A DNA stretch of 64,000 nt, from assembly GCA_965214835.1 (NCBI GenBank), contig CBDCCK010000002.1, forward strand, positions 2,080,001 to 2,144,000, written 5' to 3'. Both the position numbers and the translations under genes were made by a program. Below the pieces are notes generated by a model, which saw only the letters and a program-made list of their open reading frames with translations, ran no database searches and was not told the DNA's origin. Shown piece after piece: positions 1 through 64,000 of the stretch. This stretch comes from Nitrosopumilaceae archaeon (GTDB taxonomy: Archaea; Thermoproteota; Nitrososphaeria; Nitrososphaerales; Nitrosopumilaceae). Every line of letters begins with the position of its first letter. Positions within the stretch are counted from its first letter, which is position 1.

Positions 1-1
1 C

Positions 2-154
2 GCCATCAATAGTGCAAAACGCATCAGGGAAATTCTGCTGGCCGCGCAAGAAGTTTCTCACGTTGCATCAGAGGAAGGCCTGTCTCCTTTGCCAGTGTCT
101 AAACTAGTTCAAATTGACGTGATAAAAGGCAGGCCAATATATGCCCTCAAGTAA
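2..154 (+). CDS. 3' end of an unknown ORF entering the window
   Basis: Open frame from base 2 (AINSAKRIRE...PIYALK*) whose stop overlaps the start region of the next ORF. Confidence 0.4.
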   Translation, partial: AINSAKRIREILLAAQEVSHVASEEGLSPLPVSKLVQIDVIKGRPIYALK

Positions 155-701
155 AGAAATCGTACTAGTCAAGGATGGCGGTTCATATCCCGACAAGGTC
201 ATGCATGAGGGTGATTCGCTGGGCATAGGTACTCAAACCCATTCCTTCTATTGGAAAAAGGAGGGACCTCAAAACCACGACTATGAACCTCTTGCCATAC
301 TGTCTGCTGAAAGGTGTGGGCTGTCCAGATACCACTATCGAGGATTGGTCGTATGGAAAGACTACACCGTTAAAAACGGCAAGCCGATAGCGTCATTTGC
401 CCGTGTCTGGCACACCCCCGTTCTGTGCTCTGCACATAAGATCACTTATTCTCAGCCATCGGATGTTATTGATCGTTTAAAATTAATTGGGTATTTACTT
501 CCCAAAATCCGACAAATGAGTAAAAACACAGACAAATATTCGGCGCGCGGATATGCTGAGAAAATTGTTGATGACAGGATTCCTCCTGAACGAAAACTCC
601 GATGGAGTGATTTTGACTACTATGTTATGATTGCGCCTTTTTGCGACTATGGAAAACTCCCTGCAAAAATACCTGACAAGATAAACAAATTTGTAATGTG
701 A
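141..701 (+). CDS. hypothetical protein, AT-rich, weak SRA/YDG-like N-terminus
   Basis: 186-aa ORF; GGSYPD..EG and YRG segments resemble SRA-type domains. Confidence 0.5.
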   Translation: MPSSKEIVLVKDGGSYPDKVMHEGDSLGIGTQTHSFYWKKEGPQNHDYEPLAILSAERCGLSRYHYRGLVVWKDYTVKNGKPIASFARVWHTPVLCSAHKITYSQPSDVIDRLKLIGYLLPKIRQMSKNTDKYSARGYAEKIVDDRIPPERKLRWSDFDYYVMIAPFCDYGKLPAKIPDKINKFVM

Positions 702-841
702 CAGCGTATGAGGCACATCCCCTTGTGAACCAAGCGTAAAAATCACATTTGCATACAAATTTGCTCCTAGCTGTTTGAGAGAAGATGACCCCGCACTTCG
801 ATCCCGGTAAATCACATATCCCTAAAAATCGTGGACAAGCG

Positions 842-1093
842 GTGAGGGCCCTGGTGTATGACGAATGTGCAGTAGATGACGATTATTCAAAAATTTTACA
901 GATCAAGGACATTCCTGAACCCGTCCCAAAACCTAACGAAGTTGTTTTTAGAGTCGAGACGGCAGATCTCAACTATGATGATACTTGGGCAATGAGAGGA
1001 AAGCCCTTGGTAGTTCCCTTGTCGCACATCTCTGGCACCGATGCCGCAGGCAAGGTCACCACTGTGGGAGACGACGTTAAAAATTTTGTATGA
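842..1093 (+). pseudogene. zinc-binding (MDR) alcohol dehydrogenase, N-terminal fragment
   Basis: IPEPVPKPNEV..LNY.D.W...G...LSHISGTDAAGKV..VGDDVKNF GroES-like domain, cut by the MITE at 1088. Confidence 0.8.
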
Positions 1094-1180
1094 GGTCACG
1101 TCCCCTTGCTAGCTAGGCACGAAAATCATAATTGTACCTGCCAATTCATGCCTGATTGATAGGGGTAGGTGACCTCGTAC
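1088..1180. mobile_element. IS66-like MITE (family A)
   Basis: TIR GTATGAGGTCAC/GTGACCTCGTAC; 8-bp TSD AAAATTTT; homologous copies at 53164 and 55209. Confidence 0.85.
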
Positions 1181-1269
1181 AAAATTTTAGTCGACAAAGT
1201 TGTCTCATGGAAACATGTCCTGCAAAGTTTGTAGGCACTACACAAGTGGAGAAGAATACAACCACAAAC

Positions 1270-1289
1270 AAAAAAAAAAAAAAAAAAAA
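1270..1289 (+). repeat. A20 homopolymer
   Basis: About 20 consecutive A. Confidence 0.9.
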
Positions 1290-1332
1290 TTGAGGATTTG
1301 AAACCGGTTCGCTCTGGGGAGTGTACTGTGAA

Positions 1333-1604
1333 GGTTCTGTGTAAAATTGGGGATATGGAATCCACTCAAAAATCACTCCGTAGCCCCGTTGAGACTGGCG
1401 TTCTGGATTATCGTCTTCCACTTGTTTGTACCGTCCATGCTTATCAGGGCCGATTCTGCCGGGGTCTGGCCGTCCAGTGCACCGTGCTTTTTTGTATAAT
1501 TACAGTAGACCCTCATCCCGTCAAGGATTGCAGTGTCGGCGGAGGCGGCCTGAAGTGAATTAGGCGACAACCCCTATCTCAGGTGTCTAAGATTACACAG
1601 AACC
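1333..1604 (-). mobile_element. IS6-like internally deleted element
   Basis: TIR GGTTCTGTGTAA/TTACACAGAACC; retains a transposase C-terminus (YNY.K.H.ALDGQTPAE...NKWKTIIQNA-like). Confidence 0.7.
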
Positions 1605-1659
1605 GATGTGGATTAGACTTATTATGTATCAAATCCGACACAATAAAGGTAACAAAATT

Positions 1660-2757
1660 ATGGTAAAGTTCGGGATTCAAAACGGCCTCAATGTGGCAAG
1701 GGCAGGCTATACCGAGGATCAGATCCTGACTGCCTGCATGCTGGCAGACAAGACCGGATATGACTCGATCTTTTACATGGATCACACAAACGTCCCCCAA
1801 TGGAAGAACGCAACGGTGCTGGATCCTTGGGTCATGCTGTCTGCAATCGCTGCAGTCACAAACAACGTCGAGCTGGGCACATGCGTCACCGATGCAATCA
1901 GGCGCCATCCATCAAACATCGCGCTTGCCGCAATCACGCTGGACAGAGTCTCAAAGGGAAGGGCGATTCTGGGCATTGGCGCAGGCGAGGCACAGAACCT
2001 CAAAGAGTTCTGTATTCCGTTTGAAAAGCCGGTCTCAAAATGGGAGGAACAAATCCTGGTCATTAAGACACTATACAGGTCAACGCCGGATAACACTGTA
2101 GACTATGAGGGCAAATACTACAAGCTGGAGGGCGCATGCCTGCAGGCCTCCCCGATTCGAAAGCCGCATCCTCCCACCTACATGGCAGCAGGCGGAAAAA
2201 GAACGCTGGAGATGACCGGAAAGCTGGGAGACGGCTGGCTGCCGATCGGCTACACCCCGGAACTATTCGATGATCACCGGAGACAGATCGTGGCCTCCAT
2301 GGACAAGTATGGCAGGACGCAGGAGGAAAAGGATGGCTTTCAGATGGCCCTGGACATCGATGTCTATTTTTCTGATGACGCAGAGGAGTCGTGGGCAAAG
2401 ATGAAGGAGGCCGTCAAGGTGAGCCTGTTCAAGCCGGAGGTCCTCAGGGTACACCAGCTCAAGGAGATAGAAGGGTTTGACTTTGTCAAGTACTTTACAG
2501 AGTACTCCATGTCCAACCAGGACTGGATCGTCAAGATGCGGGAGGCGGCAACCAAGATTCCAGAGGCCGTGGCAAGATCCTCGACTGCCGTGGGAACCCC
2601 TGACGACGTCATTCCGACCTTTGAGCGGTTCATGGATGTGGGGGTAAACCACTTTGTCATAAGGTTCTGGGGAAAGAACTACTTTGGCTCGATCGACAAG
2701 TTTGCCAGCCACGTGATGCCACATTTGCGCCAAAAGGCAAAAGAAATGAACCTCTAG
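1660..2757 (+). CDS. LLM-class (F420/flavin-dependent) oxidoreductase
   Basis: GYDSIFYMDH, LDPWVMLSAIA, LGIGAG and DGWLP motifs. Confidence 0.92.
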   Translation: MVKFGIQNGLNVARAGYTEDQILTACMLADKTGYDSIFYMDHTNVPQWKNATVLDPWVMLSAIAAVTNNVELGTCVTDAIRRHPSNIALAAITLDRVSKGRAILGIGAGEAQNLKEFCIPFEKPVSKWEEQILVIKTLYRSTPDNTVDYEGKYYKLEGACLQASPIRKPHPPTYMAAGGKRTLEMTGKLGDGWLPIGYTPELFDDHRRQIVASMDKYGRTQEEKDGFQMALDIDVYFSDDAEESWAKMKEAVKVSLFKPEVLRVHQLKEIEGFDFVKYFTEYSMSNQDWIVKMREAATKIPEAVARSSTAVGTPDDVIPTFERFMDVGVNHFVIRFWGKNYFGSIDKFASHVMPHLRQKAKEMNL

Positions 2758-2789
2758 TTTGAAAAACCGTTTATCCAACTAGGAAGCAC

Positions 2790-3020
2790 ATGGCAGACGA
2801 TGACCTGGCAGAGGACATTAGCAAGTCCCTTGACGTCCTAGACGAGAACATAGAGATCCTAGATGATATTGAGGACGATCTTGACGAGGAAAGCGAGGAT
2901 GTGCTGGTAGCCGATGTCGGCCTGTACGAGCTAATAGACATGGGAGAAGACGTCGCAAAAAACGCCCAGATCAAAAAGGCCGAACGCGCATTCTTGAGGC
3001 GGCAAGAGGAGGCCCCTTAA
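2790..3020 (+). CDS. small acidic hypothetical protein
   Basis: 76-aa D/E-rich ORF co-oriented between two genes. Confidence 0.6.
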   Translation: MADDDLAEDISKSLDVLDENIEILDDIEDDLDEESEDVLVADVGLYELIDMGEDVAKNAQIKKAERAFLRRQEEAP

Positions 3021-3033
3021 CTTTTATTACTCG

Positions 3034-3684
3034 ATGGCAGGAAGTCCAGCTATGCAGCTTATTGGGCGACTGCAGATACAGTCTAGGGAAAAAATCATCG
3101 AGTTTTTAGGCCAGGAGCACGTAGGCAGGCTGGCAACCATTGACTCCAACGGCTATCCGCAGGCCGTTCCGATGAACTTTGTCTTCTTTGATGATGCAGT
3201 ATACATGCACTCCCACACCCGCGGGGAAAAGCTTGACAACATCAGGGCAAACCCAAAGTCCGGCTTTGAGGTAGACAGGGAGCTGGAGTTTCTTCCTTCG
3301 TACTTTTTCCACCCCACCGACGCGTCCCGGGCTGATACGCTTTATATCAGCGTGGTAATAAAGGGCGCCTCGACGCTTGTCCGGGATCCGCGGGAAAAGG
3401 CATCGGCACTCAATGCACTGATGCAAAAGTACCAGCCAGAGGGGAAGTACGAGCCGCTGAGGCCCGATATGGACGTCCTAAACCACGTGGCAGTAATCAA
3501 GGTCATGCCCGAGGACATGCGCGGCAAGTACAAGATCGGCCAGACCATGAAGAAGGGCGACCGGACTGACCTGGCACAAAACATCCTGAGGCGGGGCTCC
3601 ACCTCTGCCAGGGAAACACTGCGCCTTATGGGCTTTGAGGTTGCGCCCGACGGCCTGAGGATGACAGAAGAGCCTGTGTGGTAG
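3034..3684 (+). CDS. pyridoxamine 5'-phosphate oxidase-like flavin-binding protein
   Basis: GRLAT..GYP..VPMNFV, HS...GEKLDNI..NP, Y.SVVI.G. Confidence 0.88.
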   Translation: MAGSPAMQLIGRLQIQSREKIIEFLGQEHVGRLATIDSNGYPQAVPMNFVFFDDAVYMHSHTRGEKLDNIRANPKSGFEVDRELEFLPSYFFHPTDASRADTLYISVVIKGASTLVRDPREKASALNALMQKYQPEGKYEPLRPDMDVLNHVAVIKVMPEDMRGKYKIGQTMKKGDRTDLAQNILRRGSTSARETLRLMGFEVAPDGLRMTEEPVW

Positions 3685-3688
3685 GCGC

Positions 3689-3818
3689 GGGGTTGTTTCT
3701 TAATTCCAACTGTCTGACTCGATCTGTATGTTTTTCTGAATTTTCGCCCTTTTGCACGACTGATCCACGTGGCATCTCAACGGTTTTCAGGAATTCTGGC
3801 GAATTAGGAAACAACCCC
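3689..3818. mobile_element. 130-bp MITE (family B)
   Basis: TIR GGGGTTGTTTCTTAATTC/GAATTAGGAAACAACCCC; 9-bp TSD GGTAGGCGC; second copy at 25338. Confidence 0.9.
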
Positions 3819-4027
3819 GGTAGGCGCATGCAGCATCATCAGCTCCGGCTGGGCCCAAAAACACAAAAGCGGCGCGCCCTGATGATCAGTTGCTTTGTGG
3901 GTAGCAAGCCCAAGGGGACATGAGCCCAAAATCCGCCTGATCTGCGGCGGGAAATATCTGCGGGACGGCGCAATCGGAAACCCGCAATCCCAATTGCTTT
4001 AAATTCAGTTTTGAACGATTCAGCTTT

Positions 4028-5971
4028 GTGCAAAAGGCAGCCGAATTTGAACTGGTATCTGAGTTTGCCCCCACAGGCGATCAGCCCCAGGCGATCGAGT
4101 CGCTTGTCCGGGGCGTCAAAAAGGGATCCATCCAGACCCTGCTTGGCGTCACCGGTAGCGGCAAGACATTCTCCGTTGCAAACGTGATTGCACAAACCGG
4201 AAAAAACACCCTGGTAATCTCCCACAACAAGACGCTTGCAGCGCAGCTTTATGCGGAGCTAAAGCAGTTCTTTCCTAGCAACAACGTCGGATATTTTGTT
4301 TCATACTATGACTATTACCAGCCCGAAAGCTACCTGCCCCAGACTGACACCTATATCGAAAAGGACACCCAGATCAACGAAAAGATAGAAAAGATGAGGC
4401 TAGAGGCCACTGCGATGCTCCTGTCCGGCGAGCCGACCGTCATAGTATCGACGGTATCATGCATATACTCGCTTGGAAACCCGGCCGACTGGGCAGACAT
4501 GGCAATTACCATAACTTCCGGCAAGGAGATTCCGCGGGACCGGATCATCAAAAAGCTGGTCAGTGCAAGGTATGAGAGAAACGATACTGAGATGGCCCCC
4601 GGAAACTTTCGCGTCCGGGGCGATACGATAGACATCATCCCCGCCTACTCTGAGGATCTGATCCGCATCTTGATGTTCGGAGACGATATAGAGAGGATCT
4701 CCGTCCTGGATCACGTTTCCCTGCAGGAAAAGCAGGCCATCCCCCAAATCAAGATATTTCCAGCAAAGCACTATCTCATCGCAAAGGACGTGCGCAAGCA
4801 CGCGCTAGAGTCAATCAGGACGGAGCTAAAAAAGCGCCTGCCGGAGCTAGACGAGCTGGGGCGCCAGAGGCTGGAGATGAGGACGGGGTATGACCTGGAG
4901 ATGATCGAGGAGCTGGGATACTGCTCTGGCATTGAGAACTATTCAAGGCACTTTGACGGACGGAGTCCCGGCGAGCAGGCCTTTTGCCTGCTGGACTTTT
5001 TCGGCGACGACTATCTGCTGGTCATAGACGAGTCCCACGTCACGCTGCCGCAGCTGCACGGCATGTACAAGGGCGACCATTCACGCAAAAGGGAGCTGGT
5101 GACCTACGGGTTCAGGCTCCCGAGCGCATATGACAACCGGCCCTTAAAGTTCGAGGAGTTCGAAAAGTACATCACCAATACAATATTCACCTCTGCTACC
5201 CCGGGCCAGTACGAGCGCAACATATCTGAGAACATCTCCGAGCAGCTGGTCAGACCCACCGGACTGGTAGATCCCACCGTCGAGACAAGGCCCACAAAGA
5301 ACCAGATGGACGATCTTATTGCCGAGATCAAAAAGCGCGCAGCAGGTGGACAGAGGGTGCTTGTAACGACGCTTACCAAGAGAATGGCAGAGGATCTGGC
5401 CGAATACCTGTCAAAAATGGACGTCCGCGTGAGATACATGCACTCTGAAATCGAGGGGCTCCAGAGGACGGAGCTCATCAGGCAGCTCCGCCTAGGCGAG
5501 TTTGACGTGCTCGTCGGAATCAACCTCCTCCGGGAGGGACTGGACATCCCAGAGGTGTCACTGGTTGCGATCCTTGATGCCGACAAGGAGGGGTTTTTGA
5601 GAAACAACACCAGCCTGATTCAGACCTTTGGGCGTGCGGCCCGAAATGTCAACGGGGCCGTCATAATGTATGCAGACTCGGTCACCGGCTCCATGAAATC
5701 TGCCATGGAGGAGACTGCCCGGCGCAGGGAGAGGCAGATTGCATACAACAGGGATCACAACATTACTCCGAAGACCATCATAAAGTCCATCCCCGAACAG
5801 ACGGCCGCCCTTGATGAGATAAAGCACAAGTCCGGCCACGATTTACAGGTAGACATAATAGAGCTGGAGGCGCTGATGAAAAAGCATGCCGAGGACCTGG
5901 ACTTTGAGAGGGCAATCGAGTGCAGGGACAGGATCGGCCGCATCAGAAGGGAGATTGAGGGCAAAAAATGA
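4028..5971 (+). CDS. uvrB: excinuclease ABC subunit B
   Basis: [35 protein letters not shown]-terminal UVR domain. Confidence 0.98.
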
Positions 5972-8784
5972 GGGAGGAAAAGCTAAAAATCCGGGGCGCC
6001 CGCCACCACAACCTCAAAAACATCGACCTTGACATTCCAAAAAACAGACTTGTCGTAATCAGCGGACTGTCAGGCTCGGGCAAGTCCACGCTTGCCTTTG
6101 ACACCATCTATGCAGAGGGCCAGCGGCGGTATGTAGAGTCCCTTTCTGCATATGCCCGGCAGTTCCTGGAGATGATGGACAAGCCCGACGTTGACTCCAT
6201 CGAGGGCCTCTCCCCTGCCATCTCCATACAGCAAAAGACCACCAACAAGAACCCGCGGTCTACCGTCGGCACGACTACGGAGATCTATGACTATATGAGG
6301 CTGCTCTTTGCCCGGATTGGAGTCCCGCACTGCACCAGCTGCGGCAAAAGGATCTCCACGCAGTCCGTCGATACGATATGCGACTCTGCACTCCGGGACT
6401 TTTCAGGCTCCAAGACCATGGTAATGGCGCCCGTCATACGGCACAAAAAGGGAACCTATGAGAAGCTCTTTGAGCAGATCAAAAGGGACGGCTATTCCAG
6501 GATCAGGCTTGACGGCCAGATAGTCTCACTTGAGGATGACATCCCGGCACTTGACAAGCAGAAATGGCACGATATCGAGATCGTCGTAGACCGAATCCGG
6601 GTTCAAAAGGCGGCGCGCTCGCGCCTGTTTGAGGCAATACAGACTGCACTAAAGGCCGCAAAGGGCGACGTGCTGATATCCTCCGAAAAAAAGGACATGA
6701 CGTTCTCCCAGAACAACGCCTGCCCCCACTGCGGAATCAGCATCGGCGAGCTGGAGCCCAGGACCTTCTCCTTTAACTCGCCTTTTGGGATGTGCAGGGC
6801 CTGCAACGGGCTGGGCGTCAAGCTGGAGTTTGATGCCGATCTGGTGATACCTGACAGATCCAAGACCATCCTTGAGGGGGCAATCGTCCCATGGAGCGGG
6901 AGGTTCTCCTCGTTCAAGCGCCAGTCCCTGCGCGCAGTCGGCAAGGCGTTTGGCTTTGACCTGCTGACCCCCCTTGACAAGCTATCAAAGAGGAACCTTG
7001 AGATAATCCTGCACGGCACCGATACGCTGATAGACTTTGACTATACGTCAAAGTCAGGCGGCTCCTCGTGGCAGTACACCGATGCCTTTGAGGGGGTGCT
7101 GGAGAACCTGCAGAGAAAGTTCCTGGAGACAGAGTCTGAATCAAAGCGGGAGTGGCTAAAGCAGTTCATGCGCGATACCCCCTGCAAGGAATGCGGGGGC
7201 AGGAAGCTGAGGCCAGAGGCGCTGGCAGTAAGAGTCGGTGGCAAGAACATCATGGGCGTCTGTGATCTGTCCGTTGATAGCTGTTATGACTTTTTTACGA
7301 CCCTAAAGCTGGACAAGACCGAGCAGTACATCGCGCGCGACGTCCTCAAAGAAGTCAGGGAGCGGTTGGAGTTTCTCAAAAATGTCGGCCTAAACTACCT
7401 GACCCTCAACAGGCTCAGCTCTACCCTTTCTGGCGGCGAGTCACAGCGAATCCGCCTTGCAACGCAGATCGGCTCGAACCTCACCGGGGTGCTGTATGTC
7501 CTCGACGAGCCGACTATCGGGCTGCACCAGCGCGACAATGCCCGGCTGATAAAGACGCTGAGCAAGCTGCGGAACCTGGGCAACACCGTGATAGTAGTAG
7601 AGCACGACGAGGAGATCATCCGGAGCTCGGACTGGATCGTGGATCTGGGCCCCGGCGCAGGCGTGCACGGGGGCAGCGTCGTCTTTGAGGGGACGCTGGA
7701 GGACATCCTCAACGGGGGCTCCTCTGTGACCGGCAGGTACCTCAAGGACGGCTCCCTCATATCGCTTGCCGACAAGGTCAGAAACCCGGGGGGAAAGATC
7801 ACCGTAAGGGGCGCATCTGAGAACAACCTGAAAAACATCGACGTGGAGTTTCCCCTGGGACTGTTTGTTGCCGTGACCGGCGTCTCGGGATCTGGAAAAT
7901 CGACCCTGATAAACGAGATCCTGCTAAAGTCGCTCAACGAAAAGTTCTACAAGACCAGCGCAAGGCCGGGAAGGCACAGGGACATTCGCGGAACAGGCGA
8001 CATCGACAAGATTATAGCAATCGACCAGTCCCCCATCGGGCGGACCCCGCGCTCAAACCCTGCGACATACATAGGCGCATTCACCCCGATCCGGGAGCTG
8101 TATGCAGGCACAGAGCTCTCAAGGGAGCGCGGGTATGCCCCTGGCCGGTTCTCCTTCAACGTTGCCGACGGCAGGTGCTTTGCATGCGAGGGCGACGGCG
8201 TAAGGCAGATCGAGATGCAGTTTCTATCCGACGTCCTTGTAAGGTGCGACGAGTGCAAGGGAAGGCGCTACAACTCTGAGACCCTTTCTGTCCTGTACAA
8301 GGGAAAAAGCATTGCAGACGTCCTGGAGATGACCGTCTACGAGGCGCTGCAGTTTTTTGGGAACGTTCCCGCAATCCGGCGAAAGCTGCAGACGGTCCAT
8401 GATGTGGGCCTGGGATACATCAAGCTAGGCCAGTCCTCCACCACGCTGTCGGGGGGCGAGGCCCAGCGCGTAAAGCTGGCCTCTGAGCTGTCAAAGCGCG
8501 GCACCGGCAGGACGTTTTACATCCTGGATGAGCCGACGACGGGGCTTCACTTTGCAGACGTCCAGAAGCTACTTGAGGTGCTCAACAGGCTGGCAAATCT
8601 CGGAAACACCGTGCTGGTAATCGAGCACAACATGGACGTCATCAAAAACTCTGACTGGATAATCGATCTGGGCCCCGAGGGTGGCGACGAGGGTGGCAGG
8701 GTTGTCGCCTGCGGCACGCCCGAGCAGGTGGCCAGGGCCCCCGGAAGCTATACCGGAAGGTATCTCAAAAGGCTGCTAAAATGA
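5968..8784 (+). CDS. uvrA: excinuclease ABC subunit A
   Basis: Two ABC cassettes ([21 protein letters not shown] twice), zinc fingers; ATGA overlap. Confidence 0.98.
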
Positions 8785-10370
8785 CACTTCGAGCATCCGA
8801 CGTTTCGGCTCCTGCGCACCCCGGGATATACCTGATGAAGGATGAGGACGGGCGGGTCATCTATGTCGGAAAGGCCAAGAATCTCAAGAACCGCGTGCGC
8901 TCGTACTTTGGAAAAAACGTCGACTACAAGACCGGCAAGATGGTCAAAAGCATGGCAGACATCGAGTTTGTCCTGACCGACAACGAGGGCGAGGCATTCA
9001 TCCTAGAGTCAAACATGATCAAAAAGTACCGGCCCCGATTTAACATAGAGCTCAAGGATCAGGAGAGGTACACGTACCTCCGGCTGAGCGATGAAAAATA
9101 TCCGCGGCTACTCGTCGCCCGGAGAACCCGCAGCGGCAGGTTCATCGGCAAGGGCAAGACCTTTGGTCCTTTCACCCATGGCAGCTCCAAGCTCCTGACT
9201 ATAGGCTCTCTGCGCAAGGCCTTTAAGATCAGGATCTGCAAGACCCTGCCAAAGAAGGTGTGCCTGGAGTACCACCTAGGCAACTGCGAGGGGCCCTGTG
9301 AGTTTGCAGGGGCGCAGAAAAACTACCAAAAACACGTCTCGGATCTGCAGGACGTGCTTGGGGGCAAGGATCAGATGAGGACATTCGTCGAAAAGATGTC
9401 CGCTGAGATGCAGTCAGCATCAGACTCTGGGGACTTTGAGCGGGCCATCGAGATCCGCGACACCCTGAGGCGGCTGGGCAGCCTGCAAGACAGCCAGAAG
9501 ATGGATTATATAGAGAACTCCGACGAGGAGTACTTTGGGATTATAGTCAGGGAGCAGCACGCCGTGGTCATGACGTTTAGAAAAATAAACGGGGTCATCC
9601 GCGACAGCGAGAGGTTTGCCTTTGATGCGATTGCCGATAATACGTTTGGGAGCTTTCTTTACCAGTACTATACCACCAGGAGGATTCCCAGGCTGGTTCT
9701 GGTCAGCTCCTCCCCAGAGGATCCGTCGACGCTTGCACGGCTGCTCTCAGAAAAGGCAGGACATGGCGTCAGGATTGTCACCCCAAGGCGGGGGCGGCAC
9801 AGGGAGATGATCAACCTGATCCTCAAAAACATCGAGCTGGTCCACTCCGAGGGAGGGCCACCGGCACTGGCCGAGCTGCAAAGGCACCTAGGGCTGCAGC
9901 AGGCCCCCCGGACAATCGAGTGCTTTGATATATCAAACCACGGCGAGTCCTTTGCCGTCGGCGCCATGTCAAGATTCGTCGACGGCAGGCCCGACAAGTC
10001 CGGCTATCGCCGGTTCAAGATCAAGTCCGTCAAGGGGCGCGACGACTATGCGATGATAAGCGAGGTCGTCAAGCGCAGGTACCTCAGGCTGCTTGAGGAA
10101 AAGCAGGAGCTGCCAGATCTGATCCTCATAGACGGCGGCAGGGGCCAGCTTGGCTCTGCTGTTGATGCGCTTGCCGGTCTGGGAGCCTGCATCCCGTGTG
10201 CGTCGCTGGCCAAGGAAAACGAGGAGGTGTTCGTACCAGGGCGCAAAGACCCCCTAGTCATCCCGAGATCCGAGGAATCCCTTAAAGTCTTGCAGCACGC
10301 GCGCGATGAGGCCCACAGGTTCGGTGTAGCATACAACCGGAAGATCAGGGAGATGGGCATCGGAAAATAG
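8781..10370 (+). CDS. uvrC: excinuclease ABC subunit C (no C-terminal HhH)
   Basis: GIY..YVGKAKNL..R GIY-YIG domain, FDISN, IDGG.GQL, RDEAHRF. Confidence 0.97.
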   Translation: MTLRASDVSAPAHPGIYLMKDEDGRVIYVGKAKNLKNRVRSYFGKNVDYKTGKMVKSMADIEFVLTDNEGEAFILESNMIKKYRPRFNIELKDQERYTYLRLSDEKYPRLLVARRTRSGRFIGKGKTFGPFTHGSSKLLTIGSLRKAFKIRICKTLPKKVCLEYHLGNCEGPCEFAGAQKNYQKHVSDLQDVLGGKDQMRTFVEKMSAEMQSASDSGDFERAIEIRDTLRRLGSLQDSQKMDYIENSDEEYFGIIVREQHAVVMTFRKINGVIRDSERFAFDAIADNTFGSFLYQYYTTRRIPRLVLVSSSPEDPSTLARLLSEKAGHGVRIVTPRRGRHREMINLILKNIELVHSEGGPPALAELQRHLGLQQAPRTIECFDISNHGESFAVGAMSRFVDGRPDKSGYRRFKIKSVKGRDDYAMISEVVKRRYLRLLEEKQELPDLILIDGGRGQLGSAVDALAGLGACIPCASLAKENEEVFVPGRKDPLVIPRSEESLKVLQHARDEAHRFGVAYNRKIREMGIGK

Positions 10371-10384
10371 AATGGGCCGGCTTG

Positions 10385-11143
10385 CCTGGACTGGGCCTGC
10401 CACAGTTCTCATACGAGTCGTATGCAGAATCCAGCGCCGCGGTGCCGCATCCGCCCCGGGGGATGCGGCCGAACATGCGGGCAAGCTCCGGCGAGTCGCC
10501 CGACGTGCCCGGCGTGGCCTCGAATGACAGTATCCTGCCCCCGATTGCGCCTACTATGCGCAGCTTTGCAAAGTCGTGCCCGGTCATCTCGCCATATTTT
10601 GCGTGGTGCCAGCTCCTGTACTTGCGGAGGCCGAACCCCGCCGGGCCGCCGTGCAGGTCCGCTGTGCGCTCGCCATCTGACACGGCCGGCACTGCCCCGT
10701 CCATAAAGCCCTTGCCCATGTCCCAGAGCATCTTCATCCTGTTGTGCAGGGTGGACTTTGAGAGCGCGCAGTCCAGGCCGCACCTCCTGAGATCGTCCGG
10801 GTTTGTCTCCAGATGCGTGGCCATCCCCCTGTAGGACAGGCCGTTTTCGATTCTGAGGATCGCGATGCGTATGGCAGACCACGCAAGACGGGCGTCGATT
10901 CCCGTCTTGTCTGCCATCTTCCTGGCCACCCTGCGCACGATCCCTCCCAGATTCTTCCTTGCCCTCTTCTTGCGGGAGCTCTCCTGCCTGCGCTTCTGCT
11001 CGCAGGGCCGGTAGTATTCCGTGTTCTTTCTGTCATTGCTCATCATAATAGCCGGGATCGGCTGATCAAAGTCGTTTTCGGTGCCGTGCGCCCATGATCT
11101 ATAAGCTTGGCGGTCATTTTGCGGAAATTTTTTGGACAATCTC
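10385..11143 (-). mobile_element. truncated IS5-type element (left end and partial transposase)
   Basis: Inverted near-copy of 11651-12385; TIR GAGATTGTCCAAAAAATTTCC; LDSAYDS motif. Confidence 0.85.
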
Positions 11144-11214
11144 AGGTGACCTCGTACGCTTTTTTATGTGTCGGCTACAGATTCCAGAGTCTGAGCTGTT
11201 ACACAGTTTGTTTG

Positions 11215-11480
11215 TCAGTCCTTGCCGTATGCTGACTTGTGGTCACAGACCCTGATAAACTCTATCGTCTTGCCCAATTGACGTTGTAGATTATTCTGTA
11301 TTTACGGCCTATTTCATACGAGAACACTCTTTTGCCTTGCTTGTATTTTCCAAGCAGTGCCGGATTGTCTGCTGCAAGCAAATTCGATACTGCATACTCG
11401 GCGCGCTTTTTTGTCTTGGAATCCAATCTGCCAAACTGTCTAGCAAAGACCGGACGCCTGTTAGGAATCCAAGTACTCAA
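11215..11480 (-). pseudogene. RelE/ParE-like toxin, frameshifted
   Basis: F.RQF..LD...YEIGRKYRIIYNV; the C-terminus KTIEFIRVCDHKSAYGKD* lies in another frame after ~11272. Confidence 0.75.
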
Positions 11481-11605
11481 GCATTATGCAACTCTTCAAG
11501 AAACTTTTGAACCGTTGTTGTCCTTCTGTCATCTGATGTATAAAACTCATCAATGTCCTTTTCCTCCTCGGGACTGAGATCGTCGGTCTGACTTGTTTTG
11601 GACAT
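11477..11605 (-). CDS. putative small acidic antitoxin
   Basis: 42 aa (MSKTSQTDDLSPEEEKDIDEF...FLEELHNA) overlapping the toxin start. Confidence 0.65.
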   Translation of the reverse strand: MSKTSQTDDLSPEEEKDIDEFYTSDDRRTTTVQKFLEELHNA

Positions 11606-11650
11606 GTGTTTGATACCCACTGCCACATTAAAAAAGATTTGGAAGCCGGT

Positions 11651-12836
11651 GGGATTGTCCAAAAAATTTCCGCAAAATGACCGCCAAGCTTATAGATCAT
11701 GGGCGCACGGCACCGAAAACGCTTTTGATCAGTCGATCCTGGATATTCCAATGAGCAACGACAGAAAGAGCACGGAATACTACCGGCCCTGCGAGCAGAA
11801 GCGCAGGCAGGAGAGCTCTCGCAAGAAGAGGGCAAGGAAGAATCTGGTAGGGATCGTGCGCAGGGTGGCCAGGAAGATGGCAGACAAGACGGGAATCGAT
11901 GCCGGCCTTGCGTGGTCTGCCATACGCATCGCGATCCTCAGGATCGAAAACGGCCTGTCCTACAGGAGGATGGTCACGCATCTGGAGACAAACCCTGACG
12001 ATCTCAGGCGGTGCGGCCTGAGATATACAAAGTCGATGCTGCACAACAGGATGAAGATGCTATGGAGTATGGGCAAGGACTTTGGACGAGGTCGTGCTGG
12101 CCATGTCAGACGGCGAGTACACAGTGGACCTGCACGGCGACTCGACGGGATTCGGCCTCCGCAAGTACAAGAGATGGAGCCACGCAAAACACGGGGAGAT
12201 GACGGGGCGCGACTTTGCAAAGCTGCGCATAGTAGGCGCAATCGGGGGCAGGATACTGTCATTCGAGGCCACGCCGGGCACGCCGGGCGACTCGCCGGAG
12301 CTTGCCCGCATGTTCGGCCGCATCCCCCGGGGCGGATGCGGCATCGCGGTGCTGGATTCTGCATACGACTCGTATGAGAACTGCAGGCTGATTGCAGAGG
12401 GCGGCCGCGTGCCCGTCATAAAGCCCACAAAGGGGAACGAAAGGCCCCGCGGGTTCAGTGCCAGGGCCAGGATGCTGCGGTGGCTGCGCGACAGGCCGGA
12501 CGAGTTCTGGCGCGCCTACCACAGGAGGAGCCATGCAGGATCCCTGTTCTCGGCAATGAAGGAAAGGACTGGATCCGTCCTGCGTTCAAGGCCGGGCGGA
12601 ACCATCACTGCAGGACTGTTCGCTCGCGTGCTGTGCTACAACCTTACGGTATAGATCATCACAAATCCCGTACTGTTGGACCGCAACACTACCGTAAGGT
12701 ATGGCCCGCATGGATATTTGCGTTGCCTTTTGTGCATGGTTGGCCGAAAATGTCCCGTTCTGCGTCTGAAACTGCCCACATCCGGGGGCAGACTGGCAGA
12801 TTATGTCAGCCTGTGGGAAGTTTTTTGGACAACCCC
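11651..12836 (+). mobile_element. IS5-type element with frameshifted transposase (11751-12654)
   Basis: TIR GGGATTGTCCAAAAAA/TTTTTGGACAACCCC; DSTGF, LDSAYD and YHRRS motifs; frame break near 12080. Confidence 0.88.
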
Positions 12837-12881
12837 CGACTATCTTTTGAATGTATAAAGAACTTCTCAGTGGTAACAAGT

Positions 12882-14385
12882 GTGATCAAGGAATTAGATA
12901 TGCGCGATTCGAACCCCTAGTGGAAGGATCCAGCAAGTATTCAAGATGATAAAAAAATCAAAGAATGTGAAGCGTCTCAAATAAAATACGATTCAAGACT
13001 TAGGCATGCAATTAGATATGATTTTGAGCTAGGCAATCCGGTGGTCTACACTTTGCGTGGGCTCACAGGTGGGCAAAACAACTCTGGTCAAATTATAGAT
13101 TAGGGATTTTTTAGAAAAAAGAACAAACCCGTGGAATATCATGTATTACTCGCTTGATTTAGCAAATGCTTCGCGAGACGTAGCCGATGTAGTTGAGATC
13201 CATTTGAAAATCAGTAGCAGGCAGAGAGGTGAAAAACGATCTTACCTGTTTTTAGATGAGGCGTCATCAGTAGCAGGCTGGCAAAAAGGCATCAAATGGT
13301 TAGTGGGTGGTGACAAGCTAAAAAAAAACTGTACTGTTCTGGTAACCGGCTCACAGGCTATCAATATTCAAAATGCAGCCGAACGACTGCCTGGCCGTAA
13401 GGGAGTCATCAATGATGCCTATGATAAAATTTTATTTCCGATGAAATTTGCAGAGTACGCATCGCTGTTAAGCAAAGATATCAAAGAGCTAATCGAAAAA
13501 AACAGCTTGTTTTCATTTAAAAACAGAGAAGCAATTTTTAGAAAACTAGTCACTAAAGAGATTGATGAAAGGCTGGACAAGATCAACGCACATCAGAATG
13601 AAACAAATGACTTGCTGATGGAGTATATGGCTACGGGAGGTATCCTAAGAGTAGTAGACGAAAAAATCAGAGCAAATACAATTCACGAAGGTACCTATAC
13701 CAACTATCTAGAAGGCATCAGAGGACAGTGGGGCGAGTTAGGCAAAAACGAAACCCTGCTAAGGCAATTTGCCGGCGCCATAATCAAAAGCCTAACCAGT
13801 CATATCTCTTGGAACGGCCTTGCCAAAGAGGCGGCGCTGGGAGGTGGAAACACCGCGCAGGAGTATGCGCATGCCTTGCATGATCTATCCGTGTTGTCCA
13901 TCATTCAGCTCTACGGGGAACAAGAAAATCCCCATGATCCAAAAAGACAGAAAGTTCTACTTTCATGACCCGTTTTTTGCACACCTTTTCAATGGGTGGA
14001 TGAGCCCGAGGGGGAACTTTGAGACCAGCCTCGAGTATCTTGAGGACGAGACAAACCAAGGCAGGATAATTGAGGGGGTTGTAGCTGATCATCTTATCCG
14101 ACTGGTCTTTTCCATGAGCAAAAAGAAGCAGACCCATGACTATGGCAGCCATGTTTTCTATTGGAAGGATGATAAGAACCGTGAAGTGGACTTTATGACG
14201 GAGGCAAGATAGAGGTTCCAATTGAGGTAAAATTCAGAAACAGGAAGTCCAAAGGAGCTGGCACCTGTGACTAGTTTTCTTGACAAGACGGGCAGCAAAA
14301 AGGGGTTGGTTGTCTCAAAGGATGCCTTGGATGCAAGGACAGACTATGCTGTGGTTCCGGCCTCGGTATTCTTGCTGCTGATCTG
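12882..14385 (+). pseudogene. AAA_14/DUF4143-type ATP-binding protein
   Basis: Broken Walker A (TLRG/QVGKTT), LFLDE, VTGS, TGG, KFYFHDP, EVDF, IEVK; several stops and frameshifts. Confidence 0.85.
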
Positions 14386-14657
14386 AGGGCTTTATGATGG
14401 CCCCTGAGGAGCCAGCAGGACTTGTATGATCGACCTGCCAAAAGGGGAAAGGGACGTGACATTACATCATCTGGATTGCAGCGCAGCTCCGACTACATGA
14501 CTCAACTTGCACACCTCTCTGAACCCCCGCTCCCCTTGCACGCCTGGTACGGATAGCACCCCGCGGCTTTCAGGAATTCCGATGAGCCATGGCGACGATT
14601 AAAAGTTCTTGAACACACATGGGAATGAACTGCGCGGGAGGGCTCGATGAAAGGCCT

Positions 14658-16424
14658 TCAATCGCCACTATGGTGGGTATCATAGCTCCCGTCTCGCTCT
14701 ACCGAGAATATCCTGAGATCCCGACTCTCTGATATCTGAAAGTCGCGCATGCCGGCAAACCTGAACCCGCCTATCCCCCTTGACTTTTCAAACATGCTCT
14801 CCCCGACGACTATTCCGTTTGGCTCGGCATACGAGTTGATCTTTGCGCACAGGTTGACAGTAGAGCCAAACACGTCGTTGACATCGGAGGTCGAGACGCT
14901 TGCAACGCTGACGGGGCCAAACGTCACGCTGATCCTATAGTCTATCCTAGGCAGGCCTTTGGACTCTAGTTTGAGGCACAGCTCGTCGTGGTGATCAACT
15001 AGCGCATGGCAGCACTCTAGGACGTTTCTGAATTCCCCCTCCCGGCCTGCATCTCCGATCCTAAAGTAAAACAGCAGCGCATCCCCTATGTTCTTTACAA
15101 CTATGCCGTCGTATTTTCTGATTATTGCGGCCATCGAGTTGATAAACCCGCTGTACAGGCTCGTGGTTTCTGAGTCCGAGAGGCCTGCGCAAATCTTTGT
15201 CGACTCGTTTATGTCAATAAAGCAGACGCAGGCCTCCTCCGTCCTGTCTGAGAACTGCAGCAGTATGTCCTCCTGCTGCTTTATGATCTCCTTTTGTTGG
15301 TTTAGCGCCACCTCGGACTCTAGGAGCCTCCTTGCCATCGTGTCAAAGGAGCGTGACAGCTCCCCTATCTCGTCACTGGTCTGAATTCCCGTCTTTACGT
15401 CAAAGTTGCCCCCTGCTATCTCGTGCGCGGCATCAGTCAGCCTCCTTATCGGCCTTGACAGCCTCCTTGAGAGCCCGTATGCTGCCCCACTGATGACTAT
15501 CATGATGACTGCGCTTACCGTGATGATCTTGCCCTGCAGCTCAAAGAGCGGCTGCAGTACCTCATCTTCGTCTATCTCTGTGAGGATCACATAGCCGTAT
15601 CCGTCCTGGCAGTATGATATTCCGAAGATCTTCTCCCCCCTATAGTCCTCGTACACCTCCCCGCCGATCATCTGGGCCTCATCAAGGCAGGCCGCAACCG
15701 GCACCGTGTCTACCACTTGGTTGAACTCTGCGTCCTCGACGAAGATTGACTTTGATATCATGACTCTGTCATGGTTTACAATGTAGACCTCACCGGTATC
15801 CTTCAGGCCCTCCCTGTCCTCTAAAATGCGGTCGATGTTCCTCGTATCCATCACCGCAGCTATCGTGCCTATGACCTCGCTGCCATCCCTTATGGGCATT
15901 GCAATGACTAGCATCCTGTCGTTTTCTGAGCTTTGCACAAACCTCATGAGCTGGCCGCCGGCCAGCCCAAGCAGCTCAGTTTTGGGCGGAAACTCCGAGC
16001 CGCCCTCTAGCGTAAAGTACTCCTCATGGCCGTCCCCTAGCAGCACGACGTCGGCCAGCTCGATCTGGCGGCCCTCCCCGATCTGGAAGTTTCTAATTGC
16101 CACGGAGATCGGGATGCCCTTCTCTGCGATCCTTGAGTGCAGTACCAGGCCTTCGGGGTATCCATTGAGCTCCGAGACTGTGTTTTTTATGAAATCCTCC
16201 GACGACAGGGCGGCTATCTCGTTGATCCTGCCATCCAGGAGAATCTTGATTGCGTTTCCCCTGCTGGTCGACTCCTCGACCAGCTGCGCCTTGATCTTCT
16301 CCTTTAGTATCCCGTCAACCAGGCTCAGTGACAGCGCGGCAGTTGCAGTGATGGCAATCAGCGACACTGCAAGCACCAGGAGAATCAGCTTTTTATCCAG
16401 GCTGAACGAGACCATTCCCCTCAT
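14658..16424 (-). CDS. membrane sensor class III nucleotidyl cyclase (TM-Cache-TM-HAMP-cyclase)
   Basis: Two TM segments, HAMP DEIGELSRSFDTM, cyclase motifs FIDI..ST, KNIGDA, DVFGSTVN. Confidence 0.9.
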   Translation of the reverse strand: MRGMVSFSLDKKLILLVLAVSLIAITATAALSLSLVDGILKEKIKAQLVEESTSRGNAIKILLDGRINEIAALSSEDFIKNTVSELNGYPEGLVLHSRIAEKGIPISVAIRNFQIGEGRQIELADVVLLGDGHEEYFTLEGGSEFPPKTELLGLAGGQLMRFVQSSENDRMLVIAMPIRDGSEVIGTIAAVMDTRNIDRILEDREGLKDTGEVYIVNHDRVMISKSIFVEDAEFNQVVDTVPVAACLDEAQMIGGEVYEDYRGEKIFGISYCQDGYGYVILTEIDEDEVLQPLFELQGKIITVSAVIMIVISGAAYGLSRRLSRPIRRLTDAAHEIAGGNFDVKTGIQTSDEIGELSRSFDTMARRLLESEVALNQQKEIIKQQEDILLQFSDRTEEACVCFIDINESTKICAGLSDSETTSLYSGFINSMAAIIRKYDGIVVKNIGDALLFYFRIGDAGREGEFRNVLECCHALVDHHDELCLKLESKGLPRIDYRISVTFGPVSVASVSTSDVNDVFGSTVNLCAKINSYAEPNGIVVGESMFEKSRGIGGFRFAGMRDFQISESRDLRIFSVERDGSYDTHHSGD

Positions 16425-16469
16425 GCTTCATCAGGCTATCTTGGTGGCTAAATCCTCTTCGGTGGATTG

Positions 16470-16685
16470 GGGGTTGCCCAAAAAATTTCCGCAAAACGAC
16501 CGCCGGGTTTATGGATCATGAGCGCACGGCACCGAAAACGCTTTTGATCAGCCGATCCCGGATATCCTAATGAGCAACAACAGGAAGAACACGGACTATT
16601 GCCGCCTCTATGAGCAAAGGCGCAGGCAGGAGAGCTCCCGCAAGAAGAGGACAGTGAAGAATCCGGGAAAGATCGTACGCAGGGG
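16470..16685 (+). mobile_element. IS5-type left-end remnant
   Basis: Degenerate copy of the 11651 left end. Confidence 0.8.
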
Positions 16686-16802
16686 TAACAGGTTAGCCCC
16701 TGCCTAGGCAGCAATCAGGCACGAGCCTGCCTACAGTTGTGATTTTCATGCCTGACAGGTAAGGGACGTGACTCCAATTCTAGGCAGGGGCTAACCTGTC
16801 AC
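16686..16802. mobile_element. IS66-like MITE with a nested family-A fragment
   Basis: 23-bp TIR GTAACAGGTTAGCCCCTGCCTAG/CTAGGCAGGGGCTAACCTGTCAC; the interior matches family A. Confidence 0.75.
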
Positions 16803-16964
16803 TGTAGGGGTATTTTCGAGCGCCATAAATCTGAAAAAAAACGCTATGATGTAGGAACAAAGAGATGCACTGAATGCGACATCTACCTCTTATTTGATGG
16901 AACAATGTGCCCTTGCTGTGGCACTCAATTAAGAGCTAAAAGAAAAAGCAAACTCCCAAAATAA
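16803..16964 (+). pseudogene. small zinc-ribbon protein lacking its start
   Basis: CRGI...RY..G.KRCTECDI...CPCCG.QLR; the 5' end is replaced by the MITE. Confidence 0.65.
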
Positions 16965-16972
16965 TCTTGTTT

Positions 16973-17071
16973 GATCATTGGAAAACTGGATGGTAACAAA
17001 ACTCCAATAGCAATACTGCCTGGTCGGCAATGAACGGAGAACTATTGCAATTTCCAATTTTTCCAATGACC
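16973..17071. mobile_element. probable 99-bp MITE
   Basis: Imperfect TIR GATCATTGGAAAACTGGA/TCCAATTTTTCCAATGACC; no clear TSD. Confidence 0.5.
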
Positions 17072-17418
17072 TTTGACCAAGCTGGCCCGTAAAGATGTCA
17101 GATCACAGCACGGCCAAATCACTTTTAATTTTTAAATTAATTATAGGTATATATGGTTACTTTTTGTTGTTCTATGCCTGTGTACTTTTGTGATCTGAAA
17201 CCCTGTCATGTTTTATAATGGTGAAATAAGAAAGTAAACCGAACACCATCTTTAACTAATTTTCCACCTGATTACTGGTGGACATGAGTCAGTCTGATGT
17301 TAAATCCTGGGTGATTGTAAGCAGCATAAAGGAAGATACCGATCCTCAGGACCTGCAAAGGATATCTCCACAGGTTTCTGCACTGGTGGATGAGTGGCAT
17401 GCAAACGGAAAAATCATG

Positions 17419-19136
17419 AGACCTTATGCGTAAACGAAATTAGCGGCGATGCCCCCGGCGCACGGGCTACAAATGAGGCAAGTCAGGGCCGGCGCACGCG
17501 CGACTGTACCTTACAACGTTGAAAATATTTGATCAAAACCACAACTATTTTCAGACGATTGATTTAGATCCGGGATCCATTCTCGCATAAGAGTAATGGC
17601 AAAGTCCGAGACCGAGCAGATACGACTGCTGAAGAAGAGAATCGAGCAGTACGAGAAGGAGAAGGTACAGGACAGGAAGGAGAAGGCGCGGGACAAAAAG
17701 AAGATCAAGAAGTATGAGAAGAGGATCAAGAGGCACGAGAAGAAGAGCAGGCAGGACAGGAAGGAGAAGGCGCGGGACAGGACGGAGAGGATGCAGTACA
17801 GGAAGGAGATCAGAGAGTACGAGAAGAAGAGCAGGCAGGACGGCAGGAGGCAGGAGCGGGATCAGGAGAGGATAGGGCAGCTGGAACAGCAGCTGGACGC
17901 CGAGCGCCGGATGTGGCCCGCAACCTGGGATGACGACAGGCGCTCCGCGGACAACGCCGCCCTCATGCACAGGCTCGAGGTGCTCGATGACATAATCGGT
18001 GGCGGGTCCCTGCAGCCCACCACGTCGATGAACCTCCGCCAGTTTGACTACATATATGACCGGTTTACGAAGCTTGCCAAAAAGCACACAGAAGGCCCCC
18101 TGTTCTCAGAAGACGAGGACAACTTGCCCGGAAACCGGTGCAAGCTGTCCTACCGCCACGCCCTGCTGATGTCGCTGATGCGCAAGTACGGAAACCCGAC
18201 ACAGGAGCAGCTTGCGGCATTCTTTGGCATAGACCAGAGCACCGTATGCAGGTACCTCAGGTATTGCGACATGATATTTCTCAAGATACTGCCCACGCCG
18301 GACGCCGTATCGCGAAAGATACGAAACGCCCGCACGATCAAGGAAGTCAAGAAGATCGTCCCGGATCTGACCGTGATTGTAGACGGCACGCACATCGACA
18401 TACAGCGCCCCATAGACAAGGAGCCAAGAAAGGAGGCATACTCTGGCAAGAAGAAGAGCTTTACGCGCAACACCCAGGTGATTGCCGACAAGAAGGGACT
18501 GGCGATGTATGCAAGCAAGTCGGCGCCCGGAAGCACGCACGACCTCACCATGATAAAGAACAACCCACCGGATCTGGGAATCCTGACTGCCAGGATGCGC
18601 AGCAACAGAAAGCACCCCGAGGACGAGAAGGTAAAGATGTTCTCTGATCTGGGATACATGGGAATCGAGGAGGTGTATCCCGGGGCCACATCCGTGCAGC
18701 CCGACAAGAAGCCAAGGAAAGGCAAGCTTACAAAGAAACAGAAAGCGCAGAACAGGAGGATAAGCAGCAAGAGGGTGACAGTAGAGCACGCCATAGGACG
18801 GATAAAGCAGTACAAGCGGATGCGTGATCCGTACGACGGGACCGCCGAGGAGTTCGACAGGGAGTTCCAGGTGACGGCCGGGCTTGCCAACTTTAGGCTG
18901 CTGTGGGACAAGCGGAACAAGAAGCTCATGCATGGGTTCTGATACCACGATACGGAGCGCATTGCGGCGCCACACGATGCCGCACTATACTGTAGTTTTT
19001 ACCAGCTGTAATGGCTCGTAGCTGCACTATATACGGACTCTGCCGCCCTCATACACGTCATGTGATGCCGTCAGCCTTGCATGTATGGCCGGCCACCGTC
19101 GGAATATTTCGATCCGGTCGATTACGCATAAGGTCT
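17419..19136 (+). mobile_element. IS5-family ISL2-like element
   Basis: TIR AGACCTTATGCGTAA/TTACGCATAAGGTCT; 3-bp TSD ATG. Confidence 0.95.
17596..18942 (+). CDS. transposase (HTH plus DDE_Tnp_4-like) with charged N-terminal repeats
   Basis: VDGTH...RP, YSGKKK, HD, DLGY, RVTVEHAIGRIK. Confidence 0.92.
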   Translation: MAKSETEQIRLLKKRIEQYEKEKVQDRKEKARDKKKIKKYEKRIKRHEKKSRQDRKEKARDRTERMQYRKEIREYEKKSRQDGRRQERDQERIGQLEQQLDAERRMWPATWDDDRRSADNAALMHRLEVLDDIIGGGSLQPTTSMNLRQFDYIYDRFTKLAKKHTEGPLFSEDEDNLPGNRCKLSYRHALLMSLMRKYGNPTQEQLAAFFGIDQSTVCRYLRYCDMIFLKILPTPDAVSRKIRNARTIKEVKKIVPDLTVIVDGTHIDIQRPIDKEPRKEAYSGKKKSFTRNTQVIADKKGLAMYASKSAPGSTHDLTMIKNNPPDLGILTARMRSNRKHPEDEKVKMFSDLGYMGIEEVYPGATSVQPDKKPRKGKLTKKQKAQNRRISSKRVTVEHAIGRIKQYKRMRDPYDGTAEEFDREFQVTAGLANFRLLWDKRNKKLMHGF

Positions 19137-19338
19137 ATGCTTTCTGGACCTTTTGACAACGCATCGTCTTCTATGGCCGTTTTTGATGCTACAGAAGAAG
19201 AAGCTAGGGCATTTTATAAAAAATATGAGGATATCTGCTCTGGAATCTTGACCTATGAATTGTATCAATGGGACGCAATGCCAATTCTGTCAGTCTTATC
19301 CAAATGACTGGCTAACCCCTATTATTTTTGAGATCGAA

Positions 19339-19485
19339 TTGAAAAGCGAACTATGCAGAATATGTGGATGTGAAATTAAAGAATACTCAAAGTGCAGCCA
19401 ATGCAAACTAGTTATTTCTACCATCTGCAAATGTTGTAATGCAATTGAAGAGATTCAAACCCACACTCATTCCTCAATTGCCTGA
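19339..19485 (+). CDS. small zinc-ribbon protein
   Basis: CRICG...CSQC...CKCC...HTH; probable TTG start. Confidence 0.55.
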   Translation: MKSELCRICGCEIKEYSKCSQCKLVISTICKCCNAIEEIQTHTHSSIA

Positions 19486-19534
19486 CAAAATTTTAGAAAA
19501 TAAGAGAATTGAAAACCAGGTTGACTCATGCCAA

Positions 19535-20130
19535 TATAGCAACGGCCACAAGTAATTGAGGGCCTTGACCGGCGATCTGTAAGTGTACGTGTACATGCAA
19601 AGGCGGGCAAGCGACACCGTCCTGTAATATTCGGATATGGCATGCCGCAGCTTGCTGACCTTTCTGTACACTACCCCCCTGAAAACGGCATGCTTGCCCA
19701 AGTTCCAGCATTCTTCCACGACATTGAGGTACGGCGATCCCTTTGGGATCATTGTCAGCCTGACATCGGGATGGCCCGCCAGATATTCTGCGACGGCAGC
19801 AGATCTGTGCACGCTCCACCTGTCGCAAAAGACTGCAACCCTGCCAGACTTCGCGCAGCGCCTCCAGACATTGTATGAACTGCATCGACGTAGACGATCC
19901 CGTAAACGTCATGAACAGCCTTCTGCCGTCTTCTGCGATGCTTCCAAACACGGCCACCTTTGTGTGGTCCCCCGAATACGATGCCACGCTTCTGGTGCCG
20001 ACCGGCCCATACGCATCTGTCGTATGAGCCCTGATCTTTTTGTAGGCTTTGACATCCTTTTCTTTGCGCATGGCCCCTGATAGGCTGTCTGTTTCTTTTT
20101 CCATGCCTACTGCGCCGGTTATGTGATCAT
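19535..20130 (-). mobile_element. IS630-family remnant
   Basis: VFGSI..DG, H.S, PKGSPYLNVVEECW; frameshifted; terminus ...GTTGCTATA. Confidence 0.8.
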
Positions 20131-20871
20131 CATACCTTTCGAATGAACCCTGTTTTGACTCAAAGACTTCTGCTCGTTGCCACATCTGTGTTCAAACTGC
20201 ATTGAACAAAACAAAGAGAAATTACAGATGCGCCCAGTAACCGTTTCGACAATTTTTTAGAAAAATTTGAACAAATGGAAGTAGGGACATTTTCAACTTT
20301 TGTTTCATAACATGAGAAAAAGACACAGGATTAAGTATGCCAGTCTGACTACTTTTGATGATGACTAGAAATCTAACCGTATTCATGACAGCAGTCTTGA
20401 TGGTTGGGATTGCAGGACTGTCTGGAAATCTAATTCCGGAAGCTGAAGCCGTTAAAGCCAAAGGCGTACCGTCATCCGGTACTGGTTCTGCCTCTCAAAT
20501 CTGCGGACTTGCTATGTGCTCTGAATATCCGGGCGGAAAAGAAGCATATCAGGCAAACTGGTTTAAAGCATACTTGAAAGCCCCAAGCGTCTCAGTTGGT
20601 TCTACTCCGATGCATTCTGATGATCACTCTGACCATAAGGCAGGAAAAATCGTACCGACTGCACGTACTGCAGACTCTGAGTATCCGGCACAACTAGATG
20701 TTTTTATCCACAAGTTCGAGTTGGACAAGATCTCGGCTGAAGAAGCTCTAGATGGAATCAAAGAGGTGCATGGTGCATATGTTGGTGTAGGAATCTCAAA
20801 TGACATCATCGACGATGTGGGTGATAAGCTAAGTCTCTACGACAGGGGAACTCTCAGCGTTGAGGATACAA

Positions 20872-21382
20872 TCGAGGCAGTTCACCTGTCGGCCGAGCCG
20901 CAAAACGTAAACCCCGAGTACCAGGGCGCATTGGACGAGGTAATACACAAGTTCGAACTGGACAAGATCTCGGCTGACGAGGCCATTGACGGCATCAGGG
21001 AGGTGCATGACGGCTTTGTTGGGCTGTACATCACGTCTGATCTGATTGAGGCAGTTGACGTAATCATCGGCCACATCGACTCCGGCAGACTGTCCGGAGG
21101 TGATGCAGTCGAGGCAGTTCACCTGTCGGCCGAGCCGCAAAACGTAAACCCCGAGTACCAGGGCGCATTGGACGAGGTAATACACAAGTTCGAACTGGAC
21201 AAGATCTCGGCTGACGAGGCCATTGACGGCATCAGGGAGGTGCATGACGGCTTTGTTGGGCTGTACATCACGTCTGATCTGATTGAGGCAGTTGACGTAA
21301 TCATCGGCCACATCGACTCCGGCAGACTGTCCGGAGGTGATGCAGTCGAGGCAGTTCACCTGTCGGCCGAGCCGCAAAACGT
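20872..21382 (+). repeat. exact 237-bp tandem repeat (~2.15 copies)
   Basis: Identical units start at 20872, 21109 and 21346. Confidence 0.95.
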
Positions 21383-21482
21383 TGATCCAGAGTTTATTGG
21401 AGCAATAGATGAACACCTGCACAAGTTTGAATTAGATAAAATGTCATCTGAAGATGCCATGGCAGGTGTCATTGAAGTACAT

Positions 21483-22850
21483 CAGTAGTTGAAAATGTAC
21501 CCCATAAATCCGTCTAGCCGGGATCATGCCGCCGTCGCCCCACCCCGATCCTGTCGGCATCCGGCGCACGGAGGCAGCACGAATACAGGACCACGGCATA
21601 CATCAGAGTCAGCAGCGCCATGACGCGGGTCTTTGGGTCTCCCGAGTCCCTCATTGTCAGCCATATGTTGCATACTGCAAGCGACATGTAAAACAAAAGC
21701 ACACGCAGGACAGGATTCCTGCTGACGGTCCGCGGCCTGACGCTCTTGGCACAGCGGTATCCGGTCTCTATGCCCCACCTGTTCCGGTACTCTCTTGTCA
21801 CATGGCAGAACAGCTGCCGATAGCTGCAGCAGCGCACCGTGGTCGCAAACACGTGGTATCTGTCAAAGACGTTCTTTGCCTTGGACCTTGGGATCTTCTT
21901 GATGACCAGCGTGAACGTGAACTCTTTGCCGTCTGACGACCTCATGGTATACCTTGATACTGCCTTTCTCTTGCCGCGGGCGCGCTGCACTATGGCCCTC
22001 TTTATCCCCGGTGTCTTGACTGCGGGCATGATGAATGCAAACCCGGGTTCGGATATGGCATCCATTACATCGACCGAAAAGAACCCCCTGTCAAGCAGGA
22101 TGACGCTGCGCCTTGACCCAAGCCTGGGCGTAATGCCCAGATCGGCGCATTTTTTGAGCATATTACGCACCAGATCGGCCTGTTTGTCGCCCTCGGTCAC
22201 CATGCGGCAGGCCGTATGCACGTCGGCGCCGGCCTTGGATGTCAGCTTGCATGTCATGTACTGCTCATAGTTGATGGTGCCCCTGTCGCGCTTTGACTTT
22301 ACCAGGTGCTTTATGTCGGTTTTCTTGTCGTATCTGGGCAGCTTGGTCTCGTCTATGGCAAGGACAGGCGCCTTGTGGCTCCTTTGGAGGGAGCAAAGCT
22401 GCCTGCCCACCGCCTCGGCGGCCGTGTAATGCAGCATTGCATCGCACCTTTTCTCCATCGTGGACAGTCTTGCGTGCCCCAGCTTTGCAAGAAGCCAGGC
22501 CGAGCTGGGCACCGCGGCCCCGGCGCCTTCTGATGCAAGAAGTGCAAGCTTTTGGGCGGTATAGTGCGCACATGCGGAACGCTCCGACATGGATGCAATC
22601 AGGCGGGAGGCGTCTTCCAGGCCCCACATGGCGTTGTGTCTTGAGGAGAACTTGATTTTCAGCATGCCTACTGCGGTAACCAAGAATTTAAATCCGGCCT
22701 CACCGTACCTTGTGTGGTGTTTCTGTTGGGTTTGGTTCATTATCAAGGTAGACAGGAACACCGCTGTTTATAGCTCGATTGGTGAAAAAATCATGTCAAC
22801 TTGTTCAAAACATTCAGACACTTAAAAAGGGGGTACATTTTCAACTACTG
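21483..22850 (-). mobile_element. ISH3-family IS (transposase 21514-22761)
   Basis: TIR CAGTAGTTGAAAATGTACCCC; 5-bp TSD TACAT; AIDET, LLDRGF, YRNRWGIETGYR. Confidence 0.95.
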
Positions 22851-23905
22851 TACATGGAGGCTTTACTTCCCTTTACATCACATCAGATCTTATTGACGAT
22901 GTTGGCACACAGATCAGCATCTACAATTCTAGAAATGATTCTGTAGAACACGTATTGCATGAGGTTCATGAAATAATCGAAGAGGTAGAAGCTGAAATGG
23001 CCGCAATGCGCGCTGTAGGTGGTGAAATGCCTGTCAAAGAATTGCCTCCAAACACCGTTGACATGCCAGTAGGCTCTGGCATTCCGGGATGTGAGGAAAA
23101 TGACATGTGCTATACGCCAACACATCTTACTGTTCACGTAGGGGATACTGTGACCTGGATTAACTCCGACGGTTCAATTCCTCACACCGTAACAGCAGGC
23201 TGGCCTGATTCAGACTCGATCGGTACTGACTATCCAGGCGGACATGGATTCGACAGTGACTTCATGTCAGGCGGCGCAACATTCGAACACACGTTCGAAG
23301 AGCCGGGAGAGTATGATTACTTTTGCCTGTTGCATCCATGGATGATCGGCAGCGTCACTGTAGAATAGGAGCCCTTCTTTTCTTTTTATTTTTACGAACC
23401 GCAGCAAGAACCAACTGAACGAACTGGCTTTACATGCCCGCCCATTTTTTCGCCGTTTACTGACTTGATAAGAACTGTTTTAGATTTTGAAACCTCCGTG
23501 ATGAATCCACACATTAAACTGGAACAAAATTACGCTGTTTTATGACCAGAGTGGAAATGCGGTAAGGGTCGGTGGCCACATACTGGATTTGTCTACACGT
23601 GCCTAATCCTTGTTCCCAGGACTCGTTATAACAGTCGGGGGTTTTTTTTGACAATCTGTCGAATAATTTCATGGATTGTGTCCGTCTTGCCGGCATTTGG
23701 ATCGGGTTGGCATGCATTATGTGCCCATTTGATCAAAATTTGCTAATTTCGAATCAACTCTCTGTAGTACGATCTTATGCCGTCTCTCATACGTCAACAG
23801 GCGCGTCCATCGTTAATTAACAGTATGAAAAGTCAATCAAAAAGGGGTCGTTTGTCTATATAATTTGAATACCCCCCTTATGATCATATCTTAGGACACT
23901 GATTC

Positions 23906-24112
23906 ATGTTTGAATCCAGCGTCTTTTTCACAAAGATGGTAGACGAGCTAGTAGAGTTCTCCGAGTACGACCCGGAGCTGGCCAGCGGCATAAGGTGGCT
24001 AGATGATCAGGCGCAGAAAAAGGGCGTCACGCTATATGACGTGGTCTTTGAGGTGCTCTACAGGCATGACGTGAACTCAAAGGCAAAAGAATGGATGCGT
24101 TCTAGAAACTAG
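23906..24112 (+). CDS. small hypothetical protein
   Basis: 68-aa ORF with a TATA-like sequence upstream. Confidence 0.75.
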   Translation: MFESSVFFTKMVDELVEFSEYDPELASGIRWLDDQAQKKGVTLYDVVFEVLYRHDVNSKAKEWMRSRN

Positions 24113-25290
24113 GGGATTTCTTTTCTCAAGTCCAGCGGCTTGTACTCGCAGCCCTCCGGACCGCAGTACTTTCCGACATATACTGCCTTTGGCCTGTACA
24201 GTGCCGGCTTTGGCGCAGCCTCTGCAAACTTTTCCTCTATGATGTGCGCCGCCCATCCTGCAACCCTAGATATTGCAAAGATTGGAGTGTTAAGATCCAT
24301 CGGTATGTCCAGCATGTAGTATATTGACGCGCTGTAAAGGTCCACGTTGGGATAGATGTCCATGCCCTTTTGTGACTTTATCTCCGCAATCGTTGCGGTC
24401 TCCACCCTCTCTGTCATCTCAAACCAGGCCTGGCCCGTCTTTTTTGCAAGCTTGGCTGACAGCTTCTTTAATACGGATGCCCTGGGATCGTATGTCTTGT
24501 AGACTGCGTGACCCATGCCCATGATCCTCTGGCCCTGCCCCATCCTCTGCCTTATCCAGGGAACCACGTTCTCGACCGTCTTGATGTCTAGCAGCATCTT
24601 CATCACCTCATAGTTTGCGCCGCCGTGCAGCTCCCCGCTCAGCGCCCCGATTGCGGCGCTGACTGCCGAGTACATGTGCGCCCTGGTGGAGGCAACCTGC
24701 CTTGCGGCAAACGTCGATGCGTTAAACGTGTGATCCGCGTGCAGGATCAGGCAGGTATCAAAGATCCTGGCAGTCTCCACGTCGGGGGTCTCCCCAGTCA
24801 GCATGTTGAGAAAGTTTGCGGCATGGTTGAGCCCCGGATCCGGATCCACGATCTCCTGCCCGTTTCTGATCCTCTGCCAGCTGGCAACTATCGTGGGAAC
24901 CTTTGCTATCAGGTTGATTGCTCTGTCGTAGCTTGACTCTTTGTTGTAAAACTCCTCGTCATAGTATCCTGCAAGAGCTGCGACGAATGCCTGCAGCATG
25001 TCCATGGGATCTGCGTCCCTTCGCCAGTTGCCCATGTTGGTCTGCATCTGCTTTGGAATCCACCTGGCCTCGTTGAGCTTTTTTGTAAAGTCTGCCAGCT
25101 GGTTTTTTGTCGGCAGCTCGTCGTGCAGCAGCAAAAACGCAGTCTCCTCAAAGGTCGAGTTCCTGACAAGATCAAAGATGTCGTATCCCCTGTAGATGAG
25201 CTTTCCCTCCTCACCGTTGATGTTGGACACGCGCGTGTCGGCCACCGGTATTCCACGAAGGCCTATGTTTTTTGTCTCCATGACCGACAT
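24109..25290 (-). CDS. gltA: citrate synthase
   Basis: HADHTFNAST, LHGGAN, GMGHAVY, PNVD. Confidence 0.96.
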   Translation of the reverse strand: MSVMETKNIGLRGIPVADTRVSNINGEEGKLIYRGYDIFDLVRNSTFEETAFLLLHDELPTKNQLADFTKKLNEARWIPKQMQTNMGNWRRDADPMDMLQAFVAALAGYYDEEFYNKESSYDRAINLIAKVPTIVASWQRIRNGQEIVDPDPGLNHAANFLNMLTGETPDVETARIFDTCLILHADHTFNASTFAARQVASTRAHMYSAVSAAIGALSGELHGGANYEVMKMLLDIKTVENVVPWIRQRMGQGQRIMGMGHAVYKTYDPRASVLKKLSAKLAKKTGQAWFEMTERVETATIAEIKSQKGMDIYPNVDLYSASIYYMLDIPMDLNTPIFAISRVAGWAAHIIEEKFAEAAPKPALYRPKAVYVGKYCGPEGCEYKPLDLRKEIP

Positions 25291-25337
25291 GTGCCGAAAT
25301 TACTATTAATTTCTTGCATTGTTTTGGCGTGTGTAGC

Positions 25338-25464
25338 GGGGTTGTTTCCTAACTTCACCTGCCTGACTCAATCTGCATGTTTTTCTGAATTTTCGCCCTT
25401 TTACACGACTGATCCATGTGACATCACAGCGGTTTTCGGGAATTCTGGCGAATTGTGAAACAAC
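25338..25464. mobile_element. MITE family B, degenerate copy
   Basis: Colinear similarity to 3689-3818. Confidence 0.85.
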
Positions 25465-25740
25465 GTAACAGGTCGGGCTCTGGGAGTTCAGGCGTGGATT
25501 TTACCACCTCGGGAGGCCTCCTGAGTATATTCGTACCTGAAATCAGGAACAACTTCCAGAATCCGAGCTGTTACGAAACAACCCTGTGTGCAGCAGCTCG
25601 GGATCTGGAAGCTCAGGCGTGGATTTTACCACCTCGCAGGCCTCCCAGACAACACCTCTGGCCAGCAGGAAGGTTTGGAAAAACCATGGCACAAAGATCA
25701 CGGTACCATTTTTTATTTGGAGGCATAGTGACGAATAAGG

Positions 25741-25790
25741 CTGTTCAAACACGCGATAAAAACACCCCTGCCGTAATCATGGTGATCGAG
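25741..25790 (+). mobile_element. IS110-family left-end fragment
   Basis: CTGTTCAAACACGCGATAAAAACACCCCTGCCGTA resembles the left ends at 48803 and 59573. Confidence 0.6.
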
Positions 25791-25869
25791 GCCCTGACCG
25801 GCAGTATCGCTTAGGGGGTAAACCCATACCCTAAAGGTGGGTGAAGGCCTACTGCCTTTGAGGAGGGGC

Positions 25870-26145
25870 TGCTCAACTGCGGAATCGAGCTGATAAACTC
25901 CAGGCCGTATCACCCGCAGACCAACGAAGCTGGAGCGCTTCCACCGGAGCATTGAGGGGGAGATATGGAACCGCGAGGGCCTGCCTGCATGTATCGGCTA
26001 CTATAACGAGGACAGGCTGCACTGGTCGCTGGATATCGACAACCATGAGACGCTACTGCGGGCATTCTGTGACAAAAAAACCACAGGTGCGATCAGGAAA
26101 AGCGACCCAAAATGGATGGAGGATGCCGGCGATGGTACGACATAA
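25870..26145 (+). mobile_element. IS481-family transposase remnant
   Basis: RPYHPQT..KLERFH...YYNEDRLHWSLD. Confidence 0.75.
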
Positions 26146-26219
26146 TTTGGTGAGGACCCCATAAAATTCGAACCACCCAAATGCGTAGAATTTGTATGTG
26201 ACAGGAGGGCATACGGGGC

Positions 26220-26507
26220 ATGAAAAAACAAAAGTTCACATTGGCCGAAAAAACAGACATAGTGATGGAGTCCATCAAGACCAGCATCAGCACTGCCGAG
26301 CTGTGCCGCAAGCACAACATCGCGCCCACCACGTTTGGCAGGTGGATGGACAGGTTCGTCGAGGGCGGCAAGGCATCCATCCTGGGCCGGAATGACAAGG
26401 CAGCGGCTGCCCTGCAAAAGGAGAACCAGAATCTCAAACGCATCATAGGCGAGTATGCAGTGGCCTGTGACGCTTTAAAAAAAACAATGGAGCTGAGCAA
26501 AGGATGA
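26220..26507 (+). CDS. IS3 OrfA
   Basis: HTH (AELCRKHNI...W) and leucine zipper. Confidence 0.9.
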   Translation: MKKQKFTLAEKTDIVMESIKTSISTAELCRKHNIAPTTFGRWMDRFVEGGKASILGRNDKAAAALQKENQNLKRIIGEYAVACDALKKTMELSKG

Positions 26508-27340
26508 ATGCCGTACAGATCTGCCACCAGAAGATGAGCCTCAATACAGCCCTGGAATACTGCGGCGTCTCAAAGGGCACCTGGTATTACGCCAGGAAGG
26601 ACGCCGACAGACGAGCCAGAAAAGCCGACCCCGGGACGGTCTCAATCATACGTACCATAGGCAAGAAAAGGCCGACGTACGGAACCCGGAGGATGGCAAA
26701 CCAGATATTGCGCGAGACTGGCGTGCGCGTAAACCGCAAAAAGATACAGCGAATCTACCGCCAGATAGGCTGGATCGAGCCCAAAAAGACCAAAAACGAC
26801 ATAATACGGGCCTCGCGCAAGCTTACAAGGCCAGATGCCCCCAACCGGCTGTGGCAGGCAGACATCACATACGTGGACTGCGGCGGGGACGGCTGGTGCT
26901 ACTGTTTCAACGTACTTGATGCCTTTTCGCGCAGGTGGCTTGCATACTCCTTTGATACCACGGCGCAAAAGGAGAATGCGGTTCAGGCCGTACTCGATGC
27001 GGTATCGGCAGCAGATCCGGACTGCAGCATGCTGACCCTGCGGACAGACAACGGTTCTCAGTATACGTCGCGCATGTTCAGGGAGTCCCTGAAACAGCTG
27101 GGAATAAGACACGAGCTCATAGCATACAGGACGCCAGAACAAAACGGCCACATAGAGTCGTTTCACGGAAGCATCAAGAGGGAATACCTGTGGCCCCATG
27201 AATTTGACTCCTTCCAGGACGCCTCAGACGTCATAAGGGAGGCATTTAGGGACTATAACCATGACAGAATACACTCCTCACTTGGATATCTCACTCCGAT
27301 GGAGTTCGTCGTACGGCACCAAAGGGAGGCAGGCAAATGA
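26504..27340 (+). CDS. IS3 OrfB DDE transposase
   Basis: WQADIT, TDNGSQY, NGHIESFH, YN..RIHSSL. Confidence 0.92.
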   Translation: MNAVQICHQKMSLNTALEYCGVSKGTWYYARKDADRRARKADPGTVSIIRTIGKKRPTYGTRRMANQILRETGVRVNRKKIQRIYRQIGWIEPKKTKNDIIRASRKLTRPDAPNRLWQADITYVDCGGDGWCYCFNVLDAFSRRWLAYSFDTTAQKENAVQAVLDAVSAADPDCSMLTLRTDNGSQYTSRMFRESLKQLGIRHELIAYRTPEQNGHIESFHGSIKREYLWPHEFDSFQDASDVIREAFRDYNHDRIHSSLGYLTPMEFVVRHQREAGK

Positions 27341-27462
27341 TGATGCCAGAGCTACGCAAAAACGCCCAAAAAGTGGTTCGAAAATACGGGGTCCAGATCA
27401 AATTTTCATATAATACACAACACCGGGCGCGGCTCAATGCTATTAAATGAGCTAGGGTTTTC

Positions 27463-28104
27463 ATGGTTGTGGATTTCTCCGATATCTTCCCCTTTGCGCC
27501 CGAGGTCGGCTATCTGGGGCTGGGCCTGGTCAGCTTTTTTGGCTCCCTGATTCCGTTTGTGCCGATCCCGAGCTTTATCCTGCTGGCAACCATGGCCGTA
27601 GGCGATCAGTACAACCTGCACATCTTGGTGTTCCTGTCTGCAGCGCTTTCTGCAGGCGCCAAGCAGATTATTTTCTACCTGAGCTACGGGGGACGGAGGA
27701 TCATCTCTGAAAAGTCAAAGATGCGGATGAGGCCGTTTCAAAAGCTGGTCCGACGGTATGGTGCCGCTGCCGCGTTTGCCGCAGCTGCCACCCCGATTCC
27801 AGATGATCTGGTCTATGTCCCGCTGGGCCTGGCAAAGTACAACCCGAAGAGGTTCTTTGTTGCCACGCTTACCGGCAAGGTCGTCCTGCACTATGTCATA
27901 GTCCTGATCTCCCACTTTTTGGGACTCTCCCTTGTCGAGCCGTTTCTGGAGGGTGTCGAGGACGCAGGCACCGTCCATGCCGGGGTAGTCGTATTTGGCA
28001 TAATAATGACCGCATTTGTCGTCCTGCTCCTGAGGCTTGACTGGCACAGGCTGCTGGGAAGGTTTGCCCCCTGGACGCTTGATGACTCTGACGAGAAGGA
28101 CTAG
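27463..28104 (+). CDS. VTT/DedA-family membrane protein
   Basis: Multiple TM helices; ATPIPDD..Y.PLG. Confidence 0.85.
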   Translation: MVVDFSDIFPFAPEVGYLGLGLVSFFGSLIPFVPIPSFILLATMAVGDQYNLHILVFLSAALSAGAKQIIFYLSYGGRRIISEKSKMRMRPFQKLVRRYGAAAAFAAAATPIPDDLVYVPLGLAKYNPKRFFVATLTGKVVLHYVIVLISHFLGLSLVEPFLEGVEDAGTVHAGVVVFGIIMTAFVVLLLRLDWHRLLGRFAPWTLDDSDEKD

Positions 28105-28661
28105 ATGCTTATTTTGTAGTTCCATTTCTTGTCGGCTGCCTTGCTGATCCCGATCCTTGCCGAGGCTCGGATCCTTATTTTTTCGCCCATCCCCTCTGCA
28201 ATGAACAGCTCCCCCCTTTTGGAAAGATCCGCCCCATAAAGCCTCCCGTCGATCCCCATGGCCTGCGTCAGCTTTGCAGGACCGTCTGCCAGCTCCTCAA
28301 ACCTTTTATTCTTCCTGTTTTTTGCCATCATGTCGACTCCCCTGTCCGGCCTGACTGCCCGGATCAGAACCGCCCCGGCCTTGACATGCTGGCTTTTGGC
28401 AACCGCATTTACGCAATAGTACATCCCGTATGTAAAGTATATGTACGCCATTCCGACCTCACCGAACATCGCCCTGTTCCTCTCCGTCATCCCCGCGTAG
28501 GCGTGGCTTGCAGGATCCCCGCGGTGCTTGTAGGCCTCCGTCTCTATAATCGTGCCTGAGATTGTCGTCCCTCCAATCCTTCTGACCAGCCTTTTGCCCA
28601 GCAGCTCCCTTGCGACAACCGAGGTGTCCCTCGAATAAAACTCCCTAGGAAGCAATTTCAT
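28101..28661 (-). CDS. 3-methyladenine DNA glycosylase (AAG/MPG)
   Basis: IIETEAY, DPASH, YGM, AVLIRA, GPAKL, RIGI. Confidence 0.93.
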   Translation of the reverse strand: MKLLPREFYSRDTSVVARELLGKRLVRRIGGTTISGTIIETEAYKHRGDPASHAYAGMTERNRAMFGEVGMAYIYFTYGMYYCVNAVAKSQHVKAGAVLIRAVRPDRGVDMMAKNRKNKRFEELADGPAKLTQAMGIDGRLYGADLSKRGELFIAEGMGEKIRIRASARIGISKAADKKWNYKISI

Positions 28662-29235
28662 AGTCAATCTTGATCTTCTCACCACTCTTGATTTTTTGCG
28701 TCGTTTTTACCAGCTTCATGATATCTTCCTCCAGCGTTGGGACGAGCCTTTGATTGTATATTGCAGCTGCCGGATGCAGGCTGATAAAGTACAGGTTGCC
28801 TCCCTTGGAGAATATCCTGCCCCTGTATTTCATGATGTTCGAGCCGCCTAGCAGCGAGCCAAACGCCGTATTTCCCATCACGCAGATGATCCGGGGCCTG
28901 ATGATCCTGATCTCGTCTTTGAGATGGCCGCTGCAGGCAGTCCTCTCATCCTGCAGCGGAACCCTGTTGCCGGGCGGCCTGCACTTTACCACGTTTGTAA
29001 TGTATACCTCCTCCCTGGTGATTCCGGCCTTTTCCAGGGCAGATGACAGCCTTTTTCCAGCCGCCCCCACGAACGGTTTCCCGTCCCTGTCCTCGCCCCT
29101 TCCCGGCGCCTCTCCGACAAAGACTATCTCCGCGTTAGCACTCCCCTTTCCAGGAACCGGATTTGTGCGCGTCCTGCATAGCCTGCAGCTCCTGCATTCA
29201 ATCACGCTGTCCCTGACATCCCCGATTCTCATCAT
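28645..29235 (-). CDS. family 4 uracil-DNA glycosylase
   Basis: CxxC, GEAPG, NVVKCRPP.NR, HPAA. Confidence 0.94.
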   Translation of the reverse strand: MMRIGDVRDSVIECRSCRLCRTRTNPVPGKGSANAEIVFVGEAPGRGEDRDGKPFVGAAGKRLSSALEKAGITREEVYITNVVKCRPPGNRVPLQDERTACSGHLKDEIRIIRPRIICVMGNTAFGSLLGGSNIMKYRGRIFSKGGNLYFISLHPAAAIYNQRLVPTLEEDIMKLVKTTQKIKSGEKIKIDYEIAS

Positions 29236-30644
29236 TCCACGCTCTTTACCGTCGCAGTACCTCTCACGCTTGGACCCCCGTTTCCCATCATCATTGGCTG
29301 CATGGGGTCGCCCTTGCCGCAGTTTGTAATCGGCCTGACCGTAAAGTCCCTGCCGCAGGCATCAACTGATCTGAGGAATTCCGGGGCCGTCCCCATCACT
29401 ATGACGTCCCTTGCAAGATCCCTGACCTCCCCATTCTCAATTTTGTTTGCATACTGGCAGGAAATACTCCAGCTGTACCGATACATGTCAATTGACGGAA
29501 CCCTCATGCCTGATATCAGGTATCCTGACCTGACATCCCTTATCATCTCATCGGGATCAAAGTCGCCCCCGTCTATGCACGTGCAGGCCATCCTGATCAG
29601 TGGCATGTGGCAGTATGAGGCCGCCCTCATGTTTGCGGTGGGCCGCACGTCAAAGCATTCTGCAGTCTCCCTACTTTGAAGGTGGTTTTTGAGGATCCCG
29701 TCCTTTACCAAGTCCGTCCTTGATGACTTTACCCCCTCATCGTCAAACTCATACCATCCCAATGATCCGCGTATGGTTGGATCGTCAAACACCGTAAGGT
29801 GCTCTGAGCCTACCCGTTCCCCGCTTTTTCCTGCCCACCACGAGCCTCCAGCCCAGGCCATCTCCCTTCCCATGACCCTGTCTGCCTCGGAGGGGTGTCC
29901 GAGGATCTCATGCGCTAGCAGGCCAACAAAGTCCGGGTTTAGCACCACAGTCGTTTTCTCCTCCCCTGCAGGCCTTGCACAGACCAGCTCTGATGCCTTG
30001 AGTGCACTGTCCCTTGACCTTGCGACCAGATCATTGCGCCCAACTATCTGCTCTAGCCCGCCCCTGCCCCCCTCTGTGGTGTTGACTGACTGGGTGATTC
30101 CGCCGTCGTGGGCCGTAGCCGTGGTCTCTCCAACCGTATCCGTATAGTCCTGCTCGATGCGGCTGCCCTCGCTACTGCAAAAAATCTTTTTCGTTGTACC
30201 CCACGTGATGCTAGTAAGTGATTTTCTGACGTTGCTGACCTCTCTGATTACAGAGTCGCACTGAAGGCCGATCTCCACTGCCGCGTCCAGCTCCGGCGGC
30301 GTGCTTGCCGGATAGGCCACCGTCTTGACCGTACCGGGACTCTGCCTCAGCTTTACCTTGGTTTTTCTGTGCCCTGATGCGTGTTCTGCGTTTTTTACCG
30401 CCCCTGCAAGCGACCTTCTGACCCGTTCCCGACTCGCTGGGTGCGACAATGCCGCAAATGCCCATGCCCCGTTTTTGAGAACCCTGACCCCCATTCCGCT
30501 GTCAGATAGAGCGTGGTACGTGACCTCCCCGTTATCAACAGAGACCTTTCGTTTTTCTGTCTCCTCTGTCCTGACATCGCAGTACTCGCATCCCAGCTTT
30601 AGTGCAAGCCTTATCGCCGAGCCTGCAAGCGCCTGTAAGCTCAT
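29232..30644 (-). CDS. tldD: TldD/PmbA metalloprotease
   Basis: HEILGHPSEAD, DDPT, DDEG, CGKG. Confidence 0.9.
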   Translation of the reverse strand: MSLQALAGSAIRLALKLGCEYCDVRTEETEKRKVSVDNGEVTYHALSDSGMGVRVLKNGAWAFAALSHPASRERVRRSLAGAVKNAEHASGHRKTKVKLRQSPGTVKTVAYPASTPPELDAAVEIGLQCDSVIREVSNVRKSLTSITWGTTKKIFCSSEGSRIEQDYTDTVGETTATAHDGGITQSVNTTEGGRGGLEQIVGRNDLVARSRDSALKASELVCARPAGEEKTTVVLNPDFVGLLAHEILGHPSEADRVMGREMAWAGGSWWAGKSGERVGSEHLTVFDDPTIRGSLGWYEFDDEGVKSSRTDLVKDGILKNHLQSRETAECFDVRPTANMRAASYCHMPLIRMACTCIDGGDFDPDEMIRDVRSGYLISGMRVPSIDMYRYSWSISCQYANKIENGEVRDLARDVIVMGTAPEFLRSVDACGRDFTVRPITNCGKGDPMQPMMMGNGGPSVRGTATVKSVE

Positions 30645-30770
30645 AACCTGTCAACTGTAGCGGCGATTAAAAATCTTTGATCACCGGGGGCGCCTCCATA
30701 CGTGGCGTGCCCACACGTGCTGAAAGAGCTCCCGTCCGGGGCTGTGACAAGGCCTGCAAGTCTTTTGAGG

Positions 30771-30902
30771 CTATTCTGATGATCTCATTGCGGACATGGT
30801 ATAGTAATACTCGTCCTCAAAACCGTCGTCGTTTTTCCCGTGCATGCGGAGTGCGTTAAAGTATTCCATGCAGTCCTTGTAAAACTTGGCATTGCTGCTC
30901 AT
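30771..30902 (-). CDS. 43-aa hypothetical protein
   Basis: MSSNAKFYKDCMEYF...FEDEYYYTM; below the ORF-track length cutoff. Confidence 0.55.
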   Translation of the reverse strand: MSSNAKFYKDCMEYFNALRMHGKNDDGFEDEYYYTMSAMRSSE

Positions 30903-31428
30903 AGTCTGGATTGGAATGTGCGGATTTTTTTGTAATGGTGAGCTTAATTAGATTCCCCGGGTTGGCATGTTACACCACGGAGTCTGGATTCGTTCGTTCC
31001 TGCGGCTGAGCGCCTGCCATGGGAGGGGGGCCTGCTGAGCCTCCGTAGTACGCACATCAAGAATTGCAACATAATTTTGACATATCGTGTCTATTTCGAT
31101 AAGAAAATATCCCTTTCATCTGTGCGCACTACGCCTGTCTCCACCGATGAGCATGGCCCCGCCACGGATGATGCAGGAGGTAGTATCATTTCCCCGTTTT
31201 CGACTAGCTGCATGTTCGGGCCGGTTGCCGGGCAGATAGAGTGTTTTTCTAGCTCTGGCCTTGGCGCCGGAACCATCCGGATCACCGCAGGAGACGATCA
31301 AGGCATGGCTGGCGCCCGCATCCTAGATCCGCATCCTTGTCCGAGCCGCCGGGTTTTGCCGGTGCTGCGAGGATTGCCTGTGACGCCCGCATAGTTACGG
31401 TTATTAATAAACAATTTTGAGGCATTTT

Positions 31429-33246
31429 ATGACCTCCATTGTAATTGATACAAGCATCCTAGTCAACGGGGAGATAGTCCGGCTTGTCCAAAACGGCATG
31501 CTCGATGACTCTGAAATCATAATTCCGACTGCCGTCTTAGACGAGCTGCAGTCCCAGGCGTCCCAAAAAAAGGAGCAGGGATATGTAGGCCTCGGAGAGA
31601 TCAAGCAGCTTAGAAAGCTGTCTGCAGGCTCCCATATCACGATAAAGTTCGAAGGCGAGCATCCCTCGCTAGATGACGTGATGCTGTCCGAAAGCGGGCG
31701 CATAGACGCCATAATCAAGGACGTGGCCAAATCCCACAACTCCACCCTCTTTACATCCGACCGTGCGCAGTCCATGGCTGCCGAAGCCGAGGGCATCCAG
31801 GTCCAGTATCACTCTCCTAGAACCCGCGGTGATAACCTTGAATTTCTAAAGTTTTTTGACGACAAGACCATGAGCGTGCATCTCAAGGAGGACCTTCCGC
31901 CAATGGCAAAGCGGGGACTCCCTGGAAATTTTGAACTGACAAAGGTTGATGACGAGCTGCTGACGCGTGACTATCTGCAGGAGATTACAAACGAGATTGT
32001 CGAGTCCGCAAAGTCAGTCGATTCCGGAAATACCGAGATCTCCAAGCCCGGAGCCATGGTAATTCAGCACGACGACTATAGGATTGCCATAACAAAACCC
32101 CCCTTCTCTGAAAAGTTCGAAATCACCATTGTGCACCCGATCGTACAGATGACCCTGGATGATTACTCGATCTCTGAAAAGCTGATGGAGCGCTTTGCCA
32201 ACAACGCCGAGGGGATAATCATCTCCGGCGCCCCGGGCTCGGGAAAGTCGACACTGGCATCGGGGCTTGCAAACTTTTACCACAAGCAGGAAAAAATCGT
32301 AAAGACGTTTGAATCCCCGAGGGATCTACAGGTGGATCCCGGAATCACGCAGTACACAAAGCTTGACGAAAGCTTTGAGAACTCCGCGGACATCCTGCTG
32401 CTGGTCCGGCCCGATTACACCATATTTGACGAGGTCCGAAGGCGCGAGGACTTTGAGGTCTACTCCGATCTGCGCCTGACCGGCGTCGGGATGGTCGGCG
32501 TGGTCCACGCAAACTCACCGATTGACGCAATACAGCGCTTTGTTGGAAAAATAGAGCTTGGCATGATCCCAAGCGTTCTTGACACGGTAGTCTTTGTAGA
32601 GAACGGCCAGATCATCAAGGTTTACGGCCTCGAGCTGAAGGTCAAGGTTCCTGCCGGAATGGCAGAGCAGGACCTTGCTAGGCCCGTCATTGAGATAACG
32701 AACTTTGAGGACGACAATCCCGAGTACGAGATCTATACGTTTGGCGAGGAAAACGTCATCATACCTGTTACAGAGAGAAAAACCAAGGCGGGAATCGAAA
32801 AGCTTGCCGAGGACAAGATCCGCGAGATTATGGGAAGGTACGACCAGCGCGCAGAAGTCGAGATACTATCAGAGTCAAGCGTTCGTGTCAAGGTATCCGA
32901 TCGAGCAATCCCGGGCATCATCGGCAGGGGGGGCTCCAACATCAGCGAGCTGGAAAAGAGGCTGGGCCTCCACATTGACGTGGTCGCCCGCGACGAGTCA
33001 GAGCCGGCATCCGATTCAGAGCTGCCGTTTGACTATTCCAAGTCAAAGTCGGCGGTGGTTTTCAGTGTTGACAGGAGCCACTCTGGCAAAAAGGCAGACG
33101 TGTTTGTAAGCGACAAGTACGTCACCTCAGTCCGTGTCAGCCGCAAGGGACAGATCAAAATACCCAAGCGCTCCCCAGATGCACGTAAAATTCTGAACTC
33201 GGCCGACTCTCAGGACGACATCCAGATACGCGTCAAAGATTCTTAA
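31429..33246 (+). CDS. PIN-ATPase-KH protein (PINA-like)
   Basis: PIN IDTS, GAPGSGKS, DEVR, KH IIGRGG. Confidence 0.93.
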   Translation: MTSIVIDTSILVNGEIVRLVQNGMLDDSEIIIPTAVLDELQSQASQKKEQGYVGLGEIKQLRKLSAGSHITIKFEGEHPSLDDVMLSESGRIDAIIKDVAKSHNSTLFTSDRAQSMAAEAEGIQVQYHSPRTRGDNLEFLKFFDDKTMSVHLKEDLPPMAKRGLPGNFELTKVDDELLTRDYLQEITNEIVESAKSVDSGNTEISKPGAMVIQHDDYRIAITKPPFSEKFEITIVHPIVQMTLDDYSISEKLMERFANNAEGIIISGAPGSGKSTLASGLANFYHKQEKIVKTFESPRDLQVDPGITQYTKLDESFENSADILLLVRPDYTIFDEVRRREDFEVYSDLRLTGVGMVGVVHANSPIDAIQRFVGKIELGMIPSVLDTVVFVENGQIIKVYGLELKVKVPAGMAEQDLARPVIEITNFEDDNPEYEIYTFGEENVIIPVTERKTKAGIEKLAEDKIREIMGRYDQRAEVEILSESSVRVKVSDRAIPGIIGRGGSNISELEKRLGLHIDVVARDESEPASDSELPFDYSKSKSAVVFSVDRSHSGKKADVFVSDKYVTSVRVSRKGQIKIPKRSPDARKILNSADSQDDIQIRVKDS

Positions 33247-33697
33247 AGCTGTCCAGGATCTTCGGGTTTGCCCTGAGAAACGTGATGAACTTTCTTAGCT
33301 GCCTGATTGTCTTCGGGTTCAGGTGGTGCTCGACTCCCTCTGCATCCTGGTTTGCCGTCTCGCTTCCAACCCCCAGTATCTCAAAGAACTCTAGGAGAAT
33401 TCCGTGCTTTTGCCGTATTCCCTCTGCAATCTGGGATCCCCGTGCAGTCAGGTTTATCCCGTGATACTTTTCATACTCCAAAAACCCGCCATCATCCAGC
33501 CTCTGCAGCATCTTGGTCACGCTGGGGGCGCTGACGTTCATGTACCTTGAGATGTCCAGCGTCGTGGCATATCCCTTCATCTCGACTAGCTCTGCAATGA
33601 CCTCTAGATAGTCCTCCATTCTGGAGCTTGATGCAGGCCTTGCCGACTGGTGCGCCGCCTTGATTGACTCTAGCCTGTCGTGCCTCTTTCCCTTCAA
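33233..33697 (-). CDS. DtxR/MntR metal-dependent regulator
   Basis: EDYL, VSAPSVT.M, KH..LE.F, EGVEH. Confidence 0.92.
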   Translation of the reverse strand: MKGKRHDRLESIKAAHQSARPASSSRMEDYLEVIAELVEMKGYATTLDISRYMNVSAPSVTKMLQRLDDGGFLEYEKYHGINLTARGSQIAEGIRQKHGILLEFFEILGVGSETANQDAEGVEHHLNPKTIRQLRKFITFLRANPKILDSFKNL

Positions 33698-33818
33698 CTA
33701 GTATCTGGGTGTGAATACTCGTATAAATGCTGTCCATGCCGGGTTACGCAAGATTGACCATGGGGTAATCTATGTTGATCCTCGATTTTTAACTATTTTT
33801 CCTTGGATCATAATTACC

Positions 33819-34172
33819 ATGGAAGACCGGTTGGCAGCAAGGCTAGAGAGGATCCGCTCGTTTTCAGAGTCGGCAAAGCGGCGCGCAAGCCTGTATGCTG
33901 ATATCGCAAGAATCGAGGACAAGCACACTGCCCGTTCGCTGGGAAGCGTCCAGCGGGCCTCCGCACCCGGGAAAAAACTGCAGAAGGTAGGCTTTATAAT
34001 GCTGTGGGTTCCCGAGCCTACGATGGTCACCGCGGCAATCGGCGGCCCGATGATCCTGGCAGGAAGGTACCTTGAGAAAAAATACAACAGCTCGACCATC
34101 TCTGATGTGGGCCGCCAGACAAAGACTACCATCTCGTCAATCAACGACTTTAAAGCCGCGATTAACTCTTAG
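33819..34172 (+). CDS. hypothetical protein
   Basis: ORF with a hydrophobic PEPT hairpin. Confidence 0.7.
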   Translation: MEDRLAARLERIRSFSESAKRRASLYADIARIEDKHTARSLGSVQRASAPGKKLQKVGFIMLWVPEPTMVTAAIGGPMILAGRYLEKKYNSSTISDVGRQTKTTISSINDFKAAINS

Positions 34173-34202
34173 TTTTTAAGCGGTTGCCAAGTATGGTGTA
34201 CC

Positions 34203-34694
34203 ATGCCGACACGGGTTCAGGTCATAGCCCCCATTGCAGCAGCTGCGTTCATTGTCGGGATCGTCGGACTGCTGTCCATCCCAAGCGACTCCAAGCTAGA
34301 GTCCGTCGAGTTCCCCCGGGGAACCGTCAAGGTCGACGACCGGGTTCTGGAGGTGCAGATTGCCGACAACGATCCCAGGCGCATCCGCGGACTGATGTTC
34401 CAGGAGCAGCTCCCCTATGATCAGGGGATGCTTTTTGTCTTTGACGAACCCGGGGTCTATTCCCTGTGGATGATCAACATGCAGTTCTCGCTTGACATGA
34501 TCTGGTTTGACGAGGACGGGGAAGTGGTGCACATTGAGACAAATGTCGAGCCGTGCAGGAGCGCGGTGGAAACCATGACCTGCCCCAGCAAGATCCCCTC
34601 CGCACATGCCATCTATGTGCTGGAGGTCACGGCGGGATTCGTGGAGGAATTTGGCATTGACGGCGACTCTAGGCTGGAGATAATCTCAATCTAG
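34203..34694 (+). CDS. DUF192-family protein
   Basis: GLMF, GMLFVF, WM.N..LD, YVLEV. Confidence 0.9.
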   Translation: MPTRVQVIAPIAAAAFIVGIVGLLSIPSDSKLESVEFPRGTVKVDDRVLEVQIADNDPRRIRGLMFQEQLPYDQGMLFVFDEPGVYSLWMINMQFSLDMIWFDEDGEVVHIETNVEPCRSAVETMTCPSKIPSAHAIYVLEVTAGFVEEFGIDGDSRLEIISI

Positions 34695-34734
34695 CCTGCA
34701 AAGCCTTATCAGTCGCAAGCCCGACAGCTGCGTT

Positions 34735-35361
34735 ATGGATGTACGGGCCCTGATTGCCGCCGCGGGAGCCGGCGTCGCGATCTCCATTGGAGTCGCTGTC
34801 CTGTCTTTGACATCCGGGCCCGGCGTGGAGTTTGATCCCCTGGACTTTGACTATTCTATGAACTCGCAGATATCAGAGGCCCTTGCAGGCCATGACATCT
34901 CCATGTCCTCGCCTGTCAGGGCATCACAGGCGTTTGCCGTCCAAAAGTACTGCACGTTTTTTGACGATCCCAAAAAGCAGTCCCAGGTGCAGTACTGCAC
35001 CTCCACCGAACTGCTCGACGAAAACGGGCACTTTCTTGGCAACGTACACATGGTGGGCACCCCTGAGAATCCAAAGCTGGTCATAACCATCCTGGAGGCC
35101 TCGTTTGAGGAGATCAGCAGGGTGTCTACCGCCTTTGATGTAGTCATTGACAATACCGTCTGTGAGTGCTGGGAGGATCTCTCCCCAGGAGGATTTCCCT
35201 CCGTCCACGACTGGACAGCTGCCCTCGGGGACTTTCACCGGCAGGCGACCTTCCAGAATACGACCAAGTCGGCGGTGCTGACGCTGGATGGCCTAAAGAT
35301 ACAGTCCGAGGTCACCTCCATCGAGGGCGCATACGTCTGGAAGCTCTTCGTGGCAGGGTAG
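34735..35361 (+). CDS. membrane-anchored hypothetical protein
   Basis: N-terminal TM segment; paired Cys. Confidence 0.8.
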   Translation: MDVRALIAAAGAGVAISIGVAVLSLTSGPGVEFDPLDFDYSMNSQISEALAGHDISMSSPVRASQAFAVQKYCTFFDDPKKQSQVQYCTSTELLDENGHFLGNVHMVGTPENPKLVITILEASFEEISRVSTAFDVVIDNTVCECWEDLSPGGFPSVHDWTAALGDFHRQATFQNTTKSAVLTLDGLKIQSEVTSIEGAYVWKLFVAG

Positions 35362-35399
35362 ATCAAACACGTAAAATAGATTGCCGGCGTGTATCTGAC

Positions 35400-36158
35400 A
35401 TGTTCGATGGCGTGTGGCTTGTTCCCCTGGGCGTGGCAGCCGGAGTACTGGGCTCGATGATCGGTCTGGGAGGCGGCATTGTCGTGGTTCCGGTTCTGAC
35501 GTTCCTGGGATTCCCGCCCACCGCAGCTGCAAGCAACAGCCTGTTTGCGGCATTTAGCAACGCCGTGGCATCCACCGTTTCATACTCGAGGCAAAGGCGG
35601 ATAGAGTACGGGATCGGCCTGAGGCTGGGATTGCTCAGCATACCGGGAACCGTGCTTGGCGCGCTTGTCTCCGCAGACGTCTCACCCGGGGCCTTTAAGA
35701 TACTGTTTGCACTGGTCCTAGCCGCCTCCGGCATCTACATATTCCTGCGCAAGAGCATGCAGGCCAAGGAAAAAACCGCAGCCCAGGCAGTGCTTGCCCT
35801 GGCAGTCGGCGCCAGCTTTTTTGCGGGGATCATCTCCAGCCTCTTTGGAATAGGAGGGGGGATTGTCTTTGTCCCGCTGATGGTGGTGGCCATGTGCATG
35901 GACATGAGAAGGGCCGCGCCCACATCGCAGTTTGTGCTCCTCTTTGCCTCCTTTTCTGGCCTTGCAGTCCACTCCGCGTTGGGCCACCCTGATTTTTTGC
36001 AGTCCATGTATCTTGCAGCCGGCGCCTTTGTAGGGGGGCTGGTGGGATCCCGCCTGTCTTTGGAGATCAGGGAGGGATATCTCCGGATTCTGGTATCTGC
36101 AGTCCTCTTTGTTGCGGCCGTCAAGATGATCCTGGACTCCTTTGAAGCCATGCTCTGA
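35400..36158 (+). CDS. TauE/SafE-family exporter
   Basis: Duplicated GxGGG...VP motifs; multi-TM. Confidence 0.9.
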   Translation: MFDGVWLVPLGVAAGVLGSMIGLGGGIVVVPVLTFLGFPPTAAASNSLFAAFSNAVASTVSYSRQRRIEYGIGLRLGLLSIPGTVLGALVSADVSPGAFKILFALVLAASGIYIFLRKSMQAKEKTAAQAVLALAVGASFFAGIISSLFGIGGGIVFVPLMVVAMCMDMRRAAPTSQFVLLFASFSGLAVHSALGHPDFLQSMYLAAGAFVGGLVGSRLSLEIREGYLRILVSAVLFVAAVKMILDSFEAML

Positions 36159-36202
36159 GCCACGTGATGCTCTTGATTCGGCAGGTGCCCCCGGATATGC
36201 TG

Positions 36203-37978
36203 CTACCTTACCTCGTCAACGCAGAATATGACCTCTGGTGATGCGGCCGCGCCCGGTGATACGAGGAAGTTCAGCGCATTTGCAATCCTGCCGCTGTCCG
36301 GCTCTGCTCCCGTGACGGAGCCCGGCAGAACCGTGAACATCCTGACCCTTGACCTTAGGACGTCGCTGAGCTCCTGGTTGACCGTGGTGGTAAAGGGCCT
36401 CAGGGCCCCCCTGAAGACCTCGACCTGCATTCTTTTCACACCGGGAACCTTTCTTCCCACCGGCAGGCCCGGGCCTATTATTAAAATCGAGCCTGCAGCG
36501 TCCCTGAACCTTCGGGGGTCTTTTCTGCCTCCGGGTACAAAGTGCTCTAGTGCCTCCTGTGCGACCGTTGCAGGCGTCGTAATGAACTTTGCAGTCAGCT
36601 CCTCCCACCCTTCCCTGCTCAGCTCCGTAAGCCTTTCAATGTCTGGCAGGTTACCTGTGACGTGAACCACTGCTAGGATCTCGCCCAACCTTGCCTTTGC
36701 CGTGTCCAGCCATCTTGAGACCTCCTCTGGATTGGCAATATCCACTGCGTGGGAGTGGAACCTTGCACTGATCGAGTCCTGTAGTTTTTGCGGCGTACTG
36801 CTGGAGATAAGGCACGCTACCTTGCCGCCGTTTCTCTCAACATATGTTGCCAGGTGCTCCACTCTTGCGGCATCCGTCTGGTCTGTGGCATCCACCGTGA
36901 ACACGACGGCCTTTCCTGCAAAGTCCACCTGGCCTACGCGTGGCGCTGCGTTTCCAACATGTGCCCTTACCGGATAAAACACCCTGTCCCCGGGAATCAC
37001 CTTTCCGTTTAGGATCGGGGCTAGCCTGTCGTCACACAGATCAAGAACCGTCTCGGCGACGTGATCCTGCTTTAGGAACTCCCGGTCTGCAATCATGTGC
37101 GACGTGTTGCTTTGGATCTTTGCTGCAAGCCTCTGGATTTGCTCTAGCAGCCTTGTGTATGTCCCGGCAAGCTTGTCTGCGTCCCTGCCGCCTGACAGCT
37201 TTTGTGCGGCCCCTGCGACCCCCTCACTGTTTATTCCGTCGGACTCTATGCAGTCGAGCAGATCGTCTCTTGCCTCCTCGACCTGTACGGGTTCTAGATC
37301 CTCAAAGCCTGCGACCCTCATGAACTCGGCGGCAGCCTTTGGATAGACCGTCTTGTAGATCCTGTCTGAGTGAACCGGCCCCGGGTTTGTCGCAATCGAG
37401 ATTACACCCCTCTCTACCAGCTCCCACGACATTGCCTCTGCCAGCCTGTTTTTGGCGCCCTGGGCGGCAGTATACGGGCTTCTGAACCTGTACGGCCTCT
37501 GTTCAAGCGGCTTTTCCTCCGTAAAGAACGTCGAAATCGTAATTATCTTTCCGCCCTCCCTCATTACCCTGAGGCCCTGCACCGAGGTCCAAAACGTACC
37601 TGTCAGGTGAATGCCGACTGTGCCCTTGAACTCATCAAGCGGAGCGTTTGCAAAACATGTCACGGGGCCTGAGACCCCCGCGTTGTTGATTATATAGTCC
37701 ACCGTAGCACCCTCGCTTTTTAGGGCCTCAAACATGCTGTTGATGCTTGGCGCATCGCTTACGTCTACCCCGTCAAATATCCTGACTGTCGCACTGCTTT
37801 GCTTTTCCGCAATGATTCTCTTCAGCATTGCAGCCGTCTGGACAAGCGGCTCCCTTCGCCTGCCTAGGATGACCACGCTGGCCCCGTCCTCGACAAACCT
37901 CCTTGCAATCGTCTGCCCGATTCCCGTTCCACTACCTGTGATCAGTGCAAGCCTGCCTTGAAATTTTAACAACGACAT
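36203..37978 (-). CDS. two-domain SDR oxidoreductase
   Basis: TGSGTGIG, NNAG, PGPVHSDRI; degenerate second Rossmann domain. Confidence 0.88.
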   Translation of the reverse strand: MSLLKFQGRLALITGSGTGIGQTIARRFVEDGASVVILGRRREPLVQTAAMLKRIIAEKQSSATVRIFDGVDVSDAPSINSMFEALKSEGATVDYIINNAGVSGPVTCFANAPLDEFKGTVGIHLTGTFWTSVQGLRVMREGGKIITISTFFTEEKPLEQRPYRFRSPYTAAQGAKNRLAEAMSWELVERGVISIATNPGPVHSDRIYKTVYPKAAAEFMRVAGFEDLEPVQVEEARDDLLDCIESDGINSEGVAGAAQKLSGGRDADKLAGTYTRLLEQIQRLAAKIQSNTSHMIADREFLKQDHVAETVLDLCDDRLAPILNGKVIPGDRVFYPVRAHVGNAAPRVGQVDFAGKAVVFTVDATDQTDAARVEHLATYVERNGGKVACLISSSTPQKLQDSISARFHSHAVDIANPEEVSRWLDTAKARLGEILAVVHVTGNLPDIERLTELSREGWEELTAKFITTPATVAQEALEHFVPGGRKDPRRFRDAAGSILIIGPGLPVGRKVPGVKRMQVEVFRGALRPFTTTVNQELSDVLRSRVRMFTVLPGSVTGAEPDSGRIANALNFLVSPGAAASPEVIFCVDEVR

Positions 37979-38020
37979 GCATGCCAAACCTTTGCGATAT
38001 TTATTTGGATTGATCGGCCC

Positions 38021-38600
38021 GGGGCTGTCCAAAAAATTTCCCACAGGCTGACACAATCTGCCAGTCTGCCCCCGGATGTGGGCAGTTTCAGACGCAGAAC
38101 GGGACATTTTTGGCCAGCTTTGCACAAAAGGCAACGCAAACACCCGTGCGGATCATTACCTTGCGGCAGTTCTGTGGCCCAACAGTGCGGAGCTTGTGAT
38201 AAGCCATGCCGCAAGGTTGTAGCACAGCATGCAAGCGGACAGCACGCTGTGATGGCCCCGTCCAGCTTTTGCAGGACGAGCCCAGCCTCTTCACTGCTGA
38301 GAACAGGGACTCTGCCTGGCCTCATCCTGTGGTAGGCGCGTCAGAATCCGTCTGGCCTGCCGCGCAGCCACTGCAGCATCTTGGCCCGGGTGCCGAATCC
38401 GCAGCCTGTATACTGGGCGGCAGTCTTTGGCGCATGGGTCATGGCAAACGCGATGATGCACATGAGGGGGATCGCTACCGGGGATCCGCTGATCAACTGG
38501 CAGTGCCTCAGGGACGTACTCAAGCACTGTGCGCCCGGCCATGGGATGCTGCCTGGGCCACAGCCTTTGGTGCCTTCCTGAGTTGCTTCTGGGATGGCTG
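38021..38600 (-). mobile_element. IS5-type right-end remnant
   Basis: Reverse copy of ~12400-12836; TIR GGGGCTGTCCAAAAAA. Confidence 0.85.
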
Positions 38601-38667
38601 CAGGGATACGTGGCCCCATAGCCGCCGCGCCGAATATGTTTATTTGTGGGTGTAATTTCTAAAAACC

Positions 38668-38904
38668 ATGCATGACGCAGAACCCGACACGTTTGACCTG
38701 AAATCGATTCCCGAGGCCTACTCTGAGCTTCTAGCTGCTATAGGCATCGACTCTGCTGCCAAGGAGGTTGGCACCGACGATGTAGAGCACGGGGACTATT
38801 ACAGCAGGTATTTCTCCCAGTCCCCCCGGATGATTACCAACAAGGGATGTGTTGAGATCTCCGACTCGAACATCGACGTCGTTCAAATCATCCAAAAGGG
38901 GTAA
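38668..38904 (+). CDS. hypothetical protein
   Basis: 78-aa ORF. Confidence 0.75.
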   Translation: MHDAEPDTFDLKSIPEAYSELLAAIGIDSAAKEVGTDDVEHGDYYSRYFSQSPRMITNKGCVEISDSNIDVVQIIQKG

Positions 38905-38907
38905 AAG

Positions 38908-39282
38908 ATGCAGGATCCGAATCCACTCCCATGGGGCGCCTTGGACAGGTTCCAGGCGCACTTTATCGTCCGCAAGGATATCACCTCTGACGTCCTAGAT
39001 TACACTGCAAGGGCAGTCCTTGCGACCCGGGGCCGCTTTGGCGCAAAGGAGGTCGTATCTGTCAGCTGGAACGGCGGTAGGCTGGCATCCATACTGAATG
39101 ACGACTCTGCATTAAACGAGATGGTCTCACAGCAGCCTGTGGGGGACGCAAGCATCATCGTAGAGCCGACCGAAAACGCCGTAAGGATTCACAGCAGGTG
39201 GCAAAACAGGCATGATCTTGGGATCTCAAAGGAGATGTTTGAGGTCTACGACAGGATTGCCGGCCATGTTAAGGGACTCTAG
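38908..39282 (+). CDS. hypothetical protein
   Basis: 124-aa ORF in frame with the upstream ORF. Confidence 0.78.
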   Translation: MQDPNPLPWGALDRFQAHFIVRKDITSDVLDYTARAVLATRGRFGAKEVVSVSWNGGRLASILNDDSALNEMVSQQPVGDASIIVEPTENAVRIHSRWQNRHDLGISKEMFEVYDRIAGHVKGL

Positions 39283-39812
39283 GCCTTCCACCAGTCCAGC
39301 GCAAGAAAGCCCACGCCCTTGGCCCTGGGTATGGCCAAAATGAACTGCTTTCTTACCGTCGTTGCAAGCCTTCCTGCCAGGACCACCCCAGTCGTTGTAA
39401 TGGAATCCCTTGGGCTGTATACTTGCACCAAATATGGCGCATGATCCACTCCGGGACCCCTTTCGTATACTGCAAAATCACAGCCAAACTTTATTCCCGG
39501 ATTTACAATGTATCCCCTGTCTCTAAAGCTCTTGTATACCTGGTACTTTCTGTCAAAGTCATGGTACTCTTGGCCGCAGATCCTGCCCATTTTGGCAGCT
39601 GACACCCTAGTCTTTGCAGACGTGATTTTTAGCCTCCCCTTCTCTAGCAGGTAATACCCCTCAATCAAGTCCAAGATCAGCGGAACGTCAATCTCCTCGG
39701 GCCTCGGCTTTGGAATCCCAATCGGCTTTCCATAGTATCCGTCAGAGAACAGCCTTCTAGAGTCGTCTATGTCCCACACTACAATCCTGTTGTCTATCAG
39801 CTCTGCCTTCAC
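39279..39812 (-). CDS. endA: tRNA intron endonuclease
   Basis: GIKFGCDFAVY..GP..DHA, RLATTVRK. Confidence 0.93.
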   Translation of the reverse strand: MKAELIDNRIVVWDIDDSRRLFSDGYYGKPIGIPKPRPEEIDVPLILDLIEGYYLLEKGRLKITSAKTRVSAAKMGRICGQEYHDFDRKYQVYKSFRDRGYIVNPGIKFGCDFAVYERGPGVDHAPYLVQVYSPRDSITTTGVVLAGRLATTVRKQFILAIPRAKGVGFLALDWWKA

Positions 39813-39968
39813 AGGGAACCTGCAGCTTGCGAGCTATATGACAGTAGTCCTTGCACCGCGGCAGGCCCGCCTGTCCTGCATGCTGTGACTGCCTCATGCG
39901 GGACGGGATTGCCTGCAGAGGGCAAGGTCCCGACCGAAAACCTGCAAGGAAGAGCCGCCTGTCCTGTC

Positions 39969-40622
39969 CTAGAGGCTCAGTGCAAGCAGGATGAACGAGT
40001 CAGAGACCCTCTGACACTTGTCTGCCATCTCCTCGATTCCCTCGATGACGTCCTTCATCAAAAGCAGCTCCTTTGTATTTGAAACCTCGCCTAGCAGCTT
40101 GAGCGTGGCCTGCCTGTACTTGTTGTCTATCTCCCTCTCGATCTTTTGCGTCTCCTGGGCAAGCTCGATGGCACTTGCCGCGTTGTTGTTCAGGTTCCTG
40201 ATGATCTCGTTTAGCTTGTACACCTCGTCTACGACCAACTCGATTAGCTCCGTGACCTCCTTGTCCAGCTTTGAGTTCTTTAGCGTCGTGGCCTTTACGT
40301 TTGACAGCTTGAACGAAATCCCTGTGATGTACCCTGCAATCTCGTCCATCGTGTAGGCGGTGTTTAGAAGGTTTTCCCTGTTCATGATCAGCCCGCCAAC
40401 GTCGGCAACCTCCCTTGTAATTTTCCGTCGCAGCGTCTCGACCTCCTCCTCAATGCTGGAGATCTGCTCTAGCGCGTTCTTTACGCCGGACTTGTCTTTG
40501 GCAACCATCAGGCCTGGCAGCGTGGCAAGCTCCCTTGCCGCGTTTAGAATTCTGTTGATTTCGTCTTGAAGAACCGCAATCGCCTTTCTCTTAGCTTGAA
40601 CTTCAAGCTCGCCGCTATACAT
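39969..40622 (-). CDS. DUF47/PhoU-like protein
   Basis: Helical repeats with EE..E, D.IA, E.EID and E.MAD. Confidence 0.85.
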   Translation of the reverse strand: MYSGELEVQAKRKAIAVLQDEINRILNAARELATLPGLMVAKDKSGVKNALEQISSIEEEVETLRRKITREVADVGGLIMNRENLLNTAYTMDEIAGYITGISFKLSNVKATTLKNSKLDKEVTELIELVVDEVYKLNEIIRNLNNNAASAIELAQETQKIEREIDNKYRQATLKLLGEVSNTKELLLMKDVIEGIEEMADKCQRVSDSFILLALSL

Positions 40623-40793
40623 GCTGAAAACTAGGAATTTCGCAACTCTAATTAAATCCTCTGATATCACCCGTCTTCCCAAATGCAGCTGACTCATGGC
40701 AGAGTAGGCAGCCGTATGCGGATCTGCAGGCGGCCTAGCTTTAGCTGTCAATCTTAATCGCTTTATGGGGAACTTTTGAAAAGACTGATCCTG

Positions 40794-42560
40794 CTAGTAG
40801 GATCCCCGGTCTTGGGATACCTTTTTTTGCCCCTTGTACAGCGCGACTATCTCCTGATCAGTCGACGCGTCCTCTGCGGCCTTTTCCAGCCTGACCCTTC
40901 CCGTAAACTTTGGAAACCTCAGAGCCAGCCCGCTGTTTTTTCTAACCGCGCCCTTTGCTGACCTGTGTATCGGGCTCAGGGTAATCTCGGATGCGACAAT
41001 CTCGACTATGAGCTCGGGCTCAAACCACACGTCGGGCTCCATCACGCTTTCGATCCTGGGATTCCTTTTGATTGTGACCCTGCTTGAGAGCAGCTGGTAC
41101 AACTGATCCAGGTCATCATCGGTAAACCCCGTGCCTACCTTACAGATGCTGGGAAACGTGTCTGTCTCGTCGTCGTAGGATGCCAGCAGCAGGGTCCCGT
41201 ACCTGCCGGTCCTCCTTCCCCTTCCAAAGAAGGCCCCTATGACGACGAGATCCAGGCTGTCTCCCAGCTCGTTTCTGTACTCCCTTTTCAGCTTGAGCCA
41301 GTTGTTCCCCCTAGATCCTGCCTGGTACCTTGCATCAAGCAGCTTTAGCATCAGCCCCTCGCATCCTGCATTTATGCTGTTCTCCAAAAACTCCTCTATC
41401 TCGCTCTCGCTTGTCACCACCGTCATTGGAATGTGCCTTGCATAGTCGTCTTTTACGACGATCTTCTCTAGGATCCTCCTTCTTTTGCCATACTCTGACT
41501 CTAGGCAGTCCTTGCCGTTATAGTACAGGACGTCAAAGAAGTTTACTGTAATGGGATACTCTGATACTGCCTTTTCCACCCCGTACTTTCGCCTTCTGTG
41601 CATCAGCTCCTGGAACGGCAGGAACTCCCCGCTGTCCTCGTTGACTGCCACTGCCTCAGCCTCCAGTATCGCATCGTCTGCCTTGACGGCCTTGGGAATC
41701 CTCTCAACTATGTCCGGATAGTAGCTTGTGATGTTCTCCAGGCTCCTGGAGAATAGGACCACCCGCTCACCATCCGTGTGAATCTGCACCCTCTCCCCGT
41801 CCAGCTTGTACTCTGCTGCAAACCTCGCCCCCATCTTCTGGATTGCCTCCCGCTCGCTTTTTACCCTCTCTGCCAGCATCGGTCGGACCGGATGAAACAC
41901 CGCCACCTGGAATTCCTCCAGTCCCCTGGCACCCCCCTCTGCGATTGTCTGGGCAACCCTTCCCAAGTCACTTGAGACGTTGTACGCCCTCTCCAAAATC
42001 CCCCTGTTGGCCTTGTCTCCTGTGTGCGTGACTGCCAGCGCATCCATTACTGTATTCTCTGCCACTCCCAGCCGCAGGGTGCCCAGCAGCAGCTTTAGAA
42101 TAAAGCGTGCCTCGATCGGCGTCGCATCGTTGAGCAGGCTTGAGATGTATTTGATCTTCATGTCCTGGGATCTGGCACCCTCAAGCCCTGCAATTTTTAT
42201 CAAGGTCTCGTACACCCTTTCCACCGTGATGTCCTCTGCCATGAATGTAGTCTGGGTTTTCTGCTCCAGGATGATCGATGATGCAAGTCCCAGATCCCCC
42301 TCTTCCCCATAGGTCTCCTCTATTTTTTTTACGGGTATGCCAGACGACTTTGAGATCGCCCTGATTGCCAGCTTTTCTGCAACCCCCAACTCCACCCCCT
42401 CAAAGTTCGGGCGAAGCTTTCCCTGTATGAGGTAGACGATCTTTGAGATGACCCCCGGCGGCGTCTTTTCAAACAGCTCCACCAGATGCTGCGTCAGCTC
42501 CAGCCTCTTCCTGGTCTTCTCCATCCTTTCAAATGCCTCAGCTAGAACAGAAAACTCCAC
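40794..42560 (-). CDS. lig: ATP-dependent DNA ligase
   Basis: EYKLDGER, EGLMLK, WLKLK, LRFP. Confidence 0.97.
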   Translation of the reverse strand: MEFSVLAEAFERMEKTRKRLELTQHLVELFEKTPPGVISKIVYLIQGKLRPNFEGVELGVAEKLAIRAISKSSGIPVKKIEETYGEEGDLGLASSIILEQKTQTTFMAEDITVERVYETLIKIAGLEGARSQDMKIKYISSLLNDATPIEARFILKLLLGTLRLGVAENTVMDALAVTHTGDKANRGILERAYNVSSDLGRVAQTIAEGGARGLEEFQVAVFHPVRPMLAERVKSEREAIQKMGARFAAEYKLDGERVQIHTDGERVVLFSRSLENITSYYPDIVERIPKAVKADDAILEAEAVAVNEDSGEFLPFQELMHRRRKYGVEKAVSEYPITVNFFDVLYYNGKDCLESEYGKRRRILEKIVVKDDYARHIPMTVVTSESEIEEFLENSINAGCEGLMLKLLDARYQAGSRGNNWLKLKREYRNELGDSLDLVVIGAFFGRGRRTGRYGTLLLASYDDETDTFPSICKVGTGFTDDDLDQLYQLLSSRVTIKRNPRIESVMEPDVWFEPELIVEIVASEITLSPIHRSAKGAVRKNSGLALRFPKFTGRVRLEKAAEDASTDQEIVALYKGQKKVSQDRGSY

Positions 42561-42596
42561 CTGATGTCTTGCCCTGCCCTGAATAAAAGTCTGAAT

Positions 42597-43007
42597 CTAG
42601 ATGTACCTGAAGATCGTCCTCTTTTCTGTATTCTTGCCGTCTGCCACCAGCGCAAAGTTGCACAGCGGATACGCCTCCTTGTACTGCTTCATAAAGCTCC
42701 ATGCGACGTCGTGGGTCTTAAACTCCGTCCTTATCCCCTCGATTCTGGACTCCTTTCCATACACGTCAAAGACGACTATGGAGTAGCTCTTTGGCCTGTT
42801 GTGAGGCCTTGCCTTTAAAAGCCACGCCAGTGCAAAGACAAACACTGCCCCTAGCACCACCGACTCTCCTGCATACCTGAAGAAGGCCATCACGACGCCT
42901 GGAATGGTCTCCCCGAACAGGTGTCCTACAGAGTATGAAAACGCGATCACGGCAACCGCTGTCATGATGTATGTCTTGAGATCAAACAGCTGGGAGAACG
43001 GACTCAA
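42597..43007 (-). CDS. hypothetical membrane protein
   Basis: Two TM segments plus a soluble C-terminus. Confidence 0.75.
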   Translation of the reverse strand: MSPFSQLFDLKTYIMTAVAVIAFSYSVGHLFGETIPGVVMAFFRYAGESVVLGAVFVFALAWLLKARPHNRPKSYSIVVFDVYGKESRIEGIRTEFKTHDVAWSFMKQYKEAYPLCNFALVADGKNTEKRTIFRYI

Positions 43008-43054
43008 TCTGTATTTGGTAGGTTTGCCTTTTCTTTTAACTCTTGTCCAGCTCG

Positions 43055-44209
43055 CTAGTCCGGATCCTCGTAGCTTTCCTTTCTGTCGCCGGCATCCTGT
43101 GCGCCTCCAACCGGCCTCATCTTGGATCTTAGCACATCCATCCTGGCCTTGTACCCCTCGGCGTATTCCAGCTCCGACGGGACAAGCGTGGCCGGGTGGA
43201 TGAATCCCTGGCCCCTGATGGCCAGCGCCTTTTTTGTGGCAACCTCCCTCACATAATCCCAGTCCGGCGTCGAGAATCCGTCAAAGGGCCCCGTAAGCCT
43301 TCCCTCACGCATGCTGAATACCAGCGACTCTACTATCGGGATGCAAAAGTCAATCGTAGCTGCAGAGTTTAACTTTACGGGCATCAGGGGCATGTTGTGG
43401 CTTCCCCTCGTGTTTCCGGCAACATAGTGCGGGTTGTTAAACACACTTCCGGCCTCCTCTGTTGCCGGGAACCTTTTTTGCGTCCTCACTATGCATATGG
43501 GATCGTCTTTTCCCACGTATGTTCCTGCGATGTTGTGTAGCCTGTCTGTTGATGCGGCAACAATCGGCTCGCCGTCCTTTGTCGTAATCGTGTCTACCAC
43601 GTATCTTCCCGGATACATCAGTGCCGCCTCGATCGTCGGCTTGTCCTCCCACAGCGACAGCTCTGCAATCGAGCCCTCCTCCACATCCATGATGTTCATC
43701 CTTACGCCCTCTGCAAGCGACTTGTTTACGATCAGTCCCGTGTTGCTGAGCCCGTCTACAAACAGCCTGTAAAACGGATAGTTGAACGCGCCCGGCTCGG
43801 TCTTGTCTGCTGCAAACACCGTAAACGCCTCATTCGGCCTCTCTTCAAACTCCATCTCTGCAACGCCGGGCCCCATTCCCTTGATGTTTCCAGAGAACGA
43901 GTCCTTTAGCAGATCCTGTCCTGCGCCATAAAGGCCCTCGCTCCTTGCAACCTGGGTTCCTGCCATGAACGCATCCCATGCCAGCTGGTGAATCTCCTGG
44001 CTTTCAACCCCCCTTGTATGGGTCAAGAGGATATGGACGTCGTCCCCGCAGTATCCTATATAGCTGTCAATCCACAAGTCCGGCTTGCCGTTGACGGTCT
44101 TTTTTACGGCCTCAAGCAGTCCGTCACTTGGCCTTGTATGGCCCCCGATTCCTCCCACGTCGGCCTTGATGACTGAAACGGTAATTTTCATGGAATGGCT
44201 TGCGTCCAC
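43055..44209 (-). CDS. fbp: fructose-1,6-bisphosphate aldolase/phosphatase
   Basis: KADVG..GH, GDD, YGAGQDLL.D.FSGN, YVGKDDP. Confidence 0.96.
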   Translation of the reverse strand: MDASHSMKITVSVIKADVGGIGGHTRPSDGLLEAVKKTVNGKPDLWIDSYIGYCGDDVHILLTHTRGVESQEIHQLAWDAFMAGTQVARSEGLYGAGQDLLKDSFSGNIKGMGPGVAEMEFEERPNEAFTVFAADKTEPGAFNYPFYRLFVDGLSNTGLIVNKSLAEGVRMNIMDVEEGSIAELSLWEDKPTIEAALMYPGRYVVDTITTKDGEPIVAASTDRLHNIAGTYVGKDDPICIVRTQKRFPATEEAGSVFNNPHYVAGNTRGSHNMPLMPVKLNSAATIDFCIPIVESLVFSMREGRLTGPFDGFSTPDWDYVREVATKKALAIRGQGFIHPATLVPSELEYAEGYKARMDVLRSKMRPVGGAQDAGDRKESYEDPD

Positions 44210-44234
44210 CTTGATTTATGTGTAGGCACTCTTT

Positions 44235-45530
44235 CAGCTAAGTGAAAAGTACCCCAGATCCTGCGTCATGGAGGGGGCTTGGGCTCCCTGATATAGATCC
44301 CCATACACTCCTTGAACACCAGCATCGTCATGACGTTTTGCACCCCGGGCCCCTCGCTGAGCAGCGCCCGGATAATTATCCACTCGTTGAACAGTACCAT
44401 CGAATAGTAAAAGCACAGCATCCTGGCAGCCAGATCTGTCGTCCGGGTCTTGGCCCTGCACTCCTCTAGCTTGGCGTATCCTGTCTCGATTCCCCACCTT
44501 GACGAGTACAGCTCGATCCTGATCTTGGGACAGTTCGTTGCAAACCCGATGAGCTTTTTCTCCGGCCTGTCCTCTGCCGCATCCACCGGCTTGTTGCCGT
44601 CCCCGGACTTTTTCCTGTCCGTTATTATCATCGTGTACGTGGTCGAGTCCGTGTTGTTCTCGATTATGTTTCCGGATACCCGGGATCTCTTATCGTCATC
44701 GAACTCGCTGAGTGCTGCGACAACGTTGCCCGTGTTCCTGCACGGCATCAGGAACTTTACTCCCCTCTCCTGCAGCATGGCAATCACCTCGACTGAGAAG
44801 AACTCGCGGTCAAGGAGGAGTAGGCGCACCTTGATTCCTGCCCTTTCAAGCTGGTCAAGGATCAAACCGGCCGATTCAGGCACGGAATCGAGCCTTTTTA
44901 CGTGCAGCGCGCCCAGTGTCAGGCCCAGCCCGTCGTCGACGCACTCGGCAGTGATGTACCTCTCGGCGTATGTCGTCCCGTCCTTTTTCTTCTGGCGCGA
45001 CAGGTTCTCGTCATGACTCCTGTCGTAGCGGGAGATCTTGTGCAGGTCTATTGCTATTGTCAGCCCTCTCTTGGGAATCCTTTTGGCCCTGCCCAGTCTT
45101 TCACACTGCCGTTTTATCTGCGCCTCAAAGGCCTCCTGCGCGGCCTCCGGAGTGGTCGCCTTGATCCTGTAGGCGTGCCATCTGGCAGAGGGCCCGGCTC
45201 CTCCTGTACGCCCCGTGGCGTTGACGCATCCGCCCACCGATGCGTCACTGAGTGCGCCGCGCATCATGCCGCGGTTCAGGTCGTCGATCCCGTATATGGC
45301 GTTGTGTTTCCCGGACATTCTGACGCAGGAGAGCATGTTCCTTCCGCCATCTGCAACATGTTCATATATGCGCGGGTTGTTGTCAAGATCGCGGCACTGT
45401 CTGGATTTTTGTTTTCCCAACGAAAACCACGGGGCCGCACCGTAATTGATCTGTTTGCATTTGCCAGTGTTGTCAAGATGGTCTAAATTCTTTGATTTTC
45501 TGCCTGACTGGGGTACTTTTCACTTAGCTG
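44235..45530 (-). mobile_element. ISH3-family IS (transposase 44266-45420)
   Basis: TIR CAGCTAAGTGAAAAGTACCCCAG; TSD TCTTT; AIDLH, LDREF, RWGIETGY. Confidence 0.95.
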
Positions 45531-45715
45531 TCTTTTTGAGTAAGGGTTTGCCCCTAGGCGATACTATCTGCAGATCCCTTGATCACATGGCCCCGTGCCA
45601 TGTCCTCGGGAGGGGCAGACTCGCCTTTCTGACTGATCCGCAAGAATCTCAAAATATTTGGTGGATTTGTCGTAAAAATCAGGGAGGCGAATCAACGGCA
45701 TGCGGGTGTGGCCTA

Positions 45716-46076
45716 GCTTGTTGCATAACCCTGCCTAAAATTTTGAGCTTGGCCAAAAATCACCAAGATGATCAACGGATCCTGACCGAGAGGGTAAAGG
45801 ATCATGGGAGCGGCATACATGGTACTTGGCATATACGGACAATGCGTTATACGTAGAGGGTGCAGACCTGGTCGTCGAGATCGTAATATCGGTCATAGAG
45901 CGCATGTTTGGCTAGGACGTGATGGGCCACAAGTGGTCCAACATGGTGCATGAGATAAAGTTGGGGGTGTGGATGTACAACAAGTGGGTTGTGGAGGCGG
46001 TTGGCCGTGTGGGAACCGCGCACCGGTTATGATCCGGGCGGATCGACTGGGCTCTAGTCGGGGTTGTGCAGCAGAC
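45716..46076 (+). mobile_element. IS903-like (IS5-family) internally deleted element
   Basis: TIR GCTTGTTGCATAACC/GGTTGTGCAGCAGAC flanked by TA; left part matches 50255-50410. Confidence 0.8.
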
Positions 46077-46121
46077 TAGGAAATCGGAAAGGTAATAAAT
46101 GCCCTCTGATACGAGGTGGAT

Positions 46122-47420
46122 ATGGCAGATAAGGAGCACCTGAACTTAATCGTAACAGGTCATATTGATAATGGAAAGTCCACAACCATGGGACACTTTT
46201 TAATGGATCTCGGCGTTGTTGATGAGAGAACTATTGCAGCCCACGCCGCCGAATCCGAGAAGACCGGAAAGGGCGACACGTTCAAGTACGCCTGGGTCAT
46301 GGATAACATCAAAGATGAGAGGGAAAGGGGCATTACCATCGATCTCGCATTTCAAAAGTTCGAGACACCAAAGTACTTTTTCACGCTGATCGATGCCCCA
46401 GGCCACAGGGACTTTATCAAGAACATGATTACCGGCGCATCTGAGGCAGATGCCGCAGTCTTGGTACTATCTGCAAAGGAGGGCGAGACTGACACGGCAG
46501 TTGCAACGGGCGGGCAGGCAAGAGAGCACGCATTCCTATTAAAGACGCTGGGCGTGAACCAAATCATCGTTGCAATCAACAAGATGGATGACAGCAACTA
46601 TTCCGAGGACGCGTTCAAGGCGGCCAAGGAAAAGGGCGAAAAGCTCATCAAGTCAGTCGGCTACAAGCCTGACAACGTACCGTTCATTCCTGTCTCCGGG
46701 TGGAAGGGCGACAACCTGGTAAAAAGGTCAGAAAACATGTCGTGGTATTCCGGTAAGACACTGCTTGAGGCATTTGATGACTTTGCCGTGGCAGAAAAAC
46801 CGGTTGGAAAGCCGCTGCGCGTCCCAATCCAGGATGTCTACACCATTACCGGCGTGGGTACCGTGCCTGTGGGTAGGGTAGAGACTGGCACGATGAAGCC
46901 CAATGACAAAATCGTCGTAATGCCTTCGGGCGCAGTAGGCGAGATAAAGTCAATAGAGACACACCACACACAGCTGCCGTCTGCCTCGGCAGGCGACAAC
47001 ATCGGCTTTAACCTCCGGGGCATCGAAAAGAAGGACATCAAGAGGGGAGACGTCATGGGGAGTCCCAACGATCCGCCAAGGGTGGCAAAAGAGTTCAAGG
47101 CCCAGATTATCGTCATCCACCATCCGACGGCAATCGCGCCCGGATACACACCGGTAATGCACTGCCACACTGCGCAGGTGGCAGCGACCGTCACGGAGTT
47201 TATCTCAAAGATCAACCCGGCAACCGGCGCAACCGACGAAGAAAGCCCGAAATTCCTCAAGGTCGGAGACTCTGCAATCGTAAAGATCAGGCCGGTAAGA
47301 CCGACTCCTATTGAAACGTTCCAAGACTATCCGGAAATGGGAAGATTCGCACTCAGGGATATGGGTGCCACAATCGCAGCCGGAGTCGTCAAGGAAATCA
47401 CCGAAGAGCACAAGCCATAG
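46122..47420 (+). CDS. tuf: elongation factor 1-alpha
   Basis: GHIDNGKST, ERERGITID, DAPGH, NKMD. Confidence 0.98.
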   Translation: MADKEHLNLIVTGHIDNGKSTTMGHFLMDLGVVDERTIAAHAAESEKTGKGDTFKYAWVMDNIKDERERGITIDLAFQKFETPKYFFTLIDAPGHRDFIKNMITGASEADAAVLVLSAKEGETDTAVATGGQAREHAFLLKTLGVNQIIVAINKMDDSNYSEDAFKAAKEKGEKLIKSVGYKPDNVPFIPVSGWKGDNLVKRSENMSWYSGKTLLEAFDDFAVAEKPVGKPLRVPIQDVYTITGVGTVPVGRVETGTMKPNDKIVVMPSGAVGEIKSIETHHTQLPSASAGDNIGFNLRGIEKKDIKRGDVMGSPNDPPRVAKEFKAQIIVIHHPTAIAPGYTPVMHCHTAQVAATVTEFISKINPATGATDEESPKFLKVGDSAIVKIRPVRPTPIETFQDYPEMGRFALRDMGATIAAGVVKEITEEHKP

Positions 47421-47430
47421 GTCGGGTTAG

Positions 47431-47739
47431 TTGACTCAGTCTGCCCGTATCAAACTCTCAAGCACCAGCCTCCCTAGGCTAGACGGGGTATGCGGCGAGA
47501 TTATGGGTATAGGCAAAAAGACCGGCGTCCGGGTAAAGGGGCCGACCCCGCTTCCTGTCAAGAGGCGGCACGTTGCTACAAGAAAATCCCCCTGCGGCAA
47601 CGGCACCGAGACCTACGAAAAGTGGGAGATGAGGATGCATAGGAGAATTATTGACATTAACGCAGATGACAAGGCAATCAGACAGCTGATGAGGCTAAAG
47701 ATACCAGATGACGTCTATATTGAGCTGTCGCTGACATAG
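47431..47739 (+). CDS. rpsJ: ribosomal protein uS10
   Basis: GPTPLP, RKSPCG.G, MRMHRR. Confidence 0.96.
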   Translation: MTQSARIKLSSTSLPRLDGVCGEIMGIGKKTGVRVKGPTPLPVKRRHVATRKSPCGNGTETYEKWEMRMHRRIIDINADDKAIRQLMRLKIPDDVYIELSLT

Positions 47740-47749
47740 GGGTTGTAAA

Positions 47750-47953
47750 ATGTCCAAAGACTCCCCTGAAGCTACCGAGGGCCTAGAGGCCGCACAGGCA
47801 GAAATATTTGACGTCGTCTACTCCTGCCTGAGGTGCGGGACAAACGTGTCCAATACAGATCTGAGCAGGCTACCTGAAATCAAGTGCATCTGTGGATTCA
47901 GGGTGTTTACCAAGGTCAGACCCCCTGTTGTAAAGTCCGTCAAGGCAGTGTAG
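47750..47953 (+). CDS. rpoP: RNA polymerase subunit Rpo12 (P)
   Basis: YSCLRCG...C.CGFRVFTKVR. Confidence 0.88.
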   Translation: MSKDSPEATEGLEAAQAEIFDVVYSCLRCGTNVSNTDLSRLPEIKCICGFRVFTKVRPPVVKSVKAV

Positions 47954-47955
47954 AA

Positions 47956-48153
47956 CTATCTGTCCTTTTTGTAGCTGTGCTCCCTTTGCAGGTGCGCCCT
48001 CATATCCTCCATGCTTGAGAAGTTTTTGGCACACTCCTTGCAGTCATACGGGCTGTCCTTAAAGTGGACCGCTTGCTTGTGATGCATCAGCTCCTCCTGC
48101 CGTGAGAACCCTGACGCGCACAAGCCACACCGGTGTTTTTTGAAGAGGCCCAT
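47956..48153 (-). CDS. double C2H2 zinc-finger protein
   Basis: Two Cx2C-x12-Hx4H motifs. Confidence 0.85.
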   Translation of the reverse strand: MGLFKKHRCGLCASGFSRQEELMHHKQAVHFKDSPYDCKECAKNFSSMEDMRAHLQREHSYKKDR

Positions 48154-48156
48154 TCC

Positions 48157-48567
48157 CTATCCGTACTTTGCCTTTTGCTCGTCCCAGCACCTTCTGCAGA
48201 GCTGGCCTTCGATCTTCCACTTTGGCTTGGGGTTGTACCGTATCAGCCCCATCTTGCCGCTGCATATTGTGCAAAAGTTCCTTTTCTCGTTGAATCCTGA
48301 CTCTTTTTTATCAAAACACTCCTTGCAGAGTAGCCCATCCATGTCCCACTGCCACCTTGGCTCCCACATGTCTGAGATCTTCTTGGTGGTGCCGCAGACA
48401 ATACAGGGCTGCCTGACCTTGGCCTCGTAGAACTCGTTTGACTTGTCCATGTGGCAGTCCCCGCAGAGCCTTCCATTGATGTTCCACTCCCGCTTGGGCT
48501 TGTGCTTGTGAGTGAGCTCCTTGCTGCATACTGCGCAATATTCCACCTTTTTGCCAAACAGGCCCAT
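48157..48567 (-). CDS. tri-repeat CxxC zinc-binding protein
   Basis: Three CxxC...P..W...G.LCxxC units. Confidence 0.85.
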   Translation of the reverse strand: MGLFGKKVEYCAVCSKELTHKHKPKREWNINGRLCGDCHMDKSNEFYEAKVRQPCIVCGTTKKISDMWEPRWQWDMDGLLCKECFDKKESGFNEKRNFCTICSGKMGLIRYNPKPKWKIEGQLCRRCWDEQKAKYG

Positions 48568-48629
48568 GATATCACTGGCTGGTATTTGATTAAAAATGAT
48601 TCGAGGCAAAAACGGGCGGGATTTGGCGA

Positions 48630-48755
48630 CTAGGATTCGTCAAGAATCTTCTCGATTGCCTGGCTTGCGTTTAGCATGCCGTGCTCCCTTGCAAATTCCT
48701 CGATGATCCTGTACTGCTCGGTTGTAAAGCAGATCGGCATTGAGCGCTTGTCCAT
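48630..48755 (-). CDS. small ribbon-helix-helix-like protein
   Basis: 41 aa: MDKRSMPICFTTEQY..IEEFA...ASQAIE. Confidence 0.65.
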   Translation of the reverse strand: MDKRSMPICFTTEQYRIIEEFAREHGMLNASQAIEKILDES

Positions 48756-48844
48756 GATGGTAGCAGGGGCTGTTATTTAATATGCCTTCCGATGCTCGTA
48801 GCCTGTTGAACACATGATAAAAACGCCCCCGCCGTAGCCAGGGT

Positions 48845-48955
48845 GATGGATCAACCCCTCGTTATGCATGTGCTTCGCGCACTACCTGTTGAATGGGGAT
48901 ATCCGAGCTGCTGTGTTCCTGTGCTACGCGCACTGATGGATGAATGCAGCTTCTG
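48845..48955 (+). ncRNA. predicted bridge RNA (target and donor loops)
   Basis: Two stem/internal-loop modules whose loop strands match the target and circle junction; conserved in three copies. Confidence 0.8.
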
Positions 48956-48995
48956 ATCTGTCAAACCATATCCGAAAGGAGGTGAAAGAAAAGGA

Positions 48996-50073
48996 TTGAG
49001 AAGCATAGGAATAGACATTGGAAAGAGAAAATGCGCAGTGTGCGTCATCGACGCCAAGGGACACGTGCTAGAGGAGGGCTCGTATAACAACACGTACAAG
49101 GAGGCATCAAAGCTTGCTGCACGACTGAAAAAAGAGTACAAAAAGTGCCAGGCCGCGTGCGAGTCAACGGGCAACATGTGGCTAAAGACGTTCAGGGCGT
49201 TTGAGGATCAGCATATCCCCATACTGCTTGCAAACACCCTCAAGATGAAGATAGTATCAGAGACCAGCGCAAAGACCGACCCGATAGACGCAAGGAAGAT
49301 AGCCGACACGCTCAGGGCCGGAATGATACCACGATGCTACGTGGCATCAGCAGAGCTGAGGGATGTCAGGGAGCTGATGAGGTACAGGATACGGATGGTA
49401 CAGGAGAGGACCGCAGTCATAAACGGGCTGCACAGCTTGGCTTGACAAGTACGACATAGCCATAGATGCATCCACGATGTACTCCAAGAAGGCCATACGG
49501 AAGATCTCCGATACCAGGCTGAACATGCCAAACGATGACAGGATACTGGCAAGCTGCACTAGGAGGATTGCATCAGTTACAGAGGAGATAGACCAAGCAG
49601 GGGAGGACATAGGAAGACAGGCAGGATCGAACGAGGATGCCAAGCTGCTGTTGAGCATGACGGGAATAGACACCTTTGCAGCAATGCTGCTGATAGCAGA
49701 GATCGGCGACATAACCAGATTTCCATCGCCGAACCAGCTTGTGTCCTGGGCCGGCATGTGTCCCCGGGTGTACCAGTCGGGGGATCGCGAGTACTACGGC
49801 CACATGAAAAAGGATGCAAACCGCAGGATCAACTGGCTGATGATCCAGATAGTCAACGTCGCCGTACAGCACGACGACAGGATGAAAGAGTTCTACGAGA
49901 GGGTCCGCAAAAGGAACGGCAACAACCACGTCATAGCGATAACGCATGTTGCAAACAAGATGCTCAGGATAATCTGGCACATGCTGACGACAAAGACTGC
50001 GTATTCATCGCGCAATGCTGTCCTGTACGACAAGAAGATCAAGAGGGTGACAGAACTGGCGGGAACGGCATAG
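48996..50073 (+). pseudogene. IS110 recombinase, one frameshift near 49440
   Basis: GIDIGK, ESTG, KTDPIDA; C-terminal G.CP...QSG. Confidence 0.92.
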
Positions 50074-50254
50074 GATTACCACCTTCCTCCCCCACCCACC
50101 CACCCAATGATCCGCCCGCACCCTGGCAGGTGCGACAGGACTGGCTCGTGCGTATTGCTAGCGTTAGCTATAAAGCACGGCCCGGCCGACTAGGCACGGA
50201 TCAGAAGACGAAAGGAACGTCGCCATGTTACTGGCGGGCGTTTTACCATGGATG

Positions 50255-50640
50255 CATAACTCTGCCTAAAATTTGAAACTTGACCAAAAATCACCCAAAT
50301 TATCAACGGATCCTGACCGAAAAAGTAATGGAATATGAGGATGCCACGTATGGTACTTGACACACACGGACAATGCCAAGTACGGAGGGGGGTAGGCCTA
50401 GTAGTCAAGTACGATCCAGGCTGGGAGAATGATCTCAAGAATGCCAACTGCCACAAGGAGGGTGCCCCGTTCCTGTACGCAGATGGCATGATAATGGTCG
50501 CGGCGGCCCTCAGAACCGCATTCATGATGCCGTACAGGCAGCTGTCAGGCATGATCAGGGAAATGCTAAGGGGCATGGACTCGTCGTGCTATGCCACGAT
50601 ATTTGGGAGGATGCAAAAGCTTGACGTCGACATTGCATAG
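50255..50640 (+). mobile_element. IS903-like remnant whose left TIR is interrupted by IS110 copy 1
   Basis: VRRG...W...KEG.PF.Y...PYRQ..G; GCCTGT-TG-CATAAC reconstitutes the TIR. Confidence 0.8.
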
Positions 50641-50719
50641 TCAACACATAAAAAAAACGGATTGTTTTGACAACTATTTTTGATCCAAAGATCTAAGACT
50701 AGGGGAGCCATACATATGT

Positions 50720-51095
50720 GCATCAAAGCGCAAGCAGAACGAGTTCAAGGAGGCAGCGCAAAAGCTGATCAGGGAAAATACGGCACAAGGGTATACGGTA
50801 CTGGCAGAAGACGAGTCCTCCGTGCAGAAGACCTCGAACAGCCCCAAGCGTGGGTGGACAAAGCGCGGCATGAGCGTCACGGTGCCCTCGTCCCTGTCAC
50901 GGCCGCGCCGGTACATGTTTGGCGTACTGTCAGCTAGTAGACTTTATGCGTAATCGGTTCAGATCTAGGATTATTAGGAACAAATTCATCTCATTCAGGT
51001 CGATTACGCATAAAGTCTAGTGTATTCTACTTTATGTTCTATGACAAGACCAGCACCGACAGCTTTTGCGACTTTTTTGGCAAATGCACACAAGG
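50720..51095 (+). mobile_element. IS630-family remnant
   Basis: AEDES...GW...G...MFGVLS|..FYF.FYDK. Confidence 0.7.
50939..51018. mobile_element. 80-bp MITE of the ISL2-like family
   Basis: TIR AGACTTTATGCGTAATCG/CGATTACGCATAAAGTCT; TSD AGT. Confidence 0.9.
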
Positions 51096-51097
51096 TC

Positions 51098-51148
51098 TGA
51101 TCTACAAGCTTGGCGGTCATTTTACAGGAAGTTTTTTTGGATAGCCCC
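51098..51148 (-). mobile_element. IS5-type left-end fragment
   Basis: Reverse match to 11651-11700. Confidence 0.7.
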
Positions 51149-51228
51149 GGCTGATTTCTGGAAAAATTCCGGATAATGCAAGCTATACTTTTCTGACTGC
51201 AAAGATTTTACGTGGGCAGATCCCAGTC

Positions 51229-51741
51229 ATGCACATGAAAAAGCGCCAGATTGTAGTCATCGGGCACAACGACAACGGCTGTACGCCCGAGCACGAGAGG
51301 ATTGCATATGATACCGGTGTCGAGGTTGCAAAATCCGGCTCGGTCCTAGTTACCGGAGGCCTGGGAGGAGTGATGCGCGCCTCCTGCCATGGTGCATCTG
51401 ATGCAGGGGGCATAACCGTGGGCATACTGCCCCAGGATGATCCCGGCTTTGCCAACGAGTACTGCCAGATTGTAATACCAAGCGGCATGGGGCTGACCCG
51501 GGACTTTCTCAACGCGCTTTCGGCAGACGGCATCATAATCATCGGCGGCGGCTCTGGAACCCTCTCTGAGGTGTGTGCCGCGTACATGCACAAAAAGCCG
51601 ATGGTCGCAATCAGAAACACCGGCGGAACCGCCGACAGGTATGCTGACAGCTATGTCGATCACCGGCAGAATGTGAAGATCATAGGTGTGAGTACGCCAA
51701 AGGAGGCAGTGGAAAAAATCCTGGAACTGATCACTTCATAG
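51229..51741 (+). CDS. TIGR00725/LOG-like Rossmann protein
   Basis: TGGLGGVM, GILP, GGGSGTLSE. Confidence 0.9.
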   Translation: MHMKKRQIVVIGHNDNGCTPEHERIAYDTGVEVAKSGSVLVTGGLGGVMRASCHGASDAGGITVGILPQDDPGFANEYCQIVIPSGMGLTRDFLNALSADGIIIIGGGSGTLSEVCAAYMHKKPMVAIRNTGGTADRYADSYVDHRQNVKIIGVSTPKEAVEKILELITS

Positions 51742-52867
51742 ACTCTAGTAGCGGATCCGGCCTGTAGAACTCGCCGCCTTCCTGTGCAAGCCTGTCCAGC
51801 TCTGCAACGATTCTGCCCATCCCGATCTCCCTTGCCGTCTCAAACAGCGGCCTCTTGAGGCCCAGCCCCAGCCTTGCGGCCATTTCGAGCTCCTCAATGT
51901 CGCTTGCCTTGTTTGTGACCAGCCATGCTGCATTGTTGAGAACATTTGCCACCAGCGGGATGGGGTCGAACTTTCCTGCCAGCTCCTCTGAGAGCCCCAC
52001 CCTCTCATACTTGTCATCAGAGTACCTGTAGAACCCCTCGCCTGATTTCTGGCCCAGCCTCCCATCTTCGAACATCTTCCCGATTGTAGGATGCGGCAGG
52101 ACAACCTTCTTGTCCCTGAGATGCATCTCGGTAGTCGCCTTGTGGATGACGTCCATGCCGGTAAAGTCTGCCAGCTCAAAAACCCCCATCGGGAACCCCA
52201 TCTTGAACTTTACCGCAGAGTCAATCTCCTCCAGGGAGGCGCCCGTCCTGTCCATTGCATAGCATGCCTCGTGGACCATGGGGATAAACAGCCTGTTGAT
52301 TATGAATCCGGGAACGTCCCGCCTGCACAGGACTCCTTGCTTCCCTACGGACTCTACGTACTCCCTTGTCAGCCTGAGCGTCTCCTGGGAGGTCTTTTGG
52401 CCCGGGATGATCTCGACTAGCTTCATCAACTGCGGAGGATTGAAAAAGTGGATTCCGATGAATTTGTCCGGGCGCGAGATCGACTCTGCAATCTCGGTAA
52501 TCGGCAGCGTGCTTGTGTTTGATGCAAAGATCACCCCTTCATCGGATGCCTCGTCTAGCTCCGCATAGACCTTTTTTTTCAGATCCATGATTTCAGGAAC
52601 CACCTCGATTACCATCTCTGTGTCCCTGACTGCCTCCTTGAGATCCACGACCGGCGTTATTCTTCCAAATATTGCGTCTGCCTCGTCCTTTGGGATTTTT
52701 TCCTTTGAGACCATCTTGTCTAGGCTCCACCTGATCTTCTCCATCGCCTTATCCAGGAACTCCTGCCGGATGTCCCGCAGTACCACGTCGTATCCTGCAG
52801 CAGCTGAGACCTGCGCTATTCCGTGTCCCATGACCCCCGAGCCTAGAACCGTGATGCTCTTTACCAT
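51731..52867 (-). CDS. 3-hydroxyacyl-CoA dehydrogenase (likely 3-hydroxybutyryl-CoA, 3HP/4HB cycle)
   Basis: GSGVMG, SNTS, HFFNPP...LVE, GFIINR. Confidence 0.93.
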   Translation of the reverse strand: MVKSITVLGSGVMGHGIAQVSAAAGYDVVLRDIRQEFLDKAMEKIRWSLDKMVSKEKIPKDEADAIFGRITPVVDLKEAVRDTEMVIEVVPEIMDLKKKVYAELDEASDEGVIFASNTSTLPITEIAESISRPDKFIGIHFFNPPQLMKLVEIIPGQKTSQETLRLTREYVESVGKQGVLCRRDVPGFIINRLFIPMVHEACYAMDRTGASLEEIDSAVKFKMGFPMGVFELADFTGMDVIHKATTEMHLRDKKVVLPHPTIGKMFEDGRLGQKSGEGFYRYSDDKYERVGLSEELAGKFDPIPLVANVLNNAAWLVTNKASDIEELEMAARLGLGLKRPLFETAREIGMGRIVAELDRLAQEGGEFYRPDPLLESMK

Positions 52868-53163
52868 AAGTGAGGGATCCTGCCATCCCTTATTATCCTA
52901 TTTGACCGGCGATCCTTGACGTGTTGTCTGAAAACCATGTTCGTTAGTAACTGATGTCCGTCTACATACATTTTGGATCACTTTTTCTGACTGCTTTTGT
53001 GAACAGGCTAGGACACTAGACCTTATGCGTAATCGGTTAAAATCAAAAAAGTCAGGCAGCTTTTACGTCATTTTTGACAAATACACAAAGTATGATGGTA
53101 TCAGAAGGCGGTTGATCCGTTTGCATTCTTGCCAGTTTGACCCAGCTAGGATGCATTTTGCTT

Positions 53164-53255
53164 GTACGAGGCCACCTCTCATTGAGCAAATAGGCGTGAA
53201 TTCGCATGCTGCTGTGATTTTCATGCCTAGCCAGCAATGGGACGTGACCACGTAT
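53164..53255. mobile_element. IS66-like MITE family A
   Basis: GTACGAGGCCAC...GGGACGTGACCACGTAT; TSD not preserved. Confidence 0.75.
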
Positions 53256-53336
53256 GCTGTCCCGTCCGGTTCCTATCCTATAAGCAACCACGTTTAATCC
53301 GCATGGTTTTTAACGGATTTTCAAGCCTAGCTTGGC

Positions 53337-53501
53337 ATGGGGCTGTTTGGACGCAAAAAGGACGACAAGAATACAAAGTGCAAGGAATGTGGGCTGGATC
53401 TGCCCACCCCCGAAAGGCTTGAAAGGCACATGAAAAAGGCACACGGAAACATTCCTGAGAAAAAGTTTGATCCAAACCGTGCCGGGGATGGTACCTGGTA
53501 A
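53337..53501 (+). CDS. small C2H2 zinc-finger protein
   Basis: 54 aa with CKECG...LERHMKKAH; stop overlaps the next ATG. Confidence 0.75.
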   Translation: MGLFGRKKDDKNTKCKECGLDLPTPERLERHMKKAHGNIPEKKFDPNRAGDGTW

Positions 53502-53779
53502 TGGATGAGCTAAGCGACGGGAAAAAACACACCCTGATCTTCGGGGGCGCCCTGGTCATTGCGGGCCTAGTTATAGCAACCGTGGTGTTTCCCTTCTGGA
53601 ACCTGATACGCGAGGATGTCTTTGAGGAGGCCGAGATTCTAAAAAACGACGGGGGGATCTGCTATGTGGAGACCTCCGACAAGATCCCAAAGACCATTGA
53701 GGACTGTACCCACATGCCCGGAGACATCGTGGTGGTAAAATACGGCCGGGGACTCGCATGGGCGACCATCGAGCCCTGA
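53501..53779 (+). CDS. membrane-anchored hypothetical protein
   Basis: TM helix plus a small beta domain. Confidence 0.75.
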   Translation: MDELSDGKKHTLIFGGALVIAGLVIATVVFPFWNLIREDVFEEAEILKNDGGICYVETSDKIPKTIEDCTHMPGDIVVVKYGRGLAWATIEP

Positions 53780-53811
53780 ATGCTTAATACCGGACGGCCC
53801 GATCCACCGTC

Positions 53812-54219
53812 ATGGACTGCATATTTTGCAGGATTGCAGGCGGCAAGATTCCTGCAAGGATACTGTACGAATCCAACAGCGTTATGGCGTTTTTGGACGC
53901 GTTTCCACTGGCAAGGGGGCACTCCCTTGTAATTCCCAGGCGGCATTTTGAGAGGATCCAGGACATGCCTCCTGATGTAAGCTCTGCAGTCTTTGAAGTC
54001 GTCCGCAGGTTGGCATCCGGGGTTGATGCCGTTGCCGGCTCCACGCTGGTCGCTGTCCATAACGGACGGGGAAGCGGCCAGGAGGTTCCTCACGTCCACG
54101 TACACCTGATTCCCAGGGGACCTGATGATGGTGCAGGCACGGTGCACACCATGTTCAAAAACAGCGTCGAGCTAGATGACTCTGACCTTGCCTGCATCCA
54201 GGATGCCCTGAGGCTCTAG
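53812..54219 (+). CDS. HIT-family hydrolase
   Basis: CIFC, GH.LVIP, HVHVHLIP. Confidence 0.95.
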   Translation: MDCIFCRIAGGKIPARILYESNSVMAFLDAFPLARGHSLVIPRRHFERIQDMPPDVSSAVFEVVRRLASGVDAVAGSTLVAVHNGRGSGQEVPHVHVHLIPRGPDDGAGTVHTMFKNSVELDDSDLACIQDALRL

Positions 54220-54881
54220 TGCGGGTATAGACGTTCCCTGGTGTCGCTGTTTTTGACGTTTATGGCTCTGGTCGGGCATGTCTCTGCTGCATTCATGATC
54301 TTGTTGATGCCCGCGCCCCGTCTGTTGATTACCCTGGATTTCGGGTTGGTTTGGGACTTTTTATCGATGTGAAAGACCTCTGGCGCGATGATCTCGCAGC
54401 TGCAGCACCCTATGCACAGGCTGGGATCCACGTCCACCAGCAGATCCGGCTGCTCCTTGGGCTCCTTTGTCTTGTCAAACTCCCCGTTTTGCCCGTCTGC
54501 ATTTACGGTCCTGTCGTACTCATCCCAGAACTTTCTTTCGTATTCTTTCCACCACTCGGGGTCTCCCTCCTCGAACCCCCGTGTGAACTTGCCCCAGTCC
54601 TGCTCCGGGGGATCCCCTCTTGGCGGTGCACCCCACGGTGACTGCGGCTTTGGCCTCCGGCGCGTCTTTTCTGTAGCGGTCGCCTTTTTTCCATTTTTAT
54701 GAAAGTCCTTTAGGACGTTGTAGGCCTCGGTGACCCTCTTGAACTTCATGCCGTCCTTTGACTCCTTGTTTTTATCCGGATGTGACTCTAGGGCCAGCCT
54801 CCTGTATGCGTCTCTGATTTCATCTAGGGTCGCGTCGCTTTGCAGCTGCAACGTCTGGTATGCCTGACTCGTGTTCACCAC
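54216..54881 (-). CDS. DnaJ-domain/ferredoxin fusion
   Basis: HPD motif; CIGCCSC...CP. Confidence 0.92.
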   Translation of the reverse strand: MVNTSQAYQTLQLQSDATLDEIRDAYRRLALESHPDKNKESKDGMKFKRVTEAYNVLKDFHKNGKKATATEKTRRRPKPQSPWGAPPRGDPPEQDWGKFTRGFEEGDPEWWKEYERKFWDEYDRTVNADGQNGEFDKTKEPKEQPDLLVDVDPSLCIGCCSCEIIAPEVFHIDKKSQTNPKSRVINRRGAGINKIMNAAETCPTRAINVKNSDTRERLYPH

Positions 54882-55208
54882 CTTTCCAGTCTTCTTACTG
54901 TTTTAAAAACAATGTCTATTCTACGACCTCCTTGCCCTCGACTATCCACGCCAGCTTGACTATGCATAGAAGCCTTGTCTCTGGCCACCGTAAGGCACAC
55001 AAGGCGGCACCTAGTGCCTTCTATCCTACCGTTCTTGCCGTCATGTAGGACTCGGCCGTGCTGGTGCCCGGCCTCCTGTGTCATACCTTGTGGGTCATCT
55101 TCGGTAAGAGCTTGCACGCTCCAAAAGACACAGCGTGATGGGCAGGTGATCAAGGGTTTTGTCTTGGCATCAAAAACTATTGGGCTGCTCACCTCCATAG
55201 ATCTAGCT

Positions 55209-55299
55209 GTACGAGGTCACCTACCCCACAAATCAGGCACGAATTGGCATGTACAATTGTGATTTCCATGCCTAGCCAGCAAGGGACGTGACCACATAC
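55209..55299. mobile_element. IS66-like MITE family A
   Basis: TIR GTACGAGGTCAC/GTGACCACATAC; 8-bp TSD ATCTAGCT. Confidence 0.9.
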
Positions 55300-55476
55300 A
55301 TCTAGCTGATCAGAAAAACCACACAACATCAGATCCTCAACTCTCTAGGCGTAAAACATTCATCCAAATTTCCTGTTCACGCCTGATTTTACGGATGATC
55401 TGACGTTGTACAATCATTATAAGATACTAGCCTTCTGCGTCCTCAAACCCCCCAATACCGCCTATTGACAGCCTTT

Positions 55477-55935
55477 TCATTTTATGATGCCTGTCGCTCT
55501 GCCCTTGAAGTCAGACTCATACCATGTCGTCTTGTACTCTGCGTTTTTTCTAGGCGGGATGTTGACTGCAATGTGCGCAAAGGTCTTCCGGGTGCTCGTA
55601 GAGCCATGCGTGTGCAGCTGCCTTGCGGGGATGTATGCTGTGTCTCCTTTTTTTAGCGAGATTTTCTGCGTCCTTTTGATGCCAAAGCTGTCATTTTTAC
55701 CCCCATGCCTTTTGAACAGCTCCAGGCTACCTGGGCCCTCTGTTACAATGAGAACTTGGCCACCGTTGTGCCAGTGAAGCTTGGTCCTTGAACCCTTTTC
55801 AAAGTAAACGTGGTACATCTTATGCTCGGTGATTTTCAGCGCCTCTCCGATATCCCTCATGCGTGTCTTTGCAGTAAACCAGTCCGGATTGATTCTTCTC
55901 TGACTTCCTCCTGCGTAAATATTGATTTTGTCCAT
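55477..55935 (-). CDS. cupin-domain protein
   Basis: HWH..GQ.L.V..G, GD...IP....HTHG. Confidence 0.9.
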   Translation of the reverse strand: MDKINIYAGGSQRRINPDWFTAKTRMRDIGEALKITEHKMYHVYFEKGSRTKLHWHNGGQVLIVTEGPGSLELFKRHGGKNDSFGIKRTQKISLKKGDTAYIPARQLHTHGSTSTRKTFAHIAVNIPPRKNAEYKTTWYESDFKGRATGIIK

Positions 55936-55987
55936 AATCTAAGCACATGCATGTATGTGATATACTTAGCTATATACTCGGTTTTCC

Positions 55988-57439
55988 CATCTATGTTAAA
56001 ACGCCCGGGCCCTTTAGCGGTGGCAAGCTGTGTCTCTCTGATCCACGCCTAGTTTGATATGGGCCGCCTTATGGCTTACGCTGGGTACAGGGGTCTGTTC
56101 CCCGTGTGGGAATGGTGCGCATTACTTTGCTGTCTTCTTCCCAGCCTCGGATGGCGGCTCGGATGCTGCTGCAGTAGTAACAGCGGCAGTAGCAGCAGCC
56201 TCTGCCCTGTCCATCTTGAGGCCGTACGTCCTGGGATCGTGTCCGGAGTATGGCGTCTTTGTCACGAGCATGGACCAGATGATCCTGATCATCTTGGTTG
56301 CCACGTACGTCCTGGCCACCATGGACCTTGCGCTGCTCCTCTTCTTGGATCCTGCATGGATCCTTCCCATCCTCTCGTCGTATATGGCAGCCGTCCGCGC
56401 AGCCTGAAGCATCGCCCGGTTGCACCTGTGGTTGGATGTCTTTCTCATCTTGCCGCAGTACTCCCTGTCGCCGGACTGGTGGACGGTCGGACACATGCCG
56501 AACCACGCAACAAGCTTGCCCGGGGTCTTGAATCTGCCAGTATCTCCGATCTCGGAGACCAGCAGCATGGCCGCGAGTCGATCCCCGGAATGCTCATCGG
56601 GATCCTCGCATCCTCGCTGGCGCCGGCCTGTGCGGCTATCTTCGTCTCGATGTCTGCAATCTCCTCCGTGGGCTGCCTGACCCTTCTGGTATGCGCGCCA
56701 AGAACCGCCCCGTCGTTGGGATCATCAGGTGCCATGTCTGTCAGCTGCCTGAGTCCCTTGTCGGAGTACGCGTGTGACGAGTCGATCCTCTCGTAATACC
56801 TGTCCGGGAGGCCGTGGATCCGGTTGATCACGGCCGTCCTAGCCTGCACGGGGCCGATCCTGCAGCGCATCAGCTCCATGACGCTCCAGAGTCCGGGCGG
56901 TGCCACGTAGCACTTGGGAACCATTCCGGCCCTCAGGGCGTTTGTGAGCCTTCTTGCGTCGATTGGATCAGTCTTTACGTCAATGTCCGAGATTATCCGC
57001 ATCCTGTAGGTGTTGGCAAGCTTGACGGGTATTCCTGCGGACTAGAATGCCTCGTAGGTCTTGAGCCACATGTTGCCTGCGGACTCGCAGACGGCCTGGC
57101 AGTTCCTTCCGTAATTGAGCCTTGTCTTCCTGGCAAACAGGCCCGCCCTCCTTGGAGGTGTTCTCGTATGCCGTCTCTTCTTGGATCCTCTTTTTGTCGT
57201 CCATAATGCACGCTATGCGTTTTCTCTTTCCAATGTCTATTCCTATGCTGCATTACATCTTTTCTCGTCTTCCTTTTTTTGTGGTTCAGAGGCTGCACAC
57301 GTCCATCAGCACGCCGTGGTGCACGAACACTGCAGCTCGGAATTACCGCATTCAGAAGTCAGCGCGCGGGGTGCATGGGAAGACAGCGGTTGATCCACGT
57401 CACCACTGCTACGGGCCCGGGCGTTTTAACCCGTGTTCA
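55988..57439 (-). mobile_element. IS110-family element, copy 2 (multiply frameshifted recombinase ~56122-57253)
   Basis: GIDIGK, ES.G, KTDPIDA, QSG; subterminal IR TTAAAACGCCCGGGCCC; TG core. Confidence 0.9.
57288..57397 (-). ncRNA. predicted bridge RNA of IS110 copy 2
   Basis: Same two-module layout; target-loop strands GTCTTCCCA and ACTTCTG match its own flanks. Confidence 0.7.
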
Positions 57440-58051
57440 AAAGTTCCCCACAAGACGGCTGCAAACTCGAAACGGTTCAAGCAAGGCTGCCTACAGATCC
57501 GCACACATCCATCTGCACCGCCACGAGTCAGTTACTTCTGGGAGGACTGTAGCTTGGTCTGATCAACGCATCTGCGTTTGGAAAACCTTGCGGAATTTTT
57601 AACCACGGTCGATTACGCAAAGTCTACTTTTCACTTAGCTGACTATAGCGTAGCACGCAGCACGGCTATGCCAGCTCCCACCATTAGGACATCCACGGCA
57701 CTTTCCATCATTTTGTCTACTGTGACTTGATTTAAGGTGTAACTCTTGCCGTTTTTCTGTTGTATGATCAAACGAAAGCGGTTCCGGAATTGGTGGGATC
57801 ATGCGACAGGCAAGCACGTACTAGACTTTTGCAGATGTAATTCGTGCCTAAAATCGTAAATCACCCAAGCCCGATCTGCTGCTGATGTGTGATACCACGC
57901 CTCCTTGGTAGCCATGCATGAAAATCAGTTCCATGCAGCTCGTACCTGGTTGCTAGGTGGAATGAGGCCTAGTGCATTTTGGTTAGGAAATTTAGCATTT
58001 TGTCTAAACAAGCAAAGCTGATCCCTATAAGATCACTTTTCACTTAAAACT

Positions 58052-58225
58052 ATGTCCTTCCAAGAACGGCAGCAGATGAGGAGTATAGACGAGCTAATCC
58101 TCCGGGCCACCCCAGAGGAACTCAAGAAAATCCAGGAGCTAGACGTCTCTACCCAGCTTGACGGCAGGTCGTTTTATGATACGTGTGTAGAGTCAAGGGA
58201 ATCCCCACTTGCCAGATCCAAATAG
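58052..58225 (+). CDS. 57-aa hypothetical protein
   Basis: ...ATPEELKKIQELD..TQLDG.SFYD...; below the ORF-track cutoff. Confidence 0.6.
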   Translation: MSFQERQQMRSIDELILRATPEELKKIQELDVSTQLDGRSFYDTCVESRESPLARSK

Positions 58226-58265
58226 CCATTCTTAGTTTAAATGAGGGAATTTCAGCTTCTTGCAT

Positions 58266-59327
58266 ATGTCTGCCACAAAGGCCGTCAAAAAGACTGCCAA
58301 AAAGACGGCAAAAGGCACCGCCAAAAAGACGGCTTCAAAAAGAGTATCCAAGAAGACCAGAGTCGTCTGCATCTCCCACAAGGAGGATGCAGACGGAATC
58401 AGCTCAGCGGCGCTGATCCGCCAGGCGTTTGGTGGCGACTCTATCCTAGTTGACTATCCGGGACAGATGGATGCCATAGAGCAGGTATCTGGAGATGAGA
58501 GGCTAAAGGCACTGTACATCTGTGATCTGGGCCTCAGCAAAAAGAACCAGGACAGGTTCGTCGAGATCATGGCCGGACTTCGCAAGAGGCGCGTTGCAGT
58601 CACATACATTGACCACCATGACATTGATCCTGCAATCGCCAAGCAGCTAGGTGAGATCAAGGTCAGGATGATCCACGACACCGGCGAGTGCACCGCAGTT
58701 CAGGTGTACGACTCGTACAAGTCAAAGCTGAACGAGCACGCCTCGTTTGTTGCAGCCTGTGCCGCAATTACCGACTACATGGAGGACAGGCCAGTTGGCG
58801 CTAGGTTGCTGCAGGTATATGACAGGCAGTTTGCCTTGATCAACGCCACCGTCCTCACATACAACATCGTGGGGCATCAAAAGGACGAGGACTATCTGAT
58901 GTACCTGGTGGGGGAGCTGGCCGACTCTAAATACCCGCACCAGATTCCAAACTCCTTTGAGTTTGCACAAGTCCAGGTGGAGAGACTGGCAGAGGTCATC
59001 GCCAAGGTCAAAAAGGGGATGAAGAGGATGTCGAACCTGGGCCACATGGAGATTCTGGATGCCGGGGCAAGTGGCGCCGTAAACTTTGTGCTCGGCCTGT
59101 CCGGCAAGGACGTCGGGGTCGCCTACAAGGAAAGGGTTGATCACGGAATCTATGCCGTCTCTGTGCGCGGCTCCAAAGGCTGCAGGATCCACCTTGGAAA
59201 GATCGTCAATGTCCTGGCTGCCGATCTGGGTGGCTCCGGCGGCGGCCACGACAGGGCCTGCGGCGCAGTCATCCCAAAGCCCAAAATCAAGACATTCCTG
59301 AGGGAGTTTAACAAAAAGCTGGGATAG
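58266..59327 (+). CDS. DHH/DHHA1 phosphoesterase (RecJ-like)
   Basis: H..DADG, DHH, SVR, GGGH. Confidence 0.92.
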   Translation: MSATKAVKKTAKKTAKGTAKKTASKRVSKKTRVVCISHKEDADGISSAALIRQAFGGDSILVDYPGQMDAIEQVSGDERLKALYICDLGLSKKNQDRFVEIMAGLRKRRVAVTYIDHHDIDPAIAKQLGEIKVRMIHDTGECTAVQVYDSYKSKLNEHASFVAACAAITDYMEDRPVGARLLQVYDRQFALINATVLTYNIVGHQKDEDYLMYLVGELADSKYPHQIPNSFEFAQVQVERLAEVIAKVKKGMKRMSNLGHMEILDAGASGAVNFVLGLSGKDVGVAYKERVDHGIYAVSVRGSKGCRIHLGKIVNVLAADLGGSGGGHDRACGAVIPKPKIKTFLREFNKKLG

Positions 59328-59396
59328 GTGCACTTAATCTGGGGCGCTTTTTTGTTCGGGACTGCAACTGACGCATCGTATGGGGTTTATGCCCTT

Positions 59397-59495
59397 GGAC
59401 AGGCATGCGCTAACCTGCGTGCAAATGTAATCATATTTGGGATTAAAAGTGGGATCAGAGGAATTGCAGGACAGGCATGCGCTAACCTGCGTGCA
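59397..59495. repeat. 27-bp direct repeat, two copies, 72-bp period
   Basis: GGACAGGCATGCGCTAACCTGCGTGCA at 59397 and 59469. Confidence 0.9.
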
Positions 59496-59570
59496 GCTGC
59501 AATCTTTATGTCTGGTCAGTAGGGATGTGGCCTCATACTTGGATAGGCTCTTACCTACAGGCCACGAATA

Positions 59571-60016
59571 GTCTGTTGAGTACATGATAAAAACACCCCA
59601 CTGTAGTCAGGGTGCTGGATCAGCCCCCACCATGCACGTGCTTCGCGCACTATCTGTTGAATGGGGCAGTCAGAGCTGCTGTGTTACTGTGCTTTACGTA
59701 CTGGTAGATGACTGCAGCTTTTGGTACATCAAGACTAGGCGGAAAGAAACCGTCTGCGATGACTCGCCTCCTGTCCCACCACCCATCCAATGATCTGGGA
59801 GGATATGACATGACCGCACTGGGACAAGGCAGGTGCTATTGCATCGTGCAGCCAGCTAGCTGTAAAGTGGGTCACGATCAAGTAGGCATGGATCAGAGGA
59901 AACTAGGAGCATCGTCGTTTCTGCGATGGGTGTTTTTAACATAGATGCATAACCATGATTTTAGGCACAAAAGATCAGTCACCTTTGCGTGTTCAGGCAC
60001 GGCTATGCAACAAGCG
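59571..60016. mobile_element. IS903-like MITE hosting the IS110 mini-element
   Basis: GTCTGT-TG-CATAACC ... GGCTATGCAACAAGC. Confidence 0.7.
59577..59947 (+). mobile_element. non-autonomous IS110 derivative (left and right ends only), copy 3
   Basis: Colinear with both non-coding ends of copy 1, no recombinase ORF; TG cores and subterminal IRs. Confidence 0.88.
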
Positions 60017-60142
60017 TAAGGTGCGAGATCATGCCTCCACTATGAATCGATAAACGTTGATGCCTGTACCTGTAAGCGCACGTACGATATTCCGGTATGC
60101 ATACCTGCCAATACGGATATACAAGTAGGCGGGTCGGACGAC

Positions 60143-60700
60143 ATGACGGTTCGGCCGCAGGTACCAGTAGAGCCCCCGACTCCGGTTCTGCAGCCTGAGC
60201 CCGAGCCGGAACCAGAACCTGAACCCGAGCCACAGGTGCCTGTCGAGCCCCAGACCTCGGTACAACCGGATCCTAGGCCCCATGCCGCCTCGGAACCGGG
60301 AGGCACATGCCTGATAGCGACTGCCGCATACGGGATCAAGCTGGCGCCGCAGGTGCAGGCACTCGGAGATACGCGACAGTGCACTGCTCTCGACGGGCTC
60401 GGGCGCCTCCTTTGTTGCTGGATTCAACTCCATATACTATTCGTTCTCGTCGGCAGTAGCCGGCCTGGAGAGCCAGAACCCGGCATTTCGCGAGGCCGTA
60501 AGGGTGCTTGTGACCTCAATGATATCGACGCTGTCGATAATGTCGCTTGCTGAGGAGGGCTCAGATGCATCGGTACTGGCGCTGGGAGCCTCAGTTTGCC
60601 CTCAATATCGGCATGTGTGTAGCAGTGCCTGCAGCCGCCATCGTGGCTGTCCGGCGGCTGCGGGACTAAAGTCTGCCGATCACCGAACGGTATGGGTGCA
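60143..60700 (+). pseudogene. surface-protein C-terminal remnant (PE-rich linker, CFI-box-CTERM-like)
   Basis: PEPEPE..GGTCLIATAAYG..LAPQVQ followed by frameshifts. Confidence 0.8.
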
Positions 60701-60963
60701 TTGCATCCTCTGCAAAGAAAAACAATGCATAAAGAGAATCGTTTTGCACTATTTTGATGCCTTGTGCTAGAAGATGGCTTGCTAGAGCCTCCAATACAAT
60801 CCTCCCACGTCTGTACCACATTCAAAACGGTGATGCCTAAAAAAACATCCAGACTGCGTTTTTGCATCGCCACTAGGCGGATGCTCCTGGCACCTTTCAG
60901 AGAAATCTGACCGGGCCCAGACATGTGCCGTTTTGGCAGCGCAGCTCCCTGCCCGGATCGCGT

Positions 60964-61416
60964 TTATTCTACCTCGACTATGGCATCAATCTCTGTCATT
61001 GAATCAAGCGGCAGGCTGGCAACCCCCACTGCGATTCTGGAGTGCCTTGCGGCCTCCCCGAACACATCAAACAGGAGGTCCGATGCTGCGTTGATCACCT
61101 TTGGATGCTGGCAAAACTCCGGATCCGAGTTTACAAACCCCGAAATCCTGACTATCTGTCTTACTTTGTCTAGGCTTCCAAGGTTTGCCTTTAGCTGGGA
61201 CAGGATGTTTATGGCGCAAATCCTTGCAGACCTTCTTGCATCCTCGATATTCTCATCGGTGACCTTTCCTGCAAATGCAACTCTTCCGTCCTGTAGCGGT
61301 ATCTGTCCTGACAAAAACACCAGATTCCCGACCCTGACGGCCGGAACGTAAGAGCCTGCAGGCGCGGGAGGGACAGGCAGTACAATTCCCAGCTCTGATA
61401 TCTTTTTCTCATACAT
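60964..61416 (-). CDS. RidA/YjgF-family protein
   Basis: YVP, SGQIP, N.AS, HSR.A.GV..LP. Confidence 0.92.
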   Translation of the reverse strand: MYEKKISELGIVLPVPPAPAGSYVPAVRVGNLVFLSGQIPLQDGRVAFAGKVTDENIEDARRSARICAINILSQLKANLGSLDKVRQIVRISGFVNSDPEFCQHPKVINAASDLLFDVFGEAARHSRIAVGVASLPLDSMTEIDAIVEVE

Positions 61417-61451
61417 GACAAGCCTTCAAAGACCCGGCTTTTAGTTTTTAC

Positions 61452-62627
61452 CTATTTGAGAATCTTGATGTGAACCCTCTCTCCCCTCTGGCTGTTGTTC
61501 TGGTACGCCAGGCGTGTCTTGTAGCCATGCCTCCTGAGATACTCATCAAGGATACCTGCCCATGGCAGGGAATGCCCGCTGTTCAGCTTGGATTCCACCG
61601 TTATGCTCTTGTTTTTGGTATCGAGGCTGGCATGTCCAGAGCACACTATTCGTAGTGCCGAGTCGATGATCTCGATTACGTCGTCTATGGTTTTTCCCTC
61701 AAGGCTGATTCCATTTTTCTCAAGCAGCCCAAGGATTGCACGCCCGTTGCTCTTTGTAGCGGTGGTGTTTAGGACGTGGCCCAGTCCGTTCTCCTCCACC
61801 ATCTTGATCATCTTGTAGATCTCCTGCGATTCTGCCTTTGTCATGTCTGCCACCGGCTCCGTCTTTAGCCCCGATCTCCACGCGTGATTGAACAGCCTGG
61901 TCTGGCTTGCAGCCAGAATGTCCGTTGATGAAAACGTGGCACCCATGCCATTCTCACTGTCTATGAATAACACCTCACTTTGATCAAACACGAGGCAGTT
62001 CTGACCGGTCTCTGCCACCTTGATTTTTATCCCATCCGGGATCTTCTTAAACGCCTCGGAGCCCAACTGGCCTGCCGGCATTATGATCTTGATATCAAGG
62101 CTGCGCCGTGCAACTGCGACCAGCTGCTCCCTGCACTCTGATAGCAGGCCCAGCCCCCACTGATCCACTGCCAGAAGCATTGACTCCTTGGAGCCCTCGA
62201 TCATCTGCCCTATCTGGCCGAGGACGCTGTTTGCAGCAATGTGGAGGTATCTCCTCTCCTCTGCGCCACGCGCCTTTTTGCTCTCCTCGCTTGCCTGCTT
62301 GAGGCTTGATACGAGGGAATTCATCGCATTAACCTTGTCGATTTGCTCATGTATTGCCTCGTCAAACGCATCCTCCGGGGATACTGCCGTACACATTATG
62401 GGTTTGCTCCTAGACAGCATGACCAGCTTTTTCTTTTCTAGCTTGAGCAGCGTAGGGTACGCCTTGGTTCTGGGAATCTCCGCATAGTAGGCAAGCTCTC
62501 CTGCCGAAACGGTACCCTTTGAGATCAGCGTAACATACGCCTTGGCCTCGTACCTGCTCAGGCCGAACTCCTCCAGGCTTACCGTCAGTGCTTGCTCCTT
62601 GGCCACGCTATATCTTGCCCCCTGCAT
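61452..62627 (-). CDS. TrmB-family transcriptional regulator
   Basis: FGLS.YEAKAY..L, IPRTKAY..L..L. Confidence 0.9.
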   Translation of the reverse strand: MQGARYSVAKEQALTVSLEEFGLSRYEAKAYVTLISKGTVSAGELAYYAEIPRTKAYPTLLKLEKKKLVMLSRSKPIMCTAVSPEDAFDEAIHEQIDKVNAMNSLVSSLKQASEESKKARGAEERRYLHIAANSVLGQIGQMIEGSKESMLLAVDQWGLGLLSECREQLVAVARRSLDIKIIMPAGQLGSEAFKKIPDGIKIKVAETGQNCLVFDQSEVLFIDSENGMGATFSSTDILAASQTRLFNHAWRSGLKTEPVADMTKAESQEIYKMIKMVEENGLGHVLNTTATKSNGRAILGLLEKNGISLEGKTIDDVIEIIDSALRIVCSGHASLDTKNKSITVESKLNSGHSLPWAGILDEYLRRHGYKTRLAYQNNSQRGERVHIKILK

Positions 62628-62762
62628 AGGTAAAACTAGGAGCTAAAATCCTTTGCATAACTACTCAAAAAAATTACAAGACGTAACCCCAGCATCGTGT
62701 CACCGCGGTTACCCCGATCCCCGATACGCGAGCCTGATATACAAAACCCCGGACTCCAGTCC

Positions 62763-63323
62763 ATGTCTGGGAATACCTGCCGGGTCACGGTAATCTCGCG
62801 GGAGGAGATCCCGCATGCGGGCACCCTGCGGCCCCGGCTTGACTCCTCCTTGAGGCTAATCGGGTCGATAATCATTGAATTGGAGGACAAAAGGCGCGAT
62901 GTTGCAAAAGTCAACGACGTGCTTCTTTGCAGTGGCGAGCATGGATCACTTGAGGACGGCCTGTCTGATGAGCGTCTGGTGTGCCAGGCGATCATCGCAC
63001 TAGGCGCCATCCGGTCCAAGATCAGCGGCCTGTCTGCGCTGTCTGCAATTCCGGCCGCCCTGGCACCCGCGGTTCCCGCGGTTCGGGCCCTAAGCTCCGG
63101 CCTGTTTGGACTGGCGCCCGAATCCAGCCAGAGGCTGTGTGAGCTGTCCGTTGGCCTGGGAAGCATAGTGGTGGATTCGGCGTTCCTTACAGGCACCAGC
63201 TGCAATTTCGGGCTATCCAATGCCGAATCCGGCCGCCTGTTAGATGAAGCAAAGTTGATGGCCGACTCTAAAATAGACAAACAGCATCCTAATCTAGAAG
63301 GCACCAAAACAAACAGCACTTGA
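62763..63323 (+). CDS. hypothetical helical protein
   Basis: Long ORF coupled to the next; start uncertain. Confidence 0.6.
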   Translation: MSGNTCRVTVISREEIPHAGTLRPRLDSSLRLIGSIIIELEDKRRDVAKVNDVLLCSGEHGSLEDGLSDERLVCQAIIALGAIRSKISGLSALSAIPAALAPAVPAVRALSSGLFGLAPESSQRLCELSVGLGSIVVDSAFLTGTSCNFGLSNAESGRLLDEAKLMADSKIDKQHPNLEGTKTNST

Positions 63324-63721
63324 CTATTCTATCCCCTAGGCGCAATCTTAAAAAAGACCTGGAGAAGGTAAGGCAGCTATCCTCCAAAATCGAGGGCAGG
63401 CTGCACGAATCCGGCCAATCAAGGATTGACCGCCTCTCCCAGGAACAGCTCCGGGATCTCGGCGAGATCCTGAGGCTGGCCGACTATATCCTTACAAAGC
63501 ACGAGGACAAAAAGGACCTGCATGACCTGCTCGGGGAGTTCGTGGCCATGATCAGGGACTCTGCGGGCTCAATCGACGAGATTGACTCTGACATCGACGA
63601 GCTTGTACTGTCTGCTGAGGCGTCCATATCACTCATCCGGGACGCCCAGACCCGGGTGGCCGAGAAGACCGACTTTGACGGGGCCCCGCGCGGACACAAG
63701 GGCAGCCTGGATCAGGTGTAA
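63320..63721 (+). CDS. hypothetical coiled-coil protein
   Basis: 133-aa ORF upstream of cdvC. Confidence 0.7.
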   Translation: MTILSPRRNLKKDLEKVRQLSSKIEGRLHESGQSRIDRLSQEQLRDLGEILRLADYILTKHEDKKDLHDLLGEFVAMIRDSAGSIDEIDSDIDELVLSAEASISLIRDAQTRVAEKTDFDGAPRGHKGSLDQV

Positions 63722-63800
63722 ATAATTTTACCACTTTTTCGATCCCAGCTTACACCGTAGAATACCAACCCAGATCTACACTACATGCTAGGTAATTTCA

Positions 63801-64000
63801 ATGAGTATGGCCCCGCAAGAACTAGAAAACAGCGCAAGCAAGTATGCGTCTGACGCAATAAGGTTTGACTCCCAAGGTGCGCGCGGCATGGCCATTACCA
63901 ACTATCAAAAGGCCATAGACACGCTAGTCAAGCTCATACAGCTGTATCCTGCCAGCAAGCTAAACCCGATTTACAAGGAGAGAACCGACTCTTATCACAA
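63801..64000 (+). CDS. cdvC: Vps4/CdvC AAA ATPase, N-terminal MIT domain (partial)
   Basis: ELE..A..YA.DAIRFD.QG....AI..YQKAI..L..L..LYP. Confidence 0.85.
   Translation, partial: MSMAPQELENSASKYASDAIRFDSQGARGMAITNYQKAIDTLVKLIQLYPASKLNPIYKERTDSYH

Follow-up and report, generated by a model that had tools for sequence, protein, structure and literature searches.

IS110-family insertions and their host element

The window analysed here, a 64,000-nucleotide stretch from the genome of a Nitrosopumilaceae archaeon, contains a 1446-bp IS110-family element, assigned to lineage A, at positions 48809 to 50254 on the plus strand, which ends in the second copy of its TG core. Its left flank, TAGCCTGT-TG, and its right flank, TG-CATAAC, are the two parts of a split terminal inverted repeat (TIR) of a host element. 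The outer 10 nt of this TIR (TAGCCTGTTG, 48799 to 48808, plus strand, with the TG core as the last two bases) precede the insertion, and the inner part (CATAAC...) follows it with the first ~400 bp of a truncated IS5-family copy (50255 to 50651, plus strand; 86% identity to positions 9 to 410 of the full element). Eight full lineage A copies, 98.2 to 100% identical, were found genome-wide. The element tips (AACAC... and ...GGATG) carry no terminal inverted repeats, and TG occurs on both sides of the inserted element and only once in empty sites, as in the IS110 family. A subterminal inverted repeat of ~20 nt was read by eye between the left end CATGATAAAAACGCCCCCGCC and the reverse complement of the right end CATGGTAAAACGCCCGCC, which in lineage A comprises 178 nt; the repeat is imperfect and gapped, and a gap-free repeat finder did not report it. 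For comparison, subterminal inverted repeats in the IS1111 group measure 7 to 17 bp.

The family assignment also holds at the protein level, with DEDD_Tnp_IS110 (PF01548, 1.1e-29) and Transposase_20 (PF02371, 5.7e-25) found one on each half of the reading frame. The model NF033542, 'IS110 family RNA-guided transposase', scored 108.9 and 121.9 bits on the two halves, each of which alone falls below the whole-protein cut-off of 140. The N-terminal half with the DEDD domain (48996 to 49445, plus strand) is stopped by a frame break near 49440, and the C-terminal half with the Transposase_20 domain (49477 to 50073, plus strand) continues in the next frame. The frame is split in all eight lineage A copies by one common break, and the lone unbroken recombinase frame has 379 codons. 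Lineage A cannot be autonomous unless the frame break is read through. A programmed frameshift at the common break (AGC TTG GCT TGA) was considered, but no slippery motif was seen and supply of the recombinase in trans is preferred; the lineage A copies probably move with the recombinase of a sister copy, using their own RNA.

Two further insertions of this type lie in the window. A lineage C element, 65% identical to lineage A (55988 to 57437, minus strand), carries the guides TTCCCA(TG) and ACTTCTG and is inserted in the TIR of a ~121-bp MITE, the remainder of which follows at 57438 to 57549 with its other TIR intact (about 57534 to 57549). A 369-bp IS110-derived element without a recombinase gene (59579 to 59947, plus strand) retains both ends, the left one including the RNA region. 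It splits the TIR of a ~76-bp mini-MITE of the IS5-family element, with the outer 10 nt (TAGTCTGTTG, 59569 to 59578, plus strand) on one side and the rest of the MITE (59948 to 60017) on the other; the far TIR of this MITE is empty and has two mismatches to the guide target. Relatives of the 369-bp element occur at about seven other places. Its own right guide matches 3 of the 6 non-core bases of the right flank, and several small derivatives have the left flank from one transposon family and the right flank from another, which we read as probable recombination between copies.

The host element belongs to the IS5 family, with a score of 166.6 bits for NF033579 (cut-off 140), the domains PF01609 (DDE_Tnp_1) and PF13737 (DDE_Tnp_1_5) on its DDE transposase, the TIR TAGnCTGTTGCATAAC at both ends, and 8-bp direct repeats outside the TIR in all four elements read. 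The earlier note had called it IS903-like; the IS903 group of IS5 is marked by a 9-bp target duplication together with an IS903-type TIR, and the 8-bp duplication does not fit. The same note had correctly recognised the target as TIR sequence, although the TIR begins two bases further out (TA), so that the pattern of the split repeat is TAG-yCTGT-TG|CATAAC, on the IS5-family element or its MITEs.

The full element is 1396 bp long. An internally deleted, MITE-like derivative (45714 to 46078), which aligns to positions 6 to 172 and 1188 to 1396 of it, has both TIRs uninterrupted, with one mismatch to the 13-nt guide target at one end and three at the other. The sequence from 50253 onwards is colinear with 45722 to 45860 (78% over 139 nt), as had been noticed before, and both match the same end of the ~1.39-kb element. 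Three empty 14-mers are present in the window, GCTTGTTGCATAAC (45716 to 45729, plus strand), GTCTGCTGCACAAC (46063 to 46076, minus strand) and GCTTGTTGCATAGC (60002 to 60015, minus strand), against 0.02 expected, and three were reached in none of 100 shuffles; all three had been reported previously, the last one a base off (60016).

A predicted guide RNA upstream of the recombinase gene

Upstream of the recombinase frame, which starts at element position 188, a region resembling bridge or seek RNA (48845 to 48960, plus strand) is predicted to fold into two stem, internal-loop and hairpin modules, target then donor. The fold is conserved: RNAalifold on 19 sequences gave 25 pairs, 5 of them with compensatory changes, and the G-U pairs are compatible with the plus strand only. 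Across this region, hypervariable target loops contrast with conserved donor loops. An Rfam scan of 48700 to 50400 (E <= 1) matched no family.

The loops are complementary or identical to the sequences that they would have to read. The 5' side of the target loop, GTTATGCA (48861 to 48868, plus strand), is the reverse complement of TG+CATAAC, that is, core and right flank, and varies together with the right flank in the sister lineages B, C and D. The 3' side, CCTGTTG (48885 to 48891, plus strand), equals left flank and core (48802 to 48808) and continues into AA, with which the element begins. These guides lie at element positions 53 to 60 and 77 to 83. In the donor loop (48913 to 48944, plus strand), GTGTTC (48913 to 48918) is the reverse complement of GAACAC, with which the left end starts, and ATGGATGAA on the 3' side (48936 to 48944) reproduces the right end, then TG, then the first left-end bases; this side follows the right end of each element, with TGGATG in lineage A and TAGATG in the 59579 element. 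Thus, the predicted RNA has the two internal loops of IS110-family guide RNAs, matching target and donor in four lineages. It lies upstream of the gene with the bottom-strand match 5' of the top-strand match, as in the IS110 type, and the target-matching segments found are in the left end, whereas the IS1111 type has its guide RNA in the right end.

The identity of left guide and left flank, claimed earlier for occupied ends in general, is exact in both copies in the window (TCTGTTG in the 59579 element) and in 6 of the 9 two-flank copies genome-wide; the other three differ at the outermost one or two guide positions. One lineage A copy (C2:1835893) has the guide TTTGTTG, yet is located at CCTGTTG.

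Sister lineages aimed at other transposon ends

In addition to lineage A (guides GTTATGCA and CCTGTTG), the genome harbors three sister lineages with other guides, each of which is directed to a separate transposon or MITE, 7 to 10 nt inward from its tip. Lineage B (CATTTTCA and GTAGTTG) is found at CAGTAGT-TG-AAAATG in the TIR of a 1364-bp DDE element, lineage C (TCTTCCCA and ACTTCTG) in the TIR of the 121-bp MITE, and lineage D (ACGCGACA and GAGGTTG) at GGGGT-TG-TCGCCTAA in the TIR of a 134-bp MITE. Of 30 left ends of lineages A to D, 28 adjoin one of the four termini, 4 of these 28 being degenerate matches. Two further IS110-family lineages of the same genome, E and F, found through PF01548, show no common left-flank motif, although their boundaries may be imprecise, and TIR targeting is therefore not claimed for them.

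Similar insertions were sought in other genomes. In one from another genus (G010), a 72%-identical relative lies in a terminal repeat with 26 occurrences (none for the reversed-pattern control), and these repeats pair at spacings of ~1.2 kb and ~80 bp. In a genome of the same genus (G004), four copies share a site of about ACGTCG-TG-CCTRA with flanks otherwise unlike, which is not evidently a TIR.

Occupancy of the host repeats follows the guide match

A scan for the 14-mer with three mismatches was too noisy (369 hits), and profile searches of the host ends were used instead, giving a census of 128 host TIR ends genome-wide. Insertion is site-specific and oriented: all eight full lineage A copies lie in this TIR, preceded by TAG-nCTGT-TG and followed by CATAAC, in four host contexts (the IS and the mini-MITE, each at either end). 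This bears out the proposal that the guide is directed at a TIR belonging to another transposon family; no full lineage A copy lies elsewhere.

Occupancy depends on match quality. The perfect 12-mer CTGT-TG-CATAAC is present at 9 of 9 two-flank insertions and at 9 of 116 empty ends (Fisher 3e-9, a value in which independence is overstated, TIR ends being related by descent). Among the 39 ends that are perfect at positions 4 to 14, those with C at TIR position 3 are occupied in 9 of 18 cases and those with T in none of 21 (p = 2e-4, with the same overstatement from common descent). Hence the genome-wide comparison of occupancy with guide mismatches that the earlier note had suggested came out in its favor, down to one base, and RNA-guided targeting of TIRs is well supported.

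In the explanation that we favor, with a probability of about 0.85, these are IS110-family elements with a guide RNA upstream of the recombinase gene, the target loop of which is aimed at transposon TIRs. The left end would encode an RNA with two internal loops. In the first, the 5' side is the reverse complement of core and right flank and the 3' side equals left flank and core; the second matches the joined ends of the element itself in these two ways. A complex of recombinase and RNA would pair the target loop with the 12- to 13-nt site (C)CTGT-TG-CATAAC, and the excised circle would recombine with this site at the TG core, with a single orientation. The site lies at TIR positions 3 to 16 of the IS5-family element and its MITEs, so that the repeats would offer many harmless landing pads, and cutting of the host end 10 nt from its tip would be a by-product. 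RNA expression, the circle and catalysis are inferred steps of this scheme.

Alternative readings

A broader reading, which we regard as tentative and on the doubtful side, is that a guild of bridge-RNA elements has radiated within one archaeal genome by re-aiming the target loop at no fewer than four unrelated transposon or MITE termini, always 7 to 10 nt from the tip. The guild would co-evolve with the TIRs, in which the positions read by the guide are the sole hypervariable ones and the guide variants CC, TT and TC would track TIR variants, and broken copies and 369-bp derivatives would keep their own RNA and borrow the single intact recombinase. If so, these elements would be parasites of a parasite of parasites. 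The co-evolutionary part may still be accommodated, since TIR positions 2 and 3 vary far more than those next to them and are also where the guides differ.

A related but unlikely reading is an arms race, in which IS110 hyperparasites disable the host by cutting its TIR and the TIR variants are escape mutants chased by the guides. In all four host families the insertion lies 7 to 10 nt from the tip, a position that should leave the cleavage site detached from the remaining part of the end. Moreover, TIR positions 2 and 3 are off-majority in 19 to 56% of recognisable empty IS-type ends, compared with 0 to 12% for most of positions 15 to 27 (31% at one ISL position), and the guides of lineage A and its derivatives vary at these same positions (CC, TT, TC and GC). 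Five left-end remnants occur at TAGTTTGTT sites, one with a matching TTTGTTG guide, and no insertion was found at the most frequent of the empty variants, GCTTGTTGCATAAC (12 ends). However, the two full-length host copies, which are young (99.7 to 99.9% identical), carry no insertion although the 12-mer is perfect at each of their four ends, and the four occupied IS-type ends are all on truncated host remnants; the suggestion that the insertions immobilise a competing IS is not supported by these observations. The idea of escape variants, as it had been put forward, fares no better, because perfect sites are also empty (4 at 13/13 and 9 at 12/12). Likewise, 23 perfect sites of lineage B are still vacant, as are 61 of the guide-derived lineage C target ACTTC-TG-GGAAGA, the latter nearly all at MITE ends. 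Insertion tolerates variation at TIR position 2 (A, T and C all occur in occupied sites), individual MITE copies would gain nothing from escaping, and subfamily structure alone can produce the pattern at positions 2 and 3.

Specificity might instead be read by the recombinase protein, the loop matches being secondary, for instance if the left end had acquired a copy of flank sequence. On its 3' side, the target loop does resemble a copy of the left junction (flank, TG and AA), but this idea has no specific support and we consider it highly improbable: lineages A and B are 86% identical in DNA, with nearly identical donor loops, yet their targets are unrelated, with differences that mirror precisely those between the target loops, and the published mechanism of the family, in the available portions of the two reports, is RNA-guided (PMC11208160, PMC11187229).

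That the IS110 copies multiplied as passengers of the host element or by segmental duplication is the least credible reading and largely refuted by flank comparison: although three copies lie in very similar mini-MITEs (94 to 97% over 68 to 70 nt), left flanks are alike only in the 10-nt TIR part (one pair shares an unrelated 204-nt repeat), right-flank similarity ends with the host element (59 to 403 nt, 88 to 98%), the longer of these matches (198 to 403 nt) fall below the 98 to 99% among the IS110 copies, the four host contexts differ, and a split TIR is unlikely to be mobilised.

Significance and comparison with known systems

IS110-type elements inside other transposons are a known lifestyle, seen here in unusually clean detail; no new mechanism is involved. 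These elements provide a natural, countable readout of bridge- or seek-RNA specificity in one genome: of 128 candidate sites, half of those that match perfectly are filled, every imperfect one is empty, and the outcome turns on one C/T difference. They also show that, in nature, closely related elements have had their target loops re-aimed, here at four targets. They extend this lifestyle to archaea, IS5-type TIRs and MITEs, and offer a test bed for asking whether such elements restrain host transposons and whether defective RNA-carrying copies can move in trans. Outside supplementary files, our literature search turned up no description of archaeal IS110-type elements directed at MITEs or at IS5-type TIRs; examples may be present in the target tables of PMC11208160 and PMC11187229. 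The available portions of PMC13343696 and of the preprint 10.64898/2026.08.14.744561 contain nothing on this subject.

IS4321 and IS5075, of the IS1111 group, insert site- and orientation-specifically into the TIRs of Tn21-family transposons. The elements described here share this oriented, site-specific insertion into the TIRs of another transposon family, but the hosts of IS4321 and IS5075 are bacterial plasmid transposons, and those here are an archaeal chromosomal IS and MITEs. In the IS1111 group, moreover, the guide RNA follows the gene and its strand matches have the opposite order, according to the part of Siddiquee et al. (2024, PMC11187229) available to us, whereas the guides here are in the left end.

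The RNA-guided mechanism published for IS621 and ISEc21 (PMC11208160, PMC11187229; available portions) fits the present elements. As described in the available text of Durrant et al. (2024, PMC11208160), IS621 likewise has a left-end RNA with target and donor loops, a repeated genomic element as target, and an RNA that can act in trans. It differs in the order, which is the reverse of that here, in its core (CT, compared with TG here) and in its targets, which are REP sequences rather than transposon ends; the candidate ~20-nt imperfect subterminal repeat read by eye in our element would be a further difference from IS621. ISEc21, in the accessible part of its report (PMC11187229), is closer in that a non-coding region precedes the gene, a short RNA carries the bottom-strand match 5' of the top-strand match, the transposase size class is 345 to 385 aa (379 codons for the unbroken frame here) and the natural target is inside another IS. 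That target, however, is a conserved stretch within the coding sequence of bacterial IS3-family transposase genes, whereas in the archaeon studied here several sister lineages, unlike ISEc21 as reported there, coexist in one genome and are directed to TIRs, those of MITEs as well as those of IS5-type and further DDE elements.

IS110-family elements inserted in the termini of an IS5-family transposon

In the window, which spans positions 2080001-2144000 of contig C2 of the source genome and where archaeal markers lie at 46116-47739 (EF-1 alpha, TIGR00483, 647.6 bits, and a uS10 of the archaeal/eukaryotic type), we identified a 1446-bp IS110-family copy at 48809-50254 (+ strand), a second copy 65% identical to it at 55988-57437 (- strand), and, at 59579-59947 (+ strand), a 369-bp derivative that lacks a recombinase gene. 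The two copies belong to lineages A and C, respectively, of four sister lineages (A to D) that each carry their own guide. The DEDD_Tnp_IS110 and Transposase_20 domains of the lineage A copy are split over two ORFs in different frames, both matched by the NCBIfam 'IS110 family RNA-guided transposase' model. To the left of this copy stands TAGCCTGT-TG and to its right TG-CATAAC; the derivative lies between TAGTCTGT-TG and TG-CATAAC.

Joining the flanks across the insertion restores the terminal inverted repeat (TIR) of a 1392-bp host element, exemplified by C2:189795-191186, which encodes a 411-codon open frame with the Pfam domains DDE_Tnp_1 and DDE_Tnp_1_5 and exceeds the cut-off of NF033579, the NCBIfam IS5-family model. 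The host TIR, TAGnCTGTTGCATAAC, starts two bases further out than an earlier note on this DNA had placed it, and all four elements read are bordered by 8-bp direct repeats outside the TIR. The family comprises full and truncated copies, an internally deleted form (361 bp, 45716-46076) and a mini-MITE of approximately 76 bp present in about 50 copies. From 50255 onward, the first ~400 bp of a truncated host copy follow at 86% identity, bearing out the colinearity with the element at 45716 noticed earlier; the three 14-mers reported as empty ends were also recovered, at 45716-45729 (+), 46063-46076 (-) and 60002-60015 (-), against 0.02 expected.

The host transposase gene contains a 54-bp tandem repeat that keeps the reading frame and encodes an 18-residue peptide unit; its copy number differs between C2:189795-191186 (1392 bp) and C2:2913910-2915409 (1500 bp), two copies otherwise 99.7-99.9% identical. 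In one mini-MITE (C2:2950193-2950268, ~76 bp) both TIRs are occupied, one by a full lineage A copy and the other by the right-end remnant of a small derivative. Repeat debris is very abundant in the window and the genome, and further high-copy repeat families were found in the genome. By eye only, a fragment at 50680-50930 resembles an IS630-type transposase and is followed at 50930-51030 by a short inverted repeat (TAGACTTTATGCGTAATCG...). Tandem repeats of 21 nt (17633-17884) and 237 nt (20674-21482) have no relation to the IS110 elements.

Occupancy of host termini follows the match to the guide

Host-family ends collected genome-wide by profile searches (E < 1e-4) numbered 128, with 12 occupied (9 with both flanks preserved) and 116 empty. 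All eight full lineage A copies, 98.2-100% identical to one another, reside in a host TIR, and together these copies use each of the two ends of the IS and of the mini-MITE. Since their flanks share no similarity beyond the host element, these copies represent separate insertions. The perfect 12-mer CTGT-TG-CATAAC was present in 9/9 two-flank insertions versus 9/116 empty ends (Fisher's test, 3e-9, a value that overstates independence because TIR ends are related by descent). Against the 13-mer, which extends the 12-mer by one C, no mismatch was found at 6 occupied and 4 empty ends, one mismatch at 3 and 25, and two or more at 0 and 87. When only the 39 ends without a mismatch at positions 4-14 are considered, those with C at position 3 were occupied in 9 of 18 cases and those with T in 0 of 21 (p = 2e-4, again with independence overstated by the kinship of the ends). 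Thus, in the comparison of occupancy with guide mismatches proposed in the earlier note, occupancy follows the match, and the copies do not lie mostly outside these TIRs.

The left end encodes a putative guide RNA

The IS110 left end forms a two-module structure, each module consisting of a stem, an internal loop and a hairpin. RNAalifold recovered 25 pairs, 5 with compensatory changes (19 sequences from four genomes), and several conserved G-U pairs are compatible with the + strand only. In the first loop, the 5' side has GTTATGCA, the reverse complement of TG+CATAAC. Its 3' side has CCTGTTG and then AA, which corresponds to left flank plus core plus the opening bases of the element. In the second loop, GTGTTC is the reverse complement of the start of the left end, and ATGGATGAA combines right end, core and left-end start. 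An ATAAAAA motif lies at element positions 9-15, and a + strand RNA of about 110-150 nt would be expected to begin after it, near positions 38-42 (window about 48846). The first loop is hypervariable among lineages and the second is conserved. No Rfam family matched this region; its layout is that of the bridge/seek RNAs published in PMC11187229 and PMC11208160, and the order of strand matches is the one given for ISEc21 (PMC11187229) and the opposite of that given for IS621 (PMC11208160). The exact agreement between each left guide and its own left flank claimed previously holds in 6 of 9 insertions; in the other 3 the mismatches are confined to the one or two outermost positions.

In addition, a segment just past the donor module (48950-48961) is complementary over 10-13 bp to a right-end segment ~50 nt from the end (50196-50207). 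Such complementarity occurs in 13/13 elements examined (the window copy and 12 others, comprising C2 copies and those at L003, L007 and L004), with raw duplex energies between -13 and -22 kcal/mol. Both sides vary by lineage (CTTCTGATC/GATCAGAAG, TCTCTGATCC/GGATCAGAGA, TTCCGATCCGT/ACGGAACGGAA). This pairing might close an RNA spanning the circle junction, or might join both ends of a full transcript.

Sister lineages are aimed at the ends of other mobile elements

A left-end profile search of the genome yielded 30 left ends in four lineages. Their flanks read TAG-nnTGTT(G/A) in 14, plus one degenerate case, CAGTAGTTG in 5, ...ACTTCTG in 5, a GGGGTTG-like sequence in 3 (2 of them degenerate) and other sequence in 2. 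Every flank motif of lineages A to D is the end of another mobile element, entered 7-10 nt from its tip, and the loop of each lineage matches its own motif. For lineage B the target is CAGTAGT-TG-AAAATG, the TIR of a 1364-bp element whose transposase carries DDE_Tnp_1. Lineage C, as in the window copy at 55988-57437, targets ACTTC-TG-GGAAGA within the TIR of a MITE of ~121 bp that is bordered by short target duplications, and lineage D targets GGGGT-TG-TCGCCTAA, the TIR of a MITE of 134 bp that has 8-bp duplications.

A relative with 72% identity, from a genome of a different genus within the family, lies within a terminal repeat that occurs 26 times (reversed-pattern control, 0), with pairs at ~1.2-kb and ~80-bp spacings. 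Two findings count against a general rule. Four copies in a genome of the same genus have one common site, which is not evidently a TIR. Two further IS110-family lineages of the source genome, E and F, have no motif common to their left flanks; these lineages (C2:312392-312844, 1548438-1548872 and 1472973-1473407; contig C1:7830-8264) include many fragments of the left end as well as long open frames of 394, 369 and 368 codons. Several 369-bp derivatives (C2:639991-640362, 3124155-3124520, 10110-10500 and 655300-655667) have left and right flanks from the TIRs of different transposon families. In one example the left flank is TAGTTTGTTG and the right flank is the inner part of the TIR of the 134-bp MITE. 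Such mixed flanks suggest that copies inserted at different targets have recombined with each other.

Transposon termini as probable landing sites

Taken together, the most likely explanation is that these are ordinary RNA-guided IS110-type elements, for which transposon termini would be plentiful sites in which to land without harm. The sequence itself shows the choice of site, the orientation, the dependence on the match and the RNA fold; transcription, circle formation and catalysis would proceed as in the published mechanism of the family, with a circle junction predicted to read ...CCATGGA-TG-AACACATG....

The earlier note had also envisaged escape variants among the host ends. The three empty ends in the window, with 1, 3 and 2 mismatches to the guide target, do not call for them; the specificity of the guide is by itself enough to predict that these ends remain unoccupied. 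The idea is kept alive by variation at TIR positions 2-3, which depart from the majority in 19-56% of empty recognisable IS-type ends; most of positions 15-27 do so in 0-12% (one ISL position, 31%), and it is exactly at positions 2-3 that guides vary among lineage A and its derivatives. The suggestion that a competing IS is immobilised is weak: two young full-length host copies (99.7-99.9% identical; 411-codon frame open in the one checked) carry GACTGTTGCATAAC, with the perfect 12-mer, at all four ends, none occupied, the four occupied IS-type ends belong to remnants of 205-577 bp, and 23 perfect sites for lineage B and 61 for lineage C are left empty.

One extra G (at about 49440 in the window) splits the recombinase frame in 8/8 lineage A copies and in two lineage B copies (C2:1519219 and C2:1302397), and the only single unbroken recombinase frame among lineages A to D, of 379 codons, is at C2:513238-514647. 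Lineage A is nonetheless the youngest and most numerous lineage. As the donor loops of lineages A and B are nearly identical and bridge RNAs act in trans, according to PMC11208160, we infer that lineage A spreads with its own RNA and a recombinase that it borrows.

Comparison with known systems

Among IS110/IS1111 elements, targeting of repeats is well known, and IS4321/IS5075 target the TIRs of the Tn21 family. PMC11187229 describes ISEc21 as targeting a conserved stretch of IS3-family transposase genes, and natural re-aiming among relatives is already described there. Our literature search returned no account of IS110-type elements targeting IS5-type TIRs or MITEs, nor of such an archaeal set, and the supplements of PMC11208160 and PMC11187229 may list targets. 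The kind of system is thus already known, and the value of the present elements lies in a clean natural data set rather than in a new mechanism.

Follow-up and report, generated by a model that had tools for sequence, protein, structure and literature searches.

Layout of the element and its insertion site

The window, that is, the whole stretch of 64,000 nucleotides analyzed, contains an insertion sequence of the IS110 family in which a recombinase gene, split by a frameshift, is preceded by a non-coding stretch of 187 nt and followed by another of 181 nt (50074–50254). The features are listed in Table 1. An initial annotation, made from the letters alone, had already named an archaeal IS110 element here. 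Both profiles of the family, PF01548 and PF02371, match the recombinase, and the archaeal origin of the genome is in agreement with a neighbouring gene that matches uS10_euk_arch with 129.7 bits (cut-off 96.25).

Table 1. Coordinates of the element, of its predicted RNA and of its recombinase parts within the window
Feature	Position	Strand	Remarks
Left target half plus core, CCTGT-TG	48802..48808	+	the 7 bp at the tip of an IS5-like element's terminal inverted repeat
IS110-family (IS1111-like) element	48809..50254	+	1,446 bp, right-hand TG core included; read directly
Subterminal inverted repeat, left arm AAAACGCCC	48820..48828	.	9/9 complementary to right arm
Predicted bridge RNA core	48845..48962	+	about 118 nt; closing stem P1 around both modules
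Closing stem P1	48845-53 paired with 48954-62	+	encloses target-binding and donor-binding modules
Target-binding module	48855..48898	+	stem CCCC/GGGG; inner hairpin GTGC-TTCGC-GCAC, 48870-82
Target module, 5′ guide GTTATGCA	48861-68	+	reverse complement of TG+CATAAC, 8/8
Target module, 3′ guide CCTGTTG	48885-91	+	equal to CCTGT+TG, 7/7
Donor-binding module	48905..48952	+	stem GAGCTGC/GCAGCTT; inner hairpin GTGC-TACGC-GCAC, 48921-33
Donor module, 5′ guide TGTGTTC	48912-18	+	reverse complement of G+AACACA, 7/7
Donor module, 3′ guide ATGGATG	48936-42	+	equal to ATGGA+TG, 7/7
Recombinase N-terminal part, RuvC-like DEDD domain	48996..49445	+	PF01548, E 1.1e-29, profile positions 1-149 of 155
Recombinase C-terminal part, +1 frame	49477..50073	+	PF02371 (Transposase_20), E 5.7e-25
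Right-end segment ACGGATCAGAAG	50196..50207	.	complementary to 48950-48961 (P1 3′ arm + CTTC)
Subterminal inverted repeat, right arm GGGCGTTTT	50236..50244	.	pairs with left arm
Right TG core plus right target half, CATAAC	50253..50260	+	runs on into the IS5-like element

Direct reading of the sequence finds the TG cores (48807–8 and 50253–4), the left flank GCCTGT (48801–6), the right flank CATAAC (50255–60), the first bases of the element (AACACA, 48809–14) and the last ones (CATGGA, 50247–52) just where the initial annotation had put them. The empty target that had been rebuilt from these flanks does occur uninterrupted in the same genome, with CCTGTTGCATAAC present 4 times (about 0.1 expected) and the 11-mer TGTTGCATAAC in 31 exact copies (about 1.5 expected), and ends of the form TAG-NNTGTTG-CATAAC were found uninterrupted many times. 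By target class, the exact genomic copies of the empty targets amount to 4 for class A (31 if its first two bases may vary), 23 for class B and 61 for class C, the expectation being at most 0.1 for 13-mers and 1.5 for the 11-mer. TG stands on both sides of the element and only once in the empty sites, as corresponds to a site-specific insertion without target duplication.

The terminal repeat of an IS5-like element is interrupted by the insertion at 7 bp from its outer edge, and on the side of this IS5-like element the ORF 50335–50640 matches PF13737 (DDE_Tnp_1_5). The genome holds eight copies of the window element with 98–100% identity and identical ends, each one at another site. The targets are the outermost 7–12 bp of terminal repeats that belong to other mobile elements. 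The tips used come from archaeal repeats that are IS5-like, ISH3-like or of other kinds, and one genome has at least three target classes. Contigs from four DNA runs over 48500–50600 displayed neither the circle junction nor the empty site; these contigs had loose ends at the element borders, and their summed depth was raised across the element, as a repeated sequence should give.

Concerning the recombinase, the frameshift pointed out initially near position 49440 is real, and it leaves PF01548 and PF02371 in two different frames. The N-terminal ORF is brought to its stop by a 1-nt insertion, an extra G relative to an intact paralogue. The C-terminal part bears the G--P----SG motif (for its definition and role, see the relevant part of PMC11187229) as AGMCPRVYQSG, which reads AGLCPRVYQSG in the intact paralogue. 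The same frameshift occurs in 10 of the 11 copies of groups A and B, the window copy among them, so a full-length recombinase cannot be obtained from the window copy by ordinary decoding. The window's genome has one intact paralogue, P0001, on the minus strand at C2:513238–514647, which matches NF033542 (‘IS110 family RNA-guided transposase’) with 234.2 bits (cut-off 140), while each half of the split window copy stays under the cut-off. Intact ORFs of 363–377 amino acids are present in three of four loci of G010 and in three of four of G004. It is probable that the window copy relies on a recombinase made elsewhere.

The subterminal inverted repeats announced in the initial annotation were also recovered, and in other copies their complementarity is kept with a changed sequence (18 bp perfect in group C; TAACCACCCCG, 11 bp perfect, in G004). 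The right-end segment complementary to the 3′ arm of P1 has a constant position (48–60 nt inside the right end) in groups A to D as well as in G010 and G004, and its pairing shows changes on both sides in group C. Short left-end matches were considered as possible solo ends and rejected, as they turned out to be derivatives of about 369 bp, made of a left end plus a right end, which keep the whole bridge-RNA region with target loops of their own.

Conserved RNA structure of the upstream end

Both module layouts of the upstream non-coding end (CCCC..GGGG and GAGCTGC..GCAGCTT) are confirmed by direct reading. The two modules resemble each other: in each one, a short GTGC...GCAC hairpin closes the internal loop. 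Helices P1–P5 were recovered by RNAalifold on an independent MAFFT alignment. Across 48 homologues, 92.3% of cells were paired versus 25–51% when the partners were slid, and compensatory, both-side changes were found in 22 of the 32 stem pairs, a figure reached by none of 500 shuffles; these structure counts are favoured because the 48-row alignment was fitted to the model. The G-U pairs (e.g., 37 of 41 at one pair of P4) fit only the + strand. Since they would be A-C on the opposite strand, they indicate a folded single strand of + sense.

The energy of the lone sequence gives no signal in favour of a fold of this 5′ non-coding end: the single-sequence fold was no stabler than those of shuffles (z −0.72), 43 of 200 of which folded equally well or better. 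The support for the RNA structure comes from covariation and not from folding energy. A search of Rfam returned four matches, all of them with E of at least 4.2 and far below the gathering scores; one of these, to a C/D-box snoRNA at 48949–49004, was rejected as noise. A kink-turn reading was dropped because the UGAUGG and CUGA words sit in the covarying Watson-Crick helix P1.

It could be argued that the guide-like words act as DNA, either as internal copies bound by the recombinase or as scars of past recombination, with no RNA guide being involved. Two observations would fit this interpretation, namely that the weakest helix of the model (75% paired) shares positions with the left subterminal repeat, and that the second inverted repeat common to both ends might bind a protein. 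Nevertheless, the stems flanking the guides stay paired through the both-side changes mentioned above, the G-U pairs point to a folded RNA-sense strand, and the family is RNA-guided by experiment (PMC11208160, and PMC11187229 in the part used here). A purely DNA-level role is therefore considered very improbable.

Guide loops and natural retargeting

The loops of the first module match both strands of the target CCTGT-TG-CATAAC, and those of the second module do the same with the predicted RE-LE junction. The four guide matches were exact (8/8, 7/7, 7/7 and 7/7), and the proposal of an upstream bridge-type RNA with loops corresponding to the target and to the predicted circle junction is thus supported. 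When the stretch 48809–48995 was submitted to 200,000 mononucleotide shuffles, three or four of the four guide words appeared in none of them, and two appeared in 55. The 5′ guide GTTATGCA is complementary to the + strand TGCATAAC, while the 3′ guide CCTGTTG is identical to the + strand and so pairs with the bottom strand. This reversed polarity, noticed initially, is real by direct reading.

Of 61 related genomes searched, 10 supplied the 48 homologous ends in which guides and flanks were compared. The 3′ target guide agreed with the left flank at 126 of the 185 non-core positions of 37 unique pairs (shuffled mean 69.3; none of 20,000 shuffles as high), and taking one row per distinct guide the match was 92/135 (shuffled 46.6; again 0/20,000). 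For the 5′ target guide versus the right flank, the match was 64/108 (shuffled mean 35.3), or 65/120 with two later misses included (shuffled 38.6; 0/20,000). The test of guide-flank covariation asked for in the initial annotation is strongly positive. The shuffle tests overstate the significance because related copies are not independent. There were 27 distinct 3′ guides over the ten genomes, each one tracking its own flank.

The same relation can be followed group by group. Group A, with guides GTTATGCA/CCTGTTG, has the flanks CCTGTTG (left) and CATAAC (right), the left one exact in six of eight copies and one base off in the other two, and the right one exact in all eight. Group B has the guides CATTTTCA/GTAGTTG, with GTAGTTG as the left flank of its three copies and AAAATG as the right flank of one of the three. 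Group C has the guides (G)TCTTCCCA/ACTTCTG, with the left flank ACTTCTG in three of four copies and a right flank that is GGAAGA in one of three copies and GGAAAA in another. There were also right flanks that mismatched their guides (B_1517777, C_2665853, G010_L035, G056_L042, G002_L056 and two MITEs) and poor matches at the left flank (e.g., L020, L023, L029, L040 and L041).

The donor guides change with the ends of the element. The 3′ donor guide occurs as ATGGATG, ATAGATG or ATAGGTG, equal to the right end of its own lineage in group A, group C (2/3), G010 (3/3), G004 (4/4) and G056. Likewise, left-end changes from AACACA to AAGACA (G019) or to AAAGCA (G056) are mirrored in the 5′ donor guide.

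Altogether, the bridge-RNA element is real and well supported. The anatomy, the covariation of the guides with flanks and ends, the conserved RNA structure and the recombinase domains point to an IS110-family insertion sequence with IS1111-type features, which would move by RNA-guided recombination through an upstream bridge (seek) RNA; we give this reading a probability of about 0.87. By analogy with IS621 and ISEc11, the upstream non-coding end would encode a bridge RNA of about 118 nt, with a closing stem holding the two modules, and this RNA would be made and bound by the recombinase. The donor module would be the counterpart of the target module, acting on the junction CATGGA-TG-AACACA formed when the ends are joined in a circle. 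The DEDD/Ser recombinase with its bound RNA would then align target and donor and swap strands at the TG core, with catalysis as in those two systems, and such an exchange would leave TG on both sides with no duplication.

Relationship to known IS110 and IS1111 systems

On account of its guide order and subterminal repeats, the element is classed as IS1111-type, with the predicted RNA on the upstream side. The subterminal repeats typical of IS1111, of about 7–17 bp, have here 9 bp in the window copy, 18 bp in group C and 11 bp in G004, and the guides have the IS1111 order, in which the guide that pairs with the top strand comes first, on the 5′ side, and the guide that pairs with the bottom strand follows. 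The IS1111 RNA is downstream of the recombinase gene, whereas here the modules (48845–48962) precede the recombinase start at 48996. As in the IS110 family at large, the loops of the predicted non-coding RNA are complementary to both strands of target and donor and covary with them.

A canonical IS110-group element, similar to IS621, would also encode a bridge RNA with two internal-loop modules in its left end, ahead of the recombinase gene, and the window element has this arrangement. However, the guide order is reversed and the repeats have 9–18 bp, whereas those of IS621 have 2–3. P0001 matches the structures of IS621 and ISCro4 with E around 1e-8, the IS621 alignment being limited to the C-terminal 130 residues. 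The IS621 core is CT; that of the window element is TG, and its closing stem encloses both modules. By the limited alignment and by the published criteria of guide order and repeat length (PMC11208160), membership in the IS621-like group is extremely improbable. What the window element shares with IS621 (Durrant et al. 2024, PMC11208160; PDB 8wt6), besides the upstream RNA, is the presence of target-binding and donor-binding internal loops, each one reading both strands around a 2-nt core that is included in the pairings.

The IS1111 seekRNA elements ISEc11, ISKpn4, ISPa11 and ISPst6 resemble the window element, according to the sections of PMC11187229 considered, in that their DEDD recombinase bears the G--P----SG motif, their subterminal inverted repeats have at least 7 bp, their guide order is the same and they insert site-specifically without duplication. 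They differ in carrying the RNA and the long non-coding region on the downstream side of the recombinase gene, and also in that the target and donor loops of the window element are both plain internal loops, as in IS621.

The closest named recombinase relative among the matches listed was ISHvo10, of the Haloferax volcanii plasmid pHV4 (NC_013966.1), with 30.1% identity over 93% of the protein and E 2e-37. Four copies read by eye appear to share the layout of the window element: their subterminal repeat has 14 bp, a closing stem GCGTGAATCA/TGATTCACGC stands upstream, and there is a module GACC-[CTGTATTC]-GTGC..GCAC-[GTGCTGACT]-GGTC. In this module the 5′ word matches the right flank as its reverse complement (8/8, in one copy), and the 3′ word is identical to the left flank (9/9). 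By eye too, CATAGGTG corresponds to the element's own right end plus TG. The boundaries of ISHvo10 are only inferred, since pHV4 has no empty site at up to 1 mismatch; the 5′ donor guide was not identified in the four copies read by eye, and the minimum-energy fold kept the closing stem but not the proposed target module. Long non-coding regions on both sides are described for ISHvo10, as found for the window element, and in the portion of PMC11187229 dealing with IS1111 relatives it is placed among diverged IS.

The initial annotation went further and proposed a new archaeal subtype of RNA-guided recombinase. The combination on which it was founded, an upstream RNA with long subterminal repeats and reversed polarity, is real; the proposal of a new subtype holds only in part, as each trait is already published for IS1111 or its relatives (PMC11187229, in the sections used). 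A distinct subtype, apart from the IS110 and IS1111 groups and with its own mechanism, might also be suggested by the best 25 plasmid-borne relatives of the recombinase, all of them haloarchaeal with 30–35% identity, and by a second conserved pairing between left and right ends that does not appear in the published descriptions as far as these were covered. In the same sense, the RNA model R1, run with filters off on one Haloarcula and one Klebsiella IS110 element, found nothing in either (best E 0.5); the Haloarcula relative was taken for this search rather than ISHvo10, whose sequences are too distant for R1. The Klebsiella/E. coli element used lies inside an IS3 transposase gene and fits the ISEc21-like elements of the IS110 group, although it carries no name.

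Against a distinct subtype, nothing is unusual in the catalytic motifs or in the two Pfam domains, and a 2026 preprint with 32,190 bridge RNAs has 86 structural models, many of them unlike IS621. In the part of PMC11187229 available to us, all the IS1111 seekRNAs tested by Siddiquee et al. 2024 have the segment complementary to the top strand 5′ of that complementary to the bottom strand, long subterminal repeats are an IS1111 hallmark, and exceptions are recorded among IS1111 relatives with the non-coding region upstream (ISMtsp17) or on both sides (ISHvo10, ISAcp5). ISMtsp17 is likened to the window element by that location alone. The published polarity, the upstream exceptions and the layout of ISHvo10 lead to an IS1111-type member with an upstream RNA and not to a separate subtype, and a shift of the junction around the circular form suffices to explain an upstream RNA without any new chemistry. 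A distinct subtype is thus seen as improbable. A literature search for an archaeal or Nitrosopumilus bridge RNA found no description, though one may be listed in the supplementary files of Durrant 2024 and Siddiquee 2024 or of the 2026 preprint.

Another parallel concerns the targets. IS4321 and IS5075, as Partridge and Hall are said to have reported in 2003, are of the IS1111 type, with subterminal repeats, and insert in the terminal inverted repeats of other transposons. They are bacterial and have Tn21-family repeats as targets, while the window element and its relatives use the tips of archaeal repeats of at least three classes. Concerning the derivatives of about 369 bp, they resemble MITEPpu9 of ISPpu9, which, in the text of PMC12288879 referred to here, is a short, non-autonomous IS110-family derivative that has retained a small RNA gene along with the element ends and presumably depends on the recombinase in trans; MITEPpu9 carries Ssr9 rather than a bridge RNA.

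A more ambitious and rather doubtful reading would join several of these observations: an archaeal clade, represented in the relatives of this genome and probably in haloarchaea, would have a circularly permuted IS1111-type bridge system with three undescribed features. In the first place, the short derivatives would be guide-carrying hitch-hikers that retarget a recombinase supplied in trans. Second, the split recombinase, kept in 10 of 11 copies and in lineages since retargeted, could still be functional through recoding or as a two-piece enzyme. Third, the right-end segment could replace the 5′ arm of P1, switching between transcripts of the integrated and the circular forms.

Since the mechanism is known from bacteria, the element is a clear natural example and not a new kind of system, and the known mechanism is unchanged by the present findings. 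The characterized systems in the cited literature (PMC11187229, in part, and PMC11208160) are all bacterial. The copies described here constitute a natural retargeting series, with one scaffold and at least three target classes in one genome, from which the pairing rules can be read without experiments, including an apparent tolerance of G-U/G-T wobble at the core. The small size of the recombinases (359–377 amino acids) and of the RNA makes them candidates for tests of RNA-guided recombination in archaea. As a parasite of parasites, the element, by landing in the tips of mobile-element repeats, may keep in check or remodel this genome's very heavy load of insertion sequences. Finally, archaeal IS110 recombinases bear on the evolutionary link to Nop5 and C/D-box guide RNAs proposed for this family in the part of bioRxiv 10.1101/2024.06.21.599552 considered here.

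The element and its predicted bridge RNA

The IS110-family element studied here is a genuine bridge-RNA element, and an unusually well documented one. Direct reading of positions 48500-50600 bore out what the initial annotation had described: the TG cores, the flanks GCCTGT and CATAAC, the element ends AACACA and CATGGA, and the four guide words (Table). Each guide word falls within an internal loop, in a module capped by a GTGC-N5-GCAC hairpin, and none of 200,000 shuffles of the 187-nt leader, i.e., the non-coding region upstream of the gene, held three or four of them. The subterminal inverted repeat was also confirmed, as 9 perfect base pairs set back by 11 nt from the left end and by 8 nt plus the core from the right end, as was the archaeal host, with the adjoining S10 gene matching uS10_euk_arch above cut-off. 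The two halves of the recombinase are encoded by two ORFs (PF01548, E 1e-29; PF02371, E 6e-25) with a +1 frameshift between them, and the downstream non-coding region amounts to 181 nt.

Table. Coordinates of the element, its RNA, its copies and neighbouring repeats (window positions, or C2 for contig CBDCCK010000002.1)
Feature	Position	Description
Group A (includes studied element)	48809-50254	8 copies, 98-100% identity, identical ends
TG cores	48807-8 and 50253-4	
Leader	48809-48995	
Closing stem P1	48845-53 with 48954-62	RNAalifold
Target module		CCCC/GGGG around GTGC...GCAC hairpin (RNAalifold)
Target 5′ guide	48861-68	GTTATGCA
Target 3′ guide	48885-91	CCTGTTG
Donor module		GAGCTGC/GCAGCTT around second GTGC...GCAC hairpin (RNAalifold)
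Donor 5′ guide	48912-18	TGTGTTC
Donor 3′ guide	48936-42	ATGGATG
Second left-right pairing	48950-48961 with 50196-50207	3′ arm of closing stem with right non-coding end
Extra G	49436-49446	AGCTTGGCTTGAC; AGCCTGCTTGAC in intact copy
ATG of downstream gene part	49477	
Intact copy	C2:513238-514647	
Group B		3 copies, 88-92% identity
Group C	~55988-57437 (-)	4 copies, ~65% identity; one in window
Short derivatives	59579-59947 (+)	several, ~369 bp; left 165 nt and right 205 nt kept, gene absent; one in window
ISH3-like IS, unoccupied	21485-22848	1.36 kb
Class A-like sites, unoccupied	45717 (+); 60014 (-)	CTTGTTGCATAAC; CTTGTTGCATAGC
Other repeat family	50641 onward	starts AACACATAAAAAAAACGG
Left-end copies, broken off	C2:10110; C2:2928844	followed by GGGGTTGCCGCCTAATTC
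Other intact IS110-family genes	C2:311834-312844; 1472970-1473935; 1547910-1548875; others	without the studied leader

RNAalifold, run on 14 ends aligned with MAFFT, gave the closing stem and the two modules. In a larger alignment of 48 rows, 92.3% of cells were paired, versus 25–51% with the partners slid, and both sides had changed in 22 of 32 pairs (0/500 shuffles as high); as these rows were aligned to fit the model, the counts are biased in its favour. G-U pairs were frequent (for example 37/41 at one P4 pair) and compatible with the + strand only, so the folded molecule runs in the same sense as the recombinase gene. Pairing was weakest (75%) in the 5′ hairpin, the helix that covers the left subterminal repeat, a stretch that may act as DNA. 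At element positions 8-15 there is an A/T-rich word whose location would suit an archaeal TATA box starting transcription near the closing stem.

A second pairing between the left and right ends was observed, 11/12 complementary. Its right-end segment lies 48-60 nt from the end, at a position conserved across groups, and the pairing stays complementary in group C despite changes on both sides (TCTCTGATCCAC/GTGGATCAGAGA).

Copies, retargeting and guide-flank covariation

The genome (3.22 Mb, with the window spanning C2:2080001-2144000) contains several groups of the element. The target loops differ between groups A, B and C, and the flanks follow the loops of their own group. In group A, the left flank is CCTGTTG in 6/8 copies and one base off in the other 2/8, while the right flank is CATAAC in 8/8. 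Group B, with guides CATTTTCA/GTAGTTG, has GTAGTTG on the left in 3/3 copies and AAAATG on the right in 1/3, the other two being mismatched. Group C, with guides GTCTTCCCA/ACTTCTG, has left flanks ACTTCTG (3/4) and ACTTTTG (1/4); its three right ends are GGAAGAC in one copy (9/9 including the core), GGAAAAC in another and a mismatch in the third. Even single-base steps of the guide were tracked, as a short derivative with guide TTTGTTG was inserted at TTTGTTG.

The group C copy in the window has several frameshifts and an 18-bp perfect subterminal repeat, and its guides ACTTCTG/GTCTTCCCA face the flanks ACTTTTG and GGAAAAC. The window derivative, of 369 bp, keeps the full bridge-RNA region and ~205 nt of right end at the site TCTGTTG/CATAACC; its 3′ guide TCTGTTG matches the left flank 7/7, but the 5′ guide is mismatched at three positions. 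Further derivatives of this kind are present at other sites of this genome and in the related genome G002.

A covariance model of the leader was used to search 61 genomes, including the one that contains the window. The leader family was present in 10 of them: its own, 8/36 others in its family and 1/24 others in its order. The 48 ends so aligned displayed guide-flank covariation on both sides. On the left, after dropping one row with a guide gap, the 3′ guide agreed with the flank at 126/185 of its non-core positions (five per guide) in 37 unique pairs, a value reached by 0/20,000 shuffles (mean 69.3, maximum 96), although the significance of this and the following shuffles is overstated because the tests ignore relatedness. 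When each of the 27 distinct guides was represented by a single row, the score was 92/135 versus 46.6. On the right, where the end could be placed in 26/48 rows (18 unique pairs), the 5′ guide predicted the six bases next to the core at 64/108 versus 35.3 in shuffles; inclusion of two derivative ends seen later, both mismatching, gave 65/120 versus 38.6, and 0/20,000 shuffles were as high. The matches stem from many distinct guide classes and several genera. Nine of the 27 distinct 3′ guides scored 2 of 5 or less against the left flank; some of the low-scoring rows are decayed copies or ends with the boundary misplaced by the model (loci L040, L045 and L052).

Concerning the donor module, the 3′ guide forms ATGGATG, ATAGATG and ATAGGTG equal the right end in their own lineages, except in one group C copy (5/7) and three short derivatives (6/7), and the 5′ guide mirrors two left-end variants.

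In loci L045 and L052 (genome G010), TTCATTTG stands in place of the first 8 nt of the left end, and this word is their own 3′ target guide plus one base; as both have the same longer flank, they were probably duplicated within a larger repeat. In loci L039 and L048 (genome G022), the inverted repeat of 23-28 bp reaches almost to the element tips, so that it is close to terminal instead of subterminal. L039 still has a 3′ guide, TGGAGTG, equal to its left flank.

Target sites at the ends of other repeats

All three target classes consist of sequences that are repeated many times in the genome. Class A has 4 exact copies, or 31 with the first two bases free, class B 23 and class C 61, while chance would give at most 0.1 copies of a 13-mer and 1.5 of the 11-mer. 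The class A target forms the tip of terminal repeats in IS5-like elements (PF13737 adjoins the studied copy) and in the miniature elements derived from them. A 1.36-kb ISH3-like element has the class B target at its tip, and class C corresponds to the final 20 nt of a further repeat. In all three, the element inserts 7-12 bp inward of the outer end.

The unoccupied ISH3-like element in the window (NF033541 E 6e-31, below cut-off) bears the class B target CAGTAGT-TG-AAAATG in both terminal repeats. The two unoccupied class A-like sites are at the ends of other repeats, the minus-strand one directly beside the 369-bp derivative. The repeat family starting at 50641 follows CATAGTC within an IS5-like transposase gene; its opening bases look like the left end of the studied family, the junction CATAGTC/AAC.CATAAAAA recurs at several genome sites, and its ORF had no Pfam match. 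Two left-end copies, broken off at different points, run into a sequence similar to an intact target of a fourth class, which may be the tip of a further element inserted there.

Relationship to IS1111-type elements and the shared frameshift

According to PMC11208160 and PMC11187229, respectively, the IS621-like IS110 group has its RNA in the left end and subterminal repeats of 2-3 bp, while in the IS1111 type, whose bridge-type RNA is called seekRNA, the top-strand match takes first place, with repeats of 7-17 bp and an RNA that usually lies downstream. A few exceptions are mentioned there: an upstream RNA in ISMtsp17, and long non-coding regions on both sides in ISHvo10 and ISAcp5. The studied element has the guide polarity and repeat type of IS1111, but its RNA is upstream. 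The proposal that its guides read the opposite strand states this same polarity, already published for IS1111 (PMC11187229). As the element would pass through a circle, a shift of the junction to the other side of the RNA gene would turn the downstream form into the upstream one.

The best 25 plasmid-borne relatives of the intact recombinase were all haloarchaeal, with ISHvo10 among them (30.1% identity, E 2e-37), and named bacterial elements gave E 6e-14 or weaker (IS621 and ISCro4, ~1e-8), values that come from different databases and are a rough guide only. ISHvo10/ISHvo9, read by eye in four copies on pHV4, appear to share with the studied element a subterminal repeat (14 bp) and an upstream closing stem, as well as a module with the same GTGC...GCAC hairpin, in which the 5′ word reads as the right flank reverse-complemented and the 3′ word equals the left flank; a further word matches the right end followed by TG. 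Their boundaries were inferred, because pHV4 has no empty site, and the minimum-energy fold retains only the closing stem and a long hairpin.

Thus, of the archaeal subtype initially proposed, the element, the upstream RNA and the subterminal repeats stand, but not a separate subtype: the element is placed among IS1111-type members, as one with its RNA upstream, within an archaeal clade for which ISHvo10 is the named representative. Its mechanism would be the one already known, with modest novelty. A 2026 preprint reports 32,190 bridge RNAs, grouped under 86 models, from bacterial and archaeal intergenic regions; the literature search retrieved no paper on a bridge RNA in this archaeal group, although supplements may list one.

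One extra G splits the recombinase gene in 10/11 group A/B copies, some of them only 89-92% identical to the studied copy, in which the downstream gene part opens with its own ATG. That a frameshifted form is common to lineages since diverged by 8-12% and retargeted argues for trans-mobilisation, recoding or a two-piece enzyme. Related genomes carry intact recombinase genes (3/4 loci in G010 and 3/4 in G004). The whole genome gave 46 NF033542 matches, so several IS110 lineages coexist in it, and further intact recombinase genes of the family occur without the studied leader.

Follow-up and report, generated by a model that had tools for sequence, protein, structure and literature searches.

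A decayed IS110-family element in a Nitrosopumilaceae genome with a predicted left-end bridge RNA whose guides resemble its insertion site

The window analysed here, a stretch of 64,000 nt from the genome of a Nitrosopumilaceae archaeon (contig CBDCCK010000002.1, positions 2,080,001 to 2,144,000, forward strand), contains an element, copy 2, which very probably belongs, as a dead copy, to an archaeal IS110-family clade that chooses its insertion sites through a bridge (seek) RNA encoded in the left end. The evidence consists of the sequence anatomy, the concordance between guides and flanks, the covariation of stems, the protein family and the presence of uninterrupted targets; the production of the RNA, its binding by the recombinase and its role in directing recombination are what we infer. 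The mechanism itself is already known, having been first described in 2024, and none new is revealed here. It has been established for IS621, ISEc11 and ISEc21 (PMC11208160; PMC11208158; PMC11187229), and RNA-programmed targeting, natural guide/target covariation and one case of natural redirection have already been published (PMC11208160; PMC11187229).

The bridge RNA would comprise two modules, each consisting of an outer stem, an internal loop and an inner hairpin. In the second loop, the two strands would recognise the left end and the right end of the element itself, just as those of the first loop recognise the target, and a DEDD/serine recombinase would exchange strands at the common TG core, leaving one TG per junction and no other duplication. 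The guides of subtype D, to which copy 2 belongs, would specify the tip of a terminal inverted repeat, ACTTC-TG-GGAAGAC, in a MITE of ~117 bp, and copy 1 and the other subtypes would carry different guides on the same scaffold, aimed at the termini of other resident transposons.

Boundaries and insertion site of copy 2

The boundaries of copy 2 (Table 1) were set by homology to the 94% identical copy at C2:2665843-2667293 and from other ends. On the minus strand the left junction reads AACTTT-TG at 57445-57438, followed by the element start AACACGGG at 57437, and the element end ...ACATAGATG at 55988 is followed by GGAAAAC at 55987-55981. Both junctions agree with the target ACTTT-TG-GGAAAAC proposed in the initial annotation. 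TG is present at both junctions of occupied sites and once in uninterrupted sites; insertion at a core dinucleotide TG without further target duplication, as observed here, is a feature of the IS110 family in the broad sense. The subterminal inverted repeats are perfect over 18 nt, each lying 7 nt from the element end. The uninterrupted target ACTTCTGGGAAGAC is found in 57 exact copies in the genome and represents the terminal inverted repeat of the ~117-bp MITE.

Plasmid records searched with the DNA of copy 2 gave no match. Among the contigs of four sequencing runs compared with window positions 48000-60500, none spans copy 2 and none shows an empty allele; they extend from the unique flank only ~25 nt into the right end of copy 2 (to 56013). 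Loose contig ends at 57441 resemble other MITE copies.

Table 1. Features of copy 2, its host MITE and related elements in the window
Feature	Position	Strand	Remarks
Copy 2, IS110-family element, subtype D, decayed	55988..57439	minus	1450 nt plus common TG core at each junction
Transposase pseudogene (DEDD/RuvC-like and Tnp domains)	56122..57249	minus	Frameshifts near 57106 and 56576; in-frame TAG at 57044-57042
Predicted bridge/seek RNA	57290..57400	minus	Target-binding module, then donor-binding module; covariance model and compensatory changes
Target loop, 5′ strand GTCTTCCCA	57376..57384	minus	Complementary to top strand of core and right target (RTG, or 'T' segment)
Target loop, 3′ strand ACTTCTG	57353..57359	minus	Resembles top strand of left target and core (LTG, or 'B' segment); identical to family consensus
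Target-loop closing stem, 5′ arm CCGC	57386..57389	minus	Pairs with GCGG at 57349-57346; alignment columns 49-52 with 89-92
Donor loop, 5′ strand AGTGTTC	57325..57331	minus	Complementary to left end GAACAC
Donor loop, 3′ strand GATGGACG	57300..57307	minus	5/8 to right end CATAGATG
Left target half ACTTT	57440..57444	minus	Family consensus ACTTC; core TG at 57439-57438
Right target half GGAAAAC	55981..55987	minus	Family consensus GGAAGAC; last 7 nt of the terminal repeat of the host MITE
Left subterminal inverted repeat GTTAAAACGCCCGGGCCC	57413..57430	minus	7 nt in from end; contains TATA-like TTAAAA
Right subterminal inverted repeat	55995..56012	minus	18 nt, 100% complementary to 57413-57430
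Host MITE, ~117 bp	57438..57547	minus	IS inserted 7 nt inside one terminal repeat
Other MITE terminal repeat ACTTCTGGGAGGAC (+ strand letters)	57534-57547
Copy 1, subtype A	48807..50254	+	Flanks CCTGT-TG / CATAAC; transposase gene split by 1-nt insertion
Copy 1 guides GTTATGCA and ACCTGTTG	48861-48868; 48884-48891	+	From left-end alignment
Third left end: 371-bp miniature element without transposase	59577..59947	+	Left-end RNA modules and right end

Recombinase genes

The fragments of the copy 2 transposase match PF02371 with 56.3 bits and PF01548 with 19.4 bits, the latter being under the cut-off of 29, and copy 1 bears both domains on two ORFs. An intact relative of subtype B is encoded in the same genome (C2:513383-514516); this 378-aa protein scores 103.9 bits with PF01548, 85.8 bits with PF02371 and 234 bits with NF033542, 'IS110 family RNA-guided transposase' (cut-off 140). 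Judging from these profiles, the clade has the domain pair DEDD_Tnp_IS110 (PF01548) and Transposase_20 (PF02371) that characterises recombinases of the IS110 family in the broad sense. Among annotated sequences, the closest relatives are haloarchaeal genes labelled 'IS110 family transposase', with 31-35% identity. A PDB sequence search produced only distant matches, to the ISCro4 and IS621 recombinases (E 4e-9 and 9e-9, respectively), the weak similarity to IS621 being confined to the C-terminal part, and these matches therefore do not place the clade.

The recombinase genes of both full-length D copies are broken and dN/dS between these copies is 0.90 and 0.67, so that any activity of subtype D would be past or dependent on recombinase supplied in trans. 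The D copies appear to evolve neutrally, and because, in addition, no intact D-type recombinase gene was found in the genome, the subtype is probably no longer self-mobile. The recombinase of the most abundant subtype contains a conserved 1-nt insertion, yet purifying selection acts on both halves, so that a split or frameshift-expressed form of the enzyme may be functional. Inspection by eye of the common subtype A/B insertion revealed no recognisable slippery motif for a programmed +1 frameshift.

Guide loops of the predicted RNA

The covariance model R1 scores 135.6 bits on copy 2 over 57284-57437. Modelling predicts that the non-coding left end encodes an RNA with two internal-loop modules, as is typical of the IS110 family in the broad sense. 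The 5′ strand of the target loop matches the reverse complement of TG+GGAAAAC at 8 of 9 positions, and the 3′ strand matches ACTTT+TG at 6 of 7; having top-strand identity, the latter would pair with the bottom strand. These are the strands and the values of the initial annotation, and in the alignment of left ends that it had called for they share columns with the guides of copy 1. The two guides fit the family consensus target perfectly (7/7 and 9/9), and copy 2 occupies a slightly diverged target. The compensatory change of the closing stem, from CCCC/GGGG in copy 1 to CCGC/GCGG, recurs beyond the copy in which it had been noticed, C-G being replaced by G-C in all three aligned subtype-D copies (columns 51-90).

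The earlier reading of the donor loop likewise stands: GTGTTC is kept together with the left end GAACAC and the other strand fits poorly. The strand GATAGATG, which matches the right end at 7 of 8 positions, occurs in two of the four subtype-D copies that keep the donor-loop region, so the poor fit in copy 2 would represent decay or variation of that copy. In the clade the donor strands are complementary to both ends of the element that carries them, a further character of the IS110 family in the broad sense, and co-vary with the right end, the corresponding pairs being GATGGATG/CATGGATG, GATAGATG/CATAGATG and GATAGGTG/CATAGGTG.

Within the 1450 nt of copy 2, the target-loop strands are the only matches to the two flanks with at most one mismatch. 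Paired flank matches in the same arrangement, 15-40 nt apart, were obtained in 0 of 2000 dinucleotide shuffles of copy 2; the 9-mer match by itself was obtained in 64 of 2000. Transcription antisense to the left end was considered by reasoning only: on the left the loop strands would then pair with the top strand, on the right with the bottom strand, and this reading was rejected because such pairing opposes known chemistry.

Structure and conservation of the left end

In an alignment of 15 left ends, 96.2% of the cells pair and four pairs are altered on both sides, all four of which set subtype D apart from the remaining subtypes. The same helices were found independently by RNAalifold. Within the genome, the covariation corresponds to roughly one event for each pair. 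When relatives from other genomes were included, in an alignment that was fitted to the covariance model, 11 of 21 pairs are changed on both sides and 95.8% of the cells pair, versus 79.6% in shuffles. Single-sequence folding also yields the two-module shape, with energies not better than those of shuffles (z = 0.19, -1.34 and 0.87), and the structure therefore rests on covariation. An Rfam scan of window positions 48000-58000 at E<=1 revealed no matching family. R1 matches are located directly upstream of the recombinase gene in five other genomes of the order. Visual inspection there showed agreement of the 3′ loop strand with the left flank at all eight loci that have a left boundary, and of the 5′ loop strand with the right flank at four of seven loci.

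The structured left end might act solely as a 5′ leader that regulates the recombinase mRNA, through translation control or as an antisense target, as its location directly upstream of the gene would permit; translation-inhibiting structured leaders are known for ISPpu9 (PMC12288879). We regard this as very unlikely, since it leaves the complementarity to the flanks unexplained and the two modules are retained in miniature elements without transposase. Leader and guide roles are mutually compatible. Still less probable is an origin of the left-end segments as captured target DNA, left behind as scars when the element recombined earlier and lacking guide function. Rearrangement could in principle yield one half that copies the left target directly and another that copies the right target in inverted form, but the split and inverted arrangement about a conserved hairpin is seen again in every subtype and in the five other genomes, the segments sit in helices kept by compensatory changes, and the donor loop is related in this way to the two ends of the element itself, with co-variation.

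Targets of subtype D and other subtypes

If the left end encodes guides, other subtype-D copies are expected to be flanked by about ACTTCTG|GGAAGAC, as the initial annotation had forecast. Genome-wide, three of the five subtype-D left ends lie beside exact ACTTCTG, and two have one mismatch in the five non-core bases. Exact GGAAGAC follows five of the eight right ends, GGAAAAC (6/7) follows that of the window copy, and the remaining two are followed by unrelated sequences, GTTACAC at C2:1849678 and ATGTTGT at C2:2665843-2667293. Insertion of the same guides in unrelated sequence, named beforehand as evidence against programmed targeting, is therefore encountered at two of eight right ends, and six of eight fit. 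Half-site off-target insertion is known for IS621 (10.64898/2026.08.31.748434), and IS-mediated rearrangement could be an alternative origin of the unrelated flanks. The element at C2:2665843-2667293 is the only other full-length D copy.

Over all subtypes, left guides and flanks agree at 106 of 130 positions (66.4 with shuffling; 0 of 20000 shuffles reached the observed value) and right guides and flanks at 75 of 119 (51.0 in shuffles; 16 of 20000 as high). This concordance extends to the whole genome the earlier suggestion, made from the window, that covariation argues for RNA-programmed targeting. Uninterrupted targets with at most one mismatch number 30 for A (four of them exact; A-type site CCTGTTGCATAAC), 24 for B and 17 for E. 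The target sets of D, A, B and E each represent the terminus of a repeated element, and the guide variants other than that of D match termini of other transposon families. The 371-bp miniature element in the window has its own guide, ...TCTGTTG, matching its left flank TCTGTTG. Among several misfits, the miniature copy C2:655676 lies in a B-type left flank, fitting another subtype's guides better than its own, and C2:639982 and C2:1519227 have E-type-like right flanks that are closer to another subtype's guides.

The two copies in the window had been interpreted as natural reprogramming. They do have different targets with matching guides, but their DNA is only 65% identical and they therefore represent different IS species rather than one IS lately retargeted; copy 2 is, in addition, a pseudogene. 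Subtypes A and B provide a cleaner apparent case of retargeting: they combine near-identical scaffolds and recombinases 80-89% identical with different targets, and differ at 9 of 15 target-guide positions versus 3 of 131 elsewhere (p=1.5e-8). Least likely of the alternatives is direct recognition of the target DNA by the recombinase or the subterminal repeats, with the loop/flank identities a coincidence or by-product: the evidence for RNA guidance is sequence-based, proteins could also recognise targets of this kind, namely transposon termini, and two of the eight D right ends have no guide match, yet each of at least four guide classes agrees, at the same pair of alignment positions, with a repeated target of its own, A and B diverge in their guides despite such similar scaffolds and recombinases, and the shuffles exclude chance for copy 2.

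Comparison with known systems

The elements resemble the IS1111-group elements with seekRNA (ISEc11, ISKpn4, ISPa11 and ISPst6), as presented in the available text of Siddiquee et al. 2024 (PMC11187229), in the DEDD recombinase, the subterminal inverted repeats, the short RNA with the top-strand match 5′ of the bottom-strand match, and the own target of each IS or subtype. The guide region of the IS1111 group is described as lying downstream of the recombinase gene (PMC11187229), whereas the modules here lie upstream; a second non-coding region of ~180 nt downstream of the gene contains no R1 match. Exceptions named in the same paper are ISMtsp17, and ISHvo10 and ISAcp5 with long non-coding regions on both sides. 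The archaeal host and the TG core also distinguish the present elements from the IS1111-group elements compared. Subterminal inverted repeats of IS1111 elements are reported to be 7-17 bp long (PMC11208160). Among the IS1111 characters, subterminal repeats (18 nt) and the top-before-bottom guide order are present, and a downstream guide region is absent.

In common with the bridge RNA of IS621 and ISEc21, according to the accessible parts of Durrant et al. 2024 (PMC11208160) and Hiraizumi et al. 2024 (PMC11208158), are a left-end RNA with the target-binding loop before the donor-binding loop, loops composed of an outer stem, guides and an inner stem-loop, and pairing of the left guide to the bottom strand and of the right guide to the top strand. 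However, in both loops of IS621 the left guides are on the 5′ side (LTG A50-U58, RTG G77-G80; PMC11208158), whereas both loops are reversed here, and the core of IS621 is CT and its subterminal repeats are 2-3 bp long, instead of a TG core and 18-nt repeats. Among the characters of the narrow IS110 group, the left-end RNA upstream of the gene is present, the left-guide-first order is absent, and the repeats are neither lacking nor 2-3 bp long. The combination of IS1111-type guide order, long subterminal repeats and left-end RNA may represent an undescribed IS110/IS1111 intermediate, unless already contained in the supplements of PMC11208160 and PMC11187229.

The 'natural redirection' of ISMch6 versus ISEc21 (PMC11187229) is alike in that changes of guide bases between related elements are accompanied by a corresponding change of target. 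As outlined there, it involves three changed bases and a single copy, whereas several guide classes are found here in many copies within one genome, together with uninterrupted targets. MITEPpu9 of ISPpu9 (PMC12288879) is likewise a miniature IS110-family derivative without transposase, reliant on the parent recombinase; it carries the Ssr9 sRNA, whereas the miniature elements here carry a predicted bridge RNA, each with its own guide pair. The portions of the literature on bridge RNA carried on MITEs that were accessible yielded no description of a guide-bearing MITE.

Implications

A wider reading is conceivable but, taken as a whole, doubtful. It assumes a 'guide library' on one recombinase scaffold, in which at least five to six target-loop variants on full-length, frameshifted and miniature elements would each have the terminal repeats of a resident transposon family of its own as target. 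The E and F specificities, carried only by miniature or fragmentary copies, would be guides supplied in trans for the single intact recombinase gene, and the reading would include both the IS110/IS1111 intermediate and the split or frameshift-expressed enzyme.

The genome of this single archaeon provides a natural data set comprising guide variants on a near-identical RNA scaffold, occupied sites and dozens of uninterrupted targets, which may be used to define the programmable loop positions in an IS1111-like scaffold located at the left end, and to choose the compact archaeal recombinase (378 aa) as a test candidate. Natural guide/target covariation was the route by which bridge RNAs were discovered. 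The elements also represent an example of a transposon parasitising the termini of other transposons. An IS1111-type element reportedly has a fixed insertion position inside the terminal repeat of another transposon, like the present elements; such elements are said to be bacterial, carried on plasmids and directed at one target family, unlike those found here.

Target guides of copy 2 and their match to the flanks

Copy 2, the decayed subtype-D IS110-family element, reads on the minus strand ...GGGGAACTTT-TG | AACACGGGTTAAAACGCCCGGGCCC ... GGGCCCGGGCGTTTTAACATAGA-TG | GGAAAAC.... The initial annotation had claimed for it a target different from that of copy 1 (subtype A) and correspondingly different guides, i.e. 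the two target-loop strands of the predicted bridge/seek RNA encoded in the left end. The finding is real and this reading is right; all of the sequence statements proved correct when the minus strand was checked. Compared with the reverse complement of TG+GGAAAAC, the 5' loop strand GTCTTCCCA agrees at 8 of 9 positions; the 3' loop strand ACTTCTG matches ACTTT+TG at 6 of 7. When 15 left ends are aligned, both strings occupy the columns of GTTATGCA and ACCTGTTG of copy 1, which is flanked by CCTGT-TG and CATAAC. CCGC/GCGG replaces CCCC/GGGG as the closing stem, the C-G to G-C change being present in all three aligned subtype-D copies. Apart from the two guide strands, the 1450 nt of copy 2 contain no match to the flanks with at most one mismatch, and the paired guide arrangement appeared in none of 2000 dinucleotide shuffles.

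The uninterrupted subtype-D target, ACTTCTGGGAAGAC, is found in the genome 57 times exactly, 106 times with at most one mismatch and 172 times with at most two; by our own arithmetic, chance alone would give about 0.02 exact copies. These sites are the terminal inverted repeat tips of a MITE, and 43 inverted pairs of them lie 110-120 bp apart genome-wide. The terminal repeats of this ~117-bp family, at copy 2 and genome-wide, are CAGTCTTCCCAGAAGTAAC.../...GTTACTTCTGGGAAGACTG. Since the host MITE repeat of copy 2 is slightly diverged, the guides fit it incompletely; to the family consensus target they fit at 9/9 and 7/7 positions.

The prediction that further subtype-D copies flank approximately ACTTCTG|GGAAGAC holds. 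The five left flanks are ACTTCTG (three), ACTTTTG (window copy) and ACTCCTG, while the eight right flanks are GGAAGAC (five), GGAAAAC (window copy), GTTACAC and ATGTTGT. The three exact left flanks have nothing in common past ~8 nt and thus represent independent sites. ATGTTGT belongs to the other full-length subtype-D copy, which has unique sequence on that side and on the left retains just ~10-12 nt of target, adjoining another IS; this locus was either inserted off-target or at a half-site, or was rearranged later.

Features of copy 2 and related loci (window positions, or genome coordinates on this genome's contig where prefixed C2)
Feature	Position	Strand	Remarks
Copy 2, element proper	57437 to 55988	minus	TG at both junctions
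Copy 2, 18-nt perfect inverted repeat	55995-56012 and 57413-57430		7 nt in from each end
Copy 2, 5' loop strand	57384-57376	minus
Copy 2, 3' loop strand	57359-57353	minus
Copy 2, frame shifts	near 57106, then near 56576		relative to an intact relative
Copy 2, in-frame TAG	57044-57042	minus
Host MITE of copy 2	57438-57547 and 55981-55987		copy 2 inserted 7 nt inside one repeat
Copy 1	48807-50254	plus	subtype A
Single-base insertion, copy 1	49430-49480		same position in C2 copies
Left-end/inner right-end complementarity, copy 1	48950-48961 with 50196-50207
TATA-like ATAAAAA / TTAAAA	48818-48824 and 57428-57423		left subterminal repeat
Miniature element	59577-59947		371 bp
Left-end remnant, ~40 nt	25748-25787		AACACGCGATAAAAACACCCCTGCCGTAATCATGGTGAT; covariance model 34.2 bits
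1350-bp IS	~21485-22848	minus	ORF 21514-22761, 415 aa; its two terminal repeats, CAGTAGTTGAAAATGTACCCC, represent unoccupied targets of subtype B
Intact recombinase gene	C2:513383-514516
B copy with misfitting flank	C2:1519227
Truncated subtype-D left end	C2:1751731-1751869	minus	fused to GAAAGACTG
Interrupted left ends	C2:685680-685842 and C2:504069-504227		different subtypes

Guide classes across the genome

DNA and covariance-model searches detected about 30 left ends of the family in the 3.2-Mb genome, whose small-subunit rRNA scores best with the archaeal model (1452.6 bits), identifying the host as an archaeon. Subtype A comprises eight full-length copies of ~98% mutual identity, subtype B three copies, and subtype D two full-length copies, three more left-end fragments and six more right ends. 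Transposase-less elements of ~370 bp are present in four complete and four partial copies. The genome is about twice as large as the five sampled genomes of the same family (1.5-1.7 Mb) and densely populated by nested IS and MITE copies; the RNA model matches it 30 times and no other searched genome more than 5 times.

The two guide positions of the target loop vary by subtype, predicting a different repeated target for each. The class A target, CCTGT-TG-CATAAC (4 exact, 30 with at most one mismatch), forms the end of several IS families; that of class B, GTAGT-TG-AAAATGAA (24 with at most one mismatch), occurs at both ends of a 1350-bp IS with one copy in the window, and that of class E is GAGGT-TG-TCGCGTAA (17 with at most one mismatch).

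Of 28 left ends examined, 26 retain a 3' loop strand of their own; in these it equals the left flank at 106 of 130 non-core positions, compared with 66.4 in shuffles (0/20000 as high); with identical pairs collapsed, the values are 66 and 44.8 (0/20000). For the 17 elements in which a 5' loop strand is present and the right end was recognised, agreement with the right flank is 75 of 119 positions (51.0 in shuffles; 16/20000), or 39 against 24.2 after collapsing (250/20000). The latter test omitted the intact B copy, whose right end was missed by the search pattern and whose right flank AAAATGC fits its own guide at 6/7. True misses are some miniature copies and one B copy, with flanks fitting the guides of another class, as expected if the RNAs serve shared ends in trans or if recombination takes place between copies.

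At only 65% overall identity, copies 1 and 2 are distinct IS species rather than a single IS that was recently retargeted; differences affect 10/15 target-guide positions and 37/135 elsewhere (p=0.003). Sharper examples of retargeting are A versus the intact B copy, which differ at 9/15 target-guide positions and 3/131 elsewhere (p=1.5e-8), and the miniature elements, seven copies of which carry seven different guide pairs.

The miniature element in the window joins left-end RNA modules to a diverged right end (...TTTTTAACATAGATG). Its insertion site is TAGTCTGTTG|CATAACC, and its own 3' loop strand TCTGTTG equals the left flank (7/7).

Predicted RNA and donor loop

RNAalifold applied to the 15 left ends predicted an outer stem, internal loop and inner hairpin, two times over. 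Under a hand-drawn structure of 21 pairs, pairing holds in 96.2% of cells, and both-sided changes occur at four pairs, all of which set subtype D apart from the rest, roughly one event per pair within the genome. A covariance model built from this alignment recovered the structure in five further genomes of the order, each time immediately upstream of a related recombinase gene (6 of 61 genomes, this one included). In the model-fitted alignment with relatives, both-sided changes affect 11 of 21 pairs, and pairing reaches 95.8%, versus 79.6% in shuffles and 23-49% with slid partners, the alignment being model-biased by construction. Single-sequence folding energies were unremarkable. The TATA-like element precedes the first target-module stem by ~25-30 nt and would fit an archaeal promoter driving the predicted RNA.

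In the donor loop, the second module, the 5' strand (CTGTGTTC / CAGTGTTC) complements the left end GAACAC, and the 3' strand varies together with the right end. Subtypes A and B combine a 3' strand GATGGATG with a right end CATGGATG; several miniature elements and two D copies have GATAGATG with CATAGATG, and one relative genome has GATAGGTG with CATAGGTG. Copy 2 and one sister copy carry GATGGAC(G/A), hence the poor right-end fit already noted in the annotation. A further stretch of the left end, immediately 3' of the donor module (CTTCTGATCTGT), is complementary to the inner right end (ACGGATCAGAAG); copy 2 and the miniature elements have equivalents, with a concerted change in subtype D (CTCTGATCCAC / GTGGATCAGAG).

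One subtype-D left end is truncated exactly 3' of its own loop strand ACTTCTG and fused to sequence resembling the host MITE tip, in this single case the product expected if guide-encoding DNA had served as left target half in an aberrant excision. Two other left ends are interrupted by GTACGAG..., the terminus of another abundant repeat, directly after the donor-loop 3' strand GAT(A/G)GATG, which may reflect a site-specific event.

Relation to known systems

Judged from sequence, the guide/target arrangement is that of the bridge/seek RNAs of the IS110 family (PMC11208160; PMC11208158; PMC11187229). As in IS621, the left end encodes the RNA, and the target loop comes ahead of the donor loop (PMC11208160; PMC11208158). 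Unlike in IS621 and ISEc21, the top-strand-pairing strand lies 5' of the bottom-strand-pairing strand in both loops, an order that Siddiquee et al. (PMC11187229) describe for IS1111-family seekRNAs. In IS1111 elements the RNA is usually encoded downstream of the gene, with a few exceptions named in that paper. The long subterminal repeats are likewise an IS1111 trait (PMC11208160). RNA position, loop-strand order and repeats thus make this a clade mixing IS110 and IS1111 group traits. The nearest annotated recombinase relatives are haloarchaeal genes (31-35% identity), similarity to the IS621 and ISCro4 recombinases being only distant. The principle is already in print (2024), natural guide/target concordance having been the basis of that discovery; the present additions are an extensive set of guide variants within one genome, miniature elements that carry guides, and the unusual trait mix.

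State of the recombinase genes

The coding part of copy 2 matches both domains of IS110-family recombinases, and the gene is broken by two frame shifts and a stop codon. Only one intact gene of the clade exists in this genome. A single-base insertion (AGCTTGGCTTGAC versus AGCCT-GCTTGAC), common to all eight A copies and two of three B copies, splits the gene after the RuvC-like domain into a 149-aa RuvC-domain ORF and a 198-aa ORF. Between two insertion-bearing lineages, dN/dS is 0.31 for one half and 0.26 for the other; the split gene may have retained some form of function, possibly expressed as a split enzyme or via a frameshift. Gene conversion is a further possibility. Between the two D copies, dN/dS is 0.90 and 0.67, and subtype D thus looks extinct.

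Follow-up and report, generated by a model that had tools for sequence, protein, structure and literature searches.

The locus studied here raises the question of what a gene-less stretch of some 370 bp, bounded by the ends of an IS110-family insertion sequence, represents in the genome of a Nitrosopumilaceae archaeon. An earlier account made from the letters alone (the sequence-only reading) had taken it for a recombinase-less mini-element that keeps its own guide RNA and is either self-guiding and mobilised in trans or acts as a free-standing cassette for the guide. One lone copy with a deletion of its own would instead speak for a full element that decayed in place. The window is the whole 64,000-nucleotide stretch that was analyzed, and unprefixed coordinates refer to it. 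The element, M1, and its surroundings are laid out as follows.

59579..59947, + strand: mini-element M1, 369 bp including the right-hand TG core, collinear with M2-M4 and with the minis of genome G002
59569..59578, + strand: left part of the target, TAGTCTGTTG, the first 10 nt of a ~80-bp palindromic repeat; LT at 59572-59576, core TG at 59577-59578
59584..59598, + strand: left subterminal inverted repeat, ATGATAAAAACACCC
59729..59775, + strand: deletion junction, which fuses a remnant of the ribosome-binding region, GGCGGAAAGAAACC, to the final ~10 codons of the recombinase gene that was lost
59776..59945, + strand: right end, with a TATAAAG-like box (TGTAAAG in M1), the block GGCATGGATCAGAGG, a terminal hairpin (CATCGTCG..TGCGATG, then T5) and the right subterminal repeat at 59928-59942
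59946..60017, + strand: right core TG (59946-47), RT CATAAC (59948-53) and the remainder of the target repeat, which ends in GGCTATGCAACAAGCGTA

The subterminal inverted repeats of M1 are 15 bp long and identical at 14 of the 15 positions, and TG is present at both junctions (59577-78 and 59946-47). The sequence-only reading had listed both non-coding ends, the inverted repeats, the TG cores and the lack of an ORF, and each of these was confirmed for M1. The short strings on which it relied also lie where it had placed them: the left flank GTCTGTTG at 59571-59578 with TCTGTTG at 59653-59659, the right-end ATAGATG at 59941-59947 with the internal TAGATG at 59705-59710, and, in the full-length copy at 48809-50254 that it called copy 1, the counterparts GCCTGTTG/CCTGTTG and ATGGATG/ATGGATG.

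The search for coding capacity revealed no Pfam match at E ≤ 0.1 for the three longest mechanical ORFs of M1 (69, 78, and 53 aa), and no open frame is conserved across 10 mini copies, whose longest frames vary in strand and position. The recombinase ORF with the DEDD_Tnp_IS110 and Transposase_20 domains is absent; M1 is therefore an IS110-family derivative and not an autonomous member. Contigs from four DNA runs of one study cover M1 with 0 differences and no joint, although such contigs are blind to rare empty-site variants.

Two full-length relatives lie in the same window.

48809..50254, + strand: full-length A-type copy F1, with the left end and its bridge RNA at 48809-48995, a recombinase that a 1-nt insertion divides between ORFs 48996-49445 (DEDD_Tnp_IS110) and 49477-50073 (Transposase_20), and the right end next
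55988..57439, - strand: C-family IS110 relative, ~65% identical to F1, with a broken recombinase gene

The left end of M1 is 81.5% identical to that of F1 over 157 nt, and the right ends of the two are ~70% identical. The Pfam domains of F1, DEDD_Tnp_IS110 and Transposase_20, were found with E values of 1e-29 and 6e-25. The right end of the C-family relative (AACATAGATG) is the same as that of the minis. Many IS copies in the genome are degenerate. An intact recombinase elsewhere in the genome, which the sequence-only reading had wished to see, was found in F10, with a 378-aa ORF that carries the two Pfam domains of the family, as identified in the split copy F1, and whose similarity to the IS621 and ISCro4 bridge recombinases is weak but significant (E about 1e-8). 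Three further open IS110-type frames of 368-394 aa exist in the genome, so that a source of enzyme in trans is present.

The window's own genome (G000, 3.2 Mb) has a TBP gene, which marks it as archaeal. Copies of the mini occur at seven places in it: four are complete (M1, M2 at 639,981, M3 at 2,955,990, and M4 at 3,124,531), M5 and M6 are 3'-truncated, and M7 is a right-end fragment. No continuation of M5 or M6 past inserted or unrelated DNA was found within ~0.9 kb. The congeneric genome G002 holds three complete minis and one that is 5'-truncated. Among the 60 related genomes searched, the whole mini was matched in G002 only, and four others matched the bridge-RNA part alone. A pattern scan of genome contigs gave four stretches, three of them in contigs of an "uncultured Nitrosopumilaceae archaeon" MAG; judged by contig number and position, these three appear to correspond to the minis of G002. 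The fourth was discarded as a 24-nt chance match in an unrelated low-GC contig. The metagenome scan with a 22-nt mini-specific pattern returned 0 matches.

One deletion junction is common to all 10 aligned mini copies, and none of the G000 and G002 sites are orthologous. The same ORF-less layout is thus found at seven places in one genome and four in the other, with unrelated flanks, which bears out the proposal of a mini-element over one of decay in situ; the additional copies with the same internal deletion at distinct sites leave no room for the single-copy case. The family resembles MITEs in being short, in lacking a transposase gene, in having the same structure at several loci and in having related ends in the genome. 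Pairwise identity of the complete minis is 78.6–89.6%, with no pair above 90%, and M1 is the most diverged (79.5–84.3% to the others, or 79–84% in round figures). With no near-identical pair, the mini family shows every appearance of being old and no sign of recent movement. Mini left ends are 81–98% identical to those of B-type full copies. Mini right ends are just 58–69% identical to the right ends of the full copies in hand, which indicates that the true parent is not among them.

The left end that the minis retain contains the following RNA features, given here for M1.

59616..59728, + strand: bridge RNA core, with closing helix H2 (59616-22 with 59722-28) around two guide loops
59624..59666, + strand: target-binding loop, stem CCCC/GGGG
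59628-59637, + strand: 5' strand of the target loop, RTG plus core, the reverse complement of the right flank
59638-59650, + strand: target-loop hairpin, followed at 59651-59661 by the 3' strand, LTG TCTGT + TG + AA
59674..59719, + strand: donor-binding loop, stem AGCTGC/GCAGCT
59680-59688, + strand: 5' strand of the donor loop (RDG), followed by a hairpin at 59689-59701
59702-59713, + strand: 3' strand of the donor loop, LDG GTAGA + TG + AC

In M1 the helices pair at 6 of 7 positions (H2), 4 of 4 (H3), 4 of 4 (H4), 6 of 6 (H5), and 4 of 4 (H6). The fold was tested on 36 aligned left ends from the A, B, and C full-length families, the minis, and relatives from four other genomes. RNAalifold alone recovered two helices only, so the structure was specified by hand and then tested; it has 32 pairs in six helices, arranged as a weaker 5' hairpin and then the closing helix around two stem/internal-loop/hairpin modules. 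Standard pairs occupied 90.9% of the cells, against 30–48% with the partners slid by 1–3 columns, and 11 pairs change on both sides across the 36 left ends. Folding of single sequences recovered the two-loop shape, with unremarkable stability z-scores of +0.13 (M1) and -0.99 (F1). The Rfam search (evalue mode, window 48000-61000) gave no match, and hence no curated family covers this RNA.

Among nine minis, the per-column difference was 7.8% in stems H2–H6, 18.6% in other unpaired columns, and 29–30% in the two target-guide strands. Conserved stems with varying target guides are the pattern expected of a working bridge RNA that is being re-aimed. Exchange of left ends with full copies could, however, mimic conservation of the mini RNA, since the left ends are so much closer to those of full copies (81–98%) than the right ends are (just 58–69%).

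A TATA-like ATAAAAA lies inside the left subterminal repeat, about 26 nt upstream of H2, and from the usual archaeal promoter geometry it is a candidate promoter of the bridge RNA. At the other end, most of the aligned A, B, C, and mini copies retain a TATAAAG box ~95 nt from the terminus. The right end (window 59830-59945 in M1) also has a terminal hairpin in which compensatory changes occur, with T4–T5 after it. A further right-end block, which reads ATGGATCAGAAG or, in family C, GTGGATCAGAGA, can pair with the 3' strand of the closing helix and co-varies with it.

The guide code was read from the loops and their flanks. In top-strand sense, the 3' strand of the target loop is LT(5)+TG+AA. 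The 5' strand gives TG+RT(6) in reverse complement, and the single base after it agrees with the final base of the right end. By the same logic, the donor loop reads RE(5)+TG+AA plus the first six LE bases. The families differ correspondingly in loops and flanks (A: CCTGT-TG-CATAAC; B: GTAGT-TG-AAAATG; C: ACTTC-TG-GGAAGA). Across 38 elements with 29 distinct guide/flank pairs, the 5-nt left guide of an element agreed with the element's own flank at 3.66 of 5 positions on average. When the guide was a different one, the mean was 2.0 of 5, and 0 of 20000 permutations gave a value as large as the real one. On the donor side, the loop and the RE-LE junction of A and B copies both read ATGGA-TG-AA, and ATAGA-TG is found in both loop and RE of C1 and M3, and in the loop of M5, whose RE end is lost. 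TG occurs at both junctions in all eight A copies, M1, M3, and M4.

The 13-mers predicted by the loops were then counted in the genome as uninterrupted sites (k-mer count). The numbers of exact sites and of sites with ≤1 mismatch were 4 and 30 for A, 9 and 30 for F4/M2, 23 and 40 for B, 61 and 108 for C, and 2 and 24 for M3; shuffled 13-mers averaged about 0.05 exact and about 3 with ≤1 mismatch. TAGnnTGTTG precedes all eight A-type full copies, and uninterrupted sites TAGYYTGTTGCATAAC number 25 in the genome. The empty target sites are the termini of other small repeats, among them MITE X and the ~80-bp palindromic repeat, whose terminus is the standard target of the A-type full copies.

MITE X is ~124 bp long and has terminal repeats GGGGTTGTCGCCTAATTC, 8–9-bp target duplications, and >100 copies (117 BLAST hits), for example at G000:C2 640365, 3124150, and 2955612 and in the window near 3689-3808 and 25338-25454. 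M2, M3, M4, M7, G2b, and F9 have the X terminal repeat as their target or right flank, and one stands directly after each of the truncated copies M5 and 2928840. Two left-end fragments, G000:C2 504085-504223 and 685685-685825 (L060), end exactly after the donor-loop LDG plus core (GATGGATG and GATAGATG), and both go on with GTACGAG. Since the donor-guide DNA resembles a right end, it may itself act as a recombination site.

We then asked whose guide had placed each mini. The loop of M1 matches its own flanks at 5 of 5 LT and 3 of 6 RT positions (8/11), whereas the loops of A-type copies, F4, and M2 match them at 4 of 5 and 6 of 6 (10/11). On the donor side, the LDG agrees with the right end (ATAGA-TG) in the core and in 4 of the 5 bases before it. 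M1 begins with AGTACA where the family has AACACA, a drift that leaves a 4 of 7 match to M1's own RDG. The sequence-only reading had noted partial matches for the remaining two guide strands, and this was accurate (RTG 3/6, RDG 4/7). No exact site for the 13-mer target predicted by M1 was found in the genome and only one with ≤1 mismatch, where the shuffled mean was 4.1. The single-base differences said to track the guide of M1 are real at both ends, but the left-flank position is mismatched as well in the full copies F3 and F5, which carry the standard guide; the variable LT position therefore tolerates mismatch. M1 could have been placed by either guide, its own or the A-type one. The label "self-guiding" is borne out only in part: in M1 the full-length A-type guide fits the flanks better and the element's own target is absent, and the best case for the label is M3.

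The loop of M3 predicts GAGGT-TG-TCGCGT, and M3 sits in the X terminal repeat GGGGT-TG-CTGCGT, the general form of which is GGGGT-TG-(C/T)(T/C)GC(G/C)TAA. Of 15 guides compared, its own loop gives the best fit to its flanks. Loops like it occur in no recombinase-encoding copy of the genome, and similar ones are found only in two recombinase-less left-end fragments. Overall, four of the nine minis fit their own left guide at 4–5 of 5 positions, including M2 (5/5) and G2b (4/5, with the unusual C beside the core shared). M4, M6, and G2a fit theirs at 2 of 5; the M4 flank fits the F4/M2-type guide at 5 of 5, and the M6 flank the B-type guide at 5 of 5. From these matches, both cis and trans guidance of the minis seem to have occurred.

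In M2, M4, and G2b the left flank is of one repeat type and the right flank of another, the X terminal repeat. A left flank that fits the guide beside a right flank that does not was also seen in F9, F11, and C1, and in F11 the left flank fits the B-family guide, its own guide being deleted. Such one-sided matches could result from half-matched insertion or from a recombinase-mediated adjacent deletion. A reciprocal junction of an X-by-P exchange (GGGGTTGCATAA), sought as a source of the mixed flanks of M2 and M4, gave 0 matches. "Half-match" recombination by IS621 is reported in a recent preprint (10.64898/2026.08.31.748434); the left-only matches may be its natural counterpart, or else the result of adjacent deletions.

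Taken together, M1 is probably a copy of a MITE-like, non-autonomous family that derives from an archaeal IS110-family (bridge-recombinase) insertion sequence and was moved in trans. The family would have arisen once, when an IS110-family insertion sequence lost almost the whole of its recombinase gene and retained the left end with the complete two-loop bridge RNA, a right end of ~185 bp, the subterminal inverted repeats, and the TG cores. The minis would have been excised and inserted by the recombinase of full-length relatives acting in trans. Their own RNA would have served as guide in some insertions (clearly M3, and possibly M1, M2, and G2b), and the RNA of another element in others (M4, M6). 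What this account does not explain is the mixed flanks of M2, M4, and G2b, which a simple insertion into one target would not leave. That M1 was instead a full-length copy that lost its recombinase gene in place is hardly credible: degenerate IS copies are indeed many in this genome, but an identical junction and a distinct mini-type right end recur in 10 copies with unrelated flanks in two species. Spread of the copies by segmental duplication or by homologous recombination among repeats, with no recombinase-mediated transposition, also seems quite improbable, even in so repeat-dense a genome. M7 shares with M2 its right-end part and >250 bp of right flank at 95% identity and is thus a duplication, and M4 and G2b share an identical right-end/X junction, extra TC included; yet in M1–M4 and G2a–c the likeness ends at the TG cores on the left, and the left flanks, unrelated to one another, read as bridge-RNA guides of this genome predict.

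A different matter is whether M1 is active today, either as an element that guides itself or as a free-standing cassette whose RNA loads onto the recombinase and redirects or titrates it, as the sequence-only reading had offered. All its RNA helices are intact, its left target guide fits the flank at 5 of 5 and its left donor guide the right end at 4 of 5 plus core, and the TATA-like box lies at about 26 nt upstream of the closing helix of the RNA. We nevertheless regard current activity as unlikely, given the 3/6 match of the right target guide, the 4/7 match between AGTACA and the right donor guide, a predicted target with 0 exact sites and one with ≤1 mismatch (below the shuffled mean of 4.1), and a copy that is the most diverged of all, at 79.5–84.3% to the others. 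On the preferred reading of a family mobilised in trans, M1 itself is probably now an immobile, decayed relic of that movement, because drift has affected both the right target guide and the left-end donor site, and the genome lacks the target that its loop predicts.

As far as the published accounts allow comparison, the closest parallel to M1 is MITEPpu9, the A'-ssr9-B' module of ISPpu9, an IS110-family element of Pseudomonas putida KT2440 (PMC12288879). It is transposase-less and bounded by IS-end boxes, it forms minicircles, and its authors propose that it moves by a transposase supplied in trans (PMC12288879). It resembles the minis in having no transposase, a small-RNA gene inside, and separate chromosomal sites in repeats, and it differs from them in being bacterial, in having ends that are short boxes of 43 and 16 bp, and in lying behind a tnp gene in 5 of 8 copies (PMC12288879). 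Its RNA, Ssr9, is described as an antisense-RNA partner and not as a bridge RNA (PMC12288879), whereas the minis keep the whole two-loop bridge RNA. The target loops of the minis differ between copies. This comparison with MITEPpu9 is one of published descriptions.

IS621 and the IS110 group resemble the elements studied here in that the left end encodes the RNA, ahead of the recombinase gene, and in that they insert into repeats (PMC11208160, PMC11208158). IS621 likewise includes the core in each pairing and has handshake-like extra 1–2 nt that fit the post-exchange partner (PMC11208160, PMC11208158), and the strand logic of our guide code is the one defined for it (PMC11208160). The order of strands differs: the target loop of IS621 runs stem, LTG, stem loop, RTG (PMC11208160, PMC11208158), and in our elements it starts with RTG. 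They also have a TG core in place of CT, and 15-bp subterminal inverted repeats. M1, unlike IS621, also has no recombinase gene.

The RTG-first (and RDG-then-LDG) order, seen in windows 48850-48960 and 59624-59719, matches that of the IS1111-type seekRNAs, and the IS1111 elements described with them (ISEc11, ISPa11, ISKpn4) have subterminal inverted repeats, as here (PMC11187229). Two IS1111 traits, as defined for these groups, were therefore found, namely subterminal inverted repeats of 7–17 bp and a top-strand complement before the bottom-strand match (PMC11208160, PMC11187229). By contrast, the RNA of the IS1111 group lies downstream of the transposase gene (PMC11187229), and the elements here have it upstream, in the left end, and not in the right end. 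On account of this mixed IS1111/IS110 anatomy, we placed the elements in neither group.

As reported for the seekRNA system, an engineered mini IS with ends only moved when the transposase and the RNA region were given in trans (PMC11187229); that construct was engineered, and the M1 family is natural. Compact IS110 elements of ~800 bp are described as keeping the recombinase and lacking the 5' UTR (10.64898/2026.08.14.744561). They share with the minis a natural separation of the two components, which implies that the bridge RNA acts in trans, and they are otherwise the mirror image, an enzyme without RNA where the minis are RNA without enzyme (10.64898/2026.08.14.744561). Our literature search, which covered the main texts of papers, revealed no report of natural recombinase-less elements that keep a complete bridge RNA, and no paper joining IS110/IS1111, MITEs, and a transposase in trans. 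What sets the family apart is the archaeal setting, the full bridge RNA, and the copy-specific target loops; the gene-less IS110 module itself has its precedent in MITEPpu9.

Bridge recombinases are under development as programmable tools for genome rearrangement, while work on their natural history is still under way. A natural family with a guide and no enzyme would show that RNA and protein are separable in nature, with the RNA working in trans, and that target loops can diversify on a non-coding hitch-hiker. We tentatively raise the possibility that bridge-RNA modules persist as selfish "guide-only" elements, which express their own RNA, borrow the enzyme, and evolve their own target loops; were this true, the minis would widen the target range of the resident bridge recombinase. 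M3 would be the example, aimed by its predicted guide at the terminal repeat of a MITE with >100 copies, a specificity with no recombinase-encoding bearer in the genome. The subterminal repeats ATAAAAAC and GTTTTTAAC might double as archaeal promoter and oligo-T terminator, and the 370-bp mini might on that account be a complete transcription unit. M1 itself is a modest finding, since it is probably a dead relic. The family nonetheless offers paired natural substrates, since one genome contains the mini donors along with their guides and numerous empty targets; for M3 or M2 as donors, the X terminal repeat or TAGTTTGTTGCATAAC are candidate targets. These substrates suit the testing of cis and trans guide use and of half-matched recombination.

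Several observations were made on the neighboring elements and sequences. An extra base (CAGCTTGGCTTGAC, against CAGCCT-GCTTGAC in F10) was found in 10 of 11 A/B-type full copies, in the window at 49430-49450 and at other sites such as G000:C2 677-679 kb, 1098 kb, and 1836 kb, and it divides the recombinase between a DEDD ORF and a Tnp ORF. Among the frameshifted copies, eight are ~98% identical to each other, so their spread came later than the frameshift. This might be explained by programmed frameshifting, by an enzyme in two parts, or by trans-complementation from F10. Just upstream of M1, in the spacer after a DHH/DHHA1 gene, a 36-bp direct repeat (~92% identical) occupies 59397-59432 and 59469-59504. 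Downstream, window 60143-60600 holds a proline/glutamate-rich repeat ORF (PEPEPE...), where the contigs from the four runs had a far higher summed depth and small indels, which marks it as repeated or variable sequence.
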